This document shows positions 1 through 64,000 of a stretch of 64,000 nucleotides of DNA, piece after piece; the stretch's first letter is position 1, and every line of letters begins with the position of its first letter. Below the pieces are notes generated by a model that had not been told where the DNA came from, did no database searches, and was given only the letters and a program-made list of their open reading frames with translations. Made by a program: the position numbers and the translations under genes. The DNA is taken from assembly GCA_040390725.1 (NCBI GenBank), contig JAZJXT010000006.1, forward strand, positions 367-64,366. The letters run 5' to 3'. The DNA is from Patescibacteria group bacterium (lineage in GTDB: Bacteria > Patescibacteriota > Minisyncoccia > Phycocordibacterales > UBA9973).

Positions 1-185
1 CAGGGTATGCTCCTTTATCATAAAGATAAAGATTATTGAGGTTTACTCAATAGGGTTTCCCCATTCGGAAATCTCCGGATCAAAGGTTGCTAGGCACCTC
101 CCCGAAGCTTATCGCAGCAACGCCACGTCCTTCATCGCCTCTTAAAGTCAAGGCATCCACCGTACGCCCTTAAATTTCCTGTTAA
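1..185 (-). rRNA. rrl: 23S rRNA, 5' end (the gene continues beyond the window start)
   Basis: The reverse complement of 1-185 matches the conserved 23S 5' domain (GGATGCCTTGAC...GATGAAGGACGTG...GCGATAAGC...GATTTCCGAATGGGGAAACC). No 16S rRNA is found upstream on the minus strand within 5 kb. Confidence 0.8.
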
Positions 186-574
186 GAAATTTGAAAACCA
201 CAAACCCTACATTACATAGGGTTAAAACAAAGCTCTAAAAACATTCTTTCAGGGACCGCTCCCATACTTAAAAAATTCTTAAAACTAATTTCTGTCTAGG
301 CCGAAAAGACCCTCCTCAACCCTGTCGCTCGCGAGCGACGGGGTCAATACCTGACAGCTTTTAATTTTCAATATTCAATCGTCCCGAATTTTCAATAAAA
401 AAACCGCTTTTAGAGCGGTCTTAACAGACAAATAAAAACGTCTGCTAAACCCGCCGTTTTAACTTGTTTTTTATAATTATCATACTGATTAAGCCATACT
501 ATACTAAAGCCAAAAATAAGTCAAATTTCCCCTTCTGGGGATATGTTTATAACGTGGGGAAAGAGGAAAATCAC

Positions 575-1081
575 TTACATCAAACTATCAATGAGATTAT
601 CCAAATTATCAAAAAAAGTTTTTTGGTTAGTCTTACAATTATCGTATTGAGTATTCCCTGGACCACCATATCCATCACAATTAACCCAATAAAGTTTGAA
701 AGTTGCTATTTTAATTCCAGCTCCGTTTGCTTTCGTATAAGTATAATCACCACCCACATGACCCGCCGCTCCATCCAGAAAACTACTAACACAATATGTT
801 TTACCATTTATTATTTTTTGAACTGCTGTGGAGTTTTCACCATTAGACGGCAAGCAAGAATACGCAACTGAAGAATCTTTAACTACCGGAGGCCAACCAT
901 TTTCATATGTTCCCATATATTGCGGAAGTGTTGTTGAAACTGGTGAATTGTTTTGTACCGGATTATTTACAATAGTATTTATTGCAGGAATATTTTGTGG
1001 CTTCAAAAAAGCTACGTAGCCAATAATTAAAATTATTACCACTAACAAAGTTATTATAACTGTACGTGTGTTTATTTTCAT
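575..1081 (-). CDS. hypothetical protein with an N-terminal transmembrane anchor and a secreted domain
   Basis: ORF track; hydrophobic N-terminus (VIITLLVVIILIIGYVAF). Downstream hairpin terminator gctgaactagtcagc. No recognisable family. Confidence 0.4.
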   Translation of the reverse strand: MKINTRTVIITLLVVIILIIGYVAFLKPQNIPAINTIVNNPVQNNSPVSTTLPQYMGTYENGWPPVVKDSSVAYSCLPSNGENSTAVQKIINGKTYCVSSFLDGAAGHVGGDYTYTKANGAGIKIATFKLYWVNCDGYGGPGNTQYDNCKTNQKTFFDNLDNLIDSLM

Positions 1082-1158
1082 AAATTAAGTATATCACAAA
1101 AAAAATGGACAAAAAGAAAAGGCTGAACTAGTCAGCCTTTTTTAAAAACAAATTCATT

Positions 1159-1926
1159 TCATCCCCCTAACTCTGGATACAAAGCATGTAAAAATTTATC
1201 TTTACATTTTGCATACACAATCAAATTCTTTACAATGGGATCTTTGAAATTAATACTTTGCTGATTAACTTTTCCAAAGGACAGATGAAAATCACTGCAA
1301 TCACAAATCACCTCAGTCATTTCAGGATGATTCTCATGGTAAACAAAAAACTGATAATCCCATGCCTGTTTTTCTCTGAGAAAACTGTTAGAAAAAGGAA
1401 GCGGTTTTAAATGATTTTTTGCATCTATATTGCTAAAGGATTGAAGTGCATGAACAAATTCATGGATTAAACAAGATGCTAATCCATCAAGATCTAGAAA
1501 ATTTGTACATGCTTTTGCATTCATACCAAAAGCAGCTTTACCACTTTTTATTAATTCATCAGAGAAAAAAGTAAATACATTCTCGCTGGGCGAACCACTT
1601 GAATCATTATTAAAAGTTTCCATCGCTTGATCCTCAAGAATCAAAAGTGTAATTTTTGATTCTAATCGGAATGTGTCTAGTCTTGCTTCCCGTATCGTAA
1701 GATGTTCTAACCCATAGAGAATAAAATCTCTAGTAAAAGTATCCCGAATAACCTGACACATCTCGCTGGCTCTTTTTACTACACGGCTAGCAAATTCGAT
1801 TTTTGTCTCTGGGGTTTGCTCTGAAACATCAGCGACTTTTTTAATATCTTTTTTGCATAACCATGCCTGGCAGAAAAAACTGAAACAGAACAAAACGATA
1901 ACTGGCATTAATACTGAATTTTTCAT
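1159..1926 (-). CDS. secreted protein with an HExxH motif; putative zinc metallopeptidase-like
   Basis: Signal-peptide-like N-terminus; motif LIHEFVHALQ (HExxH). The family is not identified. Confidence 0.4.
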   Translation of the reverse strand: MKNSVLMPVIVLFCFSFFCQAWLCKKDIKKVADVSEQTPETKIEFASRVVKRASEMCQVIRDTFTRDFILYGLEHLTIREARLDTFRLESKITLLILEDQAMETFNNDSSGSPSENVFTFFSDELIKSGKAAFGMNAKACTNFLDLDGLASCLIHEFVHALQSFSNIDAKNHLKPLPFSNSFLREKQAWDYQFFVYHENHPEMTEVICDCSDFHLSFGKVNQQSINFKDPIVKNLIVYAKCKDKFLHALYPELGG

Positions 1927-2085
1927 TGGTTGGGGGTTAGGGGTTAAACATTATTTAACCTTCCCAACTTAAAATAAACGGGGAAAATTAAATAATGTTT
2001 AACTCAAAATCACCTATGTCAAAAAACTGCTTTACTTTATATACTAACATTTATTAGAAAAAAGTCAAATAAAAATTAAAAAATC

Positions 2086-2580
2086 CTACGGTCCCGTTCC
2101 CGCTCGTTTGATATAGTAGCCTTGGCTGTTTTTATCTATCGTGACAAAAGATCCAGAGTTTATCCAACCATCCTCAGCAGGAACCCCGCCTCCCGCATAC
2201 CATTTGGACGTTTGACCCTTTGGTACTGGCATAGGTTTTACTGAATATGCAACACCAACCATAAAAGCATTATCTGTATCGTCTGCCATAAACCAAAACT
2301 TTTCCGGTTCTTTTGTTGTATTTCTAGTTCCGATAAAAGTTATTTTATTTATTTTGTAATCCAATAATTCCCCCTGATCAGTGAGCCATTTGGTAAAAAG
2401 AGGATAAACAATATCTGAATATTTTTGCATATCTTCAGATTGAACTTGCGCCAAATTTTTACTTTCTGAAACAGAATTTTTCTTCCCCGCATAATATGAC
2501 ATTCCGCCCACAGCCAAAACAGCGATGATTATTAAAATTATTACTATTGGTGCGAAGCCTTTATTTGTTTTCATTCTCAT
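2086..2580 (-). CDS. hypothetical membrane-anchored protein
   Basis: N-terminal TM helix (PIVIILIIIAVLAVGG). Downstream terminator and flanks resemble those of 575-1081. Confidence 0.4.
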   Translation of the reverse strand: MRMKTNKGFAPIVIILIIIAVLAVGGMSYYAGKKNSVSESKNLAQVQSEDMQKYSDIVYPLFTKWLTDQGELLDYKINKITFIGTRNTTKEPEKFWFMADDTDNAFMVGVAYSVKPMPVPKGQTSKWYAGGGVPAEDGWINSGSFVTIDKNSQGYYIKRAGTGP

Positions 2581-2658
2581 AAATTAAGTATAACACAAAA
2601 AAATTGGCAAAAATAAAAAGCTGACATGGTTAGTCAGCTTTAAAAATATTTAAGATAC

Positions 2659-3603
2659 TCAACCCACTATGGATTTAGCATGCTTGATGTGGTCGTTGAA
2701 AGTTTTACGATCACCGCTACAATCATAGAATTGCATATGCACCCCAAACCTTTTTGCCATGATAAAGAAATCATTTGTATGCCAAAGCCCCATTATAATA
2801 GCAATTTTCTTATAACCGTGTTTATGGGCTGCAATTGATGCTTTCGCAAAAGCAAGATAACTTCTAAGCATCATCAGATAAGACTGCATTTTGTCTGCGT
2901 CTGGAAAATCATCCAGATACTCTGATTTTAAATTCAAAGTAGCCATTGGACGATCCTGCAATCCAAACAAATGAACCTTATCTTTATGGGAAAGCCAATA
3001 ACGCACATCTCCCATTGCAAAGTTTTCAGGCTTCATTGTGTCTAAGAGTAATTGACCCTTATAGTCAACTCCATGCAATTCTTTTTCTCCTTGAATCATT
3101 TCTTTTTCCATCGTCTTCAAACTTACCTCCTCAGAAGTTGCATCCTCAACACCAACAGCTTCGTATTTATTAAACTCAAGCAGATAAAAAATAGCCCATT
3201 GGCTTTTATGAGAATCTTCCGAGTGTTCCCCCCTCATAGCATCAAGGTGGGTTTGAGCAATAAAATCAAATTCGATTCCCTTTGCATAAAGCAGTCCTTC
3301 CCTGATAATTTTCTTGTAGTTTTCTACATTTTTAAATACTGCATCAAACTCTTTTTGAAGTTTAGGGTATTTAAAAGTGTGAAGCATTTCAATACCATAA
3401 CTCATCATACTGTCTTCAGTATGCAAAAGAATTGGCAAAGAAGTTGCTTGTACTTCATAAAGAAACTTGAACATATCAAGAGTATCTTTGCCAACCGAAC
3501 TACTACTCAAAACAGCTTTTTCTTGTGACTTACTACTATTATTGTTAGTGCAGGCCAATAAGAAAATAATAATTAGTGGTAAAAAAACAAAAAACTTTTT
3601 CAT
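2659..3603 (-). CDS. putative lipoprotein, unknown function
   Basis: Lipobox-like LLAC after a hydrophobic N-terminus. The 150-bp upstream leader is ~80% identical to the leader of 1159-1926. Confidence 0.45.
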   Translation of the reverse strand: MKKFFVFLPLIIIFLLACTNNNSSKSQEKAVLSSSSVGKDTLDMFKFLYEVQATSLPILLHTEDSMMSYGIEMLHTFKYPKLQKEFDAVFKNVENYKKIIREGLLYAKGIEFDFIAQTHLDAMRGEHSEDSHKSQWAIFYLLEFNKYEAVGVEDATSEEVSLKTMEKEMIQGEKELHGVDYKGQLLLDTMKPENFAMGDVRYWLSHKDKVHLFGLQDRPMATLNLKSEYLDDFPDADKMQSYLMMLRSYLAFAKASIAAHKHGYKKIAIIMGLWHTNDFFIMAKRFGVHMQFYDCSGDRKTFNDHIKHAKSIVG

Positions 3604-3808
3604 GATTTGATTTAATTAAGGTTAAAAACATTACTGAACCTTCCTAATTTAAATAAACAAGGAAAGTTCAATAATGTTTGACCTAAAATCAATATGTCAA
3701 AAAACTATACTATTTTTAAACTATCATACTTTTTACAAAAAGTCAAATAGCAAAATGCCCCCGCCAGCAGGCGGGGGCATTTTTAGTAAATAAATCTTAA
3801 TAAAGAAA

Positions 3809-4504
3809 TTATTGATGATGAGACATGTCTTCACCAAGCTTATTGACGAATCTGCCAGCTGCATCTTTAGCACCCAAGCCAAAAGCAAGAGCACCTCCGA
3901 TAGCAAGCATACCGATAATACCTGTGAAAACTATTTGCATATAAGCAGGAGCTACTCCTAATTGACCTAATGCAATAATGAAAGCAAAAACCCAAATAGC
4001 ATATCTAGCGATAGAAGCTAGCATATTTGCAGAACGCAAGCTCATAGATTTTGCTCCAGCTCCAATTAATTTTGAAACTGCTTCAGCTACAAATGTAGCG
4101 ATAATCAAAATAAATGCAGCTACGATAACTCTAGGCAAGAATCCTAAAACATCTTCTTTCAAGAATACAGAAATATCTCCTAGGCCTACCAAATTTAGAG
4201 AAGGCATAAGGAAAACCAAAATAACAAACCATTTTACAACTTGTCCGATAAAGTAGCCGGAGTCCAAACTCATTCCAGCCTTTTTCATAAACTCACTCAT
4301 ACCAATAGAAGATAAAAGTCTGTCTACTTTTAGAGCGCCGATAACATGCTCAAATGCTTTTGCAACCAAATTACCCAAAATCCAACCTACTACAAAAAAT
4401 ACAATAGCGATAATAAGCTTTGGCGCGAATTGAATAAATCCCCACCACAAATCTTGAAGAGATGCATTAAAAACATCGCCCCATGACATCCAAATATTGT
4501 TCAT
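3809..4504 (-). CDS. multi-pass membrane protein; MscS-related 'conserved TM helix' repeat family (tentative)
   Basis: Repeated amphipathic or TM segments with a glycine-rich C-terminal part. I recall a resemblance to small mechanosensitive-channel-like proteins, but this is not certain. Confidence 0.35.
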   Translation of the reverse strand: MNNIWMSWGDVFNASLQDLWWGFIQFAPKLIIAIVFFVVGWILGNLVAKAFEHVIGALKVDRLLSSIGMSEFMKKAGMSLDSGYFIGQVVKWFVILVFLMPSLNLVGLGDISVFLKEDVLGFLPRVIVAAFILIIATFVAEAVSKLIGAGAKSMSLRSANMLASIARYAIWVFAFIIALGQLGVAPAYMQIVFTGIIGMLAIGGALAFGLGAKDAAGRFVNKLGEDMSHHQ

Positions 4505-4583
4505 AAATTATAAATAAAACTAATTAATAATAAACTTTCTAAGTTCGACCCTATTAAGTTTCTAGTTTCATTATATCAAATTT

Positions 4584-5165
4584 CTAGCTCTTTTTTAAAG
4601 CATGTGTGGATAACTCCTTGGCCTGCAAAACAACCTCATGAGGAAAATCAAGTATATCTCGTATTAGCTTATCATACATATTTAACCTATAAACAAAGTC
4701 TTTCGTATCAAAAATAGCATAAATTATTTCAGTTCCTAGCTCAGCTTCCAGCTTTTTTACGCCTTCTTCTATCTTATTTTTACTTAACTTGTCGCCTACT
4801 ATCAACAAATCCACCCTACTACTCTTGTTTTTGATAAATATACCAGAAACCAAAAAAAGTTTTATTTTACCTATTTTTTTAAAATTATCTAATATTACTT
4901 GCTTGTCTAAATTCTCAGAGCTCAACAAAAGAGTCTCAAATTCAATCTTGTATTTAAAATTAGAATCAAAAATATATTCCTGTCCGTGTTTTTTTATAAA
5001 ACCTGAGGAAATAAGAAGCTTGATTTCCTTGCGGACAGCATCGGCAGTGACTCGGCTTCGTTTTGCAATATCTACACCTTGAAAACCTTTTGTTTTATTC
5101 AATAAAAAAAGCCTCATGATCTTGACCCGAGCCGGACTGCCTAAAATTTTCCCCAATATTTCCAT
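4584..5165 (-). CDS. hypothetical; N-terminal winged-helix-like domain and C-terminal minimal nucleotidyltransferase-like segment (tentative)
   Basis: ORF track; C-terminal SGIFIKNKSSRVDLLIVGD resembles the GS...D.D motif of nucleotidyltransferases. Confidence 0.3.
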   Translation of the reverse strand: MEILGKILGSPARVKIMRLFLLNKTKGFQGVDIAKRSRVTADAVRKEIKLLISSGFIKKHGQEYIFDSNFKYKIEFETLLLSSENLDKQVILDNFKKIGKIKLFLVSGIFIKNKSSRVDLLIVGDKLSKNKIEEGVKKLEAELGTEIIYAIFDTKDFVYRLNMYDKLIRDILDFPHEVVLQAKELSTHALKKS

Positions 5166-5258
5166 AACTACTTTATAAACCTTTTTTACTAAAAAAACAA
5201 GGGCAAAAAGAAAGCCCGGAAAATTATTTATTCAAATAATTTTCCGGGCTAAAAATAA

Positions 5259-5645
5259 TTAACTAACTAATGTTATATCTTTTGAAGTCTTAAAGATAAA
5301 AACTGTCTTAGGGGGAAACTTTTGATCAGTTGCCCCATCAAAAATCTCAACCTCAACATGCTCGAATGTTTTAAACACTCTCACAAACTGACAAGAATAA
5401 TGACCCGGCTTTGTCTTCAGCGTATCAAGCTTGTACTGTGGCTTCATCGCTATGAACAGATTTTTTCTAAACAATTCCGGGGAAAAATTTATTATATCCG
5501 TAATATCTTGTAATTCTTTCGGAGTACAAAAGCAATCCAGTCCGAATGAGCTGGATGTAGCTTTAGAATAAATATCCCCATACATTTTAGCCCTTGGAAG
5601 CCCTAGATCACGCAAGCTTTTAAAAACCAAATTTTCTTTTGTCAT
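5259..5645 (-). CDS. hypothetical protein
   Basis: ORF track only. Confidence 0.3.
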   Translation of the reverse strand: MTKENLVFKSLRDLGLPRAKMYGDIYSKATSSSFGLDCFCTPKELQDITDIINFSPELFRKNLFIAMKPQYKLDTLKTKPGHYSCQFVRVFKTFEHVEVEIFDGATDQKFPPKTVFIFKTSKDITLVS

Positions 5646-5744
5646 AAGACATTATTTTTACTAAAACTCGCCTACTCTTTAAAGGATTTTCGGCTACTCC
5701 TTATTTATTTGTCAAAAAACTTTACCAAGCTCAAAAAAGAACAA

Positions 5745-5825
5745 ACACCAGCTTTTAAAAAGCTGATTCTTGAGTTGTTTTTAAAAACTTTCACAACACA
5801 AAAATCAAATTTCTACTTTATAAAA
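5745..5825. repeat. ~80-bp repeat (R8 copy 1): bidirectional terminator plus conserved spacer, downstream of serC
   Basis: aacaccagctttt-aaaaagctg...ttgagttgttttt...acacaaaaatca.atttcta aligns at ~75% with 10172-10250. Confidence 0.55.
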
Positions 5826-5834
5826 AAATATTCA

Positions 5835-6950
5835 TTATGTCAATACCAGACCTTTTAGGACCCTACAAAACTCTTCTACTTCTTGCCTTGAATGGCTGGG
5901 GAAATTCCCCAGCCTGATTTGTTTTTCTTTATCTTCCCCATAGCCACTAGCCACCAAAAAACCCTTTTCTTTCAAACTTTCTATTATTTTTTTCGACCCA
6001 TTTTTTGTTTCAGCTACTATCACAGTCTCAGAGCGCATTTCTTTATTATTAATTAACGGTTTTAATTCTTTGCATTTTTCTAATGTAGAATATATTAATT
6101 TTGCTTTTACTTTTATCTCACTTTTTAAATTCTCTACTCCTACACTTAAATAATCCTTGCAAACTTCATTTAATAAATACATACCGAAAACATTTGGCGT
6201 TTCTGGAGTTTGATTTTTCTCAGAATATTTTAAAAAACTCGCAAATGAATGATAAGAACCCGTATATTGTTTATTCTTTTTTTCTATCTCCTCCGCTTTT
6301 TTCAAAGCTCGCGGACTGACAAATAGCACGCCGAGCCCCGCCGGCAAGCCGAAGCCTTTTTGTACTGAAAAAAATGCACAATCAACTTTTGAAAAATCAA
6401 CATCGCACACCGGCGCGCTCGACACGATGTCGAGCGCGATTAACTTGTCCGGGAATTTTTCATAAACTTTTTCCAGAAAACTATTAGGTAAAAGTACCCC
6501 ATTAGTAGTTTCATTATGGGTCATACATATTAATTCCGGATCGCAATCACTGGGTATATCCTCCAAAGAAAATGAGCGATCCTCACGAGCTAATATTTCA
6601 GTACTCACTCTGCCTTGATCTTTACTAATTTCAGAAAATTTTTTAGAAAAATATCCATCGACAAAATGCAAAGTATTTTTCTCCGAACAATTCTGCACGA
6701 CACGTTCCATGAATTCTGTCGCGGAACAAGCATAAAAAACATAATATTCATCGGGAATATTCAAAAGTTTTTTTAAGTTACTTGATAAATCCTCATAAAG
6801 TTCCATAAACTTCTCTCCCCTGTGTGATATCGAACCGATATCTTCTCTACCAGCTTGCTCAATAAATTCCCCGAATTTCGGATGAAGATTACTTGGACCA
6901 ACTGTAAAATAATTTAATTTCATAAATTTAAATAATTGTTCTTGTTTCAA
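5835..6950 (-). CDS. serC: phosphoserine aminotransferase (class V aminotransferase)
   Basis: Length and motifs of class-V PLP aminotransferases (FSVQKGFGLPAGLG). Operon context with serA and a serB-containing gene. Confidence 0.7.
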   Translation of the reverse strand: MKQEQLFKFMKLNYFTVGPSNLHPKFGEFIEQAGREDIGSISHRGEKFMELYEDLSSNLKKLLNIPDEYYVFYACSATEFMERVVQNCSEKNTLHFVDGYFSKKFSEISKDQGRVSTEILAREDRSFSLEDIPSDCDPELICMTHNETTNGVLLPNSFLEKVYEKFPDKLIALDIVSSAPVCDVDFSKVDCAFFSVQKGFGLPAGLGVLFVSPRALKKAEEIEKKNKQYTGSYHSFASFLKYSEKNQTPETPNVFGMYLLNEVCKDYLSVGVENLKSEIKVKAKLIYSTLEKCKELKPLINNKEMRSETVIVAETKNGSKKIIESLKEKGFLVASGYGEDKEKQIRLGNFPSHSRQEVEEFCRVLKGLVLT

Positions 6951-7932
6951 CAGTAAATGATAAACTATTGGATAAATTATTATTCTTAGAATTCATAAAT
7001 TTAAAAAGACGATTTGAAACAAATTGCGCGATGTGTTTTTGCGCCTCTTCCGTACTGCCTCCTATGTGTGGAGTCAAAATAACATTCGGTAATTTTTGTA
7101 ACACATTTACTACTTTTTCATTATTACTTTTCGGCTCTTCGGGAAAAACATCCACCGCAGCTCCGGCTAAGTGCCCGGACTTTAAGCTGTGAGCTAAAGC
7201 TTCCAAGTTTACTACTTTTCCACGACTAAGATTCAAAAAATACGAACCTTTACGCATTATTTTAAATTCTTTTTCTCCAATCAAATTATGATTTTCAGCG
7301 CGAGCATCAATATGTAAAGTCACAATATCAGACTTTCTCAAAAGTTCTTCCATGCTGTCACACTTTTTTGCACTTCCCAATGCAGGCCTATCTGCAATAT
7401 CAAAATAATAAACTTGCATACCCATAAATTCCGCCATAAATGAAAGATGTGAACCAATATTCCCATAACCAATAATCCCCAAAGATTTTCCTCTCACTTC
7501 AAAACTCCCCTCTGAGCTTTTATTCCAAACTTTTTTGTGCAAGTTAACGCTTTTATCAAAAACTTTTCGTAAAAGCATTATCATCTCACCCAAAGCAAGC
7601 TCTACTACACTCCTGGTGCTGGAATATGGCGCATTAAATACTGAAACTCCATAATGTCCGCAAGCCAAAAGATCTATCTGGTCAGTACCTATACAAAATG
7701 CTCCCACTGCACGAAGGTCCGGCGCATTTTCCAAAACTTTTTTTGTCACCTTTGTTTTTGACCTGATGCCTAAAATAGAAACACCTTTTAAAGCCCCGAT
7801 GAGCTCTTCTTCATTTAAGGCTTGTACTAAATTTTTTACTTCATATCCTTTTTGGATAAAAAACTTTTCCGCTTCCAAATCAATATTTTCCAACAATAAT
7901 ACTTTTATTTTATTTTTTCTTATTTTTTGCAT
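6928..7932 (-). CDS. serA: D-3-phosphoglycerate dehydrogenase, short form (D-isomer 2-hydroxyacid dehydrogenase)
   Basis: NAD-binding GIIGYGNIGSHLS and the catalytic region typical of D-2-hydroxyacid dehydrogenases; adjacent to serC. No ACT domain (334 aa). Confidence 0.7.
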   Translation of the reverse strand: MQKIRKNKIKVLLLENIDLEAEKFFIQKGYEVKNLVQALNEEELIGALKGVSILGIRSKTKVTKKVLENAPDLRAVGAFCIGTDQIDLLACGHYGVSVFNAPYSSTRSVVELALGEMIMLLRKVFDKSVNLHKKVWNKSSEGSFEVRGKSLGIIGYGNIGSHLSFMAEFMGMQVYYFDIADRPALGSAKKCDSMEELLRKSDIVTLHIDARAENHNLIGEKEFKIMRKGSYFLNLSRGKVVNLEALAHSLKSGHLAGAAVDVFPEEPKSNNEKVVNVLQKLPNVILTPHIGGSTEEAQKHIAQFVSNRLFKFMNSKNNNLSNSLSFTVETRTII

Positions 7933-7949
7933 ATATAATTTTACGATTA

Positions 7950-10127
7950 TTAAATAATAATTTTTAAAACATCTAGGAACGACCTTGCTTGAAAATCAGA
8001 ACGAAGAGCTACGTTTTTCCTGTATATATGCTCAGTATATGCTATAAAATTTTCTGCTATGCCACTTTCTTTTATTTCATAATCAGTGTACCCATCACCT
8101 ATAATGATTGCCGGCATCGGCAAAGAAAGAGCTTTTAGTTGTTTTACTTTTCCTAAATGTTCAGAAGTTAACCGTGAAGAATCAACTCCTATTACTCGGC
8201 CGAATTTATTAAATTTAAATTTATTGGCAAATACATTCCCTGCTGGTATGCCTAATTTTTTTATAGTCGGCAAGATCATCTCTTCGAAACCACCGGAAAC
8301 TACATAAATATTTTCAGCATTTGTATTGAAGAAATCTTCATTGTCCAAGAATGATTTGGTAATAAATTTGGTTATCTGCTTGCCTGCTTCTAATACTTGG
8401 TCTCGTGTCGGCGCCATCAATGCCATTCTTTTTGCCAGTGATTCATCGAAACTTATTTCACCATTCATCCCCGAATTAGTAATATCTTTTATTTTCCAAA
8501 TAATTTGTTTTTTATTCGGGTTATTTTTTAAAGATAAATCTGCCAAAAAATCCAAAGATTCAACACATACAATAGTGCTATCAAAATCAAAAATAATACT
8601 TTTGTATTTTAACTTTTTACTATCACCAACCATTACTCCCCTGTTAAATAAATTCATCGGGTCTACGTCTTTTTTTAATTTATTTAATAAATTCATTTCT
8701 TTTTCACTATACAAAAAACTCAAAAATGATCGACCATTTCCCTTTGGATCTCTTACTGTTTTTCTGCCACATCCATGCTCAGCAGAAATAGTGCCGCCCA
8801 GCATCAAAGGAACATTTAAAAGTTTATCGTATATTTTTTCAGCCTTTTTCCAATTCTTCACAGAGTCTGGCAAAAAATTAAAATGTAAGTGCTGGTCCCC
8901 GATATGCCCCCACATTGCCGTGGCAGGAGCACTATTTTTTGGACAAAATTTCTTAAAATCTTTCTCCGCCTTTTTGTATATTTTCAATAAAACTTTAAAT
9001 TTAGAAACAGGTACGGCAAAATCAGTCCCGAGTTTTTTCATATTATTTTTTTTCAAGAAATTACGTACAGCACTTGGTATGCCATACCTGACTATTTTTA
9101 TAACTTCTTCACCATATTCTTTATTTACTTTAAAAGACTTCTTTGCTCTCTTTATTATTTTTTCTATTTTTTTATCCCCTTTCAAATACTCCACCTCTAC
9201 CAAAGAACTTTCCATGCTAAACGGAAGCTTGTTATTTTTAGAAAACAATTTTAAAGAATTTGAATCAATAAATTCCAAAGAAATAATCCCCTTTTGTCTT
9301 TTTAAATTAAATTTAAATTTTTGAAGATTTTCCGCAAAAGCCAAGGCTTTTTTTTCTTTATTAAAAGAATAAATATATGACATTATTTCCTTTTTTGGAG
9401 AAATGCCCACTTCGGCCTGAAGGATCAAGCCGAAAATTCCCTCTGTACCAATAAAAAGATCTATCAAATCCATATTTTTTGAAGTTAAAACTCCAGCGGA
9501 ATTTTTAACTTTTGGATTCGGCAATTTTGGTAAATTTATAATTTTTCCATCGAGTTTTATTTTCCAATTCTCTGCACTATATTTACCTCGAGGAATATAA
9601 AATATTTTTCCATTTGGCAACATTACCCATAATGCTTTCACATGGTCACGAGTCGGACCGAAACCAAAAGTCCGTGGCCCGGAGGCATTCGTCGCCACAT
9701 TGCCACATAGAAATGCATTCACCTCTCCCGGATGTGGAGCATAAAAAAGATTTTCTTTATCTAGTGCTAAAATTAATTTTTTTAACACTACCCCTGCGGA
9801 CACTATACAAGTCGTTTTATTTTTATTTAAAAATATTCCATTTGATATTTTTTTATAATTTTTTAAGTCCCCTATATTTTCAAATAATTTTTCAGTGCTT
9901 AAGATTATCGCTTCTTCATATGGCATGATACCGGCATTAAGCCCTGTCTTTGCTCCGCTAAAAGTTATGGGTACTTTATTTTTTATTGACTCATTTACGA
10001 TTCTTTTTACTTCAATAATATTTTCAGGATAAAAAGCTCGGCAAGAACTAGCAGACCTCAATGGCTTTATCCTGCCTGCATCCAATAAGTTCTCCTCTTT
10101 TATTATTTTTTGTTTGATTTTTTTCAT
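7950..10127 (-). CDS. serB: fusion protein: N-terminal FAD-linked oxidase (GlcD/D-2-hydroxyacid dehydrogenase type) with a C-terminal HAD phosphoserine phosphatase
   Basis: N-terminal FAD-binding PCMH-like region (ITFSGAKTGLNAG) and the FAD-oxidase C-terminal motif GHIGDQHLH (GHxGDGNxH-like). C-terminal HAD motifs FDFDSTI ... GDGYTD. Confidence 0.65.
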   Translation of the reverse strand: MKKIKQKIIKEENLLDAGRIKPLRSASSCRAFYPENIIEVKRIVNESIKNKVPITFSGAKTGLNAGIMPYEEAIILSTEKLFENIGDLKNYKKISNGIFLNKNKTTCIVSAGVVLKKLILALDKENLFYAPHPGEVNAFLCGNVATNASGPRTFGFGPTRDHVKALWVMLPNGKIFYIPRGKYSAENWKIKLDGKIINLPKLPNPKVKNSAGVLTSKNMDLIDLFIGTEGIFGLILQAEVGISPKKEIMSYIYSFNKEKKALAFAENLQKFKFNLKRQKGIISLEFIDSNSLKLFSKNNKLPFSMESSLVEVEYLKGDKKIEKIIKRAKKSFKVNKEYGEEVIKIVRYGIPSAVRNFLKKNNMKKLGTDFAVPVSKFKVLLKIYKKAEKDFKKFCPKNSAPATAMWGHIGDQHLHFNFLPDSVKNWKKAEKIYDKLLNVPLMLGGTISAEHGCGRKTVRDPKGNGRSFLSFLYSEKEMNLLNKLKKDVDPMNLFNRGVMVGDSKKLKYKSIIFDFDSTIVCVESLDFLADLSLKNNPNKKQIIWKIKDITNSGMNGEISFDESLAKRMALMAPTRDQVLEAGKQITKFITKSFLDNEDFFNTNAENIYVVSGGFEEMILPTIKKLGIPAGNVFANKFKFNKFGRVIGVDSSRLTSEHLGKVKQLKALSLPMPAIIIGDGYTDYEIKESGIAENFIAYTEHIYRKNVALRSDFQARSFLDVLKIII

Positions 10128-10171
10128 ATTATTTTGCTCTTTATTTATTTTTACAACTGAACCTAAATAGA

Positions 10172-10250
10172 AAACACCAGCTTTTTTAGAAAGCTGGTGT
10201 TTGGGTTGTTTTATTTAAAATTTACGACACAAAAATCAGCTTTCTATTGA
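10172..10250. repeat. ~80-bp repeat (R8 copy 2) upstream of the ser operon
   Basis: See 5745-5825. Includes the hairpin aacaccagcttttttagaaagctggtgtt. Confidence 0.55.
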
Positions 10251-10375
10251 ATTAGAAGCTGATGAGGAAGCTACAGAAAGCCCGGAAATTTTCTTTAAAA
10301 TTGTGGCTGATCTAAACATAATATGAATATAGCACATAATAACAAATTATAAAAGTCAGCTGTGGAAAACCCTTT

Positions 10376-12010
10376 TTAATGCTGATAAAATCCTCTCGCC
10401 TCCGAATCAGGAATCATTATTAAATTCACACCTTTTTCTTTGCAAAGCTCTACTGTTTTGTCATCATTTACCGAGCCGGAAGTGGAAAAAATTGTTTTTA
10501 CTCCCCTGTCTATTAATACCTTAGGCGCATCAGGAAATGGGAAGAAACTATCACTATATGCCACTGCATTATTCAAATCCGCCTCTTTTGCATTTGCATC
10601 AAAAGTTCTAGCTGCATCATCGGCACGCAAAAGAGCAAGCTTTGCAGCGCCGACGCGGTCTTGCTGACCGACACCATTACCTACTAGCCGTCCATCTTTT
10701 ACTAAAGTTATCGTATTGCTATTTGAAGTCGCCCCCACCGCCCAAGCTAGCACAATATTTTGCATTTCCTCCTCCCTTATGGGGAGGATTGAGGAGGGGC
10801 GTATTTCAGGCACAAAATCATAGTTCGGTTGCATCATAAATCCACCTCGCACATAACGAAATCTTTTTGCAGTATCGAGCGACGCCATTCCCGCTTTTTC
10901 TATATTTTTATTTGCGAGTAATCTACACTTCCCTTTTTTTCTAGAAAGTATATCTATTGCTTCCGCTGAAAATGAAGGCGCGGAAACAATATCGAGCAAC
11001 CTCCTCACTCCTTCCGGAGAATATTTATGAATTAATTCTTCCGCTATTTTTTCATCGACATGAAAATTGAGCATCACTGAACCGCCGAAAATAGCACGCA
11101 AATCACCAAGCAACATTTTACCAACTGCTTCTATTCCGTCTTCTCCAAATCCCGCTCCGCAAGCATTGCCGTGTTTTGCACCAATTGCTATAAATGGAAC
11201 TTTCCCAAAATTTTTCTCAAACCCCGCGCCGATATGCGTCATAGTTTGCATCATTCTGTCCAAATCACAAATGTTGTTATAACTCATCGGACTTCCTGCT
11301 ACGAGCTCCCATTTATGAATCGCCAAACTGTCACCACCAGATAAATTCTCATACAGACTCGCCGGCTTCTGATAAGCATTCTCACCATAAACACATTCTA
11401 AATTTTTCTTGCCGAAAATTCCTTTGTATCCTCCAGCACTGTGATACTCACTAGAAATAGAACAATATTTTGAAACTACCGCTTCTACTTTTGCCGCTAA
11501 ATTATTTAAAAATTCTTCACGATTTTCTTCACCATTTTTTAACCACTCTAAAACTTTCATTCTATCGAGAGGGTCACAAATAGTAATGCGTCTGCCTTTT
11601 GCACCCGAGCGAATCAATGCTACTCCACCCATATCCGTCTGTGCTATGACGGATTCTTTTGTAGCTTCCGGTTTTGCTATTTCATTTTCCAATGGATATA
11701 AATCAGAACAAACTAAATCAATCCAAGGAATTTCATATTTCTCAAGTTCAGCCAAATGTTCCGGCGTGTCGAGAGCCAAAAGCCCGCCATGAATTTTCGG
11801 ATGAAGGGTAACTACGCGATGACTCAAAATAGCGGGTACTCCGGTAATGTCTGCAACATCAGTGACAGCTATCCCCGCTTCAGTTAAATGTTTTGCTGTA
11901 CCTCCGGAAGAAATTATTTTCCAACCCAAAGCCACTAAGCCCTCGGCAAATTCTTTGATACCTTGCTTGTCATATACTGATATTAGGGCTGTTTTTTGCT
12001 TATTTTGCAT
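10376..12010 (-). CDS. purH: bifunctional AICAR transformylase / IMP cyclohydrolase
   Basis: N-terminal MGS-like domain ALISVYDKQGI...SSGGTAK...TLHPKIHGG, colinear with PurH. Confidence 0.8.
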   Translation of the reverse strand: MQNKQKTALISVYDKQGIKEFAEGLVALGWKIISSGGTAKHLTEAGIAVTDVADITGVPAILSHRVVTLHPKIHGGLLALDTPEHLAELEKYEIPWIDLVCSDLYPLENEIAKPEATKESVIAQTDMGGVALIRSGAKGRRITICDPLDRMKVLEWLKNGEENREEFLNNLAAKVEAVVSKYCSISSEYHSAGGYKGIFGKKNLECVYGENAYQKPASLYENLSGGDSLAIHKWELVAGSPMSYNNICDLDRMMQTMTHIGAGFEKNFGKVPFIAIGAKHGNACGAGFGEDGIEAVGKMLLGDLRAIFGGSVMLNFHVDEKIAEELIHKYSPEGVRRLLDIVSAPSFSAEAIDILSRKKGKCRLLANKNIEKAGMASLDTAKRFRYVRGGFMMQPNYDFVPEIRPSSILPIREEEMQNIVLAWAVGATSNSNTITLVKDGRLVGNGVGQQDRVGAAKLALLRADDAARTFDANAKEADLNNAVAYSDSFFPFPDAPKVLIDRGVKTIFSTSGSVNDDKTVELCKEKGVNLIMIPDSEARGFYQH

Positions 12011-12033
12011 AATTTATTCTAAATTTTTACTTA

Positions 12034-12103
12034 AAAACAAAAGCACCCCGAGCAAATGCAAGGGATGCTTTTATTATAGTACTTTTGAAAAGTTATTTCA
12101 ATT
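12034..12103 (-). promoter_or_regulatory. R2a: consensus sigma70-like promoter (TTGAAA-17-TATAAT) followed by a leader hairpin and U-tract, upstream of purH
   Basis: The minus strand reads ttgaaataacttttcaaaagtactataat, then agcatcccttgcatttgctcggggtgcttttgttttt, then ATG of purH. Near-identical copy at 13598-13668. Confidence 0.55.
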
Positions 12104-12905
12104 AATTATTATTTGTACTTTCCACTATAGTTTGCTTATCTATATTCCAATGTATAGCTTTATTCTTAAGAATTTTTCGTGCTGATAGATCGTTAATATA
12201 AACGTCTTTCCATAACCGTAAAACGTCATCGTGTTTTTCAACTAAAAATACTAACTTTTTTTCTAATTTAGTTATCACTGTTTTTAAGCCGGAAGGATTT
12301 ACCCTAACAAGGTTAATTACTTCATCCAGAATTTGCCTTGTTTCTTTAAAGTTTTGCGCATTATCTATTTTGCTATTCATAATAAATGCAATCTTAGGAA
12401 TGACTTTATTATTTTCAAATATCTCTATTTCTTGCATAGTCTCTGCGTCCCCTGAATCACCAAACGAAACTCCTGGCTCAAAAAATATATTATTTAAATC
12501 TTCTAATGAATTTGTATTTTTTATATCCTGCTCAAGAAGTTGAAAATATTTATTTACAAAACTTTTAAAAAGAGGGCGATCAGACTGTCTAATTTTTACA
12601 AAATAATGAATATGGAGATTTTTAAAATCAGAAAGTTCTTCGATTGTTGTTTTTGCACTATTTATTTTATTAGTAAATTGAGCAATAAACATCTCTTCTG
12701 CCATCTTAGCTTCAATTGGAGCATTTTTTGTACTATCTCGCTTGTACTCCTCCTCTATTTTTTCAGATTCTTGTTTCTGTTGAAATTCAGTATGCTTAAC
12801 AAGTCCTTCACCAATAGCAAGCCCTGCGAGAACAGCTAAGGCATTAGTAACTAAAGGGTTAGCCATAATTTTCTTTCCTATATTCATTCCTTCTTTTTTT
12901 CCCAT
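12102..12905 (-). CDS. hypothetical protein with an N-terminal TM segment
   Basis: ORF track. Confidence 0.35.
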   Translation of the reverse strand: MGKKEGMNIGKKIMANPLVTNALAVLAGLAIGEGLVKHTEFQQKQESEKIEEEYKRDSTKNAPIEAKMAEEMFIAQFTNKINSAKTTIEELSDFKNLHIHYFVKIRQSDRPLFKSFVNKYFQLLEQDIKNTNSLEDLNNIFFEPGVSFGDSGDAETMQEIEIFENNKVIPKIAFIMNSKIDNAQNFKETRQILDEVINLVRVNPSGLKTVITKLEKKLVFLVEKHDDVLRLWKDVYINDLSARKILKNKAIHWNIDKQTIVESTNNN

Positions 12906-13026
12906 AAATTTATTATAAAGTTAATTAGTAATCCGACTCATATATAGTACTCTCTCTCTCTGCACGTCAAGCAAGTATGATTATCCACAGATTCATTTAC
13001 TTGTACATATCTACTAAATATGGTAT

Positions 13027-13129
13027 CTTATAAATGTGCCTGTGGGCGTAAGCCCCTTATCGGCTAAGGATCTTCCAAAGCTGAAGACAGGTACATAAAA
13101 AAACCCAAGCCAGTGCTTGGTTTTTTTTA
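13027..13129 (+). ncRNA. R3a: candidate ~100-nt structured RNA with GNRA hairpin (gggcGTAAgccc) and its own intrinsic terminator, convergent with the 3' end of 13132-13578
   Basis: ~80% identity to the minus-strand copy at 47497-47593, with different but self-complementary terminator stems (compensatory). Ends in aaacccaagccagtgcttggtttttttt. Confidence 0.5.
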
Positions 13130-13131
13130 TT

Positions 13132-13578
13132 TTAATCTTCGTCTATTCCCTGAGTGTAAAGTCTTTGGTCGTATGGCATAACACTCCAAAACATTATATT
13201 GCCATCTCCGACTTGCTTTAAAATAATTTTTATTTTATGTTTTTTGTTATTTAATATCGCATGAAATCCCCAATACTGAACTTGTTTCATTTTATAAAAA
13301 CCGTCGTTTTGCATTTTACCATATTTTTCAATTTGCATACGATGCTCTTGAAGCGTTCCGCATTTAGGAATTATTTCTAATGCTTTTTTGAGAAGTATAA
13401 ATTTTAATATTTGCTCTTTGAGATTTCTCGGGGTACGATTCGGCTTATACTGAAGATGATTGAAACCATCTGAATTTAAAATTATTTTCGTTTGAAAATA
13501 CGGGCAATGAATTTCTTTTCTAAATTCATAAAGTGCTTTTGCTTTTGCGCGAATGTTTTCAAAATCTTGCATAATCAA
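13132..13578 (-). CDS. hypothetical protein, paralog family X (HCP...NS.GF.HL.Y...GDGNI.F.SV motifs)
   Basis: Clear paralogy with 47042-47455 (shared motifs HCP, IILNSDGFNHLQY/IIFNSKGFYHLRY, VGDGNIMFWSV/IGDGNITFLSV). No known family recognised. Confidence 0.5.
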   Translation of the reverse strand: MIMQDFENIRAKAKALYEFRKEIHCPYFQTKIILNSDGFNHLQYKPNRTPRNLKEQILKFILLKKALEIIPKCGTLQEHRMQIEKYGKMQNDGFYKMKQVQYWGFHAILNNKKHKIKIILKQVGDGNIMFWSVMPYDQRLYTQGIDED

Positions 13579-13597
13579 AAGTATAACACAAAAATTA

Positions 13598-13668
13598 AAA
13601 ACAAAAGCGCCCCGAGCAAATGCAAGGGATGCTTCTATTATAGTACTTTTGAAAAGTTATTTCAATTC
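13598..13668 (-). promoter_or_regulatory. R2b: second copy of the promoter/leader-hairpin module, upstream of paralog X1
   Basis: ttgaaataacttttcaaaagtactataat plus hairpin gcatcccttgcatttgctcggggcgc plus U-run; ~90% identical to 12034-12103. Confidence 0.55.
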
Positions 13669-13710
13669 TACCACGGAGGAGTTTTCTCTGTAAAATAATT
13701 TACCTAATAT

Positions 13711-14013
13711 CTATGTGGGCTGTCCAGTATCCTTATCTATCAAATAATCCCCTATCAGATTTCCATTCTTATTAAAAACTTCCATGGAAAAACAAGAAGC
13801 CATTTTTTTACTCATTGAATTCTTAAAAACAACCGTGTTGCCTTCCTTTCCGTCACTTAAACTAACAAATTCATTTAAAATATTCTCGGGATCAAGCTTA
13901 TGAAAAGATACTAATTTTTCTATTGCCTGATCAACTGTTAAAACTTCTCCAATTTTAACAAAATCACTGAACACAGGTGGTTTATCTTTTTTACTACTCT
14001 CCATGGTAACCAT
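13711..14013 (-). CDS. hypothetical protein
   Basis: ORF track. Confidence 0.3.
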   Translation of the reverse strand: MVTMESSKKDKPPVFSDFVKIGEVLTVDQAIEKLVSFHKLDPENILNEFVSLSDGKEGNTVVFKNSMSKKMASCFSMEVFNKNGNLIGDYLIDKDTGQPT

Positions 14014-14201
14014 AAATTTTTTATATTTAAACTATTCCAATCCGACCTCTATATAATACCCCACTATAGTCATTTAGCAAGGACAGTTATACACAGGTAA
14101 AATGTCTATTTATCTATATAGAAAAGACAGTATACATCCAGAAAAAATAAAATACCCTTTCGGGCATTTTATTTTTTAATATATTTTTTATTTTATATTA
14201 G

Positions 14202-14573
14202 TTATTTCAACTCAACTTTGCCACCTACTTCTTCGATTTTCTTTTTAACTTCTTCAGCTTCAGCTTTCTTCATACCTTCTTTCAATGTAGCTGGAGCGCC
14301 GTCTACTAAATCTTTCGCTTCTTTCAATCCTAGACCCAAGACTTCTTTTACGATTTTCATAACAGCGATTTTTTGTTCACCTGCTGATGCTAGCACTACT
14401 GTGTAAGCACTCTTTTCTTCTTCAGCTCCGGCGCCAGCGCCTGCTGCAGGACCAGCCACAGCGACAGCCGCAGCAGATACTCCGAATTTTTCTTCGATAG
14501 CCTTTACTAAATCATTAAGATCAAGCACAGACATACCTTCTATTTTTTCTAACAAATCTTTAAATTTTTCCAT
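14202..14573 (-). CDS. rplL: 50S ribosomal protein L7/L12
   Basis: Ala/Gly-rich hinge and the conserved C-terminal domain [27 protein letters not shown]. Confidence 0.9.
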
Positions 14574-14601
14574 AATAATATTTAAGTTAAATTTTTAATA
14601 A

Positions 14602-15081
14602 TTATTTCTTCTTTGCAACTTCGTTTAATCCTAATGCCAATCTTTGCATAGGAGATTTCAACAAGTATGCCAATTGCGAAAGTAAAACTTCTCGTCCTGG
14701 TATCGTTGCTATTTCCATCATTCTCGTTCCGCTCACAAATTGTCCTTCGAAAATTCCTCCCAAGATATTCAACATATCTTTGTGAGTTTTCTGGAAATTG
14801 TAAACTTCGCGAGCTGGCGCTATTTCATCAGATGAATAAGCTATTGCTACTTCACCTCCGAGCTCCGGCAATTCGCCTTTTGCTTTTCCGGCTAATGCTC
14901 TCTTTAATAAAGTCTTTCGAGAAACTCTATAAGACACTCCTTGATTTCGCAAATTTTTGCGAAGAACTGTCTCATCTCCGGCATGAATGCCGTGAAAGTT
15001 TACGAAGACAAGAGACTTTGACCCCGAGACAGCTGTCTCAAGATCCTTTATCATTCCTTCTTTTATATTTTTTGTTATCAT
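14602..15081 (-). CDS. rplJ: 50S ribosomal protein L10
   Basis: Position immediately upstream of rplL; size and sequence typical of L10. Confidence 0.8.
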   Translation of the reverse strand: MITKNIKEGMIKDLETAVSGSKSLVFVNFHGIHAGDETVLRKNLRNQGVSYRVSRKTLLKRALAGKAKGELPELGGEVAIAYSSDEIAPAREVYNFQKTHKDMLNILGGIFEGQFVSGTRMMEIATIPGREVLLSQLAYLLKSPMQRLALGLNEVAKKK

Positions 15082-15339
15082 AATTTGATTTCAATAAAAA
15101 AAGCAGCTTTTCAGCCGCAAATTAATACACCAATGTATCGACCCCTAAGCAGGACTTCTTCCCTTTTCTCCGGGACGCCTACTGTCATTGCGGTATGTTC
15201 AATATAGCATATTTACAATAAATTGCAAGATTATTTTAAAGTTGTCCACACTTTTGCTTGCATACTTCTACACATTTGTTATTATATAAATAACTTTGGC
15301 TTCGGCCTCCGAGAAACCCCCGCAAGGGGGTTTCGTTGT

Positions 15340-15648
15340 TTATATATAATTTTTTAATTTATTTTTTATAACTTCAAATTCTTCAACAGGGATAACTGCT
15401 ATTTTACGAGCAAGTCTTCTGGTATCAATTAATTTTACCTGAGAAATAATAGCTGATGAACCAGTAGATGGTATTTCTACATACCAAGAACCTTTCTTTT
15501 TATTTGAAGTTAAAGGCACACCGATAAATGTATTTAATGTAACTTTTTTAATAACCAAAACCGGACGCTCAAAAAGCTCGTGTTTTCCACTTTGCTCACT
15601 GCCGATATTTAAACCGACAGAACAAAACCAAATGTCTCTTTCTGACAC
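15340..15648 (-). CDS. mazF: MazF/PemK-family endoribonuclease toxin; no obvious partner antitoxin ORF
   Basis: GLNIGSEQSGKHELFERPVLVIKK matches the MazF/PemK core. Followed by a strong hairpin terminator (gaaacccccgcaagggggtttc). Confidence 0.55.
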   Translation of the reverse strand: MSERDIWFCSVGLNIGSEQSGKHELFERPVLVIKKVTLNTFIGVPLTSNKKKGSWYVEIPSTGSSAIISQVKLIDTRRLARKIAVIPVEEFEVIKNKLKNYI

Positions 15649-15799
15649 ATAAATTGGATTGCGATTATTTATTTTTTTCTTTAATTCATTCCACTCATCA
15701 AAATCTTGAATTCAGCAAGTATAACACGCATGCAATAAAAACCTTGTAAAAAAACTAATAATCTTTATTTAAAATAGAAAAATAAGGTATAATACTTAA

Positions 15800-16633
15800 A
15801 TGTTATCTACAATAATACCAATAGCTTCCGCATTTTTGGCGGCAATCGCCGGGATATTGGCTCGTGTTTTACTTAAAGACACTCCCGCAAAAAAAATGCT
15901 GTCTATAAATTTCCTTATTATGGGAGCAACGCTTCTTGTAATATCCCCTTTCTTTTATAAATTTACAGCTTCTTGGCAAAGTGTTAGTATCGTACTTTTA
16001 ATTGCAATCATTGATACTCTTGGAAATTATTTTTATTTCAAAACATTTGAAAAAACAGAAGCGAGCATTGCTCTGCCATTACTATCTCTCGCTCCGGTTG
16101 TAACATTTTTCTTTGGAGCAATTATTTTAAATGAATATACTTCAATACTTAAAATTATAAGCTCGTTAGTAATTGTTGTGCTTATTATTGTAATTTCAAT
16201 AGACTGGAATGAACTGCCAAAATTTAGAAAAGCAACATTATACCCGGCGCTAATTTCAGCATTTTTATTTGGACTATCAGCTATCCCAAGCAAATATCTA
16301 CTTTCAACCATTCACGCCATAAATGCGCCGACTCTATATATGTTTCGTGCAATACTTATCGGAATTTTTGCACTTATGTTTTTAAAAAACTCGTTGAGTA
16401 ATCTAAAAACAAAAACATACGGCTTTATATTTATCAGAGGGTTATTTGTTATAGGACAATGGATTCTTCTTTATTATGCGATAACCTTAGGCAACACAGG
16501 GGTTGCAGTCACCCTAGGAAATATCACTCCTATATTTGTACTATTTTTAAGTCTTATTTTTCTCAAAGAGAAATTCAATTGGAAAAAAGCTTTGGCAGCA
16601 ATTGCAATTCTTGCCATATCTTTTACGCTTTAA
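15800..16633 (+). CDS. DMT/EamA-family transporter (about 10 TM)
   Basis: Two internally repeated 5-TM halves; hydropathy pattern typical of EamA. Confidence 0.5.
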   Translation: MLSTIIPIASAFLAAIAGILARVLLKDTPAKKMLSINFLIMGATLLVISPFFYKFTASWQSVSIVLLIAIIDTLGNYFYFKTFEKTEASIALPLLSLAPVVTFFFGAIILNEYTSILKIISSLVIVVLIIVISIDWNELPKFRKATLYPALISAFLFGLSAIPSKYLLSTIHAINAPTLYMFRAILIGIFALMFLKNSLSNLKTKTYGFIFIRGLFVIGQWILLYYAITLGNTGVAVTLGNITPIFVLFLSLIFLKEKFNWKKALAAIAILAISFTL

Positions 16634-17163
16634 TTTTTATTAAAGACAGAGACAAACTTCCCTTCGGAAATTCTTTTAGCAACTTCGGACGAGCCGAATA
16701 TTTGTCCATTCATGCAAACATACACTCCTGGTTTTAAAGTTTTTACAGATGCTAAGGCGTAACCTAAATTAAAAGGTGCATCAGATGGCGAGAATCCCGT
16801 CAGAGGTATCATCGCCCCAGTTAAAATAATCACTTTATCTTTTCTTTTCAACTGCGATGTTAAAAATCTGGCAGTATCAGGCATAGTATATGTGCCGTGC
16901 GTAATTATTATTTTTTTTGACTTTGATTTTTCTATAGCTTTTAAAATTTTCTTTAAATCTTCACTCGTTAAAGAGCGGCTATCTTTCATGCAAATATCAA
17001 CAAAAGAAATTACACCCCCCCCCTCAATTTTTAAACTTTTTATAAAAGAAGGTAACACGGATTTCTTCAAAGGAACAATAGCATCCTTTATGCCTTCATA
17101 ATAAGAATCAATCGTCCCGCCTGTTATAATAAACTCTATATTTTGATTGTTTTTCATAACCAC
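16630..17163 (-). CDS. L-asparaginase N-terminal-domain protein
   Basis: IITGGTIDS and ITHGTYTM correspond to the asparaginase TGGTI and HGTDTM motifs. Only ~177 aa (one domain). Confidence 0.5.
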   Translation of the reverse strand: MVMKNNQNIEFIITGGTIDSYYEGIKDAIVPLKKSVLPSFIKSLKIEGGGVISFVDICMKDSRSLTSEDLKKILKAIEKSKSKKIIITHGTYTMPDTARFLTSQLKRKDKVIILTGAMIPLTGFSPSDAPFNLGYALASVKTLKPGVYVCMNGQIFGSSEVAKRISEGKFVSVFNKN

Positions 17164-17450
17164 ATAATAACAAAAACAAAACTTAAATACAAATAAAAAA
17201 AGTCCTCCCCAGGGGGAAGACCATAATTAATTACTCTAGTCGCCACCCAGACCAAAGGCCTGGATCAGTCTCACACAGTGAGACCCGTTTTAAAAATAAA
17301 CTAATCTTCTTAATTAATGTGAATCAGGCTTTTAATTAAAATAAGAAAATCTATTGCAAGAACTCGCGAACGAGGTCGAGGAACTAACTGCATTTAGCAT
17401 AACATAAGTAAAAGCTAAAAGAAATAATTTTAATACTCCCTCATTGAAAC

Positions 17451-18578
17451 TTACGCGTCGACTTTTTTGATGAGGTTATCTGGAGTAACGACACTTGTTT
17501 TTGCATTTGGATATAATTTTAAAAACTCCTTGAAAGATACATCTGTGTCGCTCCATTTACATTCATAAGCGATGATGTCCAATCCTGATTTTTCAATAAA
17601 ATCTATTTCTAAACCGGTTCGTGTTCTCCAAAACATTATCTCCGGAGGAAAAGTTTCCAGTGTTCCATATTTTAACCTTTCCGTTATAAAAAAATTCTCA
17701 AATATCACCCCTTTATCAGCCCTAACTTCAAGCAATTTTTTAATATCAACAAGAGAATTCCTCACGCCAAGATCTAAGAAAAAAACCTTAAAAGCTTTCT
17801 TCAACTCATTACGAGAATTTTGCGAAAAAGAATGAACTATTTTAATAATGAAAGATTGCTCGAGTAAACGAAGATATTTCTGCACCACGGAACGGCTTAT
17901 GCCCAAACTCACAGAAAGCTCATTTACTGAAACCATCTGCCCTATTTGCAAGGCAAGCATTTTTACCAAATCTTCAAAAATACGCGGATTGCGTATTGCT
18001 TCAAAAACAAAAACATCTTTATATAAATAATTAGTGGCTATATTTTTTAAAACAATTTCTTTTTCAGCTCTTGTTTCGGCTGATACAACGGCGGGATAAG
18101 TTCCAAAAAGCAAATAATCCATCAGGTCTTCTTTTGTAATATTTTTTACCATTCTAATTTCTTTAAGAGAAAGAGGCAAAAGAATAAATTCAAAAACTCT
18201 GCCGGTCATCGGTTCGTTTATTTTATTCGCCAAATCAAAAGAGCTTGAACCGGTGGCAATAATTTGAATCTCGGGATATGTGTCATGAAATACTTTTAAA
18301 ATTGTACCGATATCTTGAATAGTTTGAGCTTCATCAAAAACAACAATTTTTTTACCTTTTATCAAAGACAATAAAGCATTAGGTTTACCGACTATAAAAT
18401 GTTCTCGAACATCATTAATCTGGCAATCAAAATATGCGCCATCATTGCCATACTGACTAATAATTTTTTTTGACAAAGTAGTCTTGCCGGACTGTCTGGG
18501 TCCTAAAATTGCAATCATTCTGCCCTTAAACAATAAAGACTCTATTTTGGATTCTATTTGACGCTTATATATAATCAT
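17451..18578 (-). CDS. AAA+ ATPase of the COG1373/DUF4143 type, inserted at a duplicated secY 3' end
   Basis: Walker A GPRQSGKTT, Walker B VVFDEAQ and a C-terminal DUF4143-like region. Its last 7 codons (LIKKVDA) and ~50 nt duplicate the secY 3' end. Confidence 0.6.
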   Translation of the reverse strand: MIIYKRQIESKIESLLFKGRMIAILGPRQSGKTTLSKKIISQYGNDGAYFDCQINDVREHFIVGKPNALLSLIKGKKIVVFDEAQTIQDIGTILKVFHDTYPEIQIIATGSSSFDLANKINEPMTGRVFEFILLPLSLKEIRMVKNITKEDLMDYLLFGTYPAVVSAETRAEKEIVLKNIATNYLYKDVFVFEAIRNPRIFEDLVKMLALQIGQMVSVNELSVSLGISRSVVQKYLRLLEQSFIIKIVHSFSQNSRNELKKAFKVFFLDLGVRNSLVDIKKLLEVRADKGVIFENFFITERLKYGTLETFPPEIMFWRTRTGLEIDFIEKSGLDIIAYECKWSDTDVSFKEFLKLYPNAKTSVVTPDNLIKKVDA

Positions 18579-18637
18579 ATAATAGTCATTATAACAATTT
18601 GCTCTTTAAAAAGCAAATTGTCTTTAAATACAAAATC

Positions 18638-19909
18638 TTAGTACTCTCTCATTGAGACTTGTGCGTCAACTTTTTTGATGAGGTCTAGGACAACAGAGAC
18701 GACGATGAGAAGAGCCGTACCACCAAGGGCAATAGCGGTGATTCCTGTAGCTGCGCGCATAACGAGTGGGAGGACTGCAATGAGACCCAAGAATGTAGCG
18801 CCCATCATCGTGATGCGATTTAATACTTTTGAAATGTATGCGGAAGTACTTGCGCCCGGGCGAATACCAGGAATAAATGCTCCATTTTTCTGCAAGTTGG
18901 TAGATAATGCTTCCGGATCAAATGTAACTGCAGTGTAGAAATATGTGAAGAGAAAAACCAAAATAAAATACAATACAGAGTATAGCCACGATGTTTGTGA
19001 AAACGACATCAACACATGAGAAATACTCATCAAGATAGGCTTCGTAGAAGTAGCCAAAAATGTGCCGATCATTTGAGGGAAAAGCAAAATAGATAGTGCG
19101 AAAATTATCGGAATAACTCCGGCTTGATTCACACGAAGTGGCAAATAAGTAGAACCACCTCCGTAGACTTTTGTGCCACGAACTTGCTTTGCATAAGTGA
19201 CAGGGATAGGGCGTTCTGCTTCGGTGACAATGACGACACCCGCGATAACTATCGCTCCCATAGCTATAAACAAAAGGTAAAGAGGGATTTGTGAAACATC
19301 AAAAGTAAAAAGAAGTTGACCGATGTGTGTAGGAATACCGGCTACGATACCTGCAAAAATTATTAACGATACTCCATTACCAATACCAAATTCTGACATA
19401 AGCTCCCCTATCCACATAAGTAAAATAGAGCCGGCAACAACTACAATCACATTTGTAACTTGGCCAAAAATACTCAAATCACCCAAGATGTGTTGATTGT
19501 GCAAAAGTGCAAGCAAAGAAAAACCTTGAATCGCAGCCAAAGGAATAGTGATGAGTCTGGAATATTGAGTAAATTTCTTTCTACCTAGTTCACCTTCTTC
19601 ATGATAAAGCTTTTTCAAAGCGGGAATCATGATAGTCAACAACTGCATAATAATAGATGAAGTAATATACGGACCGACACCCAACATTAAAATAGAGAGA
19701 TTGGAAAGTCCTCCACCGGAAAAGATGTTTAAGATTCCAAAGAATTGATTATTATTTAAAAATTGATTTAAGGCTACTGAGTCAATGCCTGGAATAGGAA
19801 TAGCCGCAAGCAAACGAAATACAACTAGAGAACCAAGAACAAACAAAATACGCTTGCGCAATGTAGCATCACTCCAAACTTTTTTTGCTTTAATCCAAAA
19901 ATTTTCCAT
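18638..19909 (-). CDS. secY: preprotein translocase subunit SecY
   Basis: 10-TM protein of 423 aa directly downstream of rplO in the spc-type cluster. Confidence 0.85.
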   Translation of the reverse strand: MENFWIKAKKVWSDATLRKRILFVLGSLVVFRLLAAIPIPGIDSVALNQFLNNNQFFGILNIFSGGGLSNLSILMLGVGPYITSSIIMQLLTIMIPALKKLYHEEGELGRKKFTQYSRLITIPLAAIQGFSLLALLHNQHILGDLSIFGQVTNVIVVVAGSILLMWIGELMSEFGIGNGVSLIIFAGIVAGIPTHIGQLLFTFDVSQIPLYLLFIAMGAIVIAGVVIVTEAERPIPVTYAKQVRGTKVYGGGSTYLPLRVNQAGVIPIIFALSILLFPQMIGTFLATSTKPILMSISHVLMSFSQTSWLYSVLYFILVFLFTYFYTAVTFDPEALSTNLQKNGAFIPGIRPGASTSAYISKVLNRITMMGATFLGLIAVLPLVMRAATGITAIALGGTALLIVVSVVLDLIKKVDAQVSMREY

Positions 19910-19916
19910 ATTGTCT

Positions 19917-20234
19917 TTAATTTCTGACTTTGATCTTACCTCCCTTTAACTTTAGTTCTTTTCTCATAGCAGAGAAACTTTTCTTGTCACCTTTTATCAT
20001 ACTAGCGACTTTTTCTTCTTTTAAAATAATAGCCTTGCGGAAAGATTTAAATCTGTAACCGCGATTCTTTGGCAACTTCTTGATAATGTCTCGAAGTTCC
20101 GGACGGCGCTTGTTACCGGCACGAGCTGTCTGCCCCTTGCCTCCTCGGCCGGAAGTTTTCGCGTGCTTACCCCCGCGTCCTACGATGCGGTCTTTTTTAT
20201 TCTTATGTTCTCTTTTTAAATTATGTGTTTGCAT
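19917..20234 (-). CDS. rplO: 50S ribosomal protein L15 (short form)
   Basis: GRGGKGQTARAGNKRR ... LPKNRGYRF. Position between S5 and secY; no L30 gene in the 18-bp gap to rpsE. Confidence 0.7.
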   Translation of the reverse strand: MQTHNLKREHKNKKDRIVGRGGKHAKTSGRGGKGQTARAGNKRRPELRDIIKKLPKNRGYRFKSFRKAIILKEEKVASMIKGDKKSFSAMRKELKLKGGKIKVRN

Positions 20235-20252
20235 TTTATTTTATTTAAATTT

Positions 20253-20807
20253 TTATTTAACATTAACTGCTTCTTCTTTGCCTGCTATTACAACTGTCTC
20301 TGGAACTGGCTTTGAATATTTAACAGAAACAGGAGCAAAGGCCACCATCACTGCTTTTGCATTGTTCAATTTGTTCTTGCTACCGGATAAAATCTTACCT
20401 GTAACATCCTTAACACCAGCCAATTTTACAATGTCATGAAGTACAGAACCGACGACGAGTCCTCGGCCTTTGTTTGGCATTATTTTAACAGAACAACTGG
20501 AGAACTTGCCGGAAACTTCATGAGGCAAAGATGAAGTCTTTGTGAGTTTCAACTTCACCATATTTTTCTTTGCATTTCGGAGAGCTTTGTTTATGGCTAG
20601 AGCTGTATCGCCTGCCTTACCGAGACCCAAACCAATAGCGCCTTTTTTATCTCCGGCAATAATAGCAACAGAGAAAGAGAAACGGCGTCCTCCTGCGACG
20701 ACACGAGTAACACGACGAATGTCTATGATCTTTTGATCAAATTCAGGCTTTGGTCTGTCGAAAGATGATGACCTGCGATTATTCTTTTTTTCATTTCCTT
20801 TTTCCAT
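20253..20807 (-). CDS. rpsE: 30S ribosomal protein S5
   Basis: Conserved RVTRVVAGGRRFSFSVAIIAGDKKGAIGLGLGKA. Confidence 0.9.
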   Translation of the reverse strand: MEKGNEKKNNRRSSSFDRPKPEFDQKIIDIRRVTRVVAGGRRFSFSVAIIAGDKKGAIGLGLGKAGDTALAINKALRNAKKNMVKLKLTKTSSLPHEVSGKFSSCSVKIMPNKGRGLVVGSVLHDIVKLAGVKDVTGKILSGSKNKLNNAKAVMVAFAPVSVKYSKPVPETVVIAGKEEAVNVK

Positions 20808-20831
20808 ATTTTTGTCTGTATTTTTTATTTA

Positions 20832-21173
20832 TTAAAATTTTAATCCAGCAGCTCGCGCTTCATCAGCTACTAATTTTACACGGCCAGTATATTTGAACCC
20901 GTTTCTGTCGAAAACAACTTGGCTTATTTTCTTTGCCAAAGCATTTGCGCCGATCATCTTGCCTACTTGCTTTGCTCGTTCTATCTTTGTACCTTTTGCA
21001 ATTTTTACATCGCTTGCTTCCGCTAGAGTCTTGCCTGCTGTGTCATCAATAAGCTGCGCGTAAATAAATTTGTTTGATCGGAAAACAGAAAGACGTGGGC
21101 GCTCAATAGTACCCTTCATCTTTGCTCTGATTTTTGCTTTCAATCTTATTCTTTTGTCTTCTTTTTTAATCAT
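20832..21173 (-). CDS. rplR: 50S ribosomal protein L18
   Basis: [20 protein letters not shown]. Confidence 0.85.
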
Positions 21174-21192
21174 ATATTTTTATATAAATTTA

Positions 21193-21726
21193 TTATGCAG
21201 TCTTCTTACCTTGTTTTCGTCTGATGACTTCACCTTCATATCGGAAACCTTTACCTTTGTATGGTTCTGGCTTTTTCATTGCTCGAACTCCCGCAGTGAA
21301 AGCTCCCACTGTTTCTTTATCGCTTCCTGTGACAGTAATAACATTTTTTTCTGCTGTTACTGTAAGTCCTTCCGGTATTTTAACAACAACAGGGTGAGAG
21401 AATCCTAAAGCCAAATTCAAATCTTTTCCTTTTACTTCAGACTTGAAACCCACTCCTTCCAAAATCAATTTCTTTACATAAGGAGTAACAACTCCGGCAA
21501 TCATGTTCTTGATGTGTGAAGCATAAGTCCCCCACAAAGCTTTTGAAAATTTATCATTTCTTTTTACATTTAAAGTAATACTCTTGTCAGCGATTTTTAT
21601 TTCGATATCGTCTCGGAAATTCTTAGTCAAAGTCGCCTTTGGACCTTTCACTGTCAAAACTTCGCCACTTTTTGTGACTGTTACTCCCGCTGGTATTAAT
21701 ATTTCTTGTTTTCCTATTCTACTCAT
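21193..21726 (-). CDS. rplF: 50S ribosomal protein L6
   Basis: MSRIGKQEILIPAGVTV and a two-domain L6 pattern. Confidence 0.85.
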   Translation of the reverse strand: MSRIGKQEILIPAGVTVTKSGEVLTVKGPKATLTKNFRDDIEIKIADKSITLNVKRNDKFSKALWGTYASHIKNMIAGVVTPYVKKLILEGVGFKSEVKGKDLNLALGFSHPVVVKIPEGLTVTAEKNVITVTGSDKETVGAFTAGVRAMKKPEPYKGKGFRYEGEVIRRKQGKKTA

Positions 21727-21735
21727 ATAATTTTA

Positions 21736-22122
21736 TTACGAAATTTTAAATAAAGCCTCACCGCCGACTTGTTCTTTGCGTGCTTGCTTGCCGGACATTA
21801 TTCCCTTTGGGGTCGATAATACCAAGAGCCCCGCGCCATTCTTTACTGTGTGAATATCTTTCATTCCGAAATAAACTCTTTTTGATTGCTTGGAAATTCT
21901 TTCAACTTCGGAAATTCTTGGCTTCTTGTCCACGTAAATCAAATTAACTTCCAAAAGTGGCTGACCTTTTTTTGTCTTCTTGGAAATTTCAGAAACATAG
22001 CCTTCTTTTTTCAAGCATTCAGCAATAGCGTTTTTCATTTTAGAATACGGAAAAGCTACGGACTCGTGTCCTGCTCGGCTAGCGTTCTTCATCATTATTA
22101 ACATGTTTGAAATTGAATCCAT
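21736..22122 (-). CDS. rpsH: 30S ribosomal protein S8
   Basis: Sequence and position. Confidence 0.85.
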   Translation of the reverse strand: MDSISNMLIMMKNASRAGHESVAFPYSKMKNAIAECLKKEGYVSEISKKTKKGQPLLEVNLIYVDKKPRISEVERISKQSKRVYFGMKDIHTVKNGAGLLVLSTPKGIMSGKQARKEQVGGEALFKIS

Positions 22123-22187
22123 AATTTTTGTTTTGTCCCGATGTCGGACATATGGTTACCATATGTCCGACATCGGGACTATTTTCT

Positions 22188-22373
22188 CTACCAACTCGAC
22201 TTGCGGATGCCCGGAAGCATTCCTTCATTTGCTAATTCTCTGAAACAAATACGGCAAAGACCAAAGTCTCTCATGAAGCCATTACCTCGGCCACAACGAA
22301 AACATCGATTTTTCTGTCGACTTGAAAACTTTGGTTTCTTTTTTGATCGTGCTATGACGGATGTTTTTGCCAT
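22188..22373 (-). CDS. rpsN: 30S ribosomal protein S14, zinc-ribbon type (type Z, 61 aa)
   Basis: CxxC...CxxC (CFRCGRGNGFMRDFGLCRIC). L5, L24 and L14 are not upstream; tmRNA is there instead. Confidence 0.85.
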   Translation of the reverse strand: MAKTSVIARSKKKPKFSSRQKNRCFRCGRGNGFMRDFGLCRICFRELANEGMLPGIRKSSW

Positions 22374-22526
22374 AAATAATTAAATTGGGATCTGCCCTGT
22401 TAATATCACGCTCTTTTTCTTTAACCCTTTAAAAACTAAAGAATTAAAGGAGAAAAGCGGATTAATCAAGACCGTATTCCCTTGCCTGCCATACTAGCAA
22501 ATTAGAAATAAATAGTCAAATATTTG

Positions 22527-22923
22527 TGGAACTGACGAGAATTGAACTCGTGTGCAAAAGGTTGTTGCAGAGAAATCGACATGCTTGGCTCATTTTTTTG
22601 TTTAAATTTTAAAATTCTTAAATGAGCAAAATATTTTAAAATCGAGTTCTAAGTTTTCGTGAAATATGCGAACAAATATTTCCTTATCCCGATAATATTA
22701 TGCCTCGTCTCATATATCGGAAGTCTATGAGGGAGACACCAGTTTGGCTTACGCGAAAGCTGGAGCGAAAGCAAAATCATTCATACCGAAGTATGGAGAA
22801 GCTTTTGCAAACGCCTTAGAAGTCAATTTTGCAATTAACATTTGAGCGAATTTTTTCGAGATTACGCTCATGCTCGGCATGCATCAATAGCAAAAGGCCT
22901 TTTGTCTATGCCTTGCAGTCCCC
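22527..22923 (-). ncRNA. ssrA: tmRNA (SsrA)
   Basis: Minus-strand 5' GGGGACUG pairs with 3' CAGUUCC + A (the acceptor stem has a G3-U wobble, the alanine identity element). T-arm acgag-TTCAATT-ctcgt. Internal tag-like reading frame ...gat ttt gct ttc gct cca gct ttc gcg TAA (..DFAFAPAFA*). Immediately adjacent to smpB. Confidence 0.7.
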
Positions 22924-22941
22924 TGTGATGTCATTAAATTT

Positions 22942-23385
22942 TCAACGATCTTTCATTTCTCTTCTGACTTCTCTATCAGTATCGCGTTTCTTTATGCTCT
23001 CACGTTTATCGTATTTTTTCTTTCCTTTAACTAAAGCGATTTCCAGCTTTATTTTTCTATTTTTATTATACACTGAAAGAGGAACGATAGTCAAGTTTGT
23101 TTTTTCATTGTCTGAGAGTTCTTTAATTTCTTTTTTTGTGAGCAAAAGTTTTCTATTCCTCAAGGGGTCATAATCTTTCGGCGCATTTTTTACCTGATAA
23201 GGCGGAACATTTGAATTTATTAAAAACGCCTCACCCCCGCGGACAATAACAAAAGCCCCTTCAAGCGACATTTGCCCTCCCCTGATTGATTTGACCTCTT
23301 GCCCTAAAAGCTCGATACCGCATTCAAACTTTTCCAAGATTTCATAATCAAACCTCGCTTTTCTATTTTCCGCATAATTTGCCAT
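22942..23385 (-). CDS. smpB: SsrA-binding protein SmpB
   Basis: ARFDYEILEKFECGIELLGQEVKSIR ... typical SmpB. Confidence 0.85.
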   Translation of the reverse strand: MANYAENRKARFDYEILEKFECGIELLGQEVKSIRGGQMSLEGAFVIVRGGEAFLINSNVPPYQVKNAPKDYDPLRNRKLLLTKKEIKELSDNEKTNLTIVPLSVYNKNRKIKLEIALVKGKKKYDKRESIKKRDTDREVRREMKDR

Positions 23386-23460
23386 AATTTAATCTTAACA
23401 TAATTTGACATATTTTTTGGGCTTGCTATACTATATATGTTTAATATATAAAAGAAATAT

Positions 23461-23736
23461 ATGACTACACAAGTAATTTTCACCATAGATAGAGATTTAA
23501 AAGACAGGGCGATGCGCAAAGCCCGTTCTTTTGGTCTTCCCTTTTCTTCTGTGTTAAATCTTGCCACGCGCGCTTTTGTGGAAGGAAAAATAAACATAGG
23601 CGTAATTGACACAGAGCCATTTAATGAAAAAACTGTTCGTGAACTCCGCTCCACTCTTTCTGATGTCTCAAAAAATAAAAACCTCTCCCCTCGCTTTTCT
23701 TCCGCCAAGGAAGCTATAGAATATCTAAAAAAATAA
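23461..23736 (+). CDS. relB: RelB/DinJ-family antitoxin
   Basis: N-terminal ribbon-helix-helix-like VIFTIDRDLKDRAMRKARSFGLPFSSVLNLATRAFV; 2-nt gap to the toxin gene. Confidence 0.55.
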   Translation: MTTQVIFTIDRDLKDRAMRKARSFGLPFSSVLNLATRAFVEGKINIGVIDTEPFNEKTVRELRSTLSDVSKNKNLSPRFSSAKEAIEYLKK

Positions 23737-23737
23737 T

Positions 23738-23992
23738 ATGCATATAATTTTCCATCACAGTTTCAAGAAGAAGCTCAAAAAGCTTCCAATGAAAGTAAGG
23801 GAAAATTTCTACGAGCGTCTTTTAGTGTTTGAGGAAAATAAATTCAATCCAATTCTAAACAATCACAGCGTGGAAAATAGATTCCCTAGGTGCCGAAGCA
23901 TAAACATCACTGGTGATTTTCGCGCTATATTTAAAGAAGAAAATGACGCTTGTAATTTCCTAAAAATCGGCACACATTCAGAATTATATTAA
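23738..23992 (+). CDS. relE: RelE/ParE-family mRNA interferase toxin
   Basis: FKKKLKKLP...RSINITGDFRAIFKEEND...IGTHSELY matches the RelE/YafQ-type pattern. Confidence 0.55.
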   Translation: MHIIFHHSFKKKLKKLPMKVRENFYERLLVFEENKFNPILNNHSVENRFPRCRSINITGDFRAIFKEENDACNFLKIGTHSELY

Positions 23993-24075
23993 AAATACTC
24001 GTCAGTTCCACAAAAAAAATGAGCCCACCAATATTATTGGCAGGCTCAAAAATAATTCAAATTTTGTGCTCTCAA

Positions 24076-25287
24076 CTATCCACGAAGAAACTCAAAAACC
24101 TTTTCTTCGGAAAATTTTTGCACAACCTGTTCGGCAAACTTCTTTAAACCACTACCTAAGTAAGCACCATTTCCCTTATACCAATAAGTGCTCTCTGAAA
24201 ATTTATCCAGAGCATTTTTATTGTTGCTAATATGATCAATGGTATTTGCCATCAAATCACAAAGCAGTGGAAAAATACCGCTCCCGCTCCACCTTTTCAT
24301 AACGGTAAAAAACGGAATGTTTTTGTGCATAGTGATAGATAATGGATCAATACCGGCAAGCCATTCTGGGTTCACCCACTCCATCGCTGCAACATGATGA
24401 TACGGTGTTGCAATAAACTCAAGGTCAACCAATTCTCTCAACTGAGGACGAAACTCCAAATAATCGGTAGGAATAGGATCAAGGTTTGGAAAGTTTTTGA
24501 TACCCCTATCTCTACGATTATACATTTGATAGAACCAAGCAAACGATTTTGAACCAACAGCATCACAGATAAATTGCGCACGATCTGAAACGTGTGGGTC
24601 TTCGGCGTTAACTGAATCCTGTAAATCTCCAAAATAGACGACTGGCATCGCAAGGAGAACTTCCGGCAAATTACTATTCGGAAGCACAGTTGGTAACTCA
24701 AAAATGTAACGCTCCCGATTAAAATCAACCTGTAAACCAATCGGCTTCATCAACCTTGCGCCTCGTACCGCATCATTACCTAAAGCAACATACGCCGTAC
24801 ACATAGTATACACAGCGGTAAGATGCTTTTCTTCAAACCTTCCTTTTTCAATCATTAAACCCATAAAATCAAAAACTGATTTAAAGGCGTTAAAGGAAAC
24901 ATGAAGCGCAGCAATGTGTGCTCCTAAGTGTTGCTTCTCCGAAACTCTTTTTGAAATCAAGCTCGTTGCTTCGGCTGGACTTGTATCAAAAGTAATACCC
25001 ATGTCCGCCAGCATCAAAAAATTAGTCTTGAAAAAGGACTCCTTTAAGTTCGGCAACGCTTCACGGAATACAGATGACGATTTAAGTTCGTCTGAAAATG
25101 CCCAACGCGGAATCGTCTCGAGAGGATTGTTTCGAATTGCCTGACTAACTAATTCCGGTGAAGCAAACCTTGGTTTACGATGTAACGTTTGGGACGGATG
25201 CAAGCGAACAACCTGCTCAAGCTCAACAGTGCCGACAGAGAAACCCCCAGGGTTTCTTCCATCTTTTTGTAAAATAAGATCTTTCAT
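24076..25287 (-). CDS. hypothetical protein (403 aa), GC-richer than the neighbours
   Basis: ORF track; no family recognised with confidence. Confidence 0.3.
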   Translation of the reverse strand: MKDLILQKDGRNPGGFSVGTVELEQVVRLHPSQTLHRKPRFASPELVSQAIRNNPLETIPRWAFSDELKSSSVFREALPNLKESFFKTNFLMLADMGITFDTSPAEATSLISKRVSEKQHLGAHIAALHVSFNAFKSVFDFMGLMIEKGRFEEKHLTAVYTMCTAYVALGNDAVRGARLMKPIGLQVDFNRERYIFELPTVLPNSNLPEVLLAMPVVYFGDLQDSVNAEDPHVSDRAQFICDAVGSKSFAWFYQMYNRRDRGIKNFPNLDPIPTDYLEFRPQLRELVDLEFIATPYHHVAAMEWVNPEWLAGIDPLSITMHKNIPFFTVMKRWSGSGIFPLLCDLMANTIDHISNNKNALDKFSESTYWYKGNGAYLGSGLKKFAEQVVQKFSEEKVFEFLRG

Positions 25288-25441
25288 TTTTTTAAAATTT
25301 CAACGAACGCTTACTCTTTAGATTTTCAGCTCCCTCTAAAAAAGTACAAATAAGTACAAATTCAATTATAAGTATATATATATATCAGCATTTGTCAAGC
25401 CCCCTATTACCAACTACTATAAAAAGTGCTAGAATACGATT

Positions 25442-26878
25442 ATGCAAGAAAAGAAGAAATTAAATGTTTCGGGATATAGGGGCGTATGGGGGCAGACTTT
25501 AACTGAAGAAATAGCACGTGGGTATGCTCGAGCTTTTGCACTTTTTACCAAGGAAATTACAGGCAAGGAAAAACCGACAATATTAGTGGGGCGCGATGGA
25601 CGCGCGAGCGGTTCGGAAATAAAAGAAATAATAATTCCTGAATTAGAAAAGATAGGGGCGAGTGTAGTGTATGGCGATGTGATGCCCACACCGACAGTTT
25701 TATTTGCCGTCCGCAAGCACGGCTATGACGGCGCGATAATTATCACTGCTTCACACAACCCTATCGAATACAACGGCCTAAAATTTGTAAACAATAAAGC
25801 GCTTTTTACTATTGAAGATGAAGTTTCTAAAATAGAAAGCTACTACGAAAGCGCGCGAAGCAGTGCTTTTGGAAGCATTGCACAGGCTGGCGAGCCGAGC
25901 ATAGCAATCCGCCAGCAGGCGGATATGCGCGCTGACAAAAATACTGCTTCGCGTGCTGAAACACCAAACTTCTCAAAAGAACACGCGGATAAAATTATCA
26001 CGAACATAAATGTCTCGGCTATTCGCGCAAAGAAATTCAAAGTCGCTGTGGATATGATAAATGCTTCCGCTTGCGTAATGGACCCTTATCTATTTGAACA
26101 ATTAGGTGTAGAACTTATTCCATTAAACAATACTCCAAACGGACAATTCGCGCACACTCCGGAACCACTCAAACAAAATTTAACAGGCATTGCTGAACTC
26201 GTAAAAACTTCCGGCGCTGATTTAGGCTTCGCTCACGATCCAGATGCCGACAGATTATTAATAATAAATGAACTAGGTGAAGTTATTTCCGAAGAATATA
26301 CAGTAGCATTCGGCATTGAAAATATTTTATCAAAAAATTCCGGCAAAAATATCGTAATAAATTTATCAACTTCGCAAATGTCTGCCGACATAGGAAAAAA
26401 ATACAGCAGTAAAACTTTCCGTACAAAAATAGGTGAAGGATATGTCGTCGACGGCATCCTCGCGCACGATGCCATCATCGGTGGTGAAGGCAACGGCGGA
26501 TGCATCTACCCTGCTATAAATACTTGCCGTGATAGCTTCACTAGCTTGGCATTAGTTCTAGAAATTCTAGCGGAAAGAAATCAAACTGTCAGCGAATGCG
26601 TCGCAACTTTACCAAAATACTTTATGAAAAAAGATAAATGGTCGCTCGCCGGACTCAATACTCCCCTTTCCGAAATGTATGAAAAATTAAAATCTGAATT
26701 TAACGACACTATAATAGATGAACAAGACGGCCTGCGCCTAGACTTCCCTGACAGCTCCTGGATTCACATCCGCCCCTCCAACACTGAGCCAATAATACGT
26801 ATATTTGGCGAGGCTAAAGCACAGGAACAAATAGACAAATTATTCAAGCAAACAAAGTTGACTTTGGGGCTACAATAG
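25442..26878 (+). CDS. phosphohexomutase (phosphoglucosamine/phosphomanno/phosphoglucomutase family)
   Basis: The active-site serine loop TASHNP (ITASHNPIEYNGLK) and a four-domain length. Confidence 0.7.
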   Translation: MQEKKKLNVSGYRGVWGQTLTEEIARGYARAFALFTKEITGKEKPTILVGRDGRASGSEIKEIIIPELEKIGASVVYGDVMPTPTVLFAVRKHGYDGAIIITASHNPIEYNGLKFVNNKALFTIEDEVSKIESYYESARSSAFGSIAQAGEPSIAIRQQADMRADKNTASRAETPNFSKEHADKIITNINVSAIRAKKFKVAVDMINASACVMDPYLFEQLGVELIPLNNTPNGQFAHTPEPLKQNLTGIAELVKTSGADLGFAHDPDADRLLIINELGEVISEEYTVAFGIENILSKNSGKNIVINLSTSQMSADIGKKYSSKTFRTKIGEGYVVDGILAHDAIIGGEGNGGCIYPAINTCRDSFTSLALVLEILAERNQTVSECVATLPKYFMKKDKWSLAGLNTPLSEMYEKLKSEFNDTIIDEQDGLRLDFPDSSWIHIRPSNTEPIIRIFGEAKAQEQIDKLFKQTKLTLGLQ

Positions 26879-26924
26879 GATAGTATCTATGGTACCTAAA
26901 GCTTTACGGCTTTTTATATAGAAA

Positions 26925-27431
26925 TTGCGTGAAAGAATAAACAACCAAATACGAGCAAAGGAACTTCGAGTCTTAGACAACGAAAACCAAAACCTCGGTG
27001 TTTTAAGCTTTAAAGAAGCATTAGAAATGGCACAAGCGAGAGGTATGGACTTGATAGAAATAGGTCCAAATAGCAACCCTCCTGTCGCCAAGATAATGGA
27101 TTTCGGCAAATATCAATATGAAGCGAGTAAAAAGTTAAAGAAAGCGAAGGCGGGTGCTAAGTCCACAGAGACAAAATCAATCCAAGTAAAGATAGGCACC
27201 GGTGATCACGACTTGGAGCTCAAAGCAAAAACTGCTTCCAAATGGTTAAAAGAAGGACACAGAATAAAAATAGAACTTTTCCTTGCTGGACGCGCGAAAT
27301 ACATGGATGAAAAGTTTTTGAAAGAACGCTTAGACAGAGTATTACATCTGATTACCGAAGATTACAAAATATCAGACACATATAAAAGAGGACCAAAAGG
27401 ATTATTTATAACAATAGAGAAAGCAAAATAA
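26925..27431 (+). CDS. infC: translation initiation factor IF-3
   Basis: IRAKELRVLDNENQNLGVLSFKEALEMAQARGMDLIEIGPNSNPPVAKIMDFGKYQYE aligns with IF-3. The true start may be a non-ATG codon nearby. Confidence 0.85.
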   Translation: MRERINNQIRAKELRVLDNENQNLGVLSFKEALEMAQARGMDLIEIGPNSNPPVAKIMDFGKYQYEASKKLKKAKAGAKSTETKSIQVKIGTGDHDLELKAKTASKWLKEGHRIKIELFLAGRAKYMDEKFLKERLDRVLHLITEDYKISDTYKRGPKGLFITIEKAK

Positions 27432-27457
27432 TTTAAAAATAAAAAACAAAAAATTTT

Positions 27458-27652
27458 ATGAAAGGAATGAAAACAAATAAATCGTTTGCAAAGAGATTAA
27501 AGCTTACAAAGAATGGAAAGGTTCTTTCCCGTAAAGCAGGCTTTAACCATTTCAATGCAAAACAATCCCGCAATACTCAGCTAGCCGGCCGAAAAGGAAA
27601 TAATTTCGTTATCAAGAACAAGCCGAAAAGTCACTTACTGCCTTTCAGCTAA
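27458..27652 (+). CDS. rpmI: 50S ribosomal protein L35
   Basis: MKGMKTNKSFAKRLKLTKNGKVLSRKAG; infC-rpmI-rplT order. Confidence 0.85.
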   Translation: MKGMKTNKSFAKRLKLTKNGKVLSRKAGFNHFNAKQSRNTQLAGRKGNNFVIKNKPKSHLLPFS

Positions 27653-27681
27653 TAATTTATAAATAATTTTCAAATAATAAA

Positions 27682-28035
27682 ATGACAAGAGTAAAAAAAG
27701 GAGTACACGCATTAAAAAGAAGGAGAAGTGTCTTAAAGCAGACCAAAGGAATGCGTCATGGACGCAGTACTAAAGAACGCCAAGCAAAAGAGGCATTGCT
27801 TCATGCTGGTTCTTACTCTTTCGCTCACCGAAAAGATAAAAAAGGCCACAACAGAACTCTTTGGAATATAAAAATAAATGCAGGTTCTCGTGAACTCGGT
27901 ATGACTTACTCTACACTCATCAGTGCATTAAAAAAGAAAAACATAGAAGTTGACCGAAAGATCCTAGCCGACCTAGCTGAAAACAACCCTGAAACTTTCT
28001 CTAGAATCCTAGCAAGCTTAAAAAAACAAGGTTAA
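27682..28035 (+). CDS. rplT: 50S ribosomal protein L20
   Basis: MTRVKKGVHALKRRRSVLKQTKG... Confidence 0.9.
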   Translation: MTRVKKGVHALKRRRSVLKQTKGMRHGRSTKERQAKEALLHAGSYSFAHRKDKKGHNRTLWNIKINAGSRELGMTYSTLISALKKKNIEVDRKILADLAENNPETFSRILASLKKQG

Positions 28036-28773
28036 ACCTTGTTTTTTTATTACACTTCCTCTTCTCTGTAATTCAACCAATCATTTATAAAATCTTTAAA
28101 CTCTTTGTGAGATTGAAAATACTCTGGAAAATTTTCCAAATTTAAAATAGATTTTTCTATCCTGAAAGACCCGCAGTGATCTATAAAACTAGAAAATTTA
28201 TAATCAGCTAAAAACTTTTTTGTTTCTGCTAAATTTTTAATTCCCTCTTCCTTCCAAGTCTTATCTATCAACTTTACTGGATTTAATCCGATATAAGCAA
28301 ATAAATATTTTAAATAATTATCACCCATAGCGTGTCTACCTTTAAATGTTCCTTGAAATAAACTGCCAGTACGATTGTTCTTTTTATTGAAATACATAGT
28401 ATATGCCGTTGTTAACTTCTGCATAAATAAACTAATTCCATTTTGAACTTTTTCTCTAGCTAGAATATGAAAGTGATTAGGCATTAAACAATAAGAACCA
28501 ATTTCAACCAAAGTATCACTTTTTTCCAATTCCCAAAAATCTGACAAGGTTAAACCTTGTTTTTGGTAATCCCCTATATCTACTTTTTCGATACTATTAC
28601 ATAAATACAAAAGAACCATAAATCTATCGTAGTCATTTATGTCATCAAAAATAATTCTTTTATCTACTCCTCTATTATACAGATGGAAAAATTCACCAAT
28701 TGAAAATTCAATATTTCTAGTCATTGTTATATTTTAACAAAAAATAAAGGCAAAAACAAGGTTTAACCTTGTT
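28025..28773 (-). mobile_element. IS200/IS605-like (RAYT-like) element: Y1 transposase gene bracketed by identical palindromic hairpins
   Basis: Hairpins aacaaggtt(t)aaaccttgtt at 28025-28043 and 28755-28773, plus a third copy inside the CDS at 28545-28562. Confidence 0.55.
28050..28724 (-). CDS. IS200-like Y1 (HuH) transposase / REP-associated tyrosine transposase-like
   Basis: YCLMPNHFHIL (HuH motif of Y1 transposases) and GSLFQGTFK (GxLWQxR-like). Confidence 0.6.
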   Translation of the reverse strand: MTRNIEFSIGEFFHLYNRGVDKRIIFDDINDYDRFMVLLYLCNSIEKVDIGDYQKQGLTLSDFWELEKSDTLVEIGSYCLMPNHFHILAREKVQNGISLFMQKLTTAYTMYFNKKNNRTGSLFQGTFKGRHAMGDNYLKYLFAYIGLNPVKLIDKTWKEEGIKNLAETKKFLADYKFSSFIDHCGSFRIEKSILNLENFPEYFQSHKEFKDFINDWLNYREEEV

Positions 28774-28775
28774 TT

Positions 28776-29339
28776 TTAAATAAAATTACCTATTTCTTTA
28801 ATAAGATAATCTAAAGTTTTATAAACAATTCCATTCAAACCTAAACTTTTTGCAATCTCAATATTTTTTTCTCCATCATCAATAAAGAGAATTTCCTCTG
28901 GCAAACAACCACATCGCTGGATAGCTGTTTCAAAGATTTCTTTGCTTGGTTTAATAAGTTTCAAATCAGAAGAAATAAGTATAGGGTCAAACATTCCTAA
29001 TTTTTCAGAAATTAACCTCTCTAATAAACTTCGAGGAATATTCGTAAGCAATCCTATTTTATATTTATCTTTTAAATTATTTTCTATAAAATCAAATAAT
29101 TCATAATTAACTTTCGGCGCATTATTTACTGCTTTCCAGATTTCATTCTCAAAAATACCCGACTTTTCAGAAATTAGTTTTACAAGTTCATTTTCAGACA
29201 AATCTCCCGCATCAAGAACATCAAGTTTTTTTATCCATTCTATTTGTTCTGATGCCGGAATAAATTTCTCAATAACTGTTTTATAAACAGGGGTAGACAA
29301 TACACCAAAAAAATCAAAAAGAATTGTTTTAATTTTCAT
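28776..29339 (-). CDS. HAD-superfamily hydrolase
   Basis: Motif I ILFDFFGVL. Confidence 0.55.
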   Translation of the reverse strand: MKIKTILFDFFGVLSTPVYKTVIEKFIPASEQIEWIKKLDVLDAGDLSENELVKLISEKSGIFENEIWKAVNNAPKVNYELFDFIENNLKDKYKIGLLTNIPRSLLERLISEKLGMFDPILISSDLKLIKPSKEIFETAIQRCGCLPEEILFIDDGEKNIEIAKSLGLNGIVYKTLDYLIKEIGNFI

Positions 29340-29577
29340 ATTTTTTTCTATGTATAATTAAGGAACTAATTGCAATAACTGCCCAAATAGACTGTAATGC
29401 AACAGATGGCCAAGCGTACTGGTAAAAAACATTTGCACCTACACCAATAGCGCCAAACAAATTCATAATTTGGTAAACCTTGCTATCCCCCGCGACTTTT
29501 TTAGAAGAAACAAGAAAATAAGCGCCGACAATCAATACTGTTCCAACCCAACCTGCTATTTGAGTAACGTTTTCCAT
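29329..29577 (-). CDS. small membrane protein
   Basis: Two predicted TM helices. Confidence 0.3.
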   Translation of the reverse strand: MENVTQIAGWVGTVLIVGAYFLVSSKKVAGDSKVYQIMNLFGAIGVGANVFYQYAWPSVALQSIWAVIAISSLIIHRKKYEN

Positions 29578-29580
29578 TTT

Positions 29581-30183
29581 TTATAATTTAAACTCCTCCA
29601 CTTTTGTTTTCATTACTAATTCTATAATTCTAGAAACTAAACGCTTTGGATCAGAGTCAAAAAGAATCTTATCATTCGGACGGTGGCCTTTTTCGATAAT
29701 CATTTTTATTTCTTCGGCAGTTTCCCAGCCTTCATCTTCCAAAATTCCTATAGGCTTATTATCTTCAAATGCTACTGTGAATTCATGAATAGTACCAATA
29801 CGTCCACAACCTAAAAAAACAGCATCAGTGGAACGAGTAAGCAAAATATCTCGCATAGCATAACCGAAACCTGTATAAATAAGAACATCCATGTAGTCTA
29901 CAGGTAATTTAAAAACTTCTACATGCTCTTTTTCAGTTGCTGCCGGTGAAAGACCGATAGAAATACCTCCGGCTTCTTTCGCGCCCATTGCTGACCAAAG
30001 AGGAAACCCTGTAGTAGCACCAGAAACTAAAATACCTCCTTGGCGTACTATTTCCGCACCAAGTTCTTTAGCTTTGTTTAAAGCATTAGGTCCGCAGTGA
30101 CCTGTCTCAGCTGCACCGGAGACACACAGCTTGAGCTGATGATGTCCATGCTTTAAATAAGGATTTGATGATAATACGTCCAT
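29581..30183 (-). CDS. LOG/TIGR00725-like Rossmann-fold nucleotide-binding protein
   Basis: GCGRIGTIHEF resembles the PGGxGTxxE motif. Confidence 0.4.
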   Translation of the reverse strand: MDVLSSNPYLKHGHHQLKLCVSGAAETGHCGPNALNKAKELGAEIVRQGGILVSGATTGFPLWSAMGAKEAGGISIGLSPAATEKEHVEVFKLPVDYMDVLIYTGFGYAMRDILLTRSTDAVFLGCGRIGTIHEFTVAFEDNKPIGILEDEGWETAEEIKMIIEKGHRPNDKILFDSDPKRLVSRIIELVMKTKVEEFKL

Positions 30184-30202
30184 AAATTTATTCTAACATT
30201 TT

Positions 30203-31567
30203 TTAACACTCGAGCACAACAACATCATTTCTGTCAGGAGCATAAGCATCGATACCTAAATCATCTCTCAATTTTTGCACCAAAAATAAAGCGGACTTGG
30301 GCTCACCCATCACGACAAAAACTTTTTTGACGCTATCTTCCATGTCTTCCACAAAATCAATCAATGCGTTGGAATCTTTATGTCCGGAATATCCGGAGAT
30401 AGTCACGATATGCGAACGCACTACTACATCTTCACCAGAAATATGCACAGTCTTTACCCCTTCTTGAATCAAACGCCCTGGAGTACCGACTGACTGATAA
30501 CCAGTCAAAAGAAGAGTGTTGTTTGGGTCGGGCAAATAATGCCTTTCATGGTGCACTACCCTGCCCCCGGAAGACATACCAGAGCCCGCAATAACTATTT
30601 TAGGGTTTGGAATATTGGCTATCAATTTTGATTCTTCAGAACGTAACGTCTCATGCAATCCAGGGAAATCAAAAATATGTTTTCCATCAGAAATAGCTTT
30701 TTGTGCAGTTTCATTAAAATAATTTTTATACTTCTTAAAAACATCCGTCAAATGAATAGCGAGCGGTGAATCCAAATAAATAGGCATAACAGGCACACGA
30801 TCATCTTCTACGAGCGCATCTATTTCAAACAATAGTTCTTGTGAACGTTCGAGTGAAAAGGTAGGGATAATAAGAGTACCTTTTCTTTTATAATTATCTT
30901 CAATAGTTTCTTCTAATTTTTTTCTTCTCTCACTTCTCTCTTCGTGATTCCTGTCACCATAAGCACTTTCCATTATTAGATAATCCGCATCAGTTATCTT
31001 TTCAGTATCAGGCAAAAGCGGTGAAGGACTGTTGCCCAAGTCACCGGTAAAAACAATTTTCTTTTCATTATAAATAAATTGCACCATGGCCGAACCTAAA
31101 ATATGCCCTGCGTTTAAAAATGAAACTTCAAAATTATCGGCAATTTTTATTTTTTCTTTATATTCAAATCCCTGCCAGAGAGATAATGCTAATTTAACAT
31201 TTTCTTCGGTGTAAATTTTATGTAAATTATGTTCGGTGCTTTTTGAAAGTATACCCATAGTGTCCTCGAGCATAGGGCCAGCCAGAGCCTTGGTAGGAGT
31301 TGTGGAATAAATTTTTCCTCGGAAACCTTCTGAGATTAATTTAGGAATTCTTCCCAAGTGATCCACGTGCGCGTGAGTAATAAAAAGTATATCTATGGTT
31401 TTAGCATCATAAGGAAATGGGTCCCAGTTTATATCATCAGCTAATTTCAAGCCTTGAGTCAATCCGCAGTCAACCAATATTTTTTTATCTCCGACTTCCA
31501 GCAAAAAATTCGCCCCGGTCACAGTACCGGCTCCTCCACAAAAAGTTATTTTCATTATGCACTGCAT
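30203..31567 (-). CDS. MBL-fold beta-CASP ribonuclease (RNase J/CPSF-like)
   Basis: ITHAHVDHLG (HxHxDH) and the beta-CASP length. Confidence 0.6.
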   Translation of the reverse strand: MQCIMKITFCGGAGTVTGANFLLEVGDKKILVDCGLTQGLKLADDINWDPFPYDAKTIDILFITHAHVDHLGRIPKLISEGFRGKIYSTTPTKALAGPMLEDTMGILSKSTEHNLHKIYTEENVKLALSLWQGFEYKEKIKIADNFEVSFLNAGHILGSAMVQFIYNEKKIVFTGDLGNSPSPLLPDTEKITDADYLIMESAYGDRNHEERSERRKKLEETIEDNYKRKGTLIIPTFSLERSQELLFEIDALVEDDRVPVMPIYLDSPLAIHLTDVFKKYKNYFNETAQKAISDGKHIFDFPGLHETLRSEESKLIANIPNPKIVIAGSGMSSGGRVVHHERHYLPDPNNTLLLTGYQSVGTPGRLIQEGVKTVHISGEDVVVRSHIVTISGYSGHKDSNALIDFVEDMEDSVKKVFVVMGEPKSALFLVQKLRDDLGIDAYAPDRNDVVVLEC

Positions 31568-31574
31568 GAGTTAA

Positions 31575-32018
31575 TTATACCGCACTTTTTTCCATAACCA
31601 TAATTTTTTTGAAAAAATACAAAAGCGCTAGTGATCCTCCACCTAAATCAAAACAAATATCTGAAGAAGTATCCAATACATTGAACAGATTTTGAATAGT
31701 AAAATGATTAACAAGAATTTCAAAAATTTCCCATCCCAAGCCCACCAACAAAACCCCTAAAAGAACTTTAAAAATATATTTAAAAGACATTTCTTTTGGC
31801 GGAAAAAGCCAAATCAAAGCAAAAGAAAGCCATGCTCCCCCTAAAAAGTGCATTGGCATATCAAAATACCAGATACTGGAGTACCAATAAAACTTATTGG
31901 CGACGAAATTCATCCCAAAAATAATAAAAATTAAAGGCGCTATTATTTTTAACAATTTTTCTTTATTTATTGTGTTGTTCATAATGTTTATTATATCACT
32001 TGGAAGAAAAAACCGCAC
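31575..32018 (-). CDS. hypothetical membrane protein
   Basis: ORF track; hydrophobic. Confidence 0.3.
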   Translation of the reverse strand: MRFFLPSDIINIMNNTINKEKLLKIIAPLIFIIFGMNFVANKFYWYSSIWYFDMPMHFLGGAWLSFALIWLFPPKEMSFKYIFKVLLGVLLVGLGWEIFEILVNHFTIQNLFNVLDTSSDICFDLGGGSLALLYFFKKIMVMEKSAV

Positions 32019-32267
32019 AAATTAAATTGGTGCGGAGTCTTTCTTAGGACTACCTCCAATGTATTACCATAGCTTATAGCTAAGTGGGTGCTAGACATGA
32101 GAGGCCAAGGCCAAACACGATCGAAGCTCCCATAAAATAGTGTTCTAGGTAATAATTGAAAATAACCCTACCTAAAGTATACGCTCTTAAAATTTTTACG
32201 CAACAAGATTTTCAAAAAGACACGAAATTTTACCAAAAACAAGCAAAAGTATTTTAATAATCTAAAT

Positions 32268-32912
32268 TTAAAGCTCAAAATTTTTCAATTTTTCAACATA
32301 ACCGGAAATTGACGCATCATTTATATCTTCCGGCTTGATTTTTGAATGTGAAAAAATCTCTTTTTCGATTTCAAAAATACAATTTTCTTTTTTATCATAA
32401 TCATCGGCATGAAGTTGCGAATATCTGCCCGCGTATCTTCTTTTACCCTCCGAAAGTCGCTCACTCACAGACACTACACCGAGAGGCGCGACTCGCAAGT
32501 CAGCATAATTACAAATTTTTTTCTCCATATCATTTCCCTCTCTAGTCTGACAACTGTGAACAAAGCCGACGCCATCTATTAAAGATAAAACTCTTTCTGA
32601 CATACCTAGCTCCCTCACTATTTCCAATGTTGCCTTGTGTTCATCTCTGCCATATTTTGCAAAATACTCATCTTGAATTTTCTGCCAATATTCCAATCCT
32701 TCAGGCTCTAAAAATTCCAAGAAATATTTAAGTTCCGACTTTATCATATTCCCCATGTCGTGCAAAAGTGAAGCAGTGATGATAGCTTGCCTGTCCACCG
32801 GCACATTTATGGATTCACAAATCTGTAGAGCTACACCCGCCACCCGTAATTGATGCGAAGCCAAACTTGGCATCAACTTATATTCTTTATAAATGTCAGA
32901 AATATTCCGCAT
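32268..32912 (-). CDS. HD-domain phosphohydrolase
   Basis: H...HD motif (SLLHDMGN). Confidence 0.5.
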   Translation of the reverse strand: MRNISDIYKEYKLMPSLASHQLRVAGVALQICESINVPVDRQAIITASLLHDMGNMIKSELKYFLEFLEPEGLEYWQKIQDEYFAKYGRDEHKATLEIVRELGMSERVLSLIDGVGFVHSCQTREGNDMEKKICNYADLRVAPLGVVSVSERLSEGKRRYAGRYSQLHADDYDKKENCIFEIEKEIFSHSKIKPEDINDASISGYVEKLKNFEL

Positions 32913-32917
32913 AAATT

Positions 32918-33508
32918 TTATTCAAAATATCCAAGCTCTTCTAAGAAGTTTTCGAGAATTCGAAGTGGTACGCCAACGACAGTATCTATGGAGCCCTCTA
33001 CTTTTTTCGCATAATGCAAAAATGCTCGCGAATGAAAACCTGCTGCTGTATAAGTTATCGAGTTATCTGCCATTTCTTTTATGACACGTTCTGGAATTTC
33101 TCCCCAATCTATGTATGTAGTATCTACGGCCTGTAAAGTTTTATTTAGTCCGATATGATGCGCAACCACGGAGGTGTACATTGTAGTTTTACTATTTACA
33201 TATTCTTTATGCCAACGCATCACTTCTTCTTTTGAAATTGGCTTTTCTCGGAGTTCGCCATTGTGCACGGCAACACCGTCAAAAGTTATAATGATTGAAT
33301 TTGAATCAAAATTATTTTTTTCGAGTATCGCATCCATTTTCGCCAAAGCAATTTTTAAAACCAAATCTTTAAAATCATCCGAGCGTATTTTCTTTTCATC
33401 TATGTCTGCAATCTTAACATCAAAAACAAAACCGGCATCTTCTAAAAGTTTCTTGCGAAACAAAGACGCCGATCCGAGAATTAATTTTGTTTTCTCTTTT
33501 TTATTCAT
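32918..33508 (-). CDS. maf: Maf-like nucleoside triphosphate pyrophosphatase
   Basis: LILGSASLFRKKLL is Maf-like. Confidence 0.7.
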   Translation of the reverse strand: MNKKEKTKLILGSASLFRKKLLEDAGFVFDVKIADIDEKKIRSDDFKDLVLKIALAKMDAILEKNNFDSNSIIITFDGVAVHNGELREKPISKEEVMRWHKEYVNSKTTMYTSVVAHHIGLNKTLQAVDTTYIDWGEIPERVIKEMADNSITYTAAGFHSRAFLHYAKKVEGSIDTVVGVPLRILENFLEELGYFE

Positions 33509-33534
33509 TTTTAAAACATAGAAATTAAAAACTT

Positions 33535-34008
33535 TTATTTATGTTCAGCGTAGATAAAATCAACGTCTATTTTCTCATAAGAAAAGATTTCTTCTTTTTT
33601 GAAAAATCTTGCGACTTCCGCCTCGCCTGCTTCTACGCCATCAGAAGCATGCACGATATTTGATTGAGTTGAAAGAGAAAAATCTCCACGGATAGTGCCT
33701 GCATTTGCCTCCCATGCTTTTGTCGGGCCTACTAATAAACGAATAGCGGACACAGCATTAATACCTTCTACGGCTAGGACTATCACAGGGCAGTGTTTCA
33801 TAAAGTCTCGAATACCAGGGAAAAATGGCTTGTCTTTGATATGCGCATAATGTTCCTCGAGCATTGCGTCTTCTAAATTCATCATTTTCATGCCGACGAT
33901 TTTTAACCCCTTTTTCTCAAGACGGCTCACAATCTCCCCCACCAAATTCCTCTGCACTGCATCCGGCTTGATAATAATCAACGATTTTTCACTGTTTGGT
34001 CTTGCCAT
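33535..34008 (-). CDS. ndk: nucleoside diphosphate kinase
   Basis: ERSLIIIKPDAVQRNLVGEI...NIVHASD. Confidence 0.85.
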   Translation of the reverse strand: MARPNSEKSLIIIKPDAVQRNLVGEIVSRLEKKGLKIVGMKMMNLEDAMLEEHYAHIKDKPFFPGIRDFMKHCPVIVLAVEGINAVSAIRLLVGPTKAWEANAGTIRGDFSLSTQSNIVHASDGVEAGEAEVARFFKKEEIFSYEKIDVDFIYAEHK

Positions 34009-34112
34009 AAAATATATTATAAATTAAATACTAATAGCCCTATACTATCAGAAAAATACTTTTTTGCAAAATAAAAGCCCGGCAATCAAATAATGATTAC
34101 TGGGCTTTAAAT

Positions 34113-34922
34113 TCACAATGGTATAAACAATGTGTCACTACTATCAACAAGAAAATCTTTATATGAATATAGTGTCACCTCAAAAGCAGAGAGCCGTATT
34201 TTAGCGGGAAAATCAATTGTCCCACCATTTCGAGAACCAGATGTCCATGGAACATTCTTGCTGATCCTAGGCTGATAACTACCTGAAGTATATTCCATAG
34301 AAACAACTACTTTTTCCCCAAATAACTCAGTCACAAAGAAACCATTTTTTCTTATGGAAAAAATAAGAGCTAAGGCTGTATTATAAGGAATGACAGCTTT
34401 TTCAAAATTAAGATTTAGTGTTTCTAGATAATCATCAATACCCGGACAGTCTTCACGTGACTTTACCCCAGTACATATAAAACTAAGATGATCTAAAGAA
34501 CTTAAATGATACCTTTTCAAGCTTTGAATTTCTATCAACAAATGGTTAAAATTTACCTTCTCTTTTATAATTTTTTTAAACAAATTTTCGTCAAAAGCAA
34601 AAGTTTTGTATAACATAAAAACACATTTTTTGGTATGTTTTACATAAGAAAACCTATTGCGAATGCGGCAAAACCCTCTGTCCTCAAAAGAAGCCAGTAT
34701 CCCTCCTAGAGTTTTCTCTTTAACGAAAGAGAGAAGCTTTAACTGAAACGTAAAAGAATTTTTTTCAATTGGTAAACATTTTTTTACCTTCTGAAAAACA
34801 CTCTCAAATTCTGGCAACAAAAACTTTTCAAAGTATTTATTTATGCCATTTCTCTTAATTTCTTCCTCCAGGGCTATTTTAAACTCCGGAGAAAACTCGT
34901 AATTTTCTTTTAACTCTTCCAT
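34113..34922 (-). CDS. hypothetical protein
   Basis: ORF track. Confidence 0.3.
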   Translation of the reverse strand: MEELKENYEFSPEFKIALEEEIKRNGINKYFEKFLLPEFESVFQKVKKCLPIEKNSFTFQLKLLSFVKEKTLGGILASFEDRGFCRIRNRFSYVKHTKKCVFMLYKTFAFDENLFKKIIKEKVNFNHLLIEIQSLKRYHLSSLDHLSFICTGVKSREDCPGIDDYLETLNLNFEKAVIPYNTALALIFSIRKNGFFVTELFGEKVVVSMEYTSGSYQPRISKNVPWTSGSRNGGTIDFPAKIRLSAFEVTLYSYKDFLVDSSDTLFIPL

Positions 34923-35335
34923 TTTTATCTACTTTTTATTTAACTGTCAAAGAACTTTGGGCAAGGTAGTTCGAAAACCTTTTAGGATTTTTATTGTGAA
35001 GCTTCCGTGCTCCTTTCTAAAATTTTTTATTTAAACTACCTCCATTTTTAATTTAAAGAACAAAACGACCTCACTTGAGGCCGCTTTTGAAAATTTGTTT
35101 TAGTTTTGGAGATTATTGCAAACGCTCTGAAGCAGCCTCAAGTTGTATTGGGCTGTAGCGGCGGAGAACCATATTTACTTTTGCAATTATCTTATTCACT
35201 TTTCTAATATATACTTATTAAAATCTTTGTCAAATCATACTAATGCTCATGCTGTGGATAACTTAGGAATGAGCAAAATAAAAAACCCGGACAATTGCCG
35301 GGTTCCCTGAAGATAGACCCCATCACAACATAGGG

Positions 35336-35866
35336 TCAGACTTGTGTTAGTTCAAAAAGAACAACTTTTTCATACCTACGGGAGGGAGAAAGCCTGTCTG
35401 TAAAATAACAAAATTTAGGCGTTATTCCAATATATAATTTCCCTCCATTGGAAGGAAAAACAGCTATTGAATCTCCTTCCTGAAAAAAAAGATGAGGATT
35501 ACTTTGAAAAATTCTCAATATCTGCCACGGAGAAAAATTCCGGCCTTGAAAGGCGACATCCGCAGGACAAACATCTTCCTGAATGGAGGTACTGAAAAAA
35601 TCTTTTGCAGTTCGTTCAACACCAGGGAAGCTTATTCGAGAGTCGAAAGTATTAAAATCACGGACTGTATCCGCGTTAAAATTTCCACCCACTGTGGCTT
35701 CCACTGCGTGTTTTAAGCTGCAGAAAGTTTCCGGGTAGTTGCAACCCGCTATGGCCTTTTTTAAAATCAACGAAGCTTTTTCGTCAAGATTGATTTTCAA
35801 TAATTGAATAAGGCCATTCAATAATGTTCTTGTGCCGGGCATGCCGACTGTTATTGTGTCTCCCAT
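35336..35866 (-). CDS. hypothetical protein (GC-richer), immediately downstream of the 924-aa ATPase
   Basis: ORF track. Confidence 0.3.
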   Translation of the reverse strand: MGDTITVGMPGTRTLLNGLIQLLKINLDEKASLILKKAIAGCNYPETFCSLKHAVEATVGGNFNADTVRDFNTFDSRISFPGVERTAKDFFSTSIQEDVCPADVAFQGRNFSPWQILRIFQSNPHLFFQEGDSIAVFPSNGGKLYIGITPKFCYFTDRLSPSRRYEKVVLFELTQV

Positions 35867-35999
35867 CGCTTTTTTAAAGCTAGTTTCTGCCCGCGTTTAG
35901 TAGCGGAACTACACTTTTTCACTATTCGAATATTAAGAACAATGAACCAAATTCATTTTCTACTTATTGAGATATTTTGCAAATAAAAACTGTGGATAA

Positions 36000-38774
36000 C
36001 TAATCGCTCTGTCTTTCGTATTTTGCCATGATTTCGGCCTCTACCTCTTCCCTATCCCTGCCATATTTTAGATATGAAAGCTCTTTTAGGCTGTCCACTA
36101 TCTCAACATTCCCGGCCTCTGGTGCAAGGGTATGCATATTAAAAGGCTTTGTCGGCTGGCCATTTACCAGCATGCTCACATAAGCATTATAATTATCAAG
36201 CTTCATGATATCTATCGCTTTAAAAGTCGGCTGAAATCTTTTTTCCAAAAAATCTGCATCTTCGGAGCTGACGCGGAAAATAGCCATCGAACCGACGTTA
36301 CCAAAAACAGCATCTTTGATATCATCTTCGAGCTGAGCTATATACTGGTGCGCAATATTTAACGACAAACGATATTTACGAGCTTCGGAAAGAATCGAAG
36401 CGATAGAATCAGTCGTGACGTTTTGGAATTCATCTATATACAAATAAAAATCATTCATCTTTTTACCAAACATATCAACACGAGAAAGAGCCGCCATTTG
36501 TATTTTACCCACGAGCACGAGACCTATCAAATTCGCATTCATCTCGCCCAGGCGCCCCTTGGAAAGGTTCACAAGAAGAATTTTTTTATTGTCCATAATT
36601 TCTCGAAAATTAAAAACGGACTTTTCTTGGAGCACTACGGGACGCATGATGTCATTTGAAATAAAGTTATCAAATTTGGAAGTAATATAAGGCACGAAGT
36701 TCGCCAAACTTTGATCTCCCGTCGTCTGCTCGGCTGAAATCCAGAATTGCTTGATGATAGGATTTTTACATTTTGCGAGTTTCATATCACGAAATTCTTT
36801 ATCACCGAGTACGCGCGAAATCTCGAGCAAAGTACAGCCGGAATCCGGGTCTTCCATTATTAAAAAAGCGGAGTTTTTAAAATACTGTTCGAACATCGGC
36901 CCACCGGAAGTTTTCATGTCGAAAAGTTTATTAAAAATTCCCATCAATTCATTTACCACAAAAGTTTTCTGCTCAGGATATTTGCGGTCAAATTCGAGCA
37001 TATTTAGGCCCATCGGGCGCGCAGTGTAGGCAGGGTCAAAATAAATAACATCATCAATGCGCTCTTTTGGAATACGCGAAAGAATAGTCTGAATATCTGT
37101 GCCGTGCGGATCAATATAACAACAACCATCACCATTTCGTATGTCTTGCGTTATCATGTTCAACATAATATTGGTCTTACCGGTACCCGTCTGACCTATA
37201 ACATACATATGTCGCACGCGGTCCTCGCGAGCCATATGTATTTCAGTGTCGCGCCCACGATAGCTATTTACTCCCAAGGTAATCCCCTCTTTGCCCATCT
37301 CCAAAGGAGCCGGAGCGACTCCTGCCTTTGCTTCTTTGAGTTGAGGCATTCCTAAAATTCCTATCGGGAAATGAAAAACAGAAGCGAGCTCTTTTAAGTT
37401 CATCGGCATTATTCTTTTCGGCATAAAAGCGCGATACGAAAAATCATGAAAAAATTCTTTCAGAGCGGAACCTTTTAACTGCTCAAATAAAATAGAATTG
37501 CTGGCGGGCTCGGTGAATTGATTAAAAGAAGATTCTATTTCTGCCAAGATTGATTCAGCTCTTTCTTTATTTTCAGCAGAAGCGACGACGCGAATACCGG
37601 CTTTCATAATAGTACTTTTTAATTTGTTCGCTATATTTTCAGCCGCATTTTGATCAACAGACCTGCGCCCTCTCATATATTTTGGATCATTCTTTCCCTT
37701 ATTATCAAAATCACCCAAGACAAGATCTCTAGAAGCTTTCCAGATAGCTTGATGAAATTTATAAAAATTATCAGATGCATGCATTATGGATGTTCCGCTT
37801 TTTACATCGTCTAAAATCATATGAAAATCTTGAGTGAATTTTTCTCCCGCAGGAGCAAAGAGAAATTGAATAGCGGCACCCTCACCTTCTGTTTTTAATT
37901 TAGAAAAAACATTTAAAACCGTACTCATAGGATCATGCTCGATATTATCGTAAGTTTTTATCGGCAACACAGAACGCTGAGAAAAATGCGCACATGCACC
38001 GACAGAAACACCCTTGTCATTAAATACATTATAGTCATCTAAAACTTCTCGGATTTTTGCATCATGATAAAAAGCTAAAACTTGTTTTTCAAAAAGTGAA
38101 ATACGATTGTTTGGTATTGCAGCATAAATAACCACTGAATCGCTCTGGCTACCCAAGGCTACTTCCAAAACAAAATAATTATCCTTGGAATTATTCCTAT
38201 CTTCGGATATGGACTGCATGCCGGCATAAAATTGTTCCATCGCGCCGATAAATTCTTTGAAACCTTTTTTATCGCCTTCATCTTTTGGCGGAGGCAATGT
38301 GACTTCAAAAAGCGTCATATTTAAAGACTTCCAAAGAGGTGTGCCTTCTTTTAAGCCGGGTATTATTTGCCCTGTACTTAAATATTGAATCAATAGTCTA
38401 TGAAAATCATCATCGATATGCGGGCTATTCATTTCCTCAACTACAGACATGGCATTGCGAATTCCTTTTGTAAGCATAATACCCAAGAGCTCTTCCATGG
38501 TAGCATCATGAGGCTCCGGTTTTAATTTTAGAACGATGGCTTCGGCTTCTTTTTTTTCAATGATATGATTTTTATGCACGGCTTGCTCTAGTGGAATTTT
38601 TTTATATTCATGAGCAACAGCCCGAGCTGCTTCTTCGGCAGCATGTTCAAAATGCCCTTTGTCTTTTAATTCCTGTTCTTTTTTAGCGACATGCGCGCGC
38701 AAATAATCAAGCTCTTCATGGGGAGTTTGAAACTTCGGCATTTCTTTTAAAAAACTTCCTGCAGTTCCTAACAT
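36000..38774 (-). CDS. large P-loop ATPase of the VirB4/VirD4 (TraG/TraD, AAA_10/DUF87) type
   Basis: Walker A IGQTGTGKT, Walker B LYIDEF, downstream ARKYRLSLNIAHQ (RKxG...TQ/AHQ-like motif of FtsK-HerA-clade T4SS ATPases), and a ~500-aa N-terminal extension. Confidence 0.5.
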   Translation of the reverse strand: MLGTAGSFLKEMPKFQTPHEELDYLRAHVAKKEQELKDKGHFEHAAEEAARAVAHEYKKIPLEQAVHKNHIIEKKEAEAIVLKLKPEPHDATMEELLGIMLTKGIRNAMSVVEEMNSPHIDDDFHRLLIQYLSTGQIIPGLKEGTPLWKSLNMTLFEVTLPPPKDEGDKKGFKEFIGAMEQFYAGMQSISEDRNNSKDNYFVLEVALGSQSDSVVIYAAIPNNRISLFEKQVLAFYHDAKIREVLDDYNVFNDKGVSVGACAHFSQRSVLPIKTYDNIEHDPMSTVLNVFSKLKTEGEGAAIQFLFAPAGEKFTQDFHMILDDVKSGTSIMHASDNFYKFHQAIWKASRDLVLGDFDNKGKNDPKYMRGRRSVDQNAAENIANKLKSTIMKAGIRVVASAENKERAESILAEIESSFNQFTEPASNSILFEQLKGSALKEFFHDFSYRAFMPKRIMPMNLKELASVFHFPIGILGMPQLKEAKAGVAPAPLEMGKEGITLGVNSYRGRDTEIHMAREDRVRHMYVIGQTGTGKTNIMLNMITQDIRNGDGCCYIDPHGTDIQTILSRIPKERIDDVIYFDPAYTARPMGLNMLEFDRKYPEQKTFVVNELMGIFNKLFDMKTSGGPMFEQYFKNSAFLIMEDPDSGCTLLEISRVLGDKEFRDMKLAKCKNPIIKQFWISAEQTTGDQSLANFVPYITSKFDNFISNDIMRPVVLQEKSVFNFREIMDNKKILLVNLSKGRLGEMNANLIGLVLVGKIQMAALSRVDMFGKKMNDFYLYIDEFQNVTTDSIASILSEARKYRLSLNIAHQYIAQLEDDIKDAVFGNVGSMAIFRVSSEDADFLEKRFQPTFKAIDIMKLDNYNAYVSMLVNGQPTKPFNMHTLAPEAGNVEIVDSLKELSYLKYGRDREEVEAEIMAKYERQSD

Positions 38775-38817
38775 ACCTTAATTATACAATAAATAAAATA
38801 AAAATGTGTATTTATAT

Positions 38818-39591
38818 TTATCTAGAAGTTAAAATTTCTGCTTCGCCGTCGGTGATGGCAATAGTGTTTTCGAAATGCGCGCTGCGCTTGCCATCGGATG
38901 TGCGGAAAGTATAGCCGTCTTTATCGATTGTCACATTTTTGGTGCCATTATTTAACATCGGCTCGATAGCTATGACCATACCTTTTACCAGTTTCGCGCC
39001 CGTGCCCTTTTTGCCAAAATTCGGAATATATGGATCTTCGTGAATTGCTTTACCTACTCCATGCCCGGAAAGAACTTCTACAATGCCGAATTTGCCTTGA
39101 GATTTTACAAAGTTTTCTATAGCGTAGCCAATATCCCCCACTCTATTGCCTACTCGCGCAGCATCGATGCCGACGTGCAATGCTCTCTCAGTAATATCCA
39201 TGAGTTTTTCTGATTGAGCATTGACCTTGCCGACAGGCACCGTGAGAGCCATATCAGTATAGAGTTCTTTGTGCATCAAACCTAAATCAATCGAAACAAT
39301 ATCCCCTTCTTTTAATATTTTTTCTTCACTGGGAATGCCATGCACGACTTCTTCATTTACTGAAACACAAAGAGATGCCGGATAAGGAGTCTTGGCACCT
39401 TCTGGGCGATAATTTAAAAATGCCGGATAATCCCCGCCGTCTCGTATTAATTTTTCCGCATATCTATCCAAATCTTTTGTAGAAATTCCCGGAGCCACCA
39501 TGTCTTTTACTTTATACAAAACAGTCGCGAGCCTCCTGCCCCCTTCACGCAGTATTTCTATTTCTTCCGGTGTTTTTATTATAATTGCCAT
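38818..39591 (-). CDS. map: methionine aminopeptidase type I
   Basis: Pita-bread fold metal ligands and a ~257-aa length. Confidence 0.8.
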   Translation of the reverse strand: MAIIIKTPEEIEILREGGRRLATVLYKVKDMVAPGISTKDLDRYAEKLIRDGGDYPAFLNYRPEGAKTPYPASLCVSVNEEVVHGIPSEEKILKEGDIVSIDLGLMHKELYTDMALTVPVGKVNAQSEKLMDITERALHVGIDAARVGNRVGDIGYAIENFVKSQGKFGIVEVLSGHGVGKAIHEDPYIPNFGKKGTGAKLVKGMVIAIEPMLNNGTKNVTIDKDGYTFRTSDGKRSAHFENTIAITDGEAEILTSR

Positions 39592-39595
39592 AAAT

Positions 39596-40276
39596 TTATG
39601 ATATTACCGTTCCCAAAAAATCTTCCCCATTTAAACATCTTTCCAAATTCGAAATATTTTTTCCGTTTAAAATCATGACTTGCATTTTATCTTCTTCTGC
39701 GAGCTTGGAAGCGATAGGGTCAAAAGGAGAAGAAAGCCCCGGGTTCCATTCACTCGGTATTAACTTTCGATATTCTTGCCAGCTAATTTTCTCTATCTTT
39801 TTTGCATCCGGAAATTTATTCGGATCTTTATCATAAGCATAATCAATATTGGAAAGATTGATAACTTTTTTGGCACCTGTTGAAACTGCCGCTAAAACCG
39901 CATCCAAATCAGTGCTTTGCCCCGGCTCACAAGCCGAGCCTATTATTATAGGTTTTCCTAAATTTAAATTCTGGTGTAAATCCGCAATGACTTTTTCATA
40001 AGCAACATCTCCAAAAATTACTCGCAATAATTCCGCATTTAATTTGAGCGATGCAATACCTATCCAATCCAAATCTACATTTGATGGATTCGATAATTCT
40101 TTCGCAACATTTTGGTATTTCCTGCAAATTTTTCCTCCACCAGTAATGATGACGAATTTTTTTCCTTTTTGTACTTGTGATAAAATTAAATTTTTAAAAT
40201 CTTTCAAAAACCCTGTATCTATTTCTTCAGGAATAATGAGCGAGCCCCCTAATGAAATTATTATTGTTTCTTCCAT
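39596..40276 (-). CDS. pyrH: amino-acid-kinase-family protein, probably UMP kinase (archaeal type)
   Basis: IISLGGSLI ... ITGGG pattern. Confidence 0.45.
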   Translation of the reverse strand: MEETIIISLGGSLIIPEEIDTGFLKDFKNLILSQVQKGKKFVIITGGGKICRKYQNVAKELSNPSNVDLDWIGIASLKLNAELLRVIFGDVAYEKVIADLHQNLNLGKPIIIGSACEPGQSTDLDAVLAAVSTGAKKVINLSNIDYAYDKDPNKFPDAKKIEKISWQEYRKLIPSEWNPGLSSPFDPIASKLAEEDKMQVMILNGKNISNLERCLNGEDFLGTVIS

Positions 40277-40277
40277 G

Positions 40278-40865
40278 TTAATATCCTAAAGCTTTAATAA
40301 TATCTTTTTGCACATCTTCGACGGACTGCTCGCCATTTACGGTAAAAAGTTCATAGCCTTGCTTGCCTTTAAAATAATTCATTGAAGGAATTACATTATT
40401 TACATATTCATCAAATCTTTTTTCAATGCCTTCCCTGGTATCATCAGCCCTGCCTCGCAATAAATTTCTTTTCATTGCTTCTTCTCGGCCTACTTCGATA
40501 TAAATTATTTTTACCTTTTCTCTTCTAAAAAATTTTATCATTTTTTCAAATGATTCTGCCTGTACTAAAGTGCGAGGATAACCATCCGCTATCAAATTTT
40601 TTTCATCAGACAAAGAAGAAGTCAAAATACTAGTGAAAATAGAAGTGGTTAAAAAATCAGGCTGGAGCTCCCCGCGAGCCATAGAGTCTTTTATCAAATA
40701 CCCAACATGATTGCCGGACTCTACTAGCTTCCTGTATTCATTTCCGGGATAAGCGCAAATAGTTTCCTTGGATGTCTTCTCTTTCAAGAAGTCCATCAGG
40801 AGCTTTATTTGTGTGCCCTTGCCGGAACCAACTATACCAAAAAATACTAAAGTTTCACTTTTCAT
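40278..40865 (-). CDS. adk: adenylate kinase
   Basis: GIVGSGKGTQ P-loop and the LID LLRGRADD. Confidence 0.7.
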   Translation of the reverse strand: MKSETLVFFGIVGSGKGTQIKLLMDFLKEKTSKETICAYPGNEYRKLVESGNHVGYLIKDSMARGELQPDFLTTSIFTSILTSSLSDEKNLIADGYPRTLVQAESFEKMIKFFRREKVKIIYIEVGREEAMKRNLLRGRADDTREGIEKRFDEYVNNVIPSMNYFKGKQGYELFTVNGEQSVEDVQKDIIKALGY

Positions 40866-40903
40866 ATATCAACAATACAGGATTTGTGCATAATAATCAA
40901 GAT

Positions 40904-40988
40904 TCCCCTCTTGAGGGGTGGCTCGCTTTAGCGAGACAATACTCCACCTCCCCCGCCTTCAAGGCGGGTACTCCTCAAGAGGAGAATT
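40904..40988 (+). repeat. R6a: ~90-110-nt structured repeat (ttcccctcttgaggggtgg ... ccacctcccc-hairpin-gggtactcctcaagaggagaat)
   Basis: Three same-orientation copies with conserved outer stems and a third hairpin showing compensatory changes (cccgcc/ggcggg here). Confidence 0.55.
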
Positions 40989-41014
40989 AAATCCGAGGTG
41001 AATTTAAAAACAAA

Positions 41015-41599
41015 TTGTGCTTTAATGTATATATGAAAAGAGAAATCATAACAATAGCCGGAGCGCCTGGCAGTGGCAAGTCCAGCACTGCGGACCTAGT
41101 AGCTAAAAACCTTAACTTTCAGCGTTTTTCATCGGGAGATTTCATGAGAAAAATTGCGCTCGAAATGGGGATAACAATAAATGAACTACAAACAGTCGCA
41201 GAGAATGACAAGACAATAGATTACAAAATTGATGAAGAAGTTAAAAAAGCCGGAGAACTAAACAAGGTGGTTATTGATTCCAGATTGGCATTTCACTGGA
41301 TGCCGGGTAGCTTCAAAGTTTACCTCGACCTCCCCCCACAAATAGCCAAGCAAAGAATTTTAAATAATTTAAAAACAAATCTTCTCAGACAAAAAAGTGA
41401 AGGCTCTTCTGATATAGAAGAAATTTACCAAAAAATAACAAGCCGTCTGGAAAGTGAAAAAAAGAGATACAAAGAACTTTATGATATAGACCATATGGAT
41501 AAAAATAATTTCGATCTGATAGTGGACACCGACAAAAATAATTTACAGGAAGTCGTAAAAATAATTACTGCCAAATATCAAGAATGGCTGGAAAAATAA
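41015..41599 (+). CDS. cytidylate-kinase-like P-loop kinase
   Basis: IAGAPGSGKSS Walker A and length. Confidence 0.45.
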   Translation: MCFNVYMKREIITIAGAPGSGKSSTADLVAKNLNFQRFSSGDFMRKIALEMGITINELQTVAENDKTIDYKIDEEVKKAGELNKVVIDSRLAFHWMPGSFKVYLDLPPQIAKQRILNNLKTNLLRQKSEGSSDIEEIYQKITSRLESEKKRYKELYDIDHMDKNNFDLIVDTDKNNLQEVVKIITAKYQEWLEK

Positions 41600-41677
41600 T
41601 AAGCTATCAAGCCTATTACTATCATCACAATAAAAATAATTAAAGTTTTAAAAAAATGTTTTGTAATCATTTTATTT

Positions 41678-41860
41678 TTATCTATAACCCATAAAATACA
41701 AAATCACTGCTAAGATAATAAGAATAAATACCAAGACATAAGGTATATTCCACCACCAATTTTTTTTATCCATGTGTTTTTCAAATTTCTCATAGCCATC
41801 AGTCACGATAAAAACAGGCAGAACCACCATCACAAAATAAAGAAAAAATATTATAGGCAT
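41678..41860 (-). CDS. small two-TM membrane peptide
   Basis: ORF track. Confidence 0.3.
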   Translation of the reverse strand: MPIIFFLYFVMVVLPVFIVTDGYEKFEKHMDKKNWWWNIPYVLVFILIILAVILYFMGYR

Positions 41861-41884
41861 AATTTTTTTATAAACTTGATATTT

Positions 41885-43597
41885 TTAATGTAAACTATTA
41901 CTTAAATAAGCCCTGGTCTTTGGGCCAAAATATCCGGAGGCAGGAATTATACCTACAACATTTTGCCATTCAATCATTGCAGCCTTGGTAAGTTTGCCGA
42001 AATTTCCATTTTTGCCAACCTTGGACAGAGCCCTAGCTTCCAGACCTTTATCCTGATGAATCAAAAAATCCTGCAGAGCCATCACTGCCTTACCTTTACT
42101 TCCCAAGCCAAGATTTATTGTAATATCTTTTATTGACGAAACAGCCACAAATTTAAAAGATTTGGAGGGTACCAGAACTGAAGACTTGGCCAGAGAATTT
42201 ACAGTCAACACATTGATATTATCTGATACCGTCGCTGACCCTACGCCTAAAGAATTTTTAAATTTCACATAAACAGTCTGCACTCCATCTCCAGCTGAAA
42301 GTGTCCATGATTTCTTCTGAGTGAAAGGCACCCATGACGCTCCAAGAAAAGAATTATTATTTGCAATCATCATTTGAGTAGCACCCTGACTGAAAAGAGT
42401 TAAAATGACATTAGAAGAAGGAGCCCCAGCCTCGCCATTATTTATCAAAACTGAAGCATGAGTAGTATTTGGTATGTTTAAAATATTTATTGTGGCTGTA
42501 TTTGTTGTTGTCGTACTCGTAGTATCCACAGGTGTTACATCTGGCTCAACATAAGAAGATGTAGTATGACGAATAGTTTGAACACTACCATTTACTACCG
42601 CTGTATCAGTCGGGCCGTCATTAGTCGATGCTACGAACACACCGACATCGTCTCCATTTACTATGCCATCACTGCCACTGTCAACATAAACAGGAATTTC
42701 AAAATTTAAAGTTCTAACATTAGTCGCAGTTGGGGTAATATTTGCTGTAATAAAAATTCTCAAACCTCCATTTGGAATAGCTGTTGTTAATCCGCTCAAA
42801 TTCCATTTTTGATTATTAGATGTCACAGTCATTAAGCCCAAATCAGTATCACTGCCTGCATTGAAAATATTATCACCATCATCTACCCAAGCATGCACAG
42901 CAGAAATATCAGTACTATTTACCGCAGTGCCGATATTTTGCACACCGAGACCTGTCAGCTTGTCATCTCTTCTGTCAAAAACCCCATTTGATGCAGATCC
43001 ACCCGCAGTACCGTTGTCATAAAAAATATCTTCACCAGCTTGATACTTGCCATCACTATTGGCATCACTAAATGCCCATGTATTGTTAACGTTAGACATT
43101 GGTCCAAAAAGAGGACCAGATCCTAATATAAAAGACATTGCGCCACTGGTACAAGTCGTATCGTTGGAAATAAAGACTTGCTCGCCAATATTAAAAGGAG
43201 GGATTAAGCTTTTTGCACAAAGCGAGACAAGTCCGGAAGGACTTTGGCTATCCACGATATCAACAGCACCAAAAGGTACTAAAGGTGCACCCTGATATAT
43301 CGCGGTAAAACTTCCACTACCGTTAGTAGTAGAACCTTGTCCGGAACTTATTCCGTCCGTATCTACCACAGTATCAGCAGTAAAAGAACTTCCATTCCAC
43401 GCATCAGGAATTTTTACATCCATCACCAAGACATTCGTATCACCTCTGTGCACTGTCGCTGTCGGAGCGACGTTGTTCGTAATATTAGTCGCCAAGGAAG
43501 CACTAGCAAGAGACGGGAGTTGAGAAAAAATTAAGCCAGCAATTATAAATACACTTTTTATAACTTTATTCATCAGTAAATTATAACATAATTGCAA
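41885..43597 (-). CDS. large secreted surface protein with a C-terminal peptidoglycan-binding (PG_binding_1-like) domain
   Basis: Signal peptide, a Thr/Asn/Gly/Ser-rich body, and C-terminal KGKAVMALQDFL...GNFGKLTKAAMIEWQ (PG-binding helical motif). Confidence 0.55.
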   Translation of the reverse strand: MQLCYNLLMNKVIKSVFIIAGLIFSQLPSLASASLATNITNNVAPTATVHRGDTNVLVMDVKIPDAWNGSSFTADTVVDTDGISSGQGSTTNGSGSFTAIYQGAPLVPFGAVDIVDSQSPSGLVSLCAKSLIPPFNIGEQVFISNDTTCTSGAMSFILGSGPLFGPMSNVNNTWAFSDANSDGKYQAGEDIFYDNGTAGGSASNGVFDRRDDKLTGLGVQNIGTAVNSTDISAVHAWVDDGDNIFNAGSDTDLGLMTVTSNNQKWNLSGLTTAIPNGGLRIFITANITPTATNVRTLNFEIPVYVDSGSDGIVNGDDVGVFVASTNDGPTDTAVVNGSVQTIRHTTSSYVEPDVTPVDTTSTTTTNTATINILNIPNTTHASVLINNGEAGAPSSNVILTLFSQGATQMMIANNNSFLGASWVPFTQKKSWTLSAGDGVQTVYVKFKNSLGVGSATVSDNINVLTVNSLAKSSVLVPSKSFKFVAVSSIKDITINLGLGSKGKAVMALQDFLIHQDKGLEARALSKVGKNGNFGKLTKAAMIEWQNVVGIIPASGYFGPKTRAYLSNSLH

Positions 43598-43618
43598 AAA
43601 AAAATACGCAAGAATTTA

Positions 43619-43738
43619 TTCCCCTCTTGAGGGGTGGACTTTGTATCCAAAGGACGGGGTGGAAGAATTCATCCACCTCCCCCTGCGGGTACTCCTCAAG
43701 AGGAGAATCAAAAAAAACACCCTCTCGGGTGTTTTTTT
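43619..43738 (+). repeat. R6b: second copy of the structured repeat, with a 3' intrinsic terminator (acaccctctcgggtgttttttt)
   Basis: See R6a. The middle insert actttgtatccaaaggacggggtggaag is shared with R6c. Confidence 0.55.
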
Positions 43739-43758
43739 GTTAATAACAAATTTATTAT

Positions 43759-45711
43759 TTATTCGTTATCCCCTGCCTCCATTTTCATTTTAGCTTTTGT
43801 CTTTGGACCTACGAGACCATCAGCTACGAGATCATGAGCCTTTTGCCATTTCTTTATTACAGAAATAGTCTTTGGACCAAGCTTTCCATCAACTACCAAA
43901 CCAAGATTAAGAAGTTGATTAAGAAGTTTTTGAAGTTCCATAACTGCATCACCTTTACTGCCATTCTTTAGAGTCATTGTGCCCAAATTAAATGGACCAT
44001 GAGCCTTTACGCCTTCGTTGTTTACGCAAAGATCGCCAGTAGAAGTGTTGTATTTATTTCCTCCGGAACATCCTGGAGACATTGTTGTCTCAGTTACTGC
44101 AGGAGTAGTAGGAGTCGCTGCTGTAACTGTAATAGTCACAGGAGTTTCACTCTGTGCTACTGTCGAAGTAGTCGAACCGGAAGGCGTAGGAGGTGTGCAA
44201 GTTGGGTAGTCAGTCGCGCCGTTTGAACAAATAGATGTACATGCTGGATAGTCAGTAGCTCCATTATCACAAACAAAATTATTACTGCTTGGTCGGCGAG
44301 CAACATCTACTGTGCCTGTTCCGGCAGCAGCAAAGTAAAAATCACTTGTATGGTCTGGAGTTGGAGATGCACCTACATTAGTTGAACCCCAAACACCAGC
44401 GCTTTTATATCCCCCATAAACCTTCATAGTGTCAGAGCTAGAAGCCCCTACCAATACCACCGGTAATGCTGAAAGTGATGAATCAATATTGAATAACTTC
44501 GTGATAATCAAAGCGCCTCCGAAAGTTTTCACTCCGCTACCGCTCAAAGAAAGATTATAGTAAGTACCAGAAGAAGCTACATTAGTAAATTTAACTGTTT
44601 GAGCTCCACCTGTGTAATTTACATTGTTACCTGTTGCAGTAGCATCAAGGTTAAATGTAGCAGATGTTCCGCCAAGATTCAAAGTAGTAGATGCTCCTTG
44701 TGTAAGAGTTCCAGAACCTGCGAGAGCAGTTCCGACTGTTAATGTGCCATTATTTGTATATGTTCCATCAACAGTCAAACTAGGGATACTAAGAGTTCCT
44801 GTTAAAGTTTTAGTTGAACCGGACAAAGTGTGCACACCTGAACTTGCAGTAAATGTGCCGGAATTTGCCAAGCTTCCTGCGATACCCACAGTAGCTGCAG
44901 CTGTTTCAGAATATGTTCCGCCGACAGTAACGTCATCACTAAATACAAGAGTAGCAGCCGCATTAACATTCATAGTTCCACTGTCAGTAACAGCGCCAGT
45001 GAAAGTCTTTGTTCCTGTGCCGGAAATTGTCAAAGTTCCTCCGCTAGCAACATTAGTAGTATTAGAAGCAGTAAATGTGTTGCCTGCCATAGTCAATGTA
45101 GCTCCATTAGCAACACTCAATGCGCCAGTAGCAGTAAGTGTATTTGCTCCAGCAGATAATGTGCCGGAATTTACAGCCAAAGTGCCTCCGACTGTAGTTG
45201 TACCAGACAAAGAAACTGTACCAGAACCACCAACTATAACATTGTTATATGTTGTATAAGTACCCATTGCTTGTGCACCTGCACCATTAAAAGTAAGAGT
45301 GCTACCTGTTCCGTCAAAAGTTCCACCAGCACCAAAGTTACCACCTACATTAATTGCACCTGCACTAGTTGTCAAAACAGCGCTTGACCCATTAAAAGTA
45401 ATATTACCACTTACTGTCAATGTTCCACCACTTACTGTCAATGTTCCACCACCAGCAGTATTATTTATAGTAATTGACGATGCGCCTGCAGAACCCGAGG
45501 CTAAAGTGACATTATCTCCTCCAACTATAGTAACTGCATCACCTTCAACTGGGACAATGCCTCCTACCCAAGTAGCCCCTGTATTCCAAGGACCTCCCCC
45601 TCCAGTAGAAGAGATTGCCGAGGCTTCAGCTTTGTTGGCTGAGAAACCAACAAGCATCAAAGCAAAAACAAAGAAAACAGAAACAAAACGAAATATTTTT
45701 TTATTTAACAT
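43759..45711 (-). CDS. large secreted Gly/Thr/Ser-rich (beta-helix-like repeats) surface protein with a C-terminal peptidoglycan-binding domain
   Basis: Signal peptide; repeats GGTLTVSGNITFNG etc.; C-terminal KGDAVMELQKLLN...DGKLGPKTISVIKKWQ. Confidence 0.55.
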   Translation of the reverse strand: MLNKKIFRFVSVFFVFALMLVGFSANKAEASAISSTGGGGPWNTGATWVGGIVPVEGDAVTIVGGDNVTLASGSAGASSITINNTAGGGTLTVSGGTLTVSGNITFNGSSAVLTTSAGAINVGGNFGAGGTFDGTGSTLTFNGAGAQAMGTYTTYNNVIVGGSGTVSLSGTTTVGGTLAVNSGTLSAGANTLTATGALSVANGATLTMAGNTFTASNTTNVASGGTLTISGTGTKTFTGAVTDSGTMNVNAAATLVFSDDVTVGGTYSETAAATVGIAGSLANSGTFTASSGVHTLSGSTKTLTGTLSIPSLTVDGTYTNNGTLTVGTALAGSGTLTQGASTTLNLGGTSATFNLDATATGNNVNYTGGAQTVKFTNVASSGTYYNLSLSGSGVKTFGGALIITKLFNIDSSLSALPVVLVGASSSDTMKVYGGYKSAGVWGSTNVGASPTPDHTSDFYFAAAGTGTVDVARRPSSNNFVCDNGATDYPACTSICSNGATDYPTCTPPTPSGSTTSTVAQSETPVTITVTAATPTTPAVTETTMSPGCSGGNKYNTSTGDLCVNNEGVKAHGPFNLGTMTLKNGSKGDAVMELQKLLNQLLNLGLVVDGKLGPKTISVIKKWQKAHDLVADGLVGPKTKAKMKMEAGDNE

Positions 45712-45944
45712 AAATTTTTTAAACTTAATAATAATGAATAATAATAAAGACCTAAATAAATGCTTGCAATAAGCACTAATTATTATAACAAATAGAAAAA
45801 TACAAGGATAGTAAAGGTGTGGATAAGTCAGCTTGTCTATGTCCTACTTGTCATGACTGCTTTTCTTTGCCGCGATTATTAAAAGAATAATGGCAATAGC
45901 TAGCAATGCCCCCAATATATATATATTAATCATAACATTTGTAC

Positions 45945-46142
45945 TCATAAGTTAGTTTCATTTTTTCTACTAAGAACATACATCGACCAAAAGATTATTG
46001 ACAAAATAAATCCGGAAATTACAACAGCATAATTTACCTCGACACCCATCAAGCTCGTAAGGAATACAGACGCAAAGAAAACTTGTCCTAAATCTTTACA
46101 TACTTCTCCTAAGGCTTTTGGATTTGCAAGTGAATTAAACAT
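45945..46142 (-). CDS. small membrane protein
   Basis: ORF track; 2 TM. Confidence 0.3.
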   Translation of the reverse strand: MFNSLANPKALGEVCKDLGQVFFASVFLTSLMGVEVNYAVVISGFILSIIFWSMYVLSRKNETNL

Positions 46143-46211
46143 AATCCAAGTATAACATAAAAATTAAAAAACCACTCAGTGAGAGTGGTTTTTTAATTAG
46201 AATAAATTTAT

Positions 46212-46709
46212 TTATTCCTGCACCAAAACAGTCGCTACGTTTTGGTATTTATCACAATCCACAAGAAGAGTTTTGGATTTCAAGTAAACATCAGGCAAAA
46301 CCACTATCTTGAAACTCCATGGCTTTATAGTAAATGTCGTCCCCACCTTTATTGTCCGAGTATTTGGAGACCTGTTATCCATCATAATACCAGTATTATC
46401 TTTATATGTAACGTTAAAAGGATGTGCCTGACATGTCTTATCAAGCTGAATTCTCCTGTCAGCATACTTTACTAAAGCGTTTGCGTATGACAAAGTTATA
46501 GCTGAACTTGTAACAGGACTAGGCTCAAGGTCTTGAACTGATTCCGGCTCAGTCCCTACCGTAGCTGTATTTTCAGCCGGATTTGTTACATCCGGAGCTA
46601 CCGCTTGCTTATTTTTAGACATAAATAATAAAACTAATACAATAACAACAACTACTCCTGCCCAAACCCACATAGATTTATTTTTTTCCATAAAATTTTT
46701 TACCACCAC
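46212..46709 (-). CDS. secreted/anchored hypothetical protein
   Basis: N-terminal TM/signal; ORF track. Confidence 0.35.
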   Translation of the reverse strand: MVVKNFMEKNKSMWVWAGVVVVIVLVLLFMSKNKQAVAPDVTNPAENTATVGTEPESVQDLEPSPVTSSAITLSYANALVKYADRRIQLDKTCQAHPFNVTYKDNTGIMMDNRSPNTRTIKVGTTFTIKPWSFKIVVLPDVYLKSKTLLVDCDKYQNVATVLVQE

Positions 46710-46812
46710 AGCCTTACGCTTAGGCAGTTATGTTAATTTTTAATTAATAAAACATTTATAATACTTTAATTATATCATACATAATGCCGTATCAACAAGT
46801 AAAATATTACAG

Positions 46813-46904
46813 CCTCACCCCCTTAATCCCCTCTCCGGAGTACCAGAGAGGGGAAACCAAATTCAAACACAAAAAAGCACCCATTTCTGAGTGCTTTTTT
46901 GTTT
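46813..46904 (+). repeat. R5 inverted-repeat end (cctcacccc-N5-cccctctcc-loop-gagagggg) plus R4 terminator repeat copy 1
   Basis: Inverted partner at 47617-47637. Direct repeat of aaaccaaat.caaacacaaaaaagcacccatttctgagtgcttttttgttt at 47638-47690. Confidence 0.6.
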
Positions 46905-46974
46905 GCTTGTTGAAAAATTTTCCACAGATATATTGCTTTTATTGTTAAAAAGTGTATAGTAATAATGTACTCGT

Positions 46975-47058
46975 GAACCGTAAGGTTTATTCGGCTAAGG
47001 AATTCCATACGCCGCAAGCGAGTACTACAAAGACGCCGTCGCTATGACGGCTTTTTTG
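46975..47058 (+). ncRNA. R3c: partial, degenerate copy of the R3 element, convergent with the 3' end of paralog X2, with its own terminator (gccgtcgctatgacggctttttt)
   Basis: cCGTAAGgtttaTTCGGCTAAGGAatTCC aligns to the cGTAAGccccTTATCGGCTAAGGAtcTTCC of R3a. Confidence 0.4.
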
Positions 47059-47455
47059 TTTGCTTTTCTTTCTTTTTCCAAACGCTCAAGAATGTAATAT
47101 TTCCATCACCTATCCTGCGCAAAACAACAGAAACAGTGGCTCCACTTTTTCCGGCGATTTCTTTTAATTCCCAAATCTCAAAATATTTACCGAGCGGTTT
47201 TGAATACTGCTGTTTTTTATAATCAAAAATACTTTTTGCGTTTTTAATTACAGGAATCACCAACGGAAGCAACCCCATTTTAAATTGTTGCTCTTTAATA
47301 TTTCTTTGTTTGCCGTGGCTATCATATCTTAAATGATAAAATCCTTTAGAATTAAAAATAATCTCTTCATTTAAAATAGGGCAATGCACTTTGCCAATGG
47401 TTTTATACCAAGCCCCCTTTTCTTTCAAAAATTCTTGAAACGATTGTTTTTCCAC
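47042..47455 (-). CDS. hypothetical protein, paralog family X (second copy)
   Basis: See 13132-13578. Confidence 0.5.
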   Translation of the reverse strand: MEKQSFQEFLKEKGAWYKTIGKVHCPILNEEIIFNSKGFYHLRYDSHGKQRNIKEQQFKMGLLPLVIPVIKNAKSIFDYKKQQYSKPLGKYFEIWELKEIAGKSGATVSVVLRRIGDGNITFLSVWKKKEKQTKKPS

Positions 47456-47496
47456 AAAATAGATTATAGCATAATAAGAAAAATATTTTATAAAAC

Positions 47497-47593
47497 AAAA
47501 AATCCACCTTTCGGTGGGTTCTTTGTTATGCCTGGCTTCAAGCTTAGGAATACCTTAGCTGAACGGGGCTTACGCCCACAGGCACACTTATAA
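47497..47593 (-). ncRNA. R3b: full copy of the R3 structured element, co-directional with and immediately upstream of paralog X2, ending in the terminator cccaccgaaaggtgg + U-run
   Basis: ~80% identity to 13027-13129 including the gggcgtaagcccc hairpin. Confidence 0.5.
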
Positions 47594-47616
47594 TCTAACA
47601 TAAAATTTTTAATTTT

Positions 47617-47690
47617 GGAGAGGGGTCAGGGGTGAGGAAAAACCAAATACAAACACAAAAAAGCACCCATTTCTGAGTGCTTTTTTGTTT
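47617..47690 (+). repeat. R5 inverted-repeat end (ggagaggggtcaggggtgagg) plus R4 terminator repeat copy 2
   Basis: Reverse complement of the first half of 46813-46853; R4 ~95% identical to 46854-46904. Confidence 0.6.
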
Positions 47691-47736
47691 CAATTTATCC
47701 GGAATTGATAACCGCTATAACTTAACAAACTATAGA

Positions 47737-50700
47737 CTAGCTAGTTAGGCCAACAGAATTTGTTGGGTAATTATTCAAGTATAAAGTGTTGTTTGTTGTC
47801 TCATTTCCTGTTGCACCACCTGCTGTGTCAGTCCAGACAAATGTTGCAGCTGCACCAACAGAACTTGAGATAGAGCTCGAGTGAGCACCACCAGAGTTAG
47901 GAACAGCTGAAACTGGGACAAAGATCTTGAAGGTAATAGTTGTTCCGTGTGCAATAAGGTAACCACCGTTATTAAAGGTGATTGTACTATTACCACTAGA
48001 GAACGAACCAGCTGTTGTTTCAAGAACAGCACCTGAAGCATCTTTTACAAAAATACTTGTTGTAGAAGAAGAAACTCCAGTTCCAGATGTAGAATCTGCA
48101 CCATCAGCAAGAGTTGCGTCAGTTGTAGATACATGAATATCTAAGCTCTGTAGAGTGATGTCTCCTGCTTGATCAGCGCTAACTGTAACGTTCATAGCGT
48201 TTTCGTTACCAACAGCTAGGACACCACCAGCAGCAACTACTGCGACAACTGGCTTTGAACCAACAACTCTCATAGTAGGAGTTGAGACAGTGATAGTACC
48301 AGTGTCTGAACTCGCTCCTCCGATAGTGTAGTAAACCTTTGTCATAGTAAGTTGTGAAGTGCCGTTATCAGAAGTGTATGCACCGATACCAGCAGCACCG
48401 ACAGATCCATAAGAAATCATTACAGGGAATGTAGCACCAGAAGAACCATTTGGAACAGCAAGGTTAAGACCTGTGATGTCAAATGTGTTGCCAGTAGTGT
48501 TAACATTACCAGTTTGTCCTCCTACAGTGATAGCAGTGATAGGATCAGTTGCGCCACTTGTAGAGAATGTGATTTCAGTAATATTTGCATTTCCGTTTGA
48601 AGATACAAATTTGAATGAACCTGTAGTTGCATTACTTACTCCTGTAGCTCCCGCTGCAACATACTGAGAAGTAGTTGAACTTGAAGTAACCAATGTAGGT
48701 GTAGCGACAGTACCAGTAGCCATTGTTATTGTTTGACCAGTAACATCTGTAAGACTAGTATTGCCATTTGCAAAGATAGAAACATTTGAACTTGAACCGA
48801 TACCTTGTGGAGCAAGCTTAGTAAGTATTGTACCGTAGTTTGCACCTCCAAGATCAGCCATCAAATCAATTGTCTTTGTTGCACCTGGTGCAAGAGTAAA
48901 GTCAACTGAGAAAGTATCAGTACCAGTTGGAGCAATTGGATTTGAACCAGAACCTGAAGTTTCTGAAGTTCTCAATCCGTTTACATAAGTGATAGCTGTA
49001 GCTGTCTTACCAGCGACAGTGATAGCAGCACCTAATGCACAACCTCCAGTACCTGCTGTAGAAACAGTTGTAGTAAGTTGTGTTGAACTTGCAACTGCAG
49101 TTACTGTACCAACTAGGTCTACTGTAGGACAATCAACAGTGATCACATCACCAGCATTGAAGCTAGCAGAAGATGATACGTTGATAGCGTGACCAGCACC
49201 TGCTGTAAAGTCACTACCAGCAGCAACCAATGTAGGAGTAGCAAATGTTGTTGTAACTCTCAAGCTAGTAACACGAACAGATTCAGATGTACTCTGGTTC
49301 TGCATAGTGTAAGAGCCAAGTTTTACGTTTGCAGTATTTGCATTCATAACTTGATTACCATAGCTAGCGTTCTTTCCAACGTTAAGAGTACCAGTTTGAA
49401 TGTTCAAAGTGTTACCTGTAACGCTTGGGATAGCCAAGCCATTGTGTGAGTTCATACCTTCAGCACCAGTAGAACTTCCTACTAGGCTAGCGTGAAGAGT
49501 ACCAGCTGTGTAGTTGATACTTGTGCTGTTTCGGATATCTGCACGGATTTCCAAATAACTATCAACACCTGCAGGCACAATCATTTGTGAGCCTGGTGTC
49601 ATATCTATTTGAGTACCGGAAGTACCAGTTGCAGTTTGAGTACCAATTTGTGAACCATTAAAGTAAGCAGTAACGTTCTGAAGAGTTGTTGTACTTCCAG
49701 AAGAAACTGTTCCACTAATAGTTGGTGTGAAAGAAAGCGTGTTTACCTTCATATCTTCACCGTAAGCATGCAATTTGAACTTAGCGATAGCTACGTTTGT
49801 AGCACCACCAGTCACTTTAGTCATAGCTTGGAAAGTAGGGTCAATAACAGCTGTCATTGAACCTGCGTTTATAGTGATTGAAGAGTAAGTTGCGTTTGTT
49901 ACACCTCCGAATACAACGTTGATTCCGACTTGAGAGTCGTAAACCATCATATCAGAAGCTAATTGAACTGAAAGTTGAATAGTTCTTGCAGAACCTTTTA
50001 CGACATCTGCGCGAACATCCAAAGTGTGGTTACCAGTAGTAAGTTCAACTGGCATTGCAGACAAGTCAAAGGTTACATAATTTGAACCATTAACTGTTGT
50101 CATTGTACCTGTAGAACCTAGAGCAAGTCCGTCTTTGTATAGTTTTACATTCGCTAGAGCGTCAGTAGGAGCAGAACCGATAACTCGGAAGTTTGCAGCC
50201 TTGAGCCATAGAGAGTGTGTACCTACAACATTGATAGGAGCTGACCATACTGTGTAAGCAGTAGTACCAGGGTTAACTGTAGGGTTAACAGGTAGAGTAT
50301 TTGTAGTGAAGCTTACTGAAGCAGCATTTGATCCAGTAGCGACATACATAGTATTACCAACCAAGTTAACATTTGTAGCTGCACCGCCAGTAACTGTGAA
50401 AGAAGTCATATTTACGCCAAGACTGTAAGCAGTGTTACCGACATTAAGCACGTCAGCTCTTACGGAAATAGTTCTTGAACCACTAACCATAAGATTAAGA
50501 CTACTCATAGTAAGATCACCGTTATTGTTGAAAGAGTAACCATCTGTCAAACGTGTTACACCATCGTATAGGTAAACGTTTGTAAGAGTACTCTGATCAG
50601 AAATACCAGTTCTCTTTAACATAACAGAGTTAACTGTTCCAGTTCCTGTGAATGTAACGTGTAACAAGTCAGCAGTAGCTTGACCGGCAACGATTGTGCC

Positions 50701-51273
50701 AGCAGCTGGGTTGTCTGTTGCAAGCATTACAGTAACAGGACCAGTTTGAGAAGCAGTAGAACTTGCTGCGTAGCAAGCTCCGCCAGTTACAGGACTAAAT
50801 CCTGCAGCTGAAGTACAACCAGGTGGAAGGAATGTGTTTGCCATTACGCTAGCACATGACATGCCAGTTGTTGAACTGTATCCAGAAGCTGAAGTACAGC
50901 CTGCTGGGAAGTTACCTGATACTGAACCGTGAGCGACTAATGAAGCTCGTGACATTGGTCCGAATACTCCGTCAGCTGTAAGGCCGGCAGAAGCTTGGAA
51001 CATTTTCACTGCAGCCTTAGTTGCGTTTCCGAAGTATGTTGTTTCCATACCTGCAGAACCAGCACTAACACCGTCAACGTGGAAACCCTTTTCATTAAGC
51101 ATCTGTTGAAGACACATAACTTGAGAATTTCTCATTCCATATTTCAAAGTCATAGTGAAGCCAGTACAATTTGCTGCGTTGACTTCTGTTGCATTTACAG
51201 CAACAACACCAACGAACATAACTGCCGCCATCACAACTCCTGAAAGGAATTTTGATTTAAATAAATTACTCAT
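47737..51273 (-). CDS. giant (1178 aa) secreted Thr/Ser/Gly/Val-rich surface protein with an N-terminal peptidoglycan-binding domain
   Basis: Signal peptide, then CTGFTMTLKYGMRNSQVMCLQQMLNEKGF...ATKAAVKMFQASAGLTADGVFGP (PG_binding_1-like), followed by >1000 aa of low-complexity beta-rich sequence. Confidence 0.55.
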   Translation of the reverse strand: MSNLFKSKFLSGVVMAAVMFVGVVAVNATEVNAANCTGFTMTLKYGMRNSQVMCLQQMLNEKGFHVDGVSAGSAGMETTYFGNATKAAVKMFQASAGLTADGVFGPMSRASLVAHGSVSGNFPAGCTSASGYSSTTGMSCASVMANTFLPPGCTSAAGFSPVTGGACYAASSTASQTGPVTVMLATDNPAAGTIVAGQATADLLHVTFTGTGTVNSVMLKRTGISDQSTLTNVYLYDGVTRLTDGYSFNNNGDLTMSSLNLMVSGSRTISVRADVLNVGNTAYSLGVNMTSFTVTGGAATNVNLVGNTMYVATGSNAASVSFTTNTLPVNPTVNPGTTAYTVWSAPINVVGTHSLWLKAANFRVIGSAPTDALANVKLYKDGLALGSTGTMTTVNGSNYVTFDLSAMPVELTTGNHTLDVRADVVKGSARTIQLSVQLASDMMVYDSQVGINVVFGGVTNATYSSITINAGSMTAVIDPTFQAMTKVTGGATNVAIAKFKLHAYGEDMKVNTLSFTPTISGTVSSGSTTTLQNVTAYFNGSQIGTQTATGTSGTQIDMTPGSQMIVPAGVDSYLEIRADIRNSTSINYTAGTLHASLVGSSTGAEGMNSHNGLAIPSVTGNTLNIQTGTLNVGKNASYGNQVMNANTANVKLGSYTMQNQSTSESVRVTSLRVTTTFATPTLVAAGSDFTAGAGHAINVSSSASFNAGDVITVDCPTVDLVGTVTAVASSTQLTTTVSTAGTGGCALGAAITVAGKTATAITYVNGLRTSETSGSGSNPIAPTGTDTFSVDFTLAPGATKTIDLMADLGGANYGTILTKLAPQGIGSSSNVSIFANGNTSLTDVTGQTITMATGTVATPTLVTSSSTTSQYVAAGATGVSNATTGSFKFVSSNGNANITEITFSTSGATDPITAITVGGQTGNVNTTGNTFDITGLNLAVPNGSSGATFPVMISYGSVGAAGIGAYTSDNGTSQLTMTKVYYTIGGASSDTGTITVSTPTMRVVGSKPVVAVVAAGGVLAVGNENAMNVTVSADQAGDITLQSLDIHVSTTDATLADGADSTSGTGVSSSTTSIFVKDASGAVLETTAGSFSSGNSTITFNNGGYLIAHGTTITFKIFVPVSAVPNSGGAHSSSISSSVGAAATFVWTDTAGGATGNETTNNTLYLNNYPTNSVGLTS

Positions 51274-51687
51274 AATATTAATTTTTAATTCCGCTTAAGA
51301 ATTTTATAAAATGTTTAACTTTTATATAAATTCAAAATCGGGATTGTGTGGTTGTAATTTAGTTTCGACTTGTCATAATTTTTTTATTAAAAAATGACAA
51401 AACTAAAACCACACTGTTAATCTAATATCTCGCTTTTTAACGCGAGACAATTTAGACACAAACTTGATAACCATCAAAAACAGAAAACAATTTTCGTATT
51501 CTATTTTCAATGATCTTGTATCGTGTGCGCAAACTTTTTCCATAACAGAAAAAGCTTTGCCCAAGACACATAACTATTATAGTACTTGCACTATAAATAG
51601 AGCAAGTAAAATTGTGGATAAACCCCTTAATAAATAAAGAGTTCGCCACGTTTTTGATATTAGCAAATTTAGAACCTTTAAGCAAAT

Positions 51688-52506
51688 TTAGATATTATAT
51701 TTTGACCACCTCTTCTCCCCTGTTTTTTTTAACAAATTGTCCTTTACCATAGAGATGAGTTCGCGCTGTAAAGTTTTCTCTCCGCATGTCCTTAAGACAC
51801 CTTGGGCGTTATCTTTGATGTCCTTTATTGTCGCTCCACCTTTGTCCTTTATAATTTTTATTATCTCTTCATGGCGTTGTTTTTTTAGATTATTGAAAGC
51901 CTCTCCCCCCGCCCTCTCCAAAGTAGAGGGAGCTTTAATTTTGTCCGATATCGCTTTCATTAAAGTGTGTCCTTTTTGAAGACCAAAATTTATAGATTGA
52001 TGTCCGTTAGAAACTTCTTTCACCCTCTCCTTGATAAGGAGAGGGTTGGGGTGAGGTGAATTTTGAAATTTATTTTCTACTTCTTCTTCCCCAAAAAAAT
52101 CCTCCAATAAAACAGAATTTCTTTGCGTATCCAACACCTCTGAATTTAAAAATTCTTTCATTTTTAAAAACTCTCTTTTTAAAATAGTAGAATTCATTTC
52201 TGAAATTAAATTCACGGTCAAAGCTATGTCCAATAAAGATATTATGGCAGAAATTTTTTGATCTAAATGTGTATGTAAGGAATCTGTGTCCGATATAATT
52301 TCCGTACCTAATGTCCTTAATTTATTACGTAATGGCTCTTCTTTGTCCATTATGTCCGTTACCATATAAAGAGCTATTATAAGCTTATTTGTTTTTGTGT
52401 AGGACATCAACATTCCTCCTGTATTCCCATGTCTCCTGAGCACTGAAAGAGCTGATGTCGCATAGCTGTCTTTGAGATTTTTATTTTCATCTAACATGTT
52501 GTCCAT
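51688..52506 (-). CDS. hypothetical protein carrying in-frame R5-like palindromic segments
   Basis: ORF track. ccctctccttgataaggagagggttggggtgagg at 52023-52057 lies inside the ORF and encodes ..HPNPLLIKER.. Confidence 0.35.
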   Translation of the reverse strand: MDNMLDENKNLKDSYATSALSVLRRHGNTGGMLMSYTKTNKLIIALYMVTDIMDKEEPLRNKLRTLGTEIISDTDSLHTHLDQKISAIISLLDIALTVNLISEMNSTILKREFLKMKEFLNSEVLDTQRNSVLLEDFFGEEEVENKFQNSPHPNPLLIKERVKEVSNGHQSINFGLQKGHTLMKAISDKIKAPSTLERAGGEAFNNLKKQRHEEIIKIIKDKGGATIKDIKDNAQGVLRTCGEKTLQRELISMVKDNLLKKTGEKRWSKYNI

Positions 52507-52538
52507 TATATATAAAAGACATAGAAATGCAAATCTTA

Positions 52539-52650
52539 TTCCCCTCTTGAGGGGTGGACTTTGTACTCAAAGGACGGGGTGGAGGTTTTCGGGTTAATAA
52601 ATTCTCCACCTCCCCCCGACAGTAGTCGGGGTACTCCTCAAGAGGAGAAT
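52539..52650 (+). repeat. R6c: third copy of the structured repeat
   Basis: ttcccctcttgaggggtggactttgtactcaaaggacggggtggagg...ccacctccccccgacagtagtcggggtactcctcaagaggagaat. Confidence 0.55.
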
Positions 52651-52680
52651 TAAAAAAAATATGTTAAAATACATTTACTT

Positions 52681-54960
52681 ATGGCAAAAAATTCAAACAG
52701 TAAAAATAATAAAAACAGCAAGGAAAAAATTAAAGATAAAAATGAAAAACCTGCACGCGGGAACAAAGAATCTTCCGGAAAAAATAATCAGCAAAAGAAA
52801 TTAAAAACAGAAACAAAACACAGCATCATAGCAATAATATTTTTTGTTCTAGCGGTATTTCTTTTCATGGCGGCATTTGATTGGGCGGGCATGGCAGGAA
52901 AATTTGTTCATGATGTTTTGCATTATCTTTTGGGTTGGGGTTATGGGCTTTTGCCTGCTCTATTTGTATTGTTAGGAATTTCTTTTCTAAAATCAGAATA
53001 CGAAAATGTCGGATGGTTGCGAGCAGGCAGTGGACTTTTATTTTTAATGTCCGGACTAGGCATCATAGACATAGCTTCCGCAAATCATTCAGGCGGACTT
53101 TTTGGAGAAATTTCCGCCGCTCCTTTAGTTTACTTTTTTGATCCATCTGCAAGTATTGTTTTCCTCGGAGCAATTTTAATAATTTCCATTTTAATAATGT
53201 TTGATGCTGAGCTCGCAGTCATGCCATTCTTTGAAAGAGTTTGGGTAGCGATTAAAAGAATTTTTGTAAAAAATAATACAGAAGAAAGTGAAGAGGAGGA
53301 AGAATCTACCTCACCTGAACCACAAGAAGAGGAAGAAGAAGTGCCTGAAGAAAAAGAAACGACCGGAGAAAAAATTAAAAAAGTATTAGGTGTCGGCAAA
53401 AAAGAAAAAACAAAAGAAGAAAAAGTAGAGGAAGAAGAAATGCCGGTCAGAAAAACAAGAAGCTTGTTATCAACCTATGTCCCTCCCCCACTCACACTCC
53501 TCGAAGAAGACAAAGGTAAACCAAACACTGGCGACATCAAAGCAAATGGAAATATTATCAAACGCACACTAGCGAACTTCGGCATCGAAGTCGAAATGGA
53601 TGAGATAACTGTCGGCCCTAGTATCACACGTTATGCTTTGAAGCCAGCCGAGGGAGTAAAACTTTCAAAAATAGTAGCCCTCCAAAGTGACCTTGCTCTC
53701 GCATTAGCTGCTCACCCCTTGCGTATCGAAGCCCCCATCCCAGGCAAGTCACTCGTCGGTATTGAAATCCCTAACAAAGTAAAATCCACCGTCGGACTAG
53801 CTACACTTCTTTCAGATGATAAATTTAAAAATTCACCAAACCCTCTCGATGTGGCCCTCGGTCGTGGAATTTCCGGAAAAGCAGTATTCGACAACTTGGC
53901 AAAAATGCCTCATGCGCTCATCGCTGGTACAACAGGATCCGGAAAATCCGTCACCATTCACTCAGTCATTACTTCCCTTTTATATAGAAACGGCCCAGAT
54001 GATTTGAAGTTAATAATGGTTGACCCAAAGCGTGTAGAATTAACTTTATACAATAAAATTCCCCACCTACTCACTCCTGTCATCACTGAAGCAAAAAAAT
54101 GTATCTTGGCTTTGAAATGGGCAGCAAAAGAAATGGATAGGCGTTATGATATCCTCCAAGAAGAATCCGTACGTGATATCAATTCTTACCATGAAACTAT
54201 TTATCCTAGATTATTAAAGACTTACGAAAAAGCCACAGAAAAAGGCGACGAGACGGCAAAACAACCAGAACGCATGCCATATATTGTCATTATTATAGAT
54301 GAGCTCGCAGACATCATGATCGCCTACCCTCGAGAACTAGAGTCTGCAATAGTCCGCCTCGCTCAAATGTCTCGAGCTGTCGGCATACATATTATATTGT
54401 CCACTCAACGCCCGGAAGTAAATGTCATCACCGGATTGATCAAAGCAAACATCCCTGCGCGTATTGCCCTCAAAGTTTCTTCCGGTATAGATTCACGCAC
54501 AATATTAGATGCCACCGGTGCAGAAAAACTTTTAGGTGCCGGAGATATGCTTTACTCTTCCGGTAAAGCTCAGCCAGAACGTCTACAATCAGCATTTATA
54601 ACCGAAGCTGAAGTAAAAAGCGTCGTAAAATATCTCGCAGATGCTTACAAAGATGAAGTCATGGAAGACATTGCTATGACGACAGGCAATATTTCCGCTG
54701 ACAAAAGTATTTTTGAAAGCACTCTAGATGATGCGGGTGACGATGACGAAATGTACGAAGAAGCTCGTGCTTGTGTTATAGAGGCCGGTAAAGCATCCAC
54801 TTCGTATTTGCAAAGAAAATTAAAATTGGGTTATGCCAGAGCAGCACGACTCATGGATATGCTAGAAGAACGCGGAGTCATCAGTGCTGGCGACGGTGCA
54901 AAACCTAGAGAGGTTTTAGAAAAGATTGAACATACAGAATCCGGTGAAAACGTCATATAA
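52681..54960 (+). CDS. ftsK: DNA translocase FtsK/SpoIIIE
   Basis: N-terminal TM segments, an acidic linker, and a C-terminal motor with Walker A IAGTTGSGKS and a gamma-domain-like end. Confidence 0.85.
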   Translation: MAKNSNSKNNKNSKEKIKDKNEKPARGNKESSGKNNQQKKLKTETKHSIIAIIFFVLAVFLFMAAFDWAGMAGKFVHDVLHYLLGWGYGLLPALFVLLGISFLKSEYENVGWLRAGSGLLFLMSGLGIIDIASANHSGGLFGEISAAPLVYFFDPSASIVFLGAILIISILIMFDAELAVMPFFERVWVAIKRIFVKNNTEESEEEEESTSPEPQEEEEEVPEEKETTGEKIKKVLGVGKKEKTKEEKVEEEEMPVRKTRSLLSTYVPPPLTLLEEDKGKPNTGDIKANGNIIKRTLANFGIEVEMDEITVGPSITRYALKPAEGVKLSKIVALQSDLALALAAHPLRIEAPIPGKSLVGIEIPNKVKSTVGLATLLSDDKFKNSPNPLDVALGRGISGKAVFDNLAKMPHALIAGTTGSGKSVTIHSVITSLLYRNGPDDLKLIMVDPKRVELTLYNKIPHLLTPVITEAKKCILALKWAAKEMDRRYDILQEESVRDINSYHETIYPRLLKTYEKATEKGDETAKQPERMPYIVIIIDELADIMIAYPRELESAIVRLAQMSRAVGIHIILSTQRPEVNVITGLIKANIPARIALKVSSGIDSRTILDATGAEKLLGAGDMLYSSGKAQPERLQSAFITEAEVKSVVKYLADAYKDEVMEDIAMTTGNISADKSIFESTLDDAGDDDEMYEEARACVIEAGKASTSYLQRKLKLGYARAARLMDMLEERGVISAGDGAKPREVLEKIEHTESGENVI

Positions 54961-55288
54961 AAAAATAATAACGGTGGGCGGGTTTTCACTTTTCTTTGTA
55001 TTGATTATTTTTTATGCATTTTTTACATCAGAAAATTTAATCTTTGGTGTTAAGATAAAAAATGTAAATATAGTAGATGGTGCAAAAGTGGAAAATAACA
55101 TTTTAGAAGTCAAAGGAACAGCGAAAAATGCAGTAGAATTGAGCTTAAATGGACGAGATATTTCCGTAGACCAAGGTGGCAATTTTAACGAGACAATTAT
55201 ATTGCTTTCGGGGTATAATATCATAGACATAAAAGCAAAGGATAAATTTGGAAATGTTGATGAGAAAAATTATAAATTAATTTATTAA
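54926..55288 (+). CDS. hypothetical membrane/secreted protein (the start is probably downstream of the listed ATG)
   Basis: ORF track; overlaps the ftsK end. Confidence 0.3.
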
Positions 55289-55295
55289 AAAATAT

Positions 55296-56333
55296 ATGCA
55301 GCAAAAAAAAGCAAAAAAAGAAGACAAGACAAGCAATAATGATTTGGAAGAAACACTAAAATCAATCCAAACAAAATTCGGCGAAGGCTCTATTATTAAA
55401 ATGGGTGACACTCCAAAAGTAGACTTGAATGTCATACCGACAGGTTCCCTTGGTTTGGATATGGCTCTAGGCGTCGGTGGAATACCACGTGGCAGAATCA
55501 TCGAAGTTTTCGGACCGGAATCATCCGGTAAAACTACCCTAGCTTCACACATCGTCGCTGAAGCGCAAAAACTCGGAGGTATCTGCGCGTACATCGATGC
55601 CGAACACGCAATGGATCCGGAATATACCAAAAAACTCGGAGTAAAAATAAATGACCTTCTCGTTTCCCAGCCTGACACCGGCGAGCAAGCATTAGAAATA
55701 GTTGAGAGCCTCGTGCGCTCCGGAAAAATTGATGTTATCGTCATAGACTCCGTCGCAGCATTGACTCCAAAAGACGAAATCGAGGGCGATATGGGCGCGT
55801 ATCACGTGGGCAAGCAGGCCCGCCTGATGTCCCAAGCTCTCCGTAAACTTACCGCAATAGTAGCCAAATCAAAAACCGTCGTCATTTTCATAAACCAAAT
55901 CCGTATGCAAATAGGCGTGATGTTCGGCAATCCAGAAACGACACCGGGAGGCAAGGCTTTGAAATTCTACACTTCTATCCGCCTCGACATCCGCAAAATA
56001 GCGCAAATTAAAAAAGGCGAAGACGTCGTCGGCTCCCGCACTCGCGTGAAAGTCGTAAAAAATAAAGTCGCCGCTCCTTTCAAGCAAACAGAATTCGACA
56101 TCATTTACAATGAAGGTATTTCCAAAGAAGGAGAAATAATAGCATTGGGTGAGAAATTCAAAATCGTAGAAAAATCCGGCAATTCATATTTCTATATGCC
56201 AGCCGGTGAAGGCAAGGAAAAAGTAAAGCTCGGCGTAGGCTACGACAACACTCGCACATTCTTAAAAGAAAATTCCAAAATCGCTGAACAAATCTTGAAA
56301 GAAATCAGAAAGAAGTTTGCAGAGGAGGTTTAA
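55296..56333 (+). CDS. recA: recombinase RecA
   Basis: [18 protein letters not shown] and the conserved L1/L2 regions. Confidence 0.9.
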
Positions 56334-56336
56334 TAC

Positions 56337-56386
56337 CCTCACCTAGCCTCACCCCTTAACCCCCTCTCCAGAGTACTAGAGAGGGG
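56337..56386 (+). repeat. R5 inverted-repeat end bounding the hicBA cassette (left)
   Basis: cctcacctagcctcacccc-ttaa-ccccctctcc-agagtactaga-gagagggg. Confidence 0.55.
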
Positions 56387-56519
56387 TAAAATACTTGCAT
56401 ACTTTTTTGGCTATGATATAATATACTCACTAAATGTGAAAGGCATCCTATATGGGTGCTTTTCTTGTTTTTAAATCATTAAAGCTTGCATTACAGTATA
56501 GATTTGATATTATCAAGAT

Positions 56520-56768
56520 ATGTCCAAAGAATTCTCTTATAAAATAGAATACGAGGTTGATAAGAAATCCGGTCAAGTAACGGCGACTATTCCTGAGCTT
56601 AATCACATTTCTTCTTTTGGTGATTCATTTGCCGAAGCGGAAGCCAATGTTCGTGAAGCATCATTGGGGTATTTGGAGTTGCTAGTTAAAAAACAAAAAA
56701 GAATCCCTGCTCCTGCATTTCACACTGATGGAACGTATTTAAAACTTTTTATTCCAAAGTTTGCTTAA
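56520..56768 (+). CDS. hicB: HicB-family antitoxin
   Basis: UPF0150/HicB-like fold signature (YKIEYEVDKKSGQVTATIPELNHISSFGDSFAEAEANVREA); overlaps hicA by 8 nt. Confidence 0.55.
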   Translation: MSKEFSYKIEYEVDKKSGQVTATIPELNHISSFGDSFAEAEANVREASLGYLELLVKKQKRIPAPAFHTDGTYLKLFIPKFA

Positions 56769-56994
56769 AAAAATGAGCAAATTAAATCCTTTATCAGCTA
56801 GAAAGGTTATTCAGAAACTCAAAAAAATAGGTTTTATTAAAACGCATCAGCGCGGAAGTCATTTGTATTTAGAAAACGGTGATAAGGTCGTAACAATTCC
56901 CGTTCACGGTTCAAAGGATATTCCCGTAGGTACTCTTTACAACATTGTCGTTAAACAAGCCGAACTTTCCATAAAAGAATTTCAGAATTTATAA
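56761..56994 (+). CDS. hicA: HicA-family mRNA interferase toxin
   Basis: KLKKIGFIKTHQRGSHLYLENGDKVVTIPVHGSKDIPVGTLYNIVKQA matches the HicA/YcfA pattern. Confidence 0.6.
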   Translation: MLKKMSKLNPLSARKVIQKLKKIGFIKTHQRGSHLYLENGDKVVTIPVHGSKDIPVGTLYNIVVKQAELSIKEFQNL

Positions 56995-57004
56995 TTTTTT
57001 TATT

Positions 57005-57051
57005 CCTCCCCTCTCTAAAATTTTTATTTTGGAGAGGGGTCGGGGGTGAGG
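57005..57051 (+). repeat. R5 inverted-repeat end bounding the hicBA cassette (right)
   Basis: cccctctc-loop-ggagagggg tcggggg tgagg; reverse complement of the left end core. Confidence 0.55.
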
Positions 57052-57090
57052 AAATTTGATTTTATTTTAAAATTTGATAACATACTAAAT

Positions 57091-57672
57091 ATGGCAACAT
57101 TAGAATACAGTGAAATACGCGGAGGAAAAATCATCTTACATGATGACGAGCCTTGTGAAGTTATCGACTCGCACGTCGCTCGCACCCAACAACGCAAACC
57201 TCAAAACCAGGTCAAGCTTAAAAGTCTTATTTCCGGCAAGGTCTTCCCTGCTACTTATCACGTTTCCGACAAAGCTGACGAAGCGGAAATCGAAAAACGT
57301 GAAGTGAAATTCCTTTATCACAACAAGGGCGAATATTGGTTCTGTGATCCTACTGATCCAAAAAACAGATTTAAATTAAACGAAGCGTTGCTCGGCAACA
57401 CTGTAAAATTCTTGAAAGATAATGAAAACGTCACCGCGCTAGTCTGGACGACAGAAGACGATGAGGAAAAAACTATCGGACTCAAGCTCCCTATCAAAAT
57501 GCAATTCAAAGTAAAAGAAGCTCCTCCTGCTGTCCGCGGAGACACTTCCAAGGGTGGCAATAAATTCATCGTCCTTGAAAATGGCTCCTCTATCACAGTG
57601 CCTATGTTTATAAACGAAGGTGACACTGTCATCATAAATACCGAAACCGGCGACTACGTCGAACGAGCCTAA
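57091..57672 (+). CDS. efp: elongation factor P (start moved to the internal ATG at 57091)
   Basis: Three-domain EF-P pattern, including the KPGKG-like loop region. Confidence 0.8.
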   Translation: MATLEYSEIRGGKIILHDDEPCEVIDSHVARTQQRKPQNQVKLKSLISGKVFPATYHVSDKADEAEIEKREVKFLYHNKGEYWFCDPTDPKNRFKLNEALLGNTVKFLKDNENVTALVWTTEDDEEKTIGLKLPIKMQFKVKEAPPAVRGDTSKGGNKFIVLENGSSITVPMFINEGDTVIINTETGDYVERA

Positions 57673-57731
57673 AAAATAAGTAAAAAGAAAGGACACCATT
57701 GGTGTCCTTTAAAATTGTTTTTAGTCTTTTG

Positions 57732-58232
57732 CTATTTAATCCGCCGATGAAGCGACTTTTGGAGATTAGCTTCCTCTGCTTCATGCCTTGCTTTTTCAAT
57801 GGCAATATTTAAATGTAAAATCTTACCATGATCATTTTTATATTGGATTTTTGTAAACTCCTTTAATTTTTCACAGTAAACAGAATTATTTATGTATTTA
57901 GGCAACATATTAATCCCGATGCTAAAAACCATAAGGCGTTCACGTCTATTAAAGTTTTTAATTTTAATAAAAGTATCGAGCATTTTAATTAAAACATTTT
58001 CTTCAGAAGACACCATAGTATAATGGTATTTTCCGTTCTGAAAAAATTCAATCAAAGGACCAGATACGCCCTTTTTATCTTCTGCCATGGTTTGGAATTT
58101 CGAAAATATTTCTTGGATTTTTTCTTCGGGTATTGGCACCTCTGTTTTTTTATCAAGATACTCTCTTAATATATTAACCAAACGCCTTTTTCCTGAAATT
58201 ACTATTTCGTATTGAAATAATATTTTTCGCAC
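57732..58232 (-). CDS. hypothetical protein
   Basis: ORF track. Confidence 0.3.
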   Translation of the reverse strand: MRKILFQYEIVISGKRRLVNILREYLDKKTEVPIPEEKIQEIFSKFQTMAEDKKGVSGPLIEFFQNGKYHYTMVSSEENVLIKMLDTFIKIKNFNRRERLMVFSIGINMLPKYINNSVYCEKLKEFTKIQYKNDHGKILHLNIAIEKARHEAEEANLQKSLHRRIK

Positions 58233-58365
58233 TTCTAGTACTTTCTTTTTTGTTAAAGCTACAAATAAATCAACCTATTTTATCCGAAAAAGCAATAGCA
58301 CTATTGACTATTTAATAAAAAAATGATAATCTTTTTATTCAGCCAAGGGGGCTGAGTTTTGTTTT

Positions 58366-59931
58366 TTGACAAAATTAAATAAAAATTTTCATCACCAAAA
58401 TTTCGTAATCATGAAATCAATTTTTTCTTTCGCATGGGCTTTAGCTCTCCTTTTGTTGGTAGGAAAAACCAACGCACAAATTTCAAATTTTATTGTTAAC
58501 CAGGACACAATTTGTGCTGGAGACACTGTTTTTGTTACCAACCTGTCAACAGGTTCAAACCTGAAAAGTAACTGGTACAGCGCTAACGGCTCTCCTCAGA
58601 CATGGGAAGGAATAACAATCCCTATGGGTGTTACCTACTGGAATCCCGGTACGTATCAAATTGAACTGATCGTGGAAGACACGGTGTCGCATATTCAAAG
58701 TACGCCGTTTATTGTTACTATTTATGTGTATCCAATACCGCAGACATTTACTACCACGCCAAGTGGAAACATTTACCAAAATTGTAACGGCAATCCCGTG
58801 ACAGTTACAGCCAACACCGCCGGAGGAGTAAATTACCTTTGGAGACACAATGGTAATACTGTTGACACAAATGCTACGGCAAACCTAAGTGGTACAGGAG
58901 CGTATTTTGTGTACGCTACTAACATTTACGGTTGTCGAAATAGCCAAGGTTGGTATGTCTATGTGAATCCAAATCCAGCACTAAACATAAGCCTGGGAGT
59001 TAATGGAAACAATAATGACACTGTTTCTATTTGCAACAACCCGCTAAATACAAACTATGCGTATGTAAACTGGAGCAGTCCGATAAGTATTCTTCCTTCG
59101 TTCCAATGGAATGATGGATCAAATGGTAATAACTTAGCTGTTACCCAATCCGGAAACTACTGGGCCATACTAACAGACTTAAATACTGGATGTAGTGATA
59201 CGGACAGTGTTTATGTTTATTTACATCAACTGCCTGTACCGGTAATTACATCACCTATGCTAGAGTTTTGCGAAGGAGCAGGCACAGTCTTACTCGTAGC
59301 CACTCACTATCCTTCCTATTCATGGAGCAATAGTGCAAATACTCAAAGCACTTATGTGAATTGGGGAGGTGTCTTTACTGTAACAGTTACCGATACCTTT
59401 GGTTGCACAGGAACAGCACTGAGTGTACAAACTATTGTATGGCCAAACCCAGTTGCCGAAATAGAAACAATTGATTGTGAAATGGCTGCAGGGCTGATCA
59501 CACTTGGACCGGGAGATTCCATTCAATGGTCATTAAACGGAATACCTATTCCCCAATCCAACAGTCAATTCTTGTTGGCAACTGGGACAGGTTTCTATAC
59601 AGTGACAGTAACAAATTCACACGGTTGCACAGGCACATCATTGCCCATGCCTATGAATTGCACTGAAACTGGCGTAGACTTACTTGCCCAAATGAAAGGC
59701 ATAAATGTTTATCCAAACCCAGTTGTAAATCAACTGACGGTTAAATTTGCAAACCAAAATACCAAATACAAAGTCCAAATCGTGGACATGGTTGGTAAAA
59801 GTTTGGCAGAGGCTGAAGGAACCGATGAAGTAATCATTCCGCGAGGAAACATTACTCCGGGTTATTATATTGTCAAAATCCGTGACAGTGAAAATAGCCA
59901 AGAAAAAACTGCACAGATTATCGTGCAGTAA
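58366..59931 (+). CDS. secreted protein with a Bacteroidota-type T9SS C-terminal sorting domain
   Basis: Signal peptide ending ...KTNAQ. C-terminus VYPNPVVNQLTVKF...KVQIVDMVGKSL...GYYIVKIRD...IIVQ (Por_Secre_tail pattern). Noticeably higher GC than the flanks. Confidence 0.55.
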   Translation: MTKLNKNFHHQNFVIMKSIFSFAWALALLLLVGKTNAQISNFIVNQDTICAGDTVFVTNLSTGSNLKSNWYSANGSPQTWEGITIPMGVTYWNPGTYQIELIVEDTVSHIQSTPFIVTIYVYPIPQTFTTTPSGNIYQNCNGNPVTVTANTAGGVNYLWRHNGNTVDTNATANLSGTGAYFVYATNIYGCRNSQGWYVYVNPNPALNISLGVNGNNNDTVSICNNPLNTNYAYVNWSSPISILPSFQWNDGSNGNNLAVTQSGNYWAILTDLNTGCSDTDSVYVYLHQLPVPVITSPMLEFCEGAGTVLLVATHYPSYSWSNSANTQSTYVNWGGVFTVTVTDTFGCTGTALSVQTIVWPNPVAEIETIDCEMAAGLITLGPGDSIQWSLNGIPIPQSNSQFLLATGTGFYTVTVTNSHGCTGTSLPMPMNCTETGVDLLAQMKGINVYPNPVVNQLTVKFANQNTKYKVQIVDMVGKSLAEAEGTDEVIIPRGNITPGYYIVKIRDSENSQEKTAQIIVQ

Positions 59932-60049
59932 AATTAAATGGTGTTAATACACCCCACCCGCTTAATACAAGCGGGTGTTTTTTTATCTAAAATCAAAATA
60001 ATACCCAATAAAATATGAATATTTCAACCCTTGACTTATTGCTATAAAT

Positions 60050-61399
60050 ATGCTAGACTTGATAGATAGGCGGAGTAACCGCTATTATTTGTACCTTGTA
60101 ATCAACAATTCAATATATCTTATGAAGAATTCAGTATTTTCCGTATGGGCTACTGCCCTTTTCTTTTTGTTGGCTTTTAATAAAACCAATGCGCAATTTT
60201 CCTGCATGTCTAATATCCATGTCAGTACTGGAGTCAGCTTTGTCGTTGACTGTAGCAATCAAAAAGTTGTTACTTTCACTACAGACAGCTTGTCCAGAGC
60301 TTACTCATGGATGATAGGCAGTACTCCATTGGGAGTTGCTATCTCCATGACGGTGACTATCACTACCCCGGGCGATTACAACATCACAGCAACCGACACT
60401 ATGAATAGTTGGTGCTATGACGTTGTTCAGATTCACGCACTGCCACGTCCTGTGACAGTGGTGAATGTGAATGTTCCTGGATCAACGGTTATTGGGAACA
60501 CTACCTTTGTCTGTTCAAACCCAAACGGCTATTCCCTGAATGGAAACACCACCGGTGTCAGCTATTACTGGGATAACGGACCAGGTCCATTGATCAGGCA
60601 TGTTTTCCAAGGAGGAGTTTACATCTTTACAGGTGTAGATAGCTACGGATGCACAACATCCGATACCGTAAACTTGGTTATCTGGCAAAGCCCGACTCCT
60701 GCAATAATTGGAAACGTTCCAGTGTGCTCTGGGTCGAGCTTGGTGCTGTCGGTTGATAGTCCTACCATCTACTCTAGTGTTAATTGGAGTGGTGTCGGCA
60801 CATCAGGCAACAGTCCCACTGCATCGGTGAACACAACAATCAATTACGCGAGTTATATCGTGGATATGACTGCAACTGATGCAAATGGATGCTCTGCAAC
60901 AACCACTGCCCTTGTGACCGTAAAGCCTACTCCGCTGACACCTACGGTATTTAGTACCAGCCCTGTGGCATGCAAAATGTATGACATACACGGTGGTAAT
61001 TTATACCAATGGATGATGGGTTCAGGAGCAGGTTCGATAATTCCGGGAGCAACGAGTTCTGTTTATTATCCTACCAGCCCAAATTATTACTGGGTGGTAG
61101 AAACAGATATCGTTTCTGGGTGTGGTAGCGCATCTCTGCCATTATGGTCAGATTGCAACATTGCGTCTGGTGTGGATGACGAACTGGATAAAAAAGATAA
61201 ACTGAAAATTTCTTCAGAAGGAATAAGCATAGAATTTGCTGATGCCGAAATACACACTGTTAAAGTGATTGACGGTATTGGGCAAGTTGTAGCAACTGAA
61301 ACTTCCTCAACTGAAATTTTGTTTCGGAACATCAAACCAGGAATTTATTTCCTGCGTGTTGATGAGAAGCCAGCGGTAAAAATCGCTGTACGACAATAA
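60050..61399 (+). CDS. second secreted protein with a T9SS-type C-terminal sorting domain
   Basis: Signal peptide ...KTNAQ. C-terminus ISIEFADAEIHTVKVIDGIGQVV...GIYFLRVDEKPAVKIAVRQ. GC-richer. Confidence 0.5.
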   Translation: MLDLIDRRSNRYYLYLVINNSIYLMKNSVFSVWATALFFLLAFNKTNAQFSCMSNIHVSTGVSFVVDCSNQKVVTFTTDSLSRAYSWMIGSTPLGVAISMTVTITTPGDYNITATDTMNSWCYDVVQIHALPRPVTVVNVNVPGSTVIGNTTFVCSNPNGYSLNGNTTGVSYYWDNGPGPLIRHVFQGGVYIFTGVDSYGCTTSDTVNLVIWQSPTPAIIGNVPVCSGSSLVLSVDSPTIYSSVNWSGVGTSGNSPTASVNTTINYASYIVDMTATDANGCSATTTALVTVKPTPLTPTVFSTSPVACKMYDIHGGNLYQWMMGSGAGSIIPGATSSVYYPTSPNYYWVVETDIVSGCGSASLPLWSDCNIASGVDDELDKKDKLKISSEGISIEFADAEIHTVKVIDGIGQVVATETSSTEILFRNIKPGIYFLRVDEKPAVKIAVRQ

Positions 61400-61546
61400 A
61401 ATGGTGTATTACACCGACCCATATTGAACAACAATATGGGTTATTTTTTTGCCTAAATACTAAAAAATACAAAAATTTGACATAAAAGTATCCGTTAATA
61501 TATACTGAAAATATAAAATTTAATTATAATTAACAGAAATAATATT

Positions 61547-62575
61547 ATGGCAAAAACAAAAGAAAAGTTTATTTATACATACATCTGGCTCGACGGCTAC
61601 AAGCCGGAGCCGAACTTAAGGGGCAAAGACAAAATCCTCGAAGGTATTAAAACATTAAAAGAACTCCCAGGCTGGTCATTTGACGGTAGCTCAACACAGC
61701 AAGCAAAAGGTCATTTCTCGGACTGCTTACTCAATCCGGTAAAAATGATTCCTGACCCAGCACGAGAAAGAAGCTTTTTGGTTTTCTGTGAAGTTTTAAA
61801 TCCGGATGGCACTCCGCATATTTCAAATACTCGTGCACAACTCGCTCCATATGATTTCAAAGGAAGCTGGTTTGGAATGGAACAAGAATATGTATTTATA
61901 AAAAATGGCCGACCGATAGGTTTCCCCATAGATGCAAAAAAGTTTCCGAAACCTCAGGGCGAATATTATTGCGGAGTCGGTGCAGAAAATATTTCCGGCC
62001 GAGAATTAATGGAGGAGCACACTTTGATGTGCATCGAAGCAGGCATTCCTCTGACTGGCACAAATGCCGAAGTTCTCTTAGGTCAATGGGAATTCCAGCT
62101 TTTTGGACAAGATGGCGCACTGGATACTGCTGACCTCCTTTGGCTCACTCGCTATCTTTTAGTACGCACTGCGGAATCTTACGGCGTATCAGTTTCCTTT
62201 CACCCAAAACCGCTCACCAAAGGCGACTGGAACGGTTCCGGACTTCACACAAACTTTTCTACAAATAAAATGCGTGGCGCTGGCGGTAAAGAATTATTCC
62301 AAAGAATTTACAAAGCATTTGAAAAAAATGCAAAAATGCATATTGATCATTATGGATCAGACAATCACCTACGCCTCACGGGAAAACATGAAACACAATC
62401 TATCCACACATTCTCGACTGGTGTTTCCGACCGTGGAGCATCTATCAGAATTCCGCTTTCGACCGACAAAGAAATGCGTGGTTATCTCGAAGACCGACGC
62501 CCAGCATCAAACGGCGACCCATACAAAATCTTGCTCGCAATTTGCAAAACATTAAAAGAAGCAAAAGCGGATTAA
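61547..62575 (+). CDS. glnII: glutamine synthetase type II (eukaryote-like GSII)
   Basis: ~342 aa; N-terminal YIWLDG and the catalytic-domain motifs NGSGLHTNFST ... are typical of GSII rather than GSI or GSIII. Confidence 0.65.
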   Translation: MAKTKEKFIYTYIWLDGYKPEPNLRGKDKILEGIKTLKELPGWSFDGSSTQQAKGHFSDCLLNPVKMIPDPARERSFLVFCEVLNPDGTPHISNTRAQLAPYDFKGSWFGMEQEYVFIKNGRPIGFPIDAKKFPKPQGEYYCGVGAENISGRELMEEHTLMCIEAGIPLTGTNAEVLLGQWEFQLFGQDGALDTADLLWLTRYLLVRTAESYGVSVSFHPKPLTKGDWNGSGLHTNFSTNKMRGAGGKELFQRIYKAFEKNAKMHIDHYGSDNHLRLTGKHETQSIHTFSTGVSDRGASIRIPLSTDKEMRGYLEDRRPASNGDPYKILLAICKTLKEAKAD

Positions 62576-62602
62576 AAGAATTTTCAAATCGCCAGGCAAG
62601 AC

Positions 62603-63088
62603 CTAGCGATTTTTATTTATTATTGATTTTTTGTTTTGGGGGAAATTTTCTAAAATTTCACTTATTTTTTTATTTAACCCTGGATGTATAAAATTAGGAG
62701 CTATTTCATTTAAAGGTATTAAAACAAAATCACGTTCTGTTAAAAGTGGGTGCGGAATTTCGAGAATATCATTTTTGAAAACAAGGTCATCGTAAAAAAG
62801 AATATCAATATCTATCTCGCGCGGGCCCCAATAAAAAGTTTCTTTTCTGCCGACTTTTTTTTCTATTTCTTTTACGAAAGTTAAAAGCTCCAGTGGGGTA
62901 AGATTTGTTTCCGCTTCTATCGCAGTATTTAGAAAATTATTTTGCTCGGTAAAACCCACTGCCTTACTCTCATACACCGACGCGTATTTTAAAACTTTTA
63001 TTTTCTCGGACAAAAATCTATACGCTTTTTTAATATTCTCTTCTCTATCTCCCGTATTTGAGCCCAATGCCAAATATATTTTATGCAT
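62603..63088 (-). CDS. folK: 2-amino-4-hydroxy-6-hydroxymethyldihydropteridine pyrophosphokinase
   Basis: IYLALGSNTGDR and the HPPK length. Confidence 0.75.
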   Translation of the reverse strand: MHKIYLALGSNTGDREENIKKAYRFLSEKIKVLKYASVYESKAVGFTEQNNFLNTAIEAETNLTPLELLTFVKEIEKKVGRKETFYWGPREIDIDILFYDDLVFKNDILEIPHPLLTERDFVLIPLNEIAPNFIHPGLNKKISEILENFPQNKKSIINKNR

Positions 63089-63089
63089 A

Positions 63090-63443
63090 TTATCTTGATT
63101 TTTCTATCTCCACACCGACGGATTCTATACCAGGGAATTTATTTGGTTTCTCTACTCGCACTTGCACTTTTTGTGCCATTTTTTCTGCCAAACAAATATC
63201 GGCAATAGTATCAGCCAAAGTTTCAATCAATACAAATTCTTTTTGCGCCACTAATTGGGTTATTTTTTCTTTAAAAATTACATAATTTACAGTATCATTT
63301 ATATCTTCACTTTTTACAGATTTACTAATGTCCGCCCACACAGCTATATTTAATAAAAGGCTTTGTGTAGCATTTCGCTCTATGGTATGTTCGCCCACAT
63401 TTGCAGTCACTATAAAATTTTTAATAAATATTTTTCCAATCAT
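63090..63443 (-). CDS. folB: dihydroneopterin aldolase
   Basis: Size and the conserved IFIKNFIVTANVGEHTIER pattern. Confidence 0.65.
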   Translation of the reverse strand: MIGKIFIKNFIVTANVGEHTIERNATQSLLLNIAVWADISKSVKSEDINDTVNYVIFKEKITQLVAQKEFVLIETLADTIADICLAEKMAQKVQVRVEKPNKFPGIESVGVEIEKSR

Positions 63444-63478
63444 ACTTTTATGCTAACATTTTTTGCATTATTTTTCTA

Positions 63479-64000
63479 TTATTTTAATTCGTCTAGCAAT
63501 ACTAAGAATTTTTTATTTTCCAATACATCGTGTGTGCGCACTATATTTGCGCCATTTAATACAGCAAAAGCTGTCTCTGCCAATCCCGCCTCGAGCCTTT
63601 CACTCGGCCCCGGTACTTCTTTTAAATTCAATTTCTCTTGCAAAACCTTGCCTAAATGGCTCTTCCTAGAAACACCCACCAGTAAAGGCATCCCCCATTT
63701 GGTGAACTTTTTAAATTCCCTTATTATGGTTAAATTATGCTCGACTGATTTACCGAAACCAATCCCCGGGTCTAAAATAAACTGCTCTTTTTTTACGCCA
63801 TTTTTTAACCCGAATTTTATTTGCTCCGCAAAAAATTTATTTATCTCTGAAATTACATTTTTATATTTTATCTCACCCTTTTGCATCGTACGTGGTTCAC
63901 CTTTTATATGATAAATAATAATCGGCACTTTATATTTCGCCACAACTTTTGCCATAGCCTTGTCATATGTAAAACCGCCTAAACTGTTTATTATATTCGC
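63479..64000 (-). CDS. folP: dihydropteroate synthase (N-terminus beyond the window end)
   Basis: LLVGVSRKS and the C-terminal DHPS region. The ORF is open to the window edge. Confidence 0.7.
   Translation of the reverse strand, partial: ANIINSLGGFTYDKAMAKVVAKYKVPIIIYHIKGEPRTMQKGEIKYKNVISEINKFFAEQIKFGLKNGVKKEQFILDPGIGFGKSVEHNLTIIREFKKFTKWGMPLLVGVSRKSHLGKVLQEKLNLKEVPGPSERLEAGLAETAFAVLNGANIVRTHDVLENKKFLVLLDELK

Follow-up and report, generated by a model that had tools for sequence, protein, structure and literature searches.

The hicB-hicA gene pair between recA and efp in a CPR genome (35% G+C) lies in a cassette whose two ends, read by their sequence, are inverted copies of a known repeat, the intrastrand triplex motif (TM). 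This inverted pair also occurs in related CPR genomes, where it forms the ends of a ∼470-bp element whose usual single gene encodes a DUF559 protein. We give an even chance to the explanation that hicBA is captured cargo, held either in a non-autonomous derivative of this TM-DUF559 element with swapped cargo or in the element's footprint or hot spot. The cargo-swapped reading is suggested because this inverted pair forms the ends of the DUF559 element that recurs at recA-efp. As described in an earlier note on this DNA, the ∼715-bp spacer between recA (55296-56333) and efp (57091-57672) in the window, i.e. the whole 64-kb stretch that was analyzed, contains hicB and hicA as an intact operon, with inverted G/C-rich repeats on either side (Table 1). 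The cassette consists of hicBA with its own promoter (56486-56994) and ∼110 nt of filler, enclosed by inverted TM copies of ∼45 nt each (56347-56386 and 57005-57051).

Table 1. Positions of the hic cassette, its flanks, and the other TM pairs in the window
Feature	Position	Strand	Description
recA	55296..56333	+	Conserved left flank; Pfam RecA 5e-135
Left end	56336..56386	+	TM unit read on bottom strand, third block facing outward
Filler unique to cassette	56395..56474	+	Promoter-like TTGCAT 56395-56400, 16-nt spacer, TATAAT 56417-56422, then terminator
Intrinsic terminator inside hic cassette	56438-56464 + T-run	+	Terminator scan, 11 pairs; directly after TATAAT
Putative hicB promoter	56486..56513	+	TTGCAT, 16-nt spacer, TATTAT, 6 nt to ATG; read from sequence
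hicB, predicted antitoxin	56520..56768	+	82 aa, short form; Pfam HicB_lk_antitox 3e-5
hicA, predicted toxin	56773..56994	+	73 aa; Pfam HicA_toxin
Right end	57005..57051	+	TM unit on top strand
efp promoter (TTGATTTTAT...) and efp	57055..57672	+	Conserved right flank; Pfam EFP domains; ATG 57091
X2, second cassette with same ends	46813..47692	.	Left unit 46813-46853, right half unit 47618-47637
X2 cargo, 137-aa ORF	47042-47455	-	No Pfam or NCBIfam match
Third pair, in frame inside conserved gene	51900..52058	.	Arms 51900-51935 and 52023-52058

HicA matches the Pfam HicA_toxin profile (PF07927) from end to end (positions 1-58 of 58; 2.4e-16, 60 bits versus a cut-off of 27) and carries the ...QRGSHLYL... 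motif. The Pfam match of HicB is weak and lies below the curated cut-off; a protein 100% identical to it (P0001) is named HicB family antitoxin by NCBI, and its 297 homologues are mainly from Patescibacteria. The two genes are co-oriented, with a gap of 4 nt between the end of hicB and the hicA ATG, and are also paired in loci L102-L109. The most likely start of hicA is the ATG at 56773, which gives a protein of 73 aa that matches its homologues. With this HicA domain, typical of small dsRBD-like RNases that have a conserved His, and an adjacent, co-oriented hicB, the pair can be placed among HicAB type II toxin-antitoxin systems, with toxin and antitoxin roles that are predicted. Because the −10 box ends 6 nt before the ATG, a layout common to the hicB homologues in L102 and L103, the hicB mRNA is probably leaderless. 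The filler (56395-56474) is not matched by blastn in any of the fetched loci and may serve as a recA terminator; the scan that calls the terminator within it also calls one at 57688-57710, downstream of efp.

The nearest hicBA modules, with HicB identities of 83-89%, are located in other contexts and have no TM-type repeats. The hicBA genes of the window are 81% identical to those of L102 over 494 nt and, because this homology breaks off 15 nt before the hicB ATG (at 56505) and at the hicA stop, the hic cassette is by this comparison a mosaic. The idea that hicBA travels together with the repeats was rejected, 8 homologous loci being without them.

An empty site, which the earlier note had suggested looking for in related genomes, was found. 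The ftsK-gdB-recA-efp synteny is kept in 80 relatives, with hicBA at the site in none (0/80), and the spacers of the closest relatives measure 75-141 bp (141 bp in L078 and 107 bp in L002, both with 93% recA identity). Judged against these relatives, the hicBA segment is an insertion specific to its lineage, placed between recA and efp, two conserved housekeeping genes. The window's recA shares 84-93% identity with its counterparts in Ca. Nomurabacteria/Paceibacterota MAGs. Across relatives, recA and efp show 70-93% conservation, and the efp promoter motif is conserved immediately outside the repeat in L013, L002, L022, and L018. The finding that the earlier note had named as speaking against its cassette, the same repeats at recA-efp without hicBA, was also made: the site holds DUF559 between TM-type repeats in L013/L081, L087/88, L090, L095, and L101, a solo TM unit in L083, and a compact form in L021. 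In other CPR genomes, the repeats at recA-efp are solo, a compact palindrome, MITE-like or, most commonly, enclose DUF559. When metagenomes were scanned with the hairpin alone, 7 of the 21 fetched loci (6 distinct contigs) lay between recA and efp. On a recA+efp+ftsK tree, the element is patchy at this site, and the window groups with genomes that have none there. Because these tree neighbours are without the element, we infer rather than see that a DUF559 element was formerly present in the lineage of the window.

TM repeats of E. coli (TM_ECO) are its BoxC repeats (Holder et al. 2015, PMC4666352; Hoyne et al. 2000; Bachellier et al. 1999). A pyrimidine and a purine block form a hairpin, and the G/T block that comes third is a mirror image of the purine block, with G*G:C, T*A:T, and A*A:T as the triads; only for TM_ECO has triplex formation been demonstrated, in vitro (PMC4666352). 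The ends of the hic and X2 type are copies of this motif, as assessed by block order and sequence, both of which agree: CCCTCTCC, loop, GGAGAGGG, linker, GGGTGAGG is nearly the same sequence in the window and in TM_ECO/BoxC. In the right end, the pyrimidine block CCCCTCTC (57008-57015) is followed by a stem and loop extended by A/T, the purine block GGAGAGGGG (57031-57039), a TC linker, and the third block GGGGGTGAGG (57042-57051), with a fold energy of -13.8 kcal/mol (z = -5.1). It follows the triplex block rule, the mirror of its purine block being GGGGAGAGG and its third block GGGGTGAGG. The left end has the same triplex block order on the opposite strand. After the recA stop (56331-56333) come a degenerate additional copy of the third block (CCCTCACC, 56336-56343), the complement of the third block (CCTCACCCC, 56347-56355), TTAA, the pyrimidine block CCCCCTCTCC (56360-56369), the loop AGAGTACTA, and the purine block GAGAGGGG (56379-56386); the energy of this hairpin is -8.4 kcal/mol (z = -2.4). 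Aligning the ends, another suggestion of the earlier note, gave from 16 ends in six genomes the consensus CCTCACCCC-N2-4-CCCCTCTCC-AGAGTACT-AGAGAGGGG-AAAA. A form with a G-A mismatch (CCCCTCGCC/GGAGAGGGG) is found in the right ends of L013, L086, and L093, and recurs in TM_ECO of E. coli.

The concern that the repeats might be generic terminators was justified in one respect, since they are a generic, dispersed TM/BoxC motif, of which single copies and copies in frame inside a gene are also found, but not in the other. As intrinsic terminators they were rejected because no T-run follows, and the terminator scan calls neither end. A known RNA family was also rejected, Rfam searches by gathering threshold and by E-value returning nothing credible. 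We found no direct repeat that could be a target-site duplication outside the ends of the hic cassette or of 12 other elements. A local alignment of the sequences after the left and right ends is not significant, since 129 of 500 shuffles do just as well.

Within the 64-kb window, CCCCTCTC occurs 7 times versus 0.68 expected (0/100 shuffles reach 7), each time within the hic and X2 ends, and there are 5 hairpins with a pyrimidine stem versus 0.01 expected. Inverted TM pairs number three. The earlier note had assigned the hic and X2 repeats to one family, and the repeats that bracket X2 (46813-47637) are indeed 89% (left-left) and 92% (right-right) identical to the hic ends, each over 38 nt; the X2 right end is only half a unit, because its pyrimidine block has been lost. 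The 137-aa ORF of X2 has no match in Pfam or NCBIfam and no homologue among the fetched loci. X2 also displays a 57-nt direct repeat with a terminator (46848-46904 and 47634-47690, 95% identity), which was rejected as a target-site duplication, as it consists of terminator copies, one inside and one outside. In the third pair, the left arm is a variant TM unit and the right arm an exact one (pyrimidine-block hairpin 52023-52045, CCTCACCCC at 52048-52056). Because this pair sits in frame within a minus-strand ORF (51688-52506), TM units occur apart from cassette borders. A homologue of this ORF was found in 65/80 loci, and in L021 its linker regions contain other G/C-rich units. A tblastn search (E <= 10) identified no DUF559 gene or remnant in the window.

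In CPR, TM pairs enclose 0.4-1.2 kb of genes, and the same ends bound varied cargo. DUF559 is the cargo in L013/L081, L085, L086, L087, L090, L093, L095, L096, and L101, a PLP enzyme in L096, methyltransferase fragments in L098, and hicBA and the X2 ORF in the window, whereas L087a (114 bp, MITE-like) and L083 (a 50-nt solo unit) have no cargo. With the ends of L098 and L085, the hic ends share 88-94% identity, the right end being 90-94% identical to the L098 right ends, which border methyltransferase cargo, and 88% to that of L085. Differing cassettes in different genomes have in common ∼55 nt of left- and right-specific end sequence, some of these nucleotides lying within the hairpins. These ends are also found at unrelated sites, between genes for arginase and DUF192 in L098 and between genes for an MBL-fold hydrolase and ribosomal protein S1 in L085, and in tandem arrays (L087, L096, and L098). 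Cargo orientation varies, DUF559 being reversed in L085 and hicBA lying opposite to the usual DUF559. No transposase or integrase adjoins any of the ∼30 copies examined, and a search for a cognate transposase with matching ends, covering the window and ∼1 Mb of related loci, found none. The cassette-like character proposed in the earlier note stands in a descriptive sense, the borders matching the inverted pair and the same ends bounding other cargo elsewhere. Movement of a cargo unit was not directly observed because no cassette was seen at two different sites.

The association between DUF559 and TM extends beyond CPR. In the recA-anchored loci, 6/6 DUF559 genes are flanked by inverted repeats (Mann-Whitney p = 1.7e-5 versus 345 control ORFs). 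Among plasmid and chromid DUF559 genes of diverse taxonomy, 7-8 of 12 have TM-type inverted repeats and 4 of 12 have no flanking repeats, and in IMG/VR loci of 60-73% G+C, DUF559 is surrounded by TM-type terminal inverted repeats of 55-80 nt. TM-flanked DUF559 genes were found in CPR, cyanobacteria, Deinococcus, and alpha- and betaproteobacteria, and TM copies are also present in many CPR loci and contigs from high-G+C organisms. The arrangement is partial at ycjD of E. coli, where TM_ECO no. 9 lies 167 bp beyond the gene and a TM-like hairpin overlaps its stop codon. A phage origin of the repeats was rejected, the hairpin pattern having 0 matches in IMG/VR. The many members of the DUF559/YcjD family are predicted nucleases to which no role has been assigned. 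The product of the flanked gene matches PF04480 at 2.5e-32, and DUF559 proteins match PDB 3HRL. DUF559 falls within the Vsr/I-Bth0305I nuclease clade (PMC3424549), and the Vsr protein VsrA of Caulobacter triggers the SOS response (PMC12907096). By this homology, DUF559 (YcjD/Vsr-like, PD-(D/E)XK) proteins are predicted to be nucleases, and we propose that they act on TM DNA. In open-access text, we found no publication that connects DUF559 with TM repeats, and the association appears not to have been described before.

If hicBA is captured cargo of a TM-DUF559 element, a DUF559 nuclease acting in cis or in trans would cut at the ends, or the hairpin/triplex structure would itself break. Repair by recombination, either between TM ends or by way of the conserved flanks, could then copy, swap or delete the content between the ends, and slippage between the 8-9-nt stem repeats might generate the solo forms. 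Once in place, hicBA may guard the cassette against loss. More tentatively, and at somewhat less than an even chance, we suggest that TM-DUF559 is an unrecognised class of selfish element, widespread in bacteria and the source of BoxC/TM, with solo and compact copies as its footprints or targets, which may capture genes like hicBA.

An instability hot spot without any dedicated nuclease or cassette mobility is an unlikely alternative, though one that deserves weight. In this model, which is that of Holder et al. 2015, TM units would have dispersed independently, their structure would stall replication, and hicBA would have entered by illegitimate recombination. Rearrangement-prone TM loci in E. 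coli, whose inverted pairs share one variable region (PMC4666352), are consistent with it, as are the units found single and in frame inside ORF 51688-52506, the hicBA relatives without repeats, and the absence of both a target-site duplication and, in the window, a DUF559 gene. However, it leaves unexplained why ∼55 nt of left and right end sequence are shared across differing cargo and genomes and why DUF559 dominates as cargo across phyla.

We give little credence to the model of the earlier note, a non-autonomous TIR transposon resembling MICs/MITEs, with hicBA as passenger and a transposase acting in trans from elsewhere. Like these, the cassettes have true terminal inverted repeats (∼45 nt) around passenger genes with no transposase, a short empty form (L087a), and tandem arrays (L087, L096, and L098), and their occurrence at recA-efp is phylogenetically patchy. 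Unlike these, they show no target-site duplication, no parent IS whose ends match was found in the window or the related loci, none of the ∼30 copies adjoins a transposase or integrase, and, in contrast to IS ends, the TM motif of the ends is retained across phyla, from CPR to E. coli. As the nearest hicBA modules are also without such ends, a TIR-bounded mini-transposon with hicBA as its own cargo was not borne out. Flank exchange as in the minimal mobile elements of Neisseria, whereby DNA uptake would be followed by homologous recombination in recA and efp and the repeats merely carried along, is improbable as well. The alternative content of recA-efp in many genomes, its patchy distribution on the tree, and the 70-93% conservation of both flanks would suit it, but the same ends border cassettes at unrelated sites (L098 and L085) and none of the 80 relatives carries hicBA at recA-efp as a possible donor. 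We find it very hard to believe that the ends act in RNA, pairing in a recA-hicBA-efp transcript to give a stem for processing or insulation, comparable to the RNase III stems in intervening sequences of rRNA, with mobility irrelevant: an outer stem of 9-10 bp and hairpins can form from them (the compact form of L021 has z = -9.8), but the units occur in both orientations, within coding sequence, and beside different neighbours across phyla, match no Rfam family, and enclose a genuine terminator (56438-56464).

The proposed TM-DUF559 element resembles several known systems in part. With TM_ECO/BoxC it shares the G-A mismatch variant, inverted pairs, and association with variable regions. On the other hand, E. 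coli pairs are compact (∼16-30 nt apart), with no gene cargo or mobility gene reported, whereas CPR pairs enclose genes, typically DUF559, and units are also found in frame within a gene. As in REP/REPIN-RAYT, a gene that is present once and encodes an enzyme that cleaves DNA (here predicted) lies between inverted short palindromic repeats that are elsewhere dispersed as solo units or doublets, and the repeat sequence family shifts together with the gene copy; on this analogy, solo and compact TM copies would be footprints or targets of the DUF559 element. The likeness is one of layout only, since the flanked gene encodes a Vsr-like PD-(D/E)XK protein and not a Y1 HUH (IS200/IS605-like) transposase, and the repeat is of triplex type, has no GTAG tag, and is acted on by the enzyme only in our proposal. 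Integron cassettes (attC) are also small, mostly single-gene units in arrays, with imperfect palindromic ends resembling recombination sites, and toxin-antitoxin modules and small nucleases are their typical cargo, as here. Unlike integrons, there is no attI, orientation is mixed, the sites are ordinary intergenic spacers, and each cassette has two inverted ends instead of one attC of R''-L''/L'-R' structure. An integron was rejected because no integrase adjoins any array and the ends are inverted duplicates; the varying orientation was also counted against it. Vsr-like (EDxHD) homing endonucleases, free-standing or carried by introns, such as I-Bth0305I, from the same clade as DUF559 (PMC3424549), offer a parallel for the proposed route, in which recombination after a break would copy the element into an empty allele. 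They differ in that no intron or intein is host here, the target would be a dispersed repeat and not a unique gene, and homing is hypothetical. Finally, Rickettsia palindromic elements (RPEs) are likewise palindromic repeats in frame in protein genes, as in ORF 51688-52506, but their sequence is unrelated and they are not known as borders of gene cassettes.

CPR genomes have few classical mobile elements, and the hic cassette illustrates how small accessory modules, here a predicted toxin-antitoxin pair, can slot between the core genes of these streamlined genomes. It is also a warning for annotation, as G/C-rich islands of this kind, set in CPR genomes rich in A/T, should be taken neither for terminators nor for IS ends. 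Catalogues of BoxC/TM repeats go back to the 1990s. They were tied to genome instability in 2015, with no accompanying mobility function reported (PMC4666352). The physical coupling of TM and DUF559 from CPR to E. coli suggests that the repeats may be ends, targets or footprints of a selfish element made of a nuclease and its repeats, and it therefore provides a testable explanation for both. If true, an undescribed selfish element would stand behind an old and unexplained repeat family.

The window belongs to a Candidatus Nomurabacteria/Paceibacterota (CPR) genome. Its recA, 84–93% identical to that of such MAGs, is separated from efp by a hicB-hicA operon bracketed by inverted repeats, exactly as an earlier note had claimed. 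An empty site, which that note had advised looking for in relatives, was sought by scanning one genome per species with recA as anchor. Synteny of ftsK, a Glucodextran_B-domain gene, recA and efp is kept in essentially all of the resulting 80 loci, and hicA/hicB are absent from every one. The nearest relatives have recA-efp spacers of 141 bp (L078, recA 93% identical), 107 bp (L002, 93%) and 75 bp (L001, 90%). In the window and in L013, another of these loci, the conserved efp promoter (TTGATTTTAT...TCTGCTAGTATAA) starts directly outside the right repeat. Because relatives have short spacers without hicBA and the promoter abuts this repeat, the segment from 3 nt past the recA stop codon to the efp promoter is lineage-specific, and the hicBA segment is an insertion. 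In a recA+efp+ftsK tree, the window groups with element-lacking genomes and element-bearing lineages are scattered amid element-free sisters; the site has therefore certainly undergone repeated gain or loss.

In about a dozen relatives (L003, L008, L014, L017, L021, L044, L056, L057, L062, L066, L101) efp is inverted with respect to recA, so its orientation is polymorphic in the clade, and some (L008, L021) have G/C-rich palindromes on the side of efp away from recA. The recA 3′ flank is a general landing or retention site for such repeats, since in many relatives recA is immediately followed by other G/C-rich palindromic elements that are genome-specific. Synteny stops after efp, where three window genes have no counterpart among the 80 loci; one, just after efp in this CPR genome, encodes 521 aa including a T9SS type A sorting domain (TIGR04183, 2.8e-9). 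The region may have been acquired horizontally or represent a variable island.

Repeat bracketing is far above chance. CCCCTCTC occurs seven times in the window (0.68 expected), always in ends of the hic cassette or of X2, a second segment whose cargo is a 137-aa ORF, and pyrimidine-stem hairpins occur five times (0.01 expected). The ends of both cassettes belong to one family, as previously proposed (89% identity between left ends, 92% between right ends); the inversion extends to the asymmetric loop, so the ends are true inverted copies. An extra degenerate copy, CCCTCACC, lies upstream of the left hic end. Widening the suggested alignment to 16 ends from six genomes yielded the consensus CCTCACCCC-N2-4-CCCCTCTCC-AGAGTACT-AGAGAGGGG-AAAA. 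That the repeats are generic terminators, which the earlier note had considered, is ruled out by the lack of a T-run 3′ of either end; the intrinsic terminator called by a terminator scan lies inside the cassette.

The window units are not IS ends; their sequence identifies them as TM, an intrastrand triplex motif rich in G/C (Holder et al. 2015, PMC4666352). In E. coli, TM is known as TM_ECO or BoxC, e.g. CCCTCTCCC-TGT-GGGAGAGGG-CCG-GGGTGAGGG (PMC4666352). The window units have the same three blocks, the third mirroring the purine block (GGGGAGAGG vs GGGGTGAGG), and a G-A mismatch variant is common to CPR right ends (CCCCTCGCC/GGAGAGGGG) and E. coli (type "A mm"). TM is found in >260 genomes, and E. 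coli K-12 has five inverted pairs of it; the surroundings of TM loci show elevated rearrangement, and no transposase or integrase lies near them (PMC4666352). The hic cassette is a new variant built upon this known repeat.

Repeat units also occur in frame within a conserved gene, whose homologue in L021 (2115-2972) has other G/C-rich units at the same linkers; across genomes, similar linker positions of this gene hold different repeat families, as with Rickettsia palindromic elements. This gene, upstream of ftsK, is without Pfam family and has homologues in 65 of the 80 relatives. A further G/C-rich palindrome cluster, of a different sequence family, lies just upstream of ftsK. At X2, a 57-nt direct repeat (95% identical) with a bidirectional terminator has one copy just inside the left end and the other just outside the right end, and may stem from an array junction or recombinational insertion. 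The X2 interior also contains a structured, stem-closed stretch (GTACTCG...CGAGTAC) ending in a clean terminator, which looks like a small RNA gene; an Rfam search of it gave no match.

Coordinates of features (window positions unless a locus is named)
Feature	Position	Strand	Details
23S rRNA 5′ end	1-183	minus	Rfam gathering threshold
DUF805b RNA motif	5669-5702	minus	Rfam gathering threshold
tmRNA	22524-22922	minus	Rfam gathering threshold
X2 57-nt repeat	46848-46904, 47634-47690		
X2 structured stretch	46955-47060		terminator 47035-47051 + T-run
ORF with in-frame units	51688-52506	minus	
Cluster upstream of ftsK	52540-52640		CCCCTCTTGAGGGG; pair GGGGTGGAGG ... CTCCACCTCCCC; hairpin CCCCGAC...GTCGGGG
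recA 3′ end	56333		
Left end	56347-56386		CCTCACCCC-TTAA-CCCCCTCTCC-AGAGTACTA-GAGAGGGG
Promoter-like site and terminator	56395-56474		terminator scan, 56438-56464
hicB	56520-56768		weak Pfam match; 100% identical database protein named HicB
hicA	56773-56994		Pfam 2.4e-16
Right end	57008-57051		CCCCTCTC-(A/T stem-loop)-GGAGAGGGG-TC-GGGGGTGAGG
efp start	57091		
Genes after efp	57732-58232, 58366-59931, 60050-61399		T9SS domain, 58366-59931
Post-recA palindromic elements	L078:7040-7135; L007:1280-1370; L009:7069-7134; L018:3587-3640; L059:7046-7108		
DUF559-TM examples	L013:10472-10786; L021:10071-10358; L113:2200-2770		L113, E. coli ycjD
DUF559-TM examples			L116, L120, L128 (IMG/VR); L160 (Sinorhizobium); L159/L165 (Deinococcus)

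The 297 HicB homologues are for the most part from Patescibacteria. The nearest hicBA modules (HicB 83–89% identical) neighbour HepT/MNT, a diversity-generating retroelement or housekeeping genes, and inspection of their flanks revealed TM-type repeats around none. hicBA and the repeats are not coupled. In L102, homology to the window operon (81% nucleotide identity across 494 nt) begins 15 nt upstream of the hicB ATG and ends at the hicA stop. Since it is confined to hicBA, the cassette is a mosaic: after the left TM end come ~110 nt of filler that is unique and includes a promoter-like site as well as a terminator, then hicBA under its own promoter, and last the right TM end. The hicBA promoter (TTGCAT-16-TATTAT-6-ATG), arranged alike in homologues, is probably leaderless. 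The strong promoter-like site inside the left end (TTGCAT-16-TATAAT) has its intrinsic terminator within ~15 nt, which would give a ~45-nt transcript; this stretch, unmatched among the fetched loci, may be a relic, specify a tiny RNA or serve as the recA terminator. In five loci (L107, L109-L112), close hicBA homologues (HicB 81% identity) lie directly downstream of a diversity-generating retroelement; all five contain a reverse transcriptase, and two of them, L107 and L109, also contain bAvd (accessory variability determinant) genes.

The same ends enclose other cargoes or none. In the recA-efp spacer of L013, the inverted pair encloses a 118-aa DUF559 gene (PF04480, 2.5e-32), and that of L021 holds a gene-free compact nested palindrome (~150 nt, fold z = -9.8). 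A metagenome scan using the left hairpin alone returned 21 loci, all with CCTCACCCC preceding the hairpin and seven again at recA-efp (six distinct contigs, L087 and L088 being one). At this site, L081, L087/L088, L090, L095 and L101 carry DUF559 and L083 a 50-nt solo unit. These, with L013 and L021, have the same repeats without hicBA between recA and efp, an arrangement the earlier note had taken as counting against its proposal. The usual cargo is a single DUF559 gene (~115 aa); a PLP-dependent enzyme (L096), SAM-methyltransferase fragments (L098) and, in the window, hicBA and the X2 ORF are also found, as are an empty, MITE-like pair of 114 bp (L087a) and tandem arrays (L087, L090, L096, L098). 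The hic ends match L098 and L085 most closely (88–94% identity), and the match extends ~10 nt internal to the hairpins despite different cargo. No DUF559 gene was found in the 64-kb window.

DUF559 genes are associated with such repeats at other sites and far outside this clade. At a second CPR site, another syntenic DUF559 gene (L003, L013, L020, L021, L078) lies between G/C-rich repeats, inverted or palindromic, that belong to other sequence families and have the same architecture. When flanking inverted repeats were scored against 345 control ORFs, every one of the six DUF559 genes from the recA-anchored loci exceeded the 95th percentile (p = 1.7e-5). IMG/VR contigs (60–73% G+C) with full-length DUF559 have 55–80-nt terminal inverted repeats made up of a pyrimidine-stem hairpin, a second hairpin co-varying between arms and a G-rich third block; the canonical form, CCCTC(G/T)CCC...GGGAGAGG...GGGTGAGGG, stands on both sides in L116. 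Among 12 taxonomically diverse plasmid/chromid DUF559 genes, 7–8 have TM-type inverted flanks (Sinorhizobium, 114 nt; Pseudanabaena; two Deinococcus species; Sphingomonas; Neisseria gonorrhoeae; Synechocystis; marginally Picosynechococcus) and four have no flanking repeats. E. coli K-12 has the DUF559 gene ycjD, with TM_ECO no. 9 situated 167 bp past it. Between this motif and a TM-like hairpin that overlaps the stop codon of the gene there is a duplicated ycjD 3′ end; we estimate the chance of one among 23 motifs lying so near a given gene at ~0.004. In some lineages the fabI-sapF site holds ycjD instead of eefRABCD (PMC12817139). DUF559 genes with inverted TM-type repeats occur in CPR, Cyanobacteria, Deinococcota and Alpha-/Betaproteobacteria, while E. 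coli K-12 has them on only one side of the gene; the layout is like that of RAYT with REPs. DUF559 belongs to the Vsr/I-Bth0305I nuclease clade (PMC3424549) and matches PDB 3HRL, and a Caulobacter DUF559 protein damages DNA (PMC12907096). We found no paper in the searchable literature linking DUF559 to TM-type repeats.

We favour, at roughly even confidence, the reading that the hicBA cassette derives from a selfish element that TM ends and DUF559 would together constitute; some alternatives are compatible with it. Breaks at the ends would be made by the nuclease or result from the structure of the DNA, and their repair, by recombination between ends or via conserved flanks, would copy, swap or delete the interior. 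On one strand the two hairpins both read pyrimidine-loop-purine, so slippage between their 8-9-nt stems could give the solo form, and would yield exactly the unit seen in L083. A more tentative alternative is that recA-efp is an instability hot spot only, to which the repeats came independently. The earlier note proposed a TIR-bounded mini-element; its insertion and inverted ends hold, but no target-site duplication was found at the hic cassette and relatives of hicBA lack the repeats, so movement by a transposase is unlikely. Homologous exchange through recA and efp, resembling that of Neisseria minimal mobile elements, appears equally improbable, and a role as an RNA processing stem is very improbable indeed. 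If the cassette does derive from a TM-DUF559 element, hicBA would have replaced the nuclease gene, or been captured in its place, and as an addiction module would counter cassette loss. The broader coupling of DUF559 with TM is the part of these findings most worth following up.

What the first reader, a model, noticed from the sequence alone, without database searches (positions are those of the whole stretch)
58366..61399. Two GC-richer genes encoding proteins with Bacteroidota-type T9SS C-terminal sorting domains in a genome that otherwise looks CPR-like
Both proteins have signal peptides ending ...KTNAQ (a Bacteroidota-style cleavage context) and C-termini matching the Por/T9SS sorting-domain pattern (YPNPV...KVQIVDMVGK...GYYIVKI). 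Their GC content is visibly higher than the flanks. No T9SS machinery is evident in the window, which suggests horizontal acquisition from a Bacteroidota donor, possibly a host or co-resident organism. It is unclear whether the proteins are exported functionally.
Basis: partly seen in the sequence, partly recalled or inferred. Interest (0 to 1): 0.55.

Follow-up and report, generated by a model that had tools for sequence, protein, structure and literature searches.

The report
Bacteroidota-type secretion-tagged adhesins in a CPR bacterium
Two neighbouring genes in a tiny Nomurabacteria-like (CPR) genome encode exported, bead-on-a-string adhesin-like proteins that still carry the C-terminal tag and signal-peptide style of Bacteroidota type IX secretion cargo; they are real, old, domesticated imports shared by related CPR genomes, in a phylum not known to have that secretion system.

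Summary
Two intact genes lie at 58411-59931 (P1, 506 aa) and 60122-61399 (P2, 425 aa). Both have signal peptides ending KTNA|Q.

- **CTD:** P1 passes the curated cut-offs of TIGR04183 and PF18962. P2 is just below them but keeps the 7-strand CTD fold in the model.
- **Genome:** It is Patescibacteria (Paceibacteria/Nomurabacteria-like). RecA is 84-93% identical to Patescibacteria MAGs, and hyp-ftsK-recA-efp synteny holds in about 80 loci.
- **Chimerism is unlikely:** The junctions recur in a separate Logan assembly. A relative has efp directly next to the same glutamine synthetase. Homologues P0004 and P0124 sit right after efp in two other Nomurabacteria-type contigs.
- **More cases:** Three further T9SS-CTD proteins occur near recA in the three closest relatives.
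- **GC is not diagnostic:** The rise is mostly in codon position 2 and equals that of recA.
- **Donor signal:** Other homologues are Bacteroidota at 35% identity or less. Seven of eight CPR proteins follow the Bacteroidetes A|Q rule.

Best reading: an old transfer from Bacteroidota, now domesticated. The proteins are Sec-exported Ig-chain adhesins, and the CTD is kept without a T9SS. No T9SS genes are in the window. The whole genome could not be checked. This is a moderately interesting new variant.

The parts
58411..59931 (+). P1 gene (506 aa). An alternative TTG start at 58366 gives 521 aa. NCBI MES2023828.1 is called from an internal Met (435 aa) and so lacks the signal peptide.
58411..58476 (+). 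P1 Sec/SPase I signal peptide, MKSIFSFAWALALLLLVGKTNA|Q, with Gln at +1.
   Evidence: Read directly. Crude predictor. pLDDT is below 50 for residues 1-26.
58480..58746 (+). P1 N-terminal PKD-like domain (about aa 24-112). Its best matches are the CPR homologues P0124 and P0004.
   Evidence: PF00801 24.9 bits versus cut-off 23.5. Domain blast.
58747..59685 (+). P1 chain of Cys-containing Ig-like repeats (CHU_C-associated Ig / SprB-like, with a '...GC..' motif). All-beta in the model.
   Evidence: (internal 55-nt repeat D1)
59701..59928 (+). P1 T9SS type A C-terminal domain (aa 431-506). It contains YPNP, D..GK, GYYIVKI and a ...IIVQ end, and forms 7 beta strands with pLDDT 92-96.
   Evidence: (8glk_D CTD, E=0.0014)
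58304..58357 (+). P1 5' region. By eye it holds TTGACT(58304-58309)-15 nt-GATAAT, followed by a hairpin plus T-run (58337-58357) ahead of the start codon.
   Evidence: Sequence. Hairpin listed. The promoter was read by eye and is not in the tool's list.
59955..59987 (+). Intrinsic terminator-like hairpin plus T-run after P1.
60031..60059 (+). Sigma-70-like promoter TTGACT-17-TAGACT (with TG before the -10), upstream of P2.
60122..61399 (+). P2 gene (425 aa; NCBI MES2023829.1 'hypothetical protein V4439_04040'). It is a distant paralogue of P1 (27% identity over 282 aa).
60122..60193 (+). P2 signal peptide, MKNSVFSVWATALFFLLAFNKTNA|Q.
61196..61396 (+). P2 degenerate CTD (aa 359-425). It has lost YPNP but keeps D..G, PGIYFLRV and a ...AVRQ end. 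It forms 7 strands in the model.
   Evidence: (sub-threshold)
61416..61452 (+). Intrinsic terminator-like hairpin plus T-run after P2.
57732..58232 (-). Lineage-specific 166-aa ORF between efp and P1 (GC 0.30). It has no family match and no homologue in 80 related loci. It may or may not belong to the same variable insert.
57091..57672 (+). efp, the conserved native left flank. It is 85% identical to the efp that precedes P0004 in L082.
61547..62575 (+). Glutamine synthetase (type II-like), the native right flank. In L033 its 79%-identical orthologue lies directly after efp, which is the 'empty site'.

Best explanation
P1 and P2 descend from a Bacteroidota type IX secretion cargo gene. That gene encoded a signal peptide, a PKD-like domain, a string of Cys-containing Ig-like repeats and a type A C-terminal domain.

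**History (inferred).** An ancestor of a Nomurabacteria-like subclade of Paceibacteria acquired the gene. It settled in the variable slot just downstream of efp. It has since been inherited, duplicated and rapidly diverged, giving P1 and P2 here, and P0004 and P0124 in related contigs.

**Current state (shown).** The genes are domesticated. Each is a separate unit with a sigma-70-like promoter and its own intrinsic terminator. Codon usage is largely that of the host genome.

**Mechanism (inferred).**
- Patescibacteria are not known to have a type IX system. By my own background knowledge they also lack an outer membrane.
- Export therefore needs only Sec and signal peptidase I, which would cleave after ...NA.
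- The mature proteins would be extracellular, rod-like Ig-domain chains that act as adhesins towards a partner cell or surface.
- The CTD would not be used as a T9SS export signal. It would stay on the protein as an uncleaved terminal beta-sandwich.
- The CTD is fully preserved in P1, P0004 and P0124, and partly degenerate in P2.
For: **Reality and host.**
- RecA is 84-93% identical to Patescibacteria MAGs only.
- The hyp272-ftsK-recA-efp order is conserved in about 80 loci.
- The same gene order appears in a separate Logan assembly at 100% identity over 6.5 kb.
- L033 has efp next to the same glutamine synthetase, which shows both flanks are native neighbours.

**Shared within the clade.**
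- P0004 (Nomurabacteria GCA_026395995.1) and P0124 each lie immediately after efp. Their efp is 84-85% identical to the window's.
- The N-terminal domain and CTD of P1, and the CTD of P2, match these CPR proteins better than any Bacteroidota hit.

**Bacteroidota origin.**
- The named homologues are almost all Bacteroidota, at 25-35% identity.
- A|Q signal peptides are rare in other Paceibacteria ORFs and common in Bacteroidota-like loci (PMC5837995).
- Leu CTG is used 16 times out of 53, against 4% in the background.

**Domestication.**
- Promoter and terminators are present.
- Codon frequencies correlate with the background at r=0.80, as the native surface proteins do (0.82).
- The deviation (z -4.9 and -5.6) is the same size as for recA (-5.5) and efp (-4.4), and correlated with theirs (r=0.63).
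- GC3 of P0004 and P0124 equals that of their neighbours.

**Fold.**
- The AF2 model has pLDDT 83, is all-beta, and has a 7-strand CTD.
- The best PDB matches are the Ig-chain grappling-hook protein GhpA of Aureispira, a Bacteroidota species (E 2e-20).

**CTD maintained.** The CTD is 59% identical between P0004 and P0124, against 54% overall.

**No T9SS genes in the window**.
Against: - The rest of the genome could not be inspected, so absence of T9SS or CTD-processing genes rests on the literature (PMC11285876), not on a test of this genome.
- If the CTD has no job, its good preservation in P1, P0004 and P0124 is not obviously expected. The same holds for the presence of at least three unrelated CTD proteins in the closest relatives.
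- P1 and P2 have no wall anchor. They lack a PG_binding domain, LPXTG motif or TM segment, unlike the native surface proteins. How an adhesin would stay on the cell is therefore unexplained.
- Adhesin function is inferred from fold only.
- The closest RecA relatives (93%) lack P-family genes at this spot, while an 79% relative has one. Loss or intra-CPR transfer must therefore be invoked.
- No formal phylogeny was made.
Confidence: 0.62

Rival explanations
1. The CTD is still a working signal or ligand in this CPR clade. Either these bacteria have some CTD-recognising or CTD-processing machinery of their own, or they live on T9SS-bearing Bacteroidota. In the second case the retained CTDs would engage host T9SS surface components (PorV or the attachment complex), or would mimic host cargo.
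For: - TIGR04183-positive proteins lie within 10 kb of recA (or on efp contigs) in related contigs. They represent at least four different protein lineages: the P family, L003_264, L079_165 and L020_394.
- The three RecA-closest relatives all have one.
- The CTD is conserved as well as the rest of the protein.
- The key Gly after beta3 and the G.Y motif are retained even in P2.
- Bacteroidota are reported as relatively frequent gene donors to Patescibacteria, possibly reflecting host-symbiont links (PMC12455944).
Against: - T9SS genes are reported absent outside FCB phyla (PMC11285876).
- None is in the 64-kb window.
- In known systems CTDs are recognised in the periplasm, which an external protein cannot reach.
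- P2 has lost the YPNP motif and falls below the family cut-offs.
Confidence: 0.18
2. The genes are decaying, functionless remnants of a transfer. They are neither expressed nor useful, and are on the way to loss.
For: - P2 is highly diverged. It has only 2 remote database hits, and its CTD is below threshold and lacks the YPNP motif.
- The closest relatives L079 and L003 lack P-family genes at this position.
Against: - Both reading frames are intact at 506 and 425 aa.
- The models are confidently folded (pLDDT 83 and 80.5).
- Promoter-like and terminator signals surround each gene.
- Homologues are kept intact in two other contigs and are 54% identical to each other.
- These are streamlined genomes, where dead genes are not expected to persist (my own background knowledge).
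Confidence: 0.1
3. Assembly or binning artefact: a piece of Bacteroidota DNA was wrongly joined into a CPR contig.
For: - The Bacteroidota-style signal peptides and CTD.
- The slightly raised GC and the CTG codon excess.
Against: - It would need two exact mis-joins between genes that are neighbours in a related genome (efp and glnA in L033).
- The same order appears in a Logan assembly. It may derive from the same reads.
- Homologues follow efp in two other independently assembled CPR contigs from other samples.
- No Bacteroidota homologue exceeds 35% identity.
- Codon usage is mostly host-like.
Confidence: 0.02
4. There was no transfer. The terminal beta-sandwich and Ig repeats are an old, generic fold native to Patescibacteria, and they only resemble T9SS CTDs.
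For: - Ig-like beta-sandwiches are ubiquitous.
- Sequence identity to any Bacteroidota protein is low.
Against: - P1, P0004, P0124 and three further CPR proteins pass the curated TIGR04183 cut-off.
- The CTD HMM hits only 3 of 80 related loci.
- Homologues are overwhelmingly Bacteroidota.
- The A|Q signal peptides are atypical for Paceibacteria.
Confidence: 0.05

Closest known systems
T9SS type A CTD cargo proteins of Bacteroidota (TIGR04183 / PF18962 Por_Secre_tail), e.g. multi-Ig 'gliding motility-associated' and SprB-repeat/CHU_C-type adhesins
   Same: The overall plan is the same: a Sec signal peptide with +1 Gln, a PKD-like domain, tandem Cys-containing Ig-like repeats, and a 70-80-aa 7-strand CTD at the very C-terminus with YPNP, D..G, G.Y and a basic/hydrophobic end.
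   Different: The host is a Patescibacteria genome, a phylum in which T9SS genes are reported absent (PMC11285876). None is present in the window. The CTD therefore cannot work in the known way. Identity to any Bacteroidota protein is 35% or less, and P2 is below the family cut-off.
GhpA grappling-hook protein of Aureispira sp. CCB-QB (PDB 9flp, 9flw, 9fly; a T9SS-linked prey-catching fibre)
   Same: It is the best structural match (Foldseek E 2e-20 to 1e-13, 18-22% identity). Both are extended chains of the same kind of Ig-like domains from Bacteroidota (bioRxiv 10.1101/2024.01.29.577165).
   Different: GhpA is 5,898 aa and forms heptameric hooks anchored in an outer-membrane base (as summarised in 10.1101/2025.08.19.671072). 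P1 and P2 are 425-506 aa. There is no evidence of oligomeric hooks or of base proteins. The match may simply reflect the shared repeat fold.
Host-to-symbiont and inter-phylum gene transfer into Patescibacteria (e.g. Bacteroidota-to-Paceibacteria transfers reported in PMC12455944)
   Same: A Paceibacteria recipient, a Bacteroidota-type donor, mostly old transfers, and integration with host-like composition.
   Different: The cargo here is a secretion-system-specific substrate whose cognate machinery is missing in the recipient. It recurs as several lineages in one CPR subclade. I found no paper describing this.
Native Paceibacteria surface proteins with PG_binding_1 anchors (window 41885-43597, 43759-45711, 47737-51273)
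   Same: They are large, Thr/Ser/Gly/Asn-rich, signal-peptide-bearing extracellular proteins with high GC2.
   Different: The native ones carry a peptidoglycan-binding domain, A|S or A|A cleavage sites and no CTD. P1 and P2 have a CTD, A|Q sites and no recognisable wall anchor.

Membership tests
T9SS type A CTD-containing protein (TIGR04183 / PF18962) | The C-terminal domain scores above the curated profile cut-off. | tested here: met
   P1 scores 36.8 bits on TIGR04183 (cut-off 23) and 38.9 bits on PF18962 (cut-off 27). P0004, P0124, L003_264, L079_165 and L020_394 also pass.
T9SS type A CTD-containing protein (TIGR04183 / PF18962) | The same cut-off, applied to P2. | tested here: not met
   P2 scores 21.2 bits (cut-off 23) and 20.1 bits (cut-off 27), and the YPNP motif is absent. 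The fold and the nearest-neighbour CTDs still indicate descent from a CTD.
T9SS type A CTD-containing protein (TIGR04183 / PF18962) | A compact 7-strand Ig-like beta-sandwich at the extreme C-terminus. | tested here: met
   AF2 gives strands 431-505 in P1 (pLDDT 92-96) and 359-424 in P2 (pLDDT about 79-92). The fold definition comes from PMC11285876. The CTD alone was not superposed on a solved CTD.
Functional T9SS cargo | An N-terminal Sec signal peptide. | tested here: met
   An n-region Lys, a hydrophobic core and an ..NA|Q site were read directly and picked up by a crude predictor. No dedicated signal-peptide program was available.
Functional T9SS cargo | The organism encodes the T9SS translocon and attachment machinery (SprA/Sov, PorV, PorU, PorZ, GldK/L/M/N). 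| tested here: not met
   None is found among the ORFs of the 64-kb window. The rest of the genome could not be fetched. The literature reports T9SS genes absent outside FCB phyla (PMC11285876).
Functional T9SS cargo | The CTD is removed by PorU, and the cargo is released or linked to A-LPS. | not testable with these tools
   This needs proteomics or biochemistry.
Bacteroidetes Q-rule SPase I substrates | Gln at position +1 after the signal peptide. | tested here: met
   P1, P2, P0124, L003_264, L079_165, L079_309 and L020_394 have A|Q, and P0004 has A|L. The background is 3 of 206 in other Paceibacteria ORFs, against 21 of 72 in Bacteroidota-like loci. The rule is described in PMC5837995.
Bacteroidetes Q-rule SPase I substrates | A glutaminyl cyclase in the genome to form pyroglutamate. 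| not tested
   None was noticed among the window ORFs. The whole genome was unavailable.
PKD / CHU_C-type Ig-repeat adhesins | PKD and Ig-like repeat domains detectable by profile and by fold. | tested here: met
   In P1, PF00801 scores 24.9 bits against a cut-off of 23.5. Ig_7 and BiPBP_C are sub-threshold in both proteins. The fold is an all-beta Ig chain whose best match is GhpA.
Mobile genomic island | An integrase or transposase, a tRNA target, or flanking direct repeats. | tested here: not met
   There is no tRNA in the window other than the distant tmRNA. There are no flanking repeats and no integrase-like ORF between efp and glnA. No relative was found in viral contigs.

The most novel reading that the evidence does not exclude
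This Nomurabacteria-like subclade lives attached to T9SS-bearing Bacteroidota and repeatedly captures host cargo genes. The CTDs are kept because they do something. They might dock the epibiont's secreted Ig-chain adhesins onto CTD-binding components of the host's T9SS or attachment complex, or they might be handled by an undescribed CTD-recognising system in a bacterium without an outer membrane. Either way, CTD-bearing genes would be a genomic marker that predicts the host phylum for a CPR lineage whose host is unknown.
Probability: 0.12. Interest if true: 0.85.

Novelty: new variant of a known kind. Interest (0 to 1): 0.52.

Why it matters
T9SS C-terminal domains are treated as a hallmark of Bacteroidota/FCB bacteria that own the type IX machinery. 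Here they occur intact and maintained, in several unrelated proteins, in a subclade of ultra-small Patescibacteria. That phylum is not known to have the machinery.

This has two consequences:
- It shows that a secretion tag can outlive its secretion system. That raises the question of what the domain does on its own.
- Together with the Bacteroidetes-style A|Q signal peptides, it gives a concrete, testable pointer to Bacteroidota as gene donor, and possibly host, for a Nomurabacteria lineage. Hosts of most Paceibacteria are unknown (my own background knowledge).

There is also a practical point. Automatic annotation already labels P1 'T9SS type A sorting domain-containing protein', but from a truncated start that hides its signal peptide. 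It leaves P2 as 'hypothetical'.

Tried and rejected
**Searches that led nowhere.**
1. A metagenome scan with the P1+P0004 alignment found nothing.
2. A second metagenome scan, with the CTD-region alignment, gave only 29 distant hits at 25-37% identity. None has efp or CPR context.
3. Viral contigs: the large alignment was unusable, and the CTD alignment found no relative. There is no sign of a phage vector.
4. I tried to walk beyond the window on the 130-kb NCBI contig through folB and glnA. Only the 7.1-kb Logan contig is indexed, so the rest of the genome could not be screened for T9SS genes.
5. Literature searches for T9SS or CTD in Patescibacteria/CPR found nothing relevant.

**Ideas tested and dropped.**
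6. GC as evidence of foreign origin was rejected. The rise is mainly in codon position 2 and matches recA, glnA and the native surface proteins.
7. Shine-Dalgarno presence as a test of adaptation is uninformative. Only 4 of 49 genes show even a weak 4-nt SD-like match.
8. Flanking repeats or mobile-element marks: none.
9. tblastn of the P family against the 80 related loci found nothing. Only a CTD HMM built here revealed the extra CTD proteins.
10. The 165-aa ORF at 46212-46709 sits where L079 has a CTD protein. It is not a CTD protein.
11. Rfam found no family for the conserved 5' leader of P0004/P0124.
12. GhpA-like 'grappling hook' function was considered. It is not adopted, because the match is explained by the shared repeat fold and the sizes differ more than ten-fold.


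Full report
**What is there.**

The window has two adjacent plus-strand ORFs, 58366-59931 and 60050-61399. The biologically sensible starts are ATG 58411 (P1, 506 aa) and ATG 60122 (P2, 425 aa). Each then opens with a classical signal peptide:
- P1: MKSIFSFAWALALLLLVGKTNA|QIS
- P2: MKNSVFSVWATALFFLLAFNKTNA|QFS

These starts match Logan's call for P1 and NCBI's call for P2. NCBI's own P1 record (MES2023828.1) begins at an internal Met (435 aa) and so lacks the signal peptide.

Profile results:
- P1 passes the curated cut-offs of TIGR04183 (36.8 bits, cut-off 23) and PF18962 (38.9 bits, cut-off 27). It also just passes PKD.
- P2 falls just short (21.2 and 20.1 bits) and has lost the YPNP motif.

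P1 and P2 are distant paralogues, 27% identical over 282 residues.

AlphaFold models are confident, with mean pLDDT 83 and 80.5. Both show an all-beta string of Ig-like domains that ends in a 7-strand domain:
- P1 residues 431-505, pLDDT 92-96
- P2 residues 359-424, pLDDT about 79-92

That is the architecture described for T9SS CTDs (PMC11285876). By sequence, the P1 CTD also hits the CTD chain in PDB 8glk (E 0.0014).

**Whose genome.**

RecA (55296-56333) is 84-93% identical to RecA of MAGs labelled Nomurabacteria, Paceibacterota or Patescibacteria, and to nothing else among the best 80. The order hyp272-ftsK-recA-efp is conserved in almost all of those loci.

The window also carries features typical of this group:
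- large surface proteins with PG_binding_1 domains
- a T4SS coupling-protein-like ATPase

No ORF in the window matches a T9SS component. The 'CPR-like' context is therefore confirmed.

**Not a chimera.**

- A Logan assembly of run SRR26324628 gives a 7.1-kb contig with efp-hyp166-P1-P2-glnA-folK-folB-folP. It is 100% identical to the window over 6.5 kb. It may come from the same reads, so on its own it only excludes an assembler-specific error.
- In the related locus L033, efp is followed directly by the orthologous glutamine synthetase (79% identity). The two flanks of the P1/P2 insert are therefore natural neighbours.
- Homologues occur at the same place in independently assembled CPR contigs from other samples. 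P0004 (718 aa, Nomurabacteria GCA_026395995.1) lies between efp and rpsR-ssb-rpsF. P0124 (717 aa) lies in recA-efp-P0124. The efp of both is 84-85% identical to the window's, as high as in any relative.

**A clade feature, not a one-off.**

Among all fetched homologues, the N-terminal PKD-like domain and the CTD of P1 match P0004 and P0124 best. The CTD of P2 does too. These four proteins therefore form one CPR family.

I built a CTD HMM here and ran it on six-frame ORFs of the 80 related loci. It found three more proteins, and all pass TIGR04183:
- L003:5247-6041 (264 aa), again directly after efp
- L079:1917-2414 (165 aa)
- L020:1006-2190 (394 aa), between recA and efp

These are exactly the three loci with the highest RecA identity to the window (93, 93 and 91%). 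Their CTDs are no closer to the P family than to Bacteroidota CTDs. At least four distinct CTD-protein lineages therefore exist in this subclade.

The slot downstream of efp is variable:
- a 384-aa unrelated ORF in L079
- a CTD protein in L003, L082 and L113
- hyp166+P1+P2 in the window

**Where the genes came from.**

- P1 has more than 200 database relatives. The named ones are Flavobacteriales, Chitinophagales, Saprospiraceae, Bacteroidia and similar, plus one Kapabacteria. All are 25-35% identical.
- P2 has almost no detectable relatives outside the family.
- Seven of the eight CPR proteins discussed have Gln at +1 of the signal-peptide cleavage site. This is the 'Q-rule', described as specific to Bacteroidetes (PMC5837995).
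- A crude signal-peptide count gave +1 Gln in 8 of 211 Paceibacteria ORFs, and five of those eight are the proteins in question. In the Bacteroidota-like metagenome loci the count was 21 of 72.
- The native surface proteins of the window cleave at A|S or A|A.
- T9SS genes are reported absent outside the FCB phyla (PMC11285876). Bacteroidota have been reported as comparatively frequent donors to Patescibacteria (PMC12455944).

All of this supports transfer from Bacteroidota to CPR.

**How old, and how integrated.**

P1 is 0.413 and P2 is 0.443, against a gene mean of 0.370. This matches recA (0.441), glnA (0.433) and the native surface proteins (0.42). It lies mostly in codon position 2, that is, in the Thr/Ser/Gly/Asn-rich composition.

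Synonymous codon usage of P1+P2 correlates with the window background at r=0.80, against 0.82 for the native surface proteins. The deviation (z -4.9 and -5.6) is no larger than that of recA (-5.5) or efp (-4.4), and it points the same way (r=0.63). The one residual oddity is an excess of Leu CTG, 16 of 53 codons against 4%. P0004 and P0124 have the GC3 of their neighbours.

Expression signals:
- Each gene ends in its own intrinsic terminator.
- P2 has a TTGACT-17-TAGACT promoter.
- P1 has a TTGACT...GATAAT pair read by eye.
- The genome essentially does not use Shine-Dalgarno sequences, so that test is uninformative.
- There are no repeats, integrase or tRNA marking a mobile element, and no phage relatives.

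The transfer is therefore old and the genes are domesticated.

The surface-protein genes evolve far faster than the housekeeping neighbours. P1 versus P0004 is about 31-36% identical, where efp is 85%.

**How it most likely works.**

Shown:
- intact genes
- Sec-type signal peptides
- Ig-chain fold
- a preserved CTD fold
- no T9SS genes in the window

Inferred: in a cell of a phylum without T9SS, Sec export plus signal peptidase I is enough to place these proteins outside the cell. That Patescibacteria also lack an outer membrane is my own background knowledge; a preprint describes their T4SS as being of the monoderm type (10.1101/2025.01.22.634366). The proteins would then act as extended adhesin-like rods, with the CTD remaining as a terminal beta-sandwich.

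The best structural match is the Ig-chain of the T9SS-linked grappling-hook protein GhpA of the predatory Bacteroidota genus Aureispira (E 2e-20). I read this as a shared repeat fold, not as evidence for hooks.

Two observations are not fully explained by 'tag without function':
- The CTD is as conserved as the rest of the protein between P0004 and P0124 (59% versus 54%).
- Several unrelated CTD proteins have accumulated in the same subclade.

This keeps alive the rival that the CTD has a role, for example in contact with a T9SS-bearing host. P1 and P2 also lack any recognisable wall anchor, unlike the native PG_binding proteins.

**Novelty.**

NCBI's pipeline already names P1 and P0004 'T9SS type A sorting domain-containing protein' in Patescibacteria records. 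Full-text searches found no paper that discusses T9SS CTDs in CPR/Patescibacteria. I rate it as a new variant of a known kind: T9SS-type cargo maintained in a lineage that should lack the system. Interest is moderate, mainly as a handle on host or donor identity and on what a CTD does without a T9SS.

**Limits.**
- The rest of the genome could not be retrieved.
- No formal phylogeny was built.
- No dedicated signal-peptide predictor was available.
- There are no expression data.

Noticed in passing
L082:676-905 and L113:1879-2090 (upstream of P0004 / P0124): The roughly 210-230-nt 5' leader between a TTGACT promoter and the start codon is 78% identical at DNA level, with long invariant blocks such as GGCAATCGTTTGGTYACCGCGAAYATCGGGCCGGCTTAAAACAGTAC. 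The proteins are only 54% identical. There is no Rfam match and no copy in the window or other loci. It may be a structured regulatory leader.
   Followed up: partly
window 58337-58357: A GC-rich hairpin plus T-run (terminator-like) sits between the putative P1 promoter and the P1 start codon. It may be an attenuator.
   Followed up: no
L079:2435-3364 (-): A 309-aa protein with an A|Q signal peptide lies next to the 165-aa CTD protein. Its N-terminus gives a sub-threshold match (41 bits, cut-off 60) to NF053851, the Bdellovibrio 'mosaic adhesive trimer' fibre family.
   Followed up: no
window 58411-59931 versus NCBI MES2023828.1: The public annotation of P1 starts at an internal Met (435 aa) and so omits the signal peptide and most of the PKD-like domain. 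P2 is annotated only as hypothetical.
   Followed up: yes
window, all gene starts: Only 4 of 49 genes have even a weak 4-nt Shine-Dalgarno-like match. Many start codons lie 5-15 nt after a TAnAAT-like box, which suggests widespread leaderless or SD-independent initiation.
   Followed up: partly
window 58411-61399: Leu codon CTG is used 16 times out of 53 in P1+P2, against about 4% in the rest of the window. It is not enriched in P0004 or P0124. This may be a residual donor signature.
   Followed up: partly
window 56520-56994: A HicB/HicA-like toxin-antitoxin pair is inserted between recA and efp. At this position it is absent from the related loci; hicA-like hits occur elsewhere only in L017 and L022.
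   Followed up: no
window 61547-63955 and beyond: A type II-like glutamine synthetase is followed by folK-folB-folP. Only L033 among 80 related loci has this GS near efp, and none shows the fol genes within 10 kb of recA. The region right of efp is a variable part of these genomes.
   Followed up: partly
window 22526-22922 (-): A tmRNA with an unusually long predicted tag peptide (AKLTSKAFAKASPYFGMNDFAFAPAFA).
   Followed up: no
window 5669-5702 (-): An Rfam DUF805b RNA motif above the gathering score (39.5 bits, cut-off 35.6).
   Followed up: no
window 36000-38774 (-): A 924-aa protein with T4SS coupling-protein signatures (TrwB_AAD_bind, TraG-D_C). This fits the monoderm-type T4SS described for Patescibacteria (10.1101/2025.01.22.634366).
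   Followed up: no
window 1-183 (-): The 5' end of a 23S rRNA gene runs off the left edge of the window.
   Followed up: no
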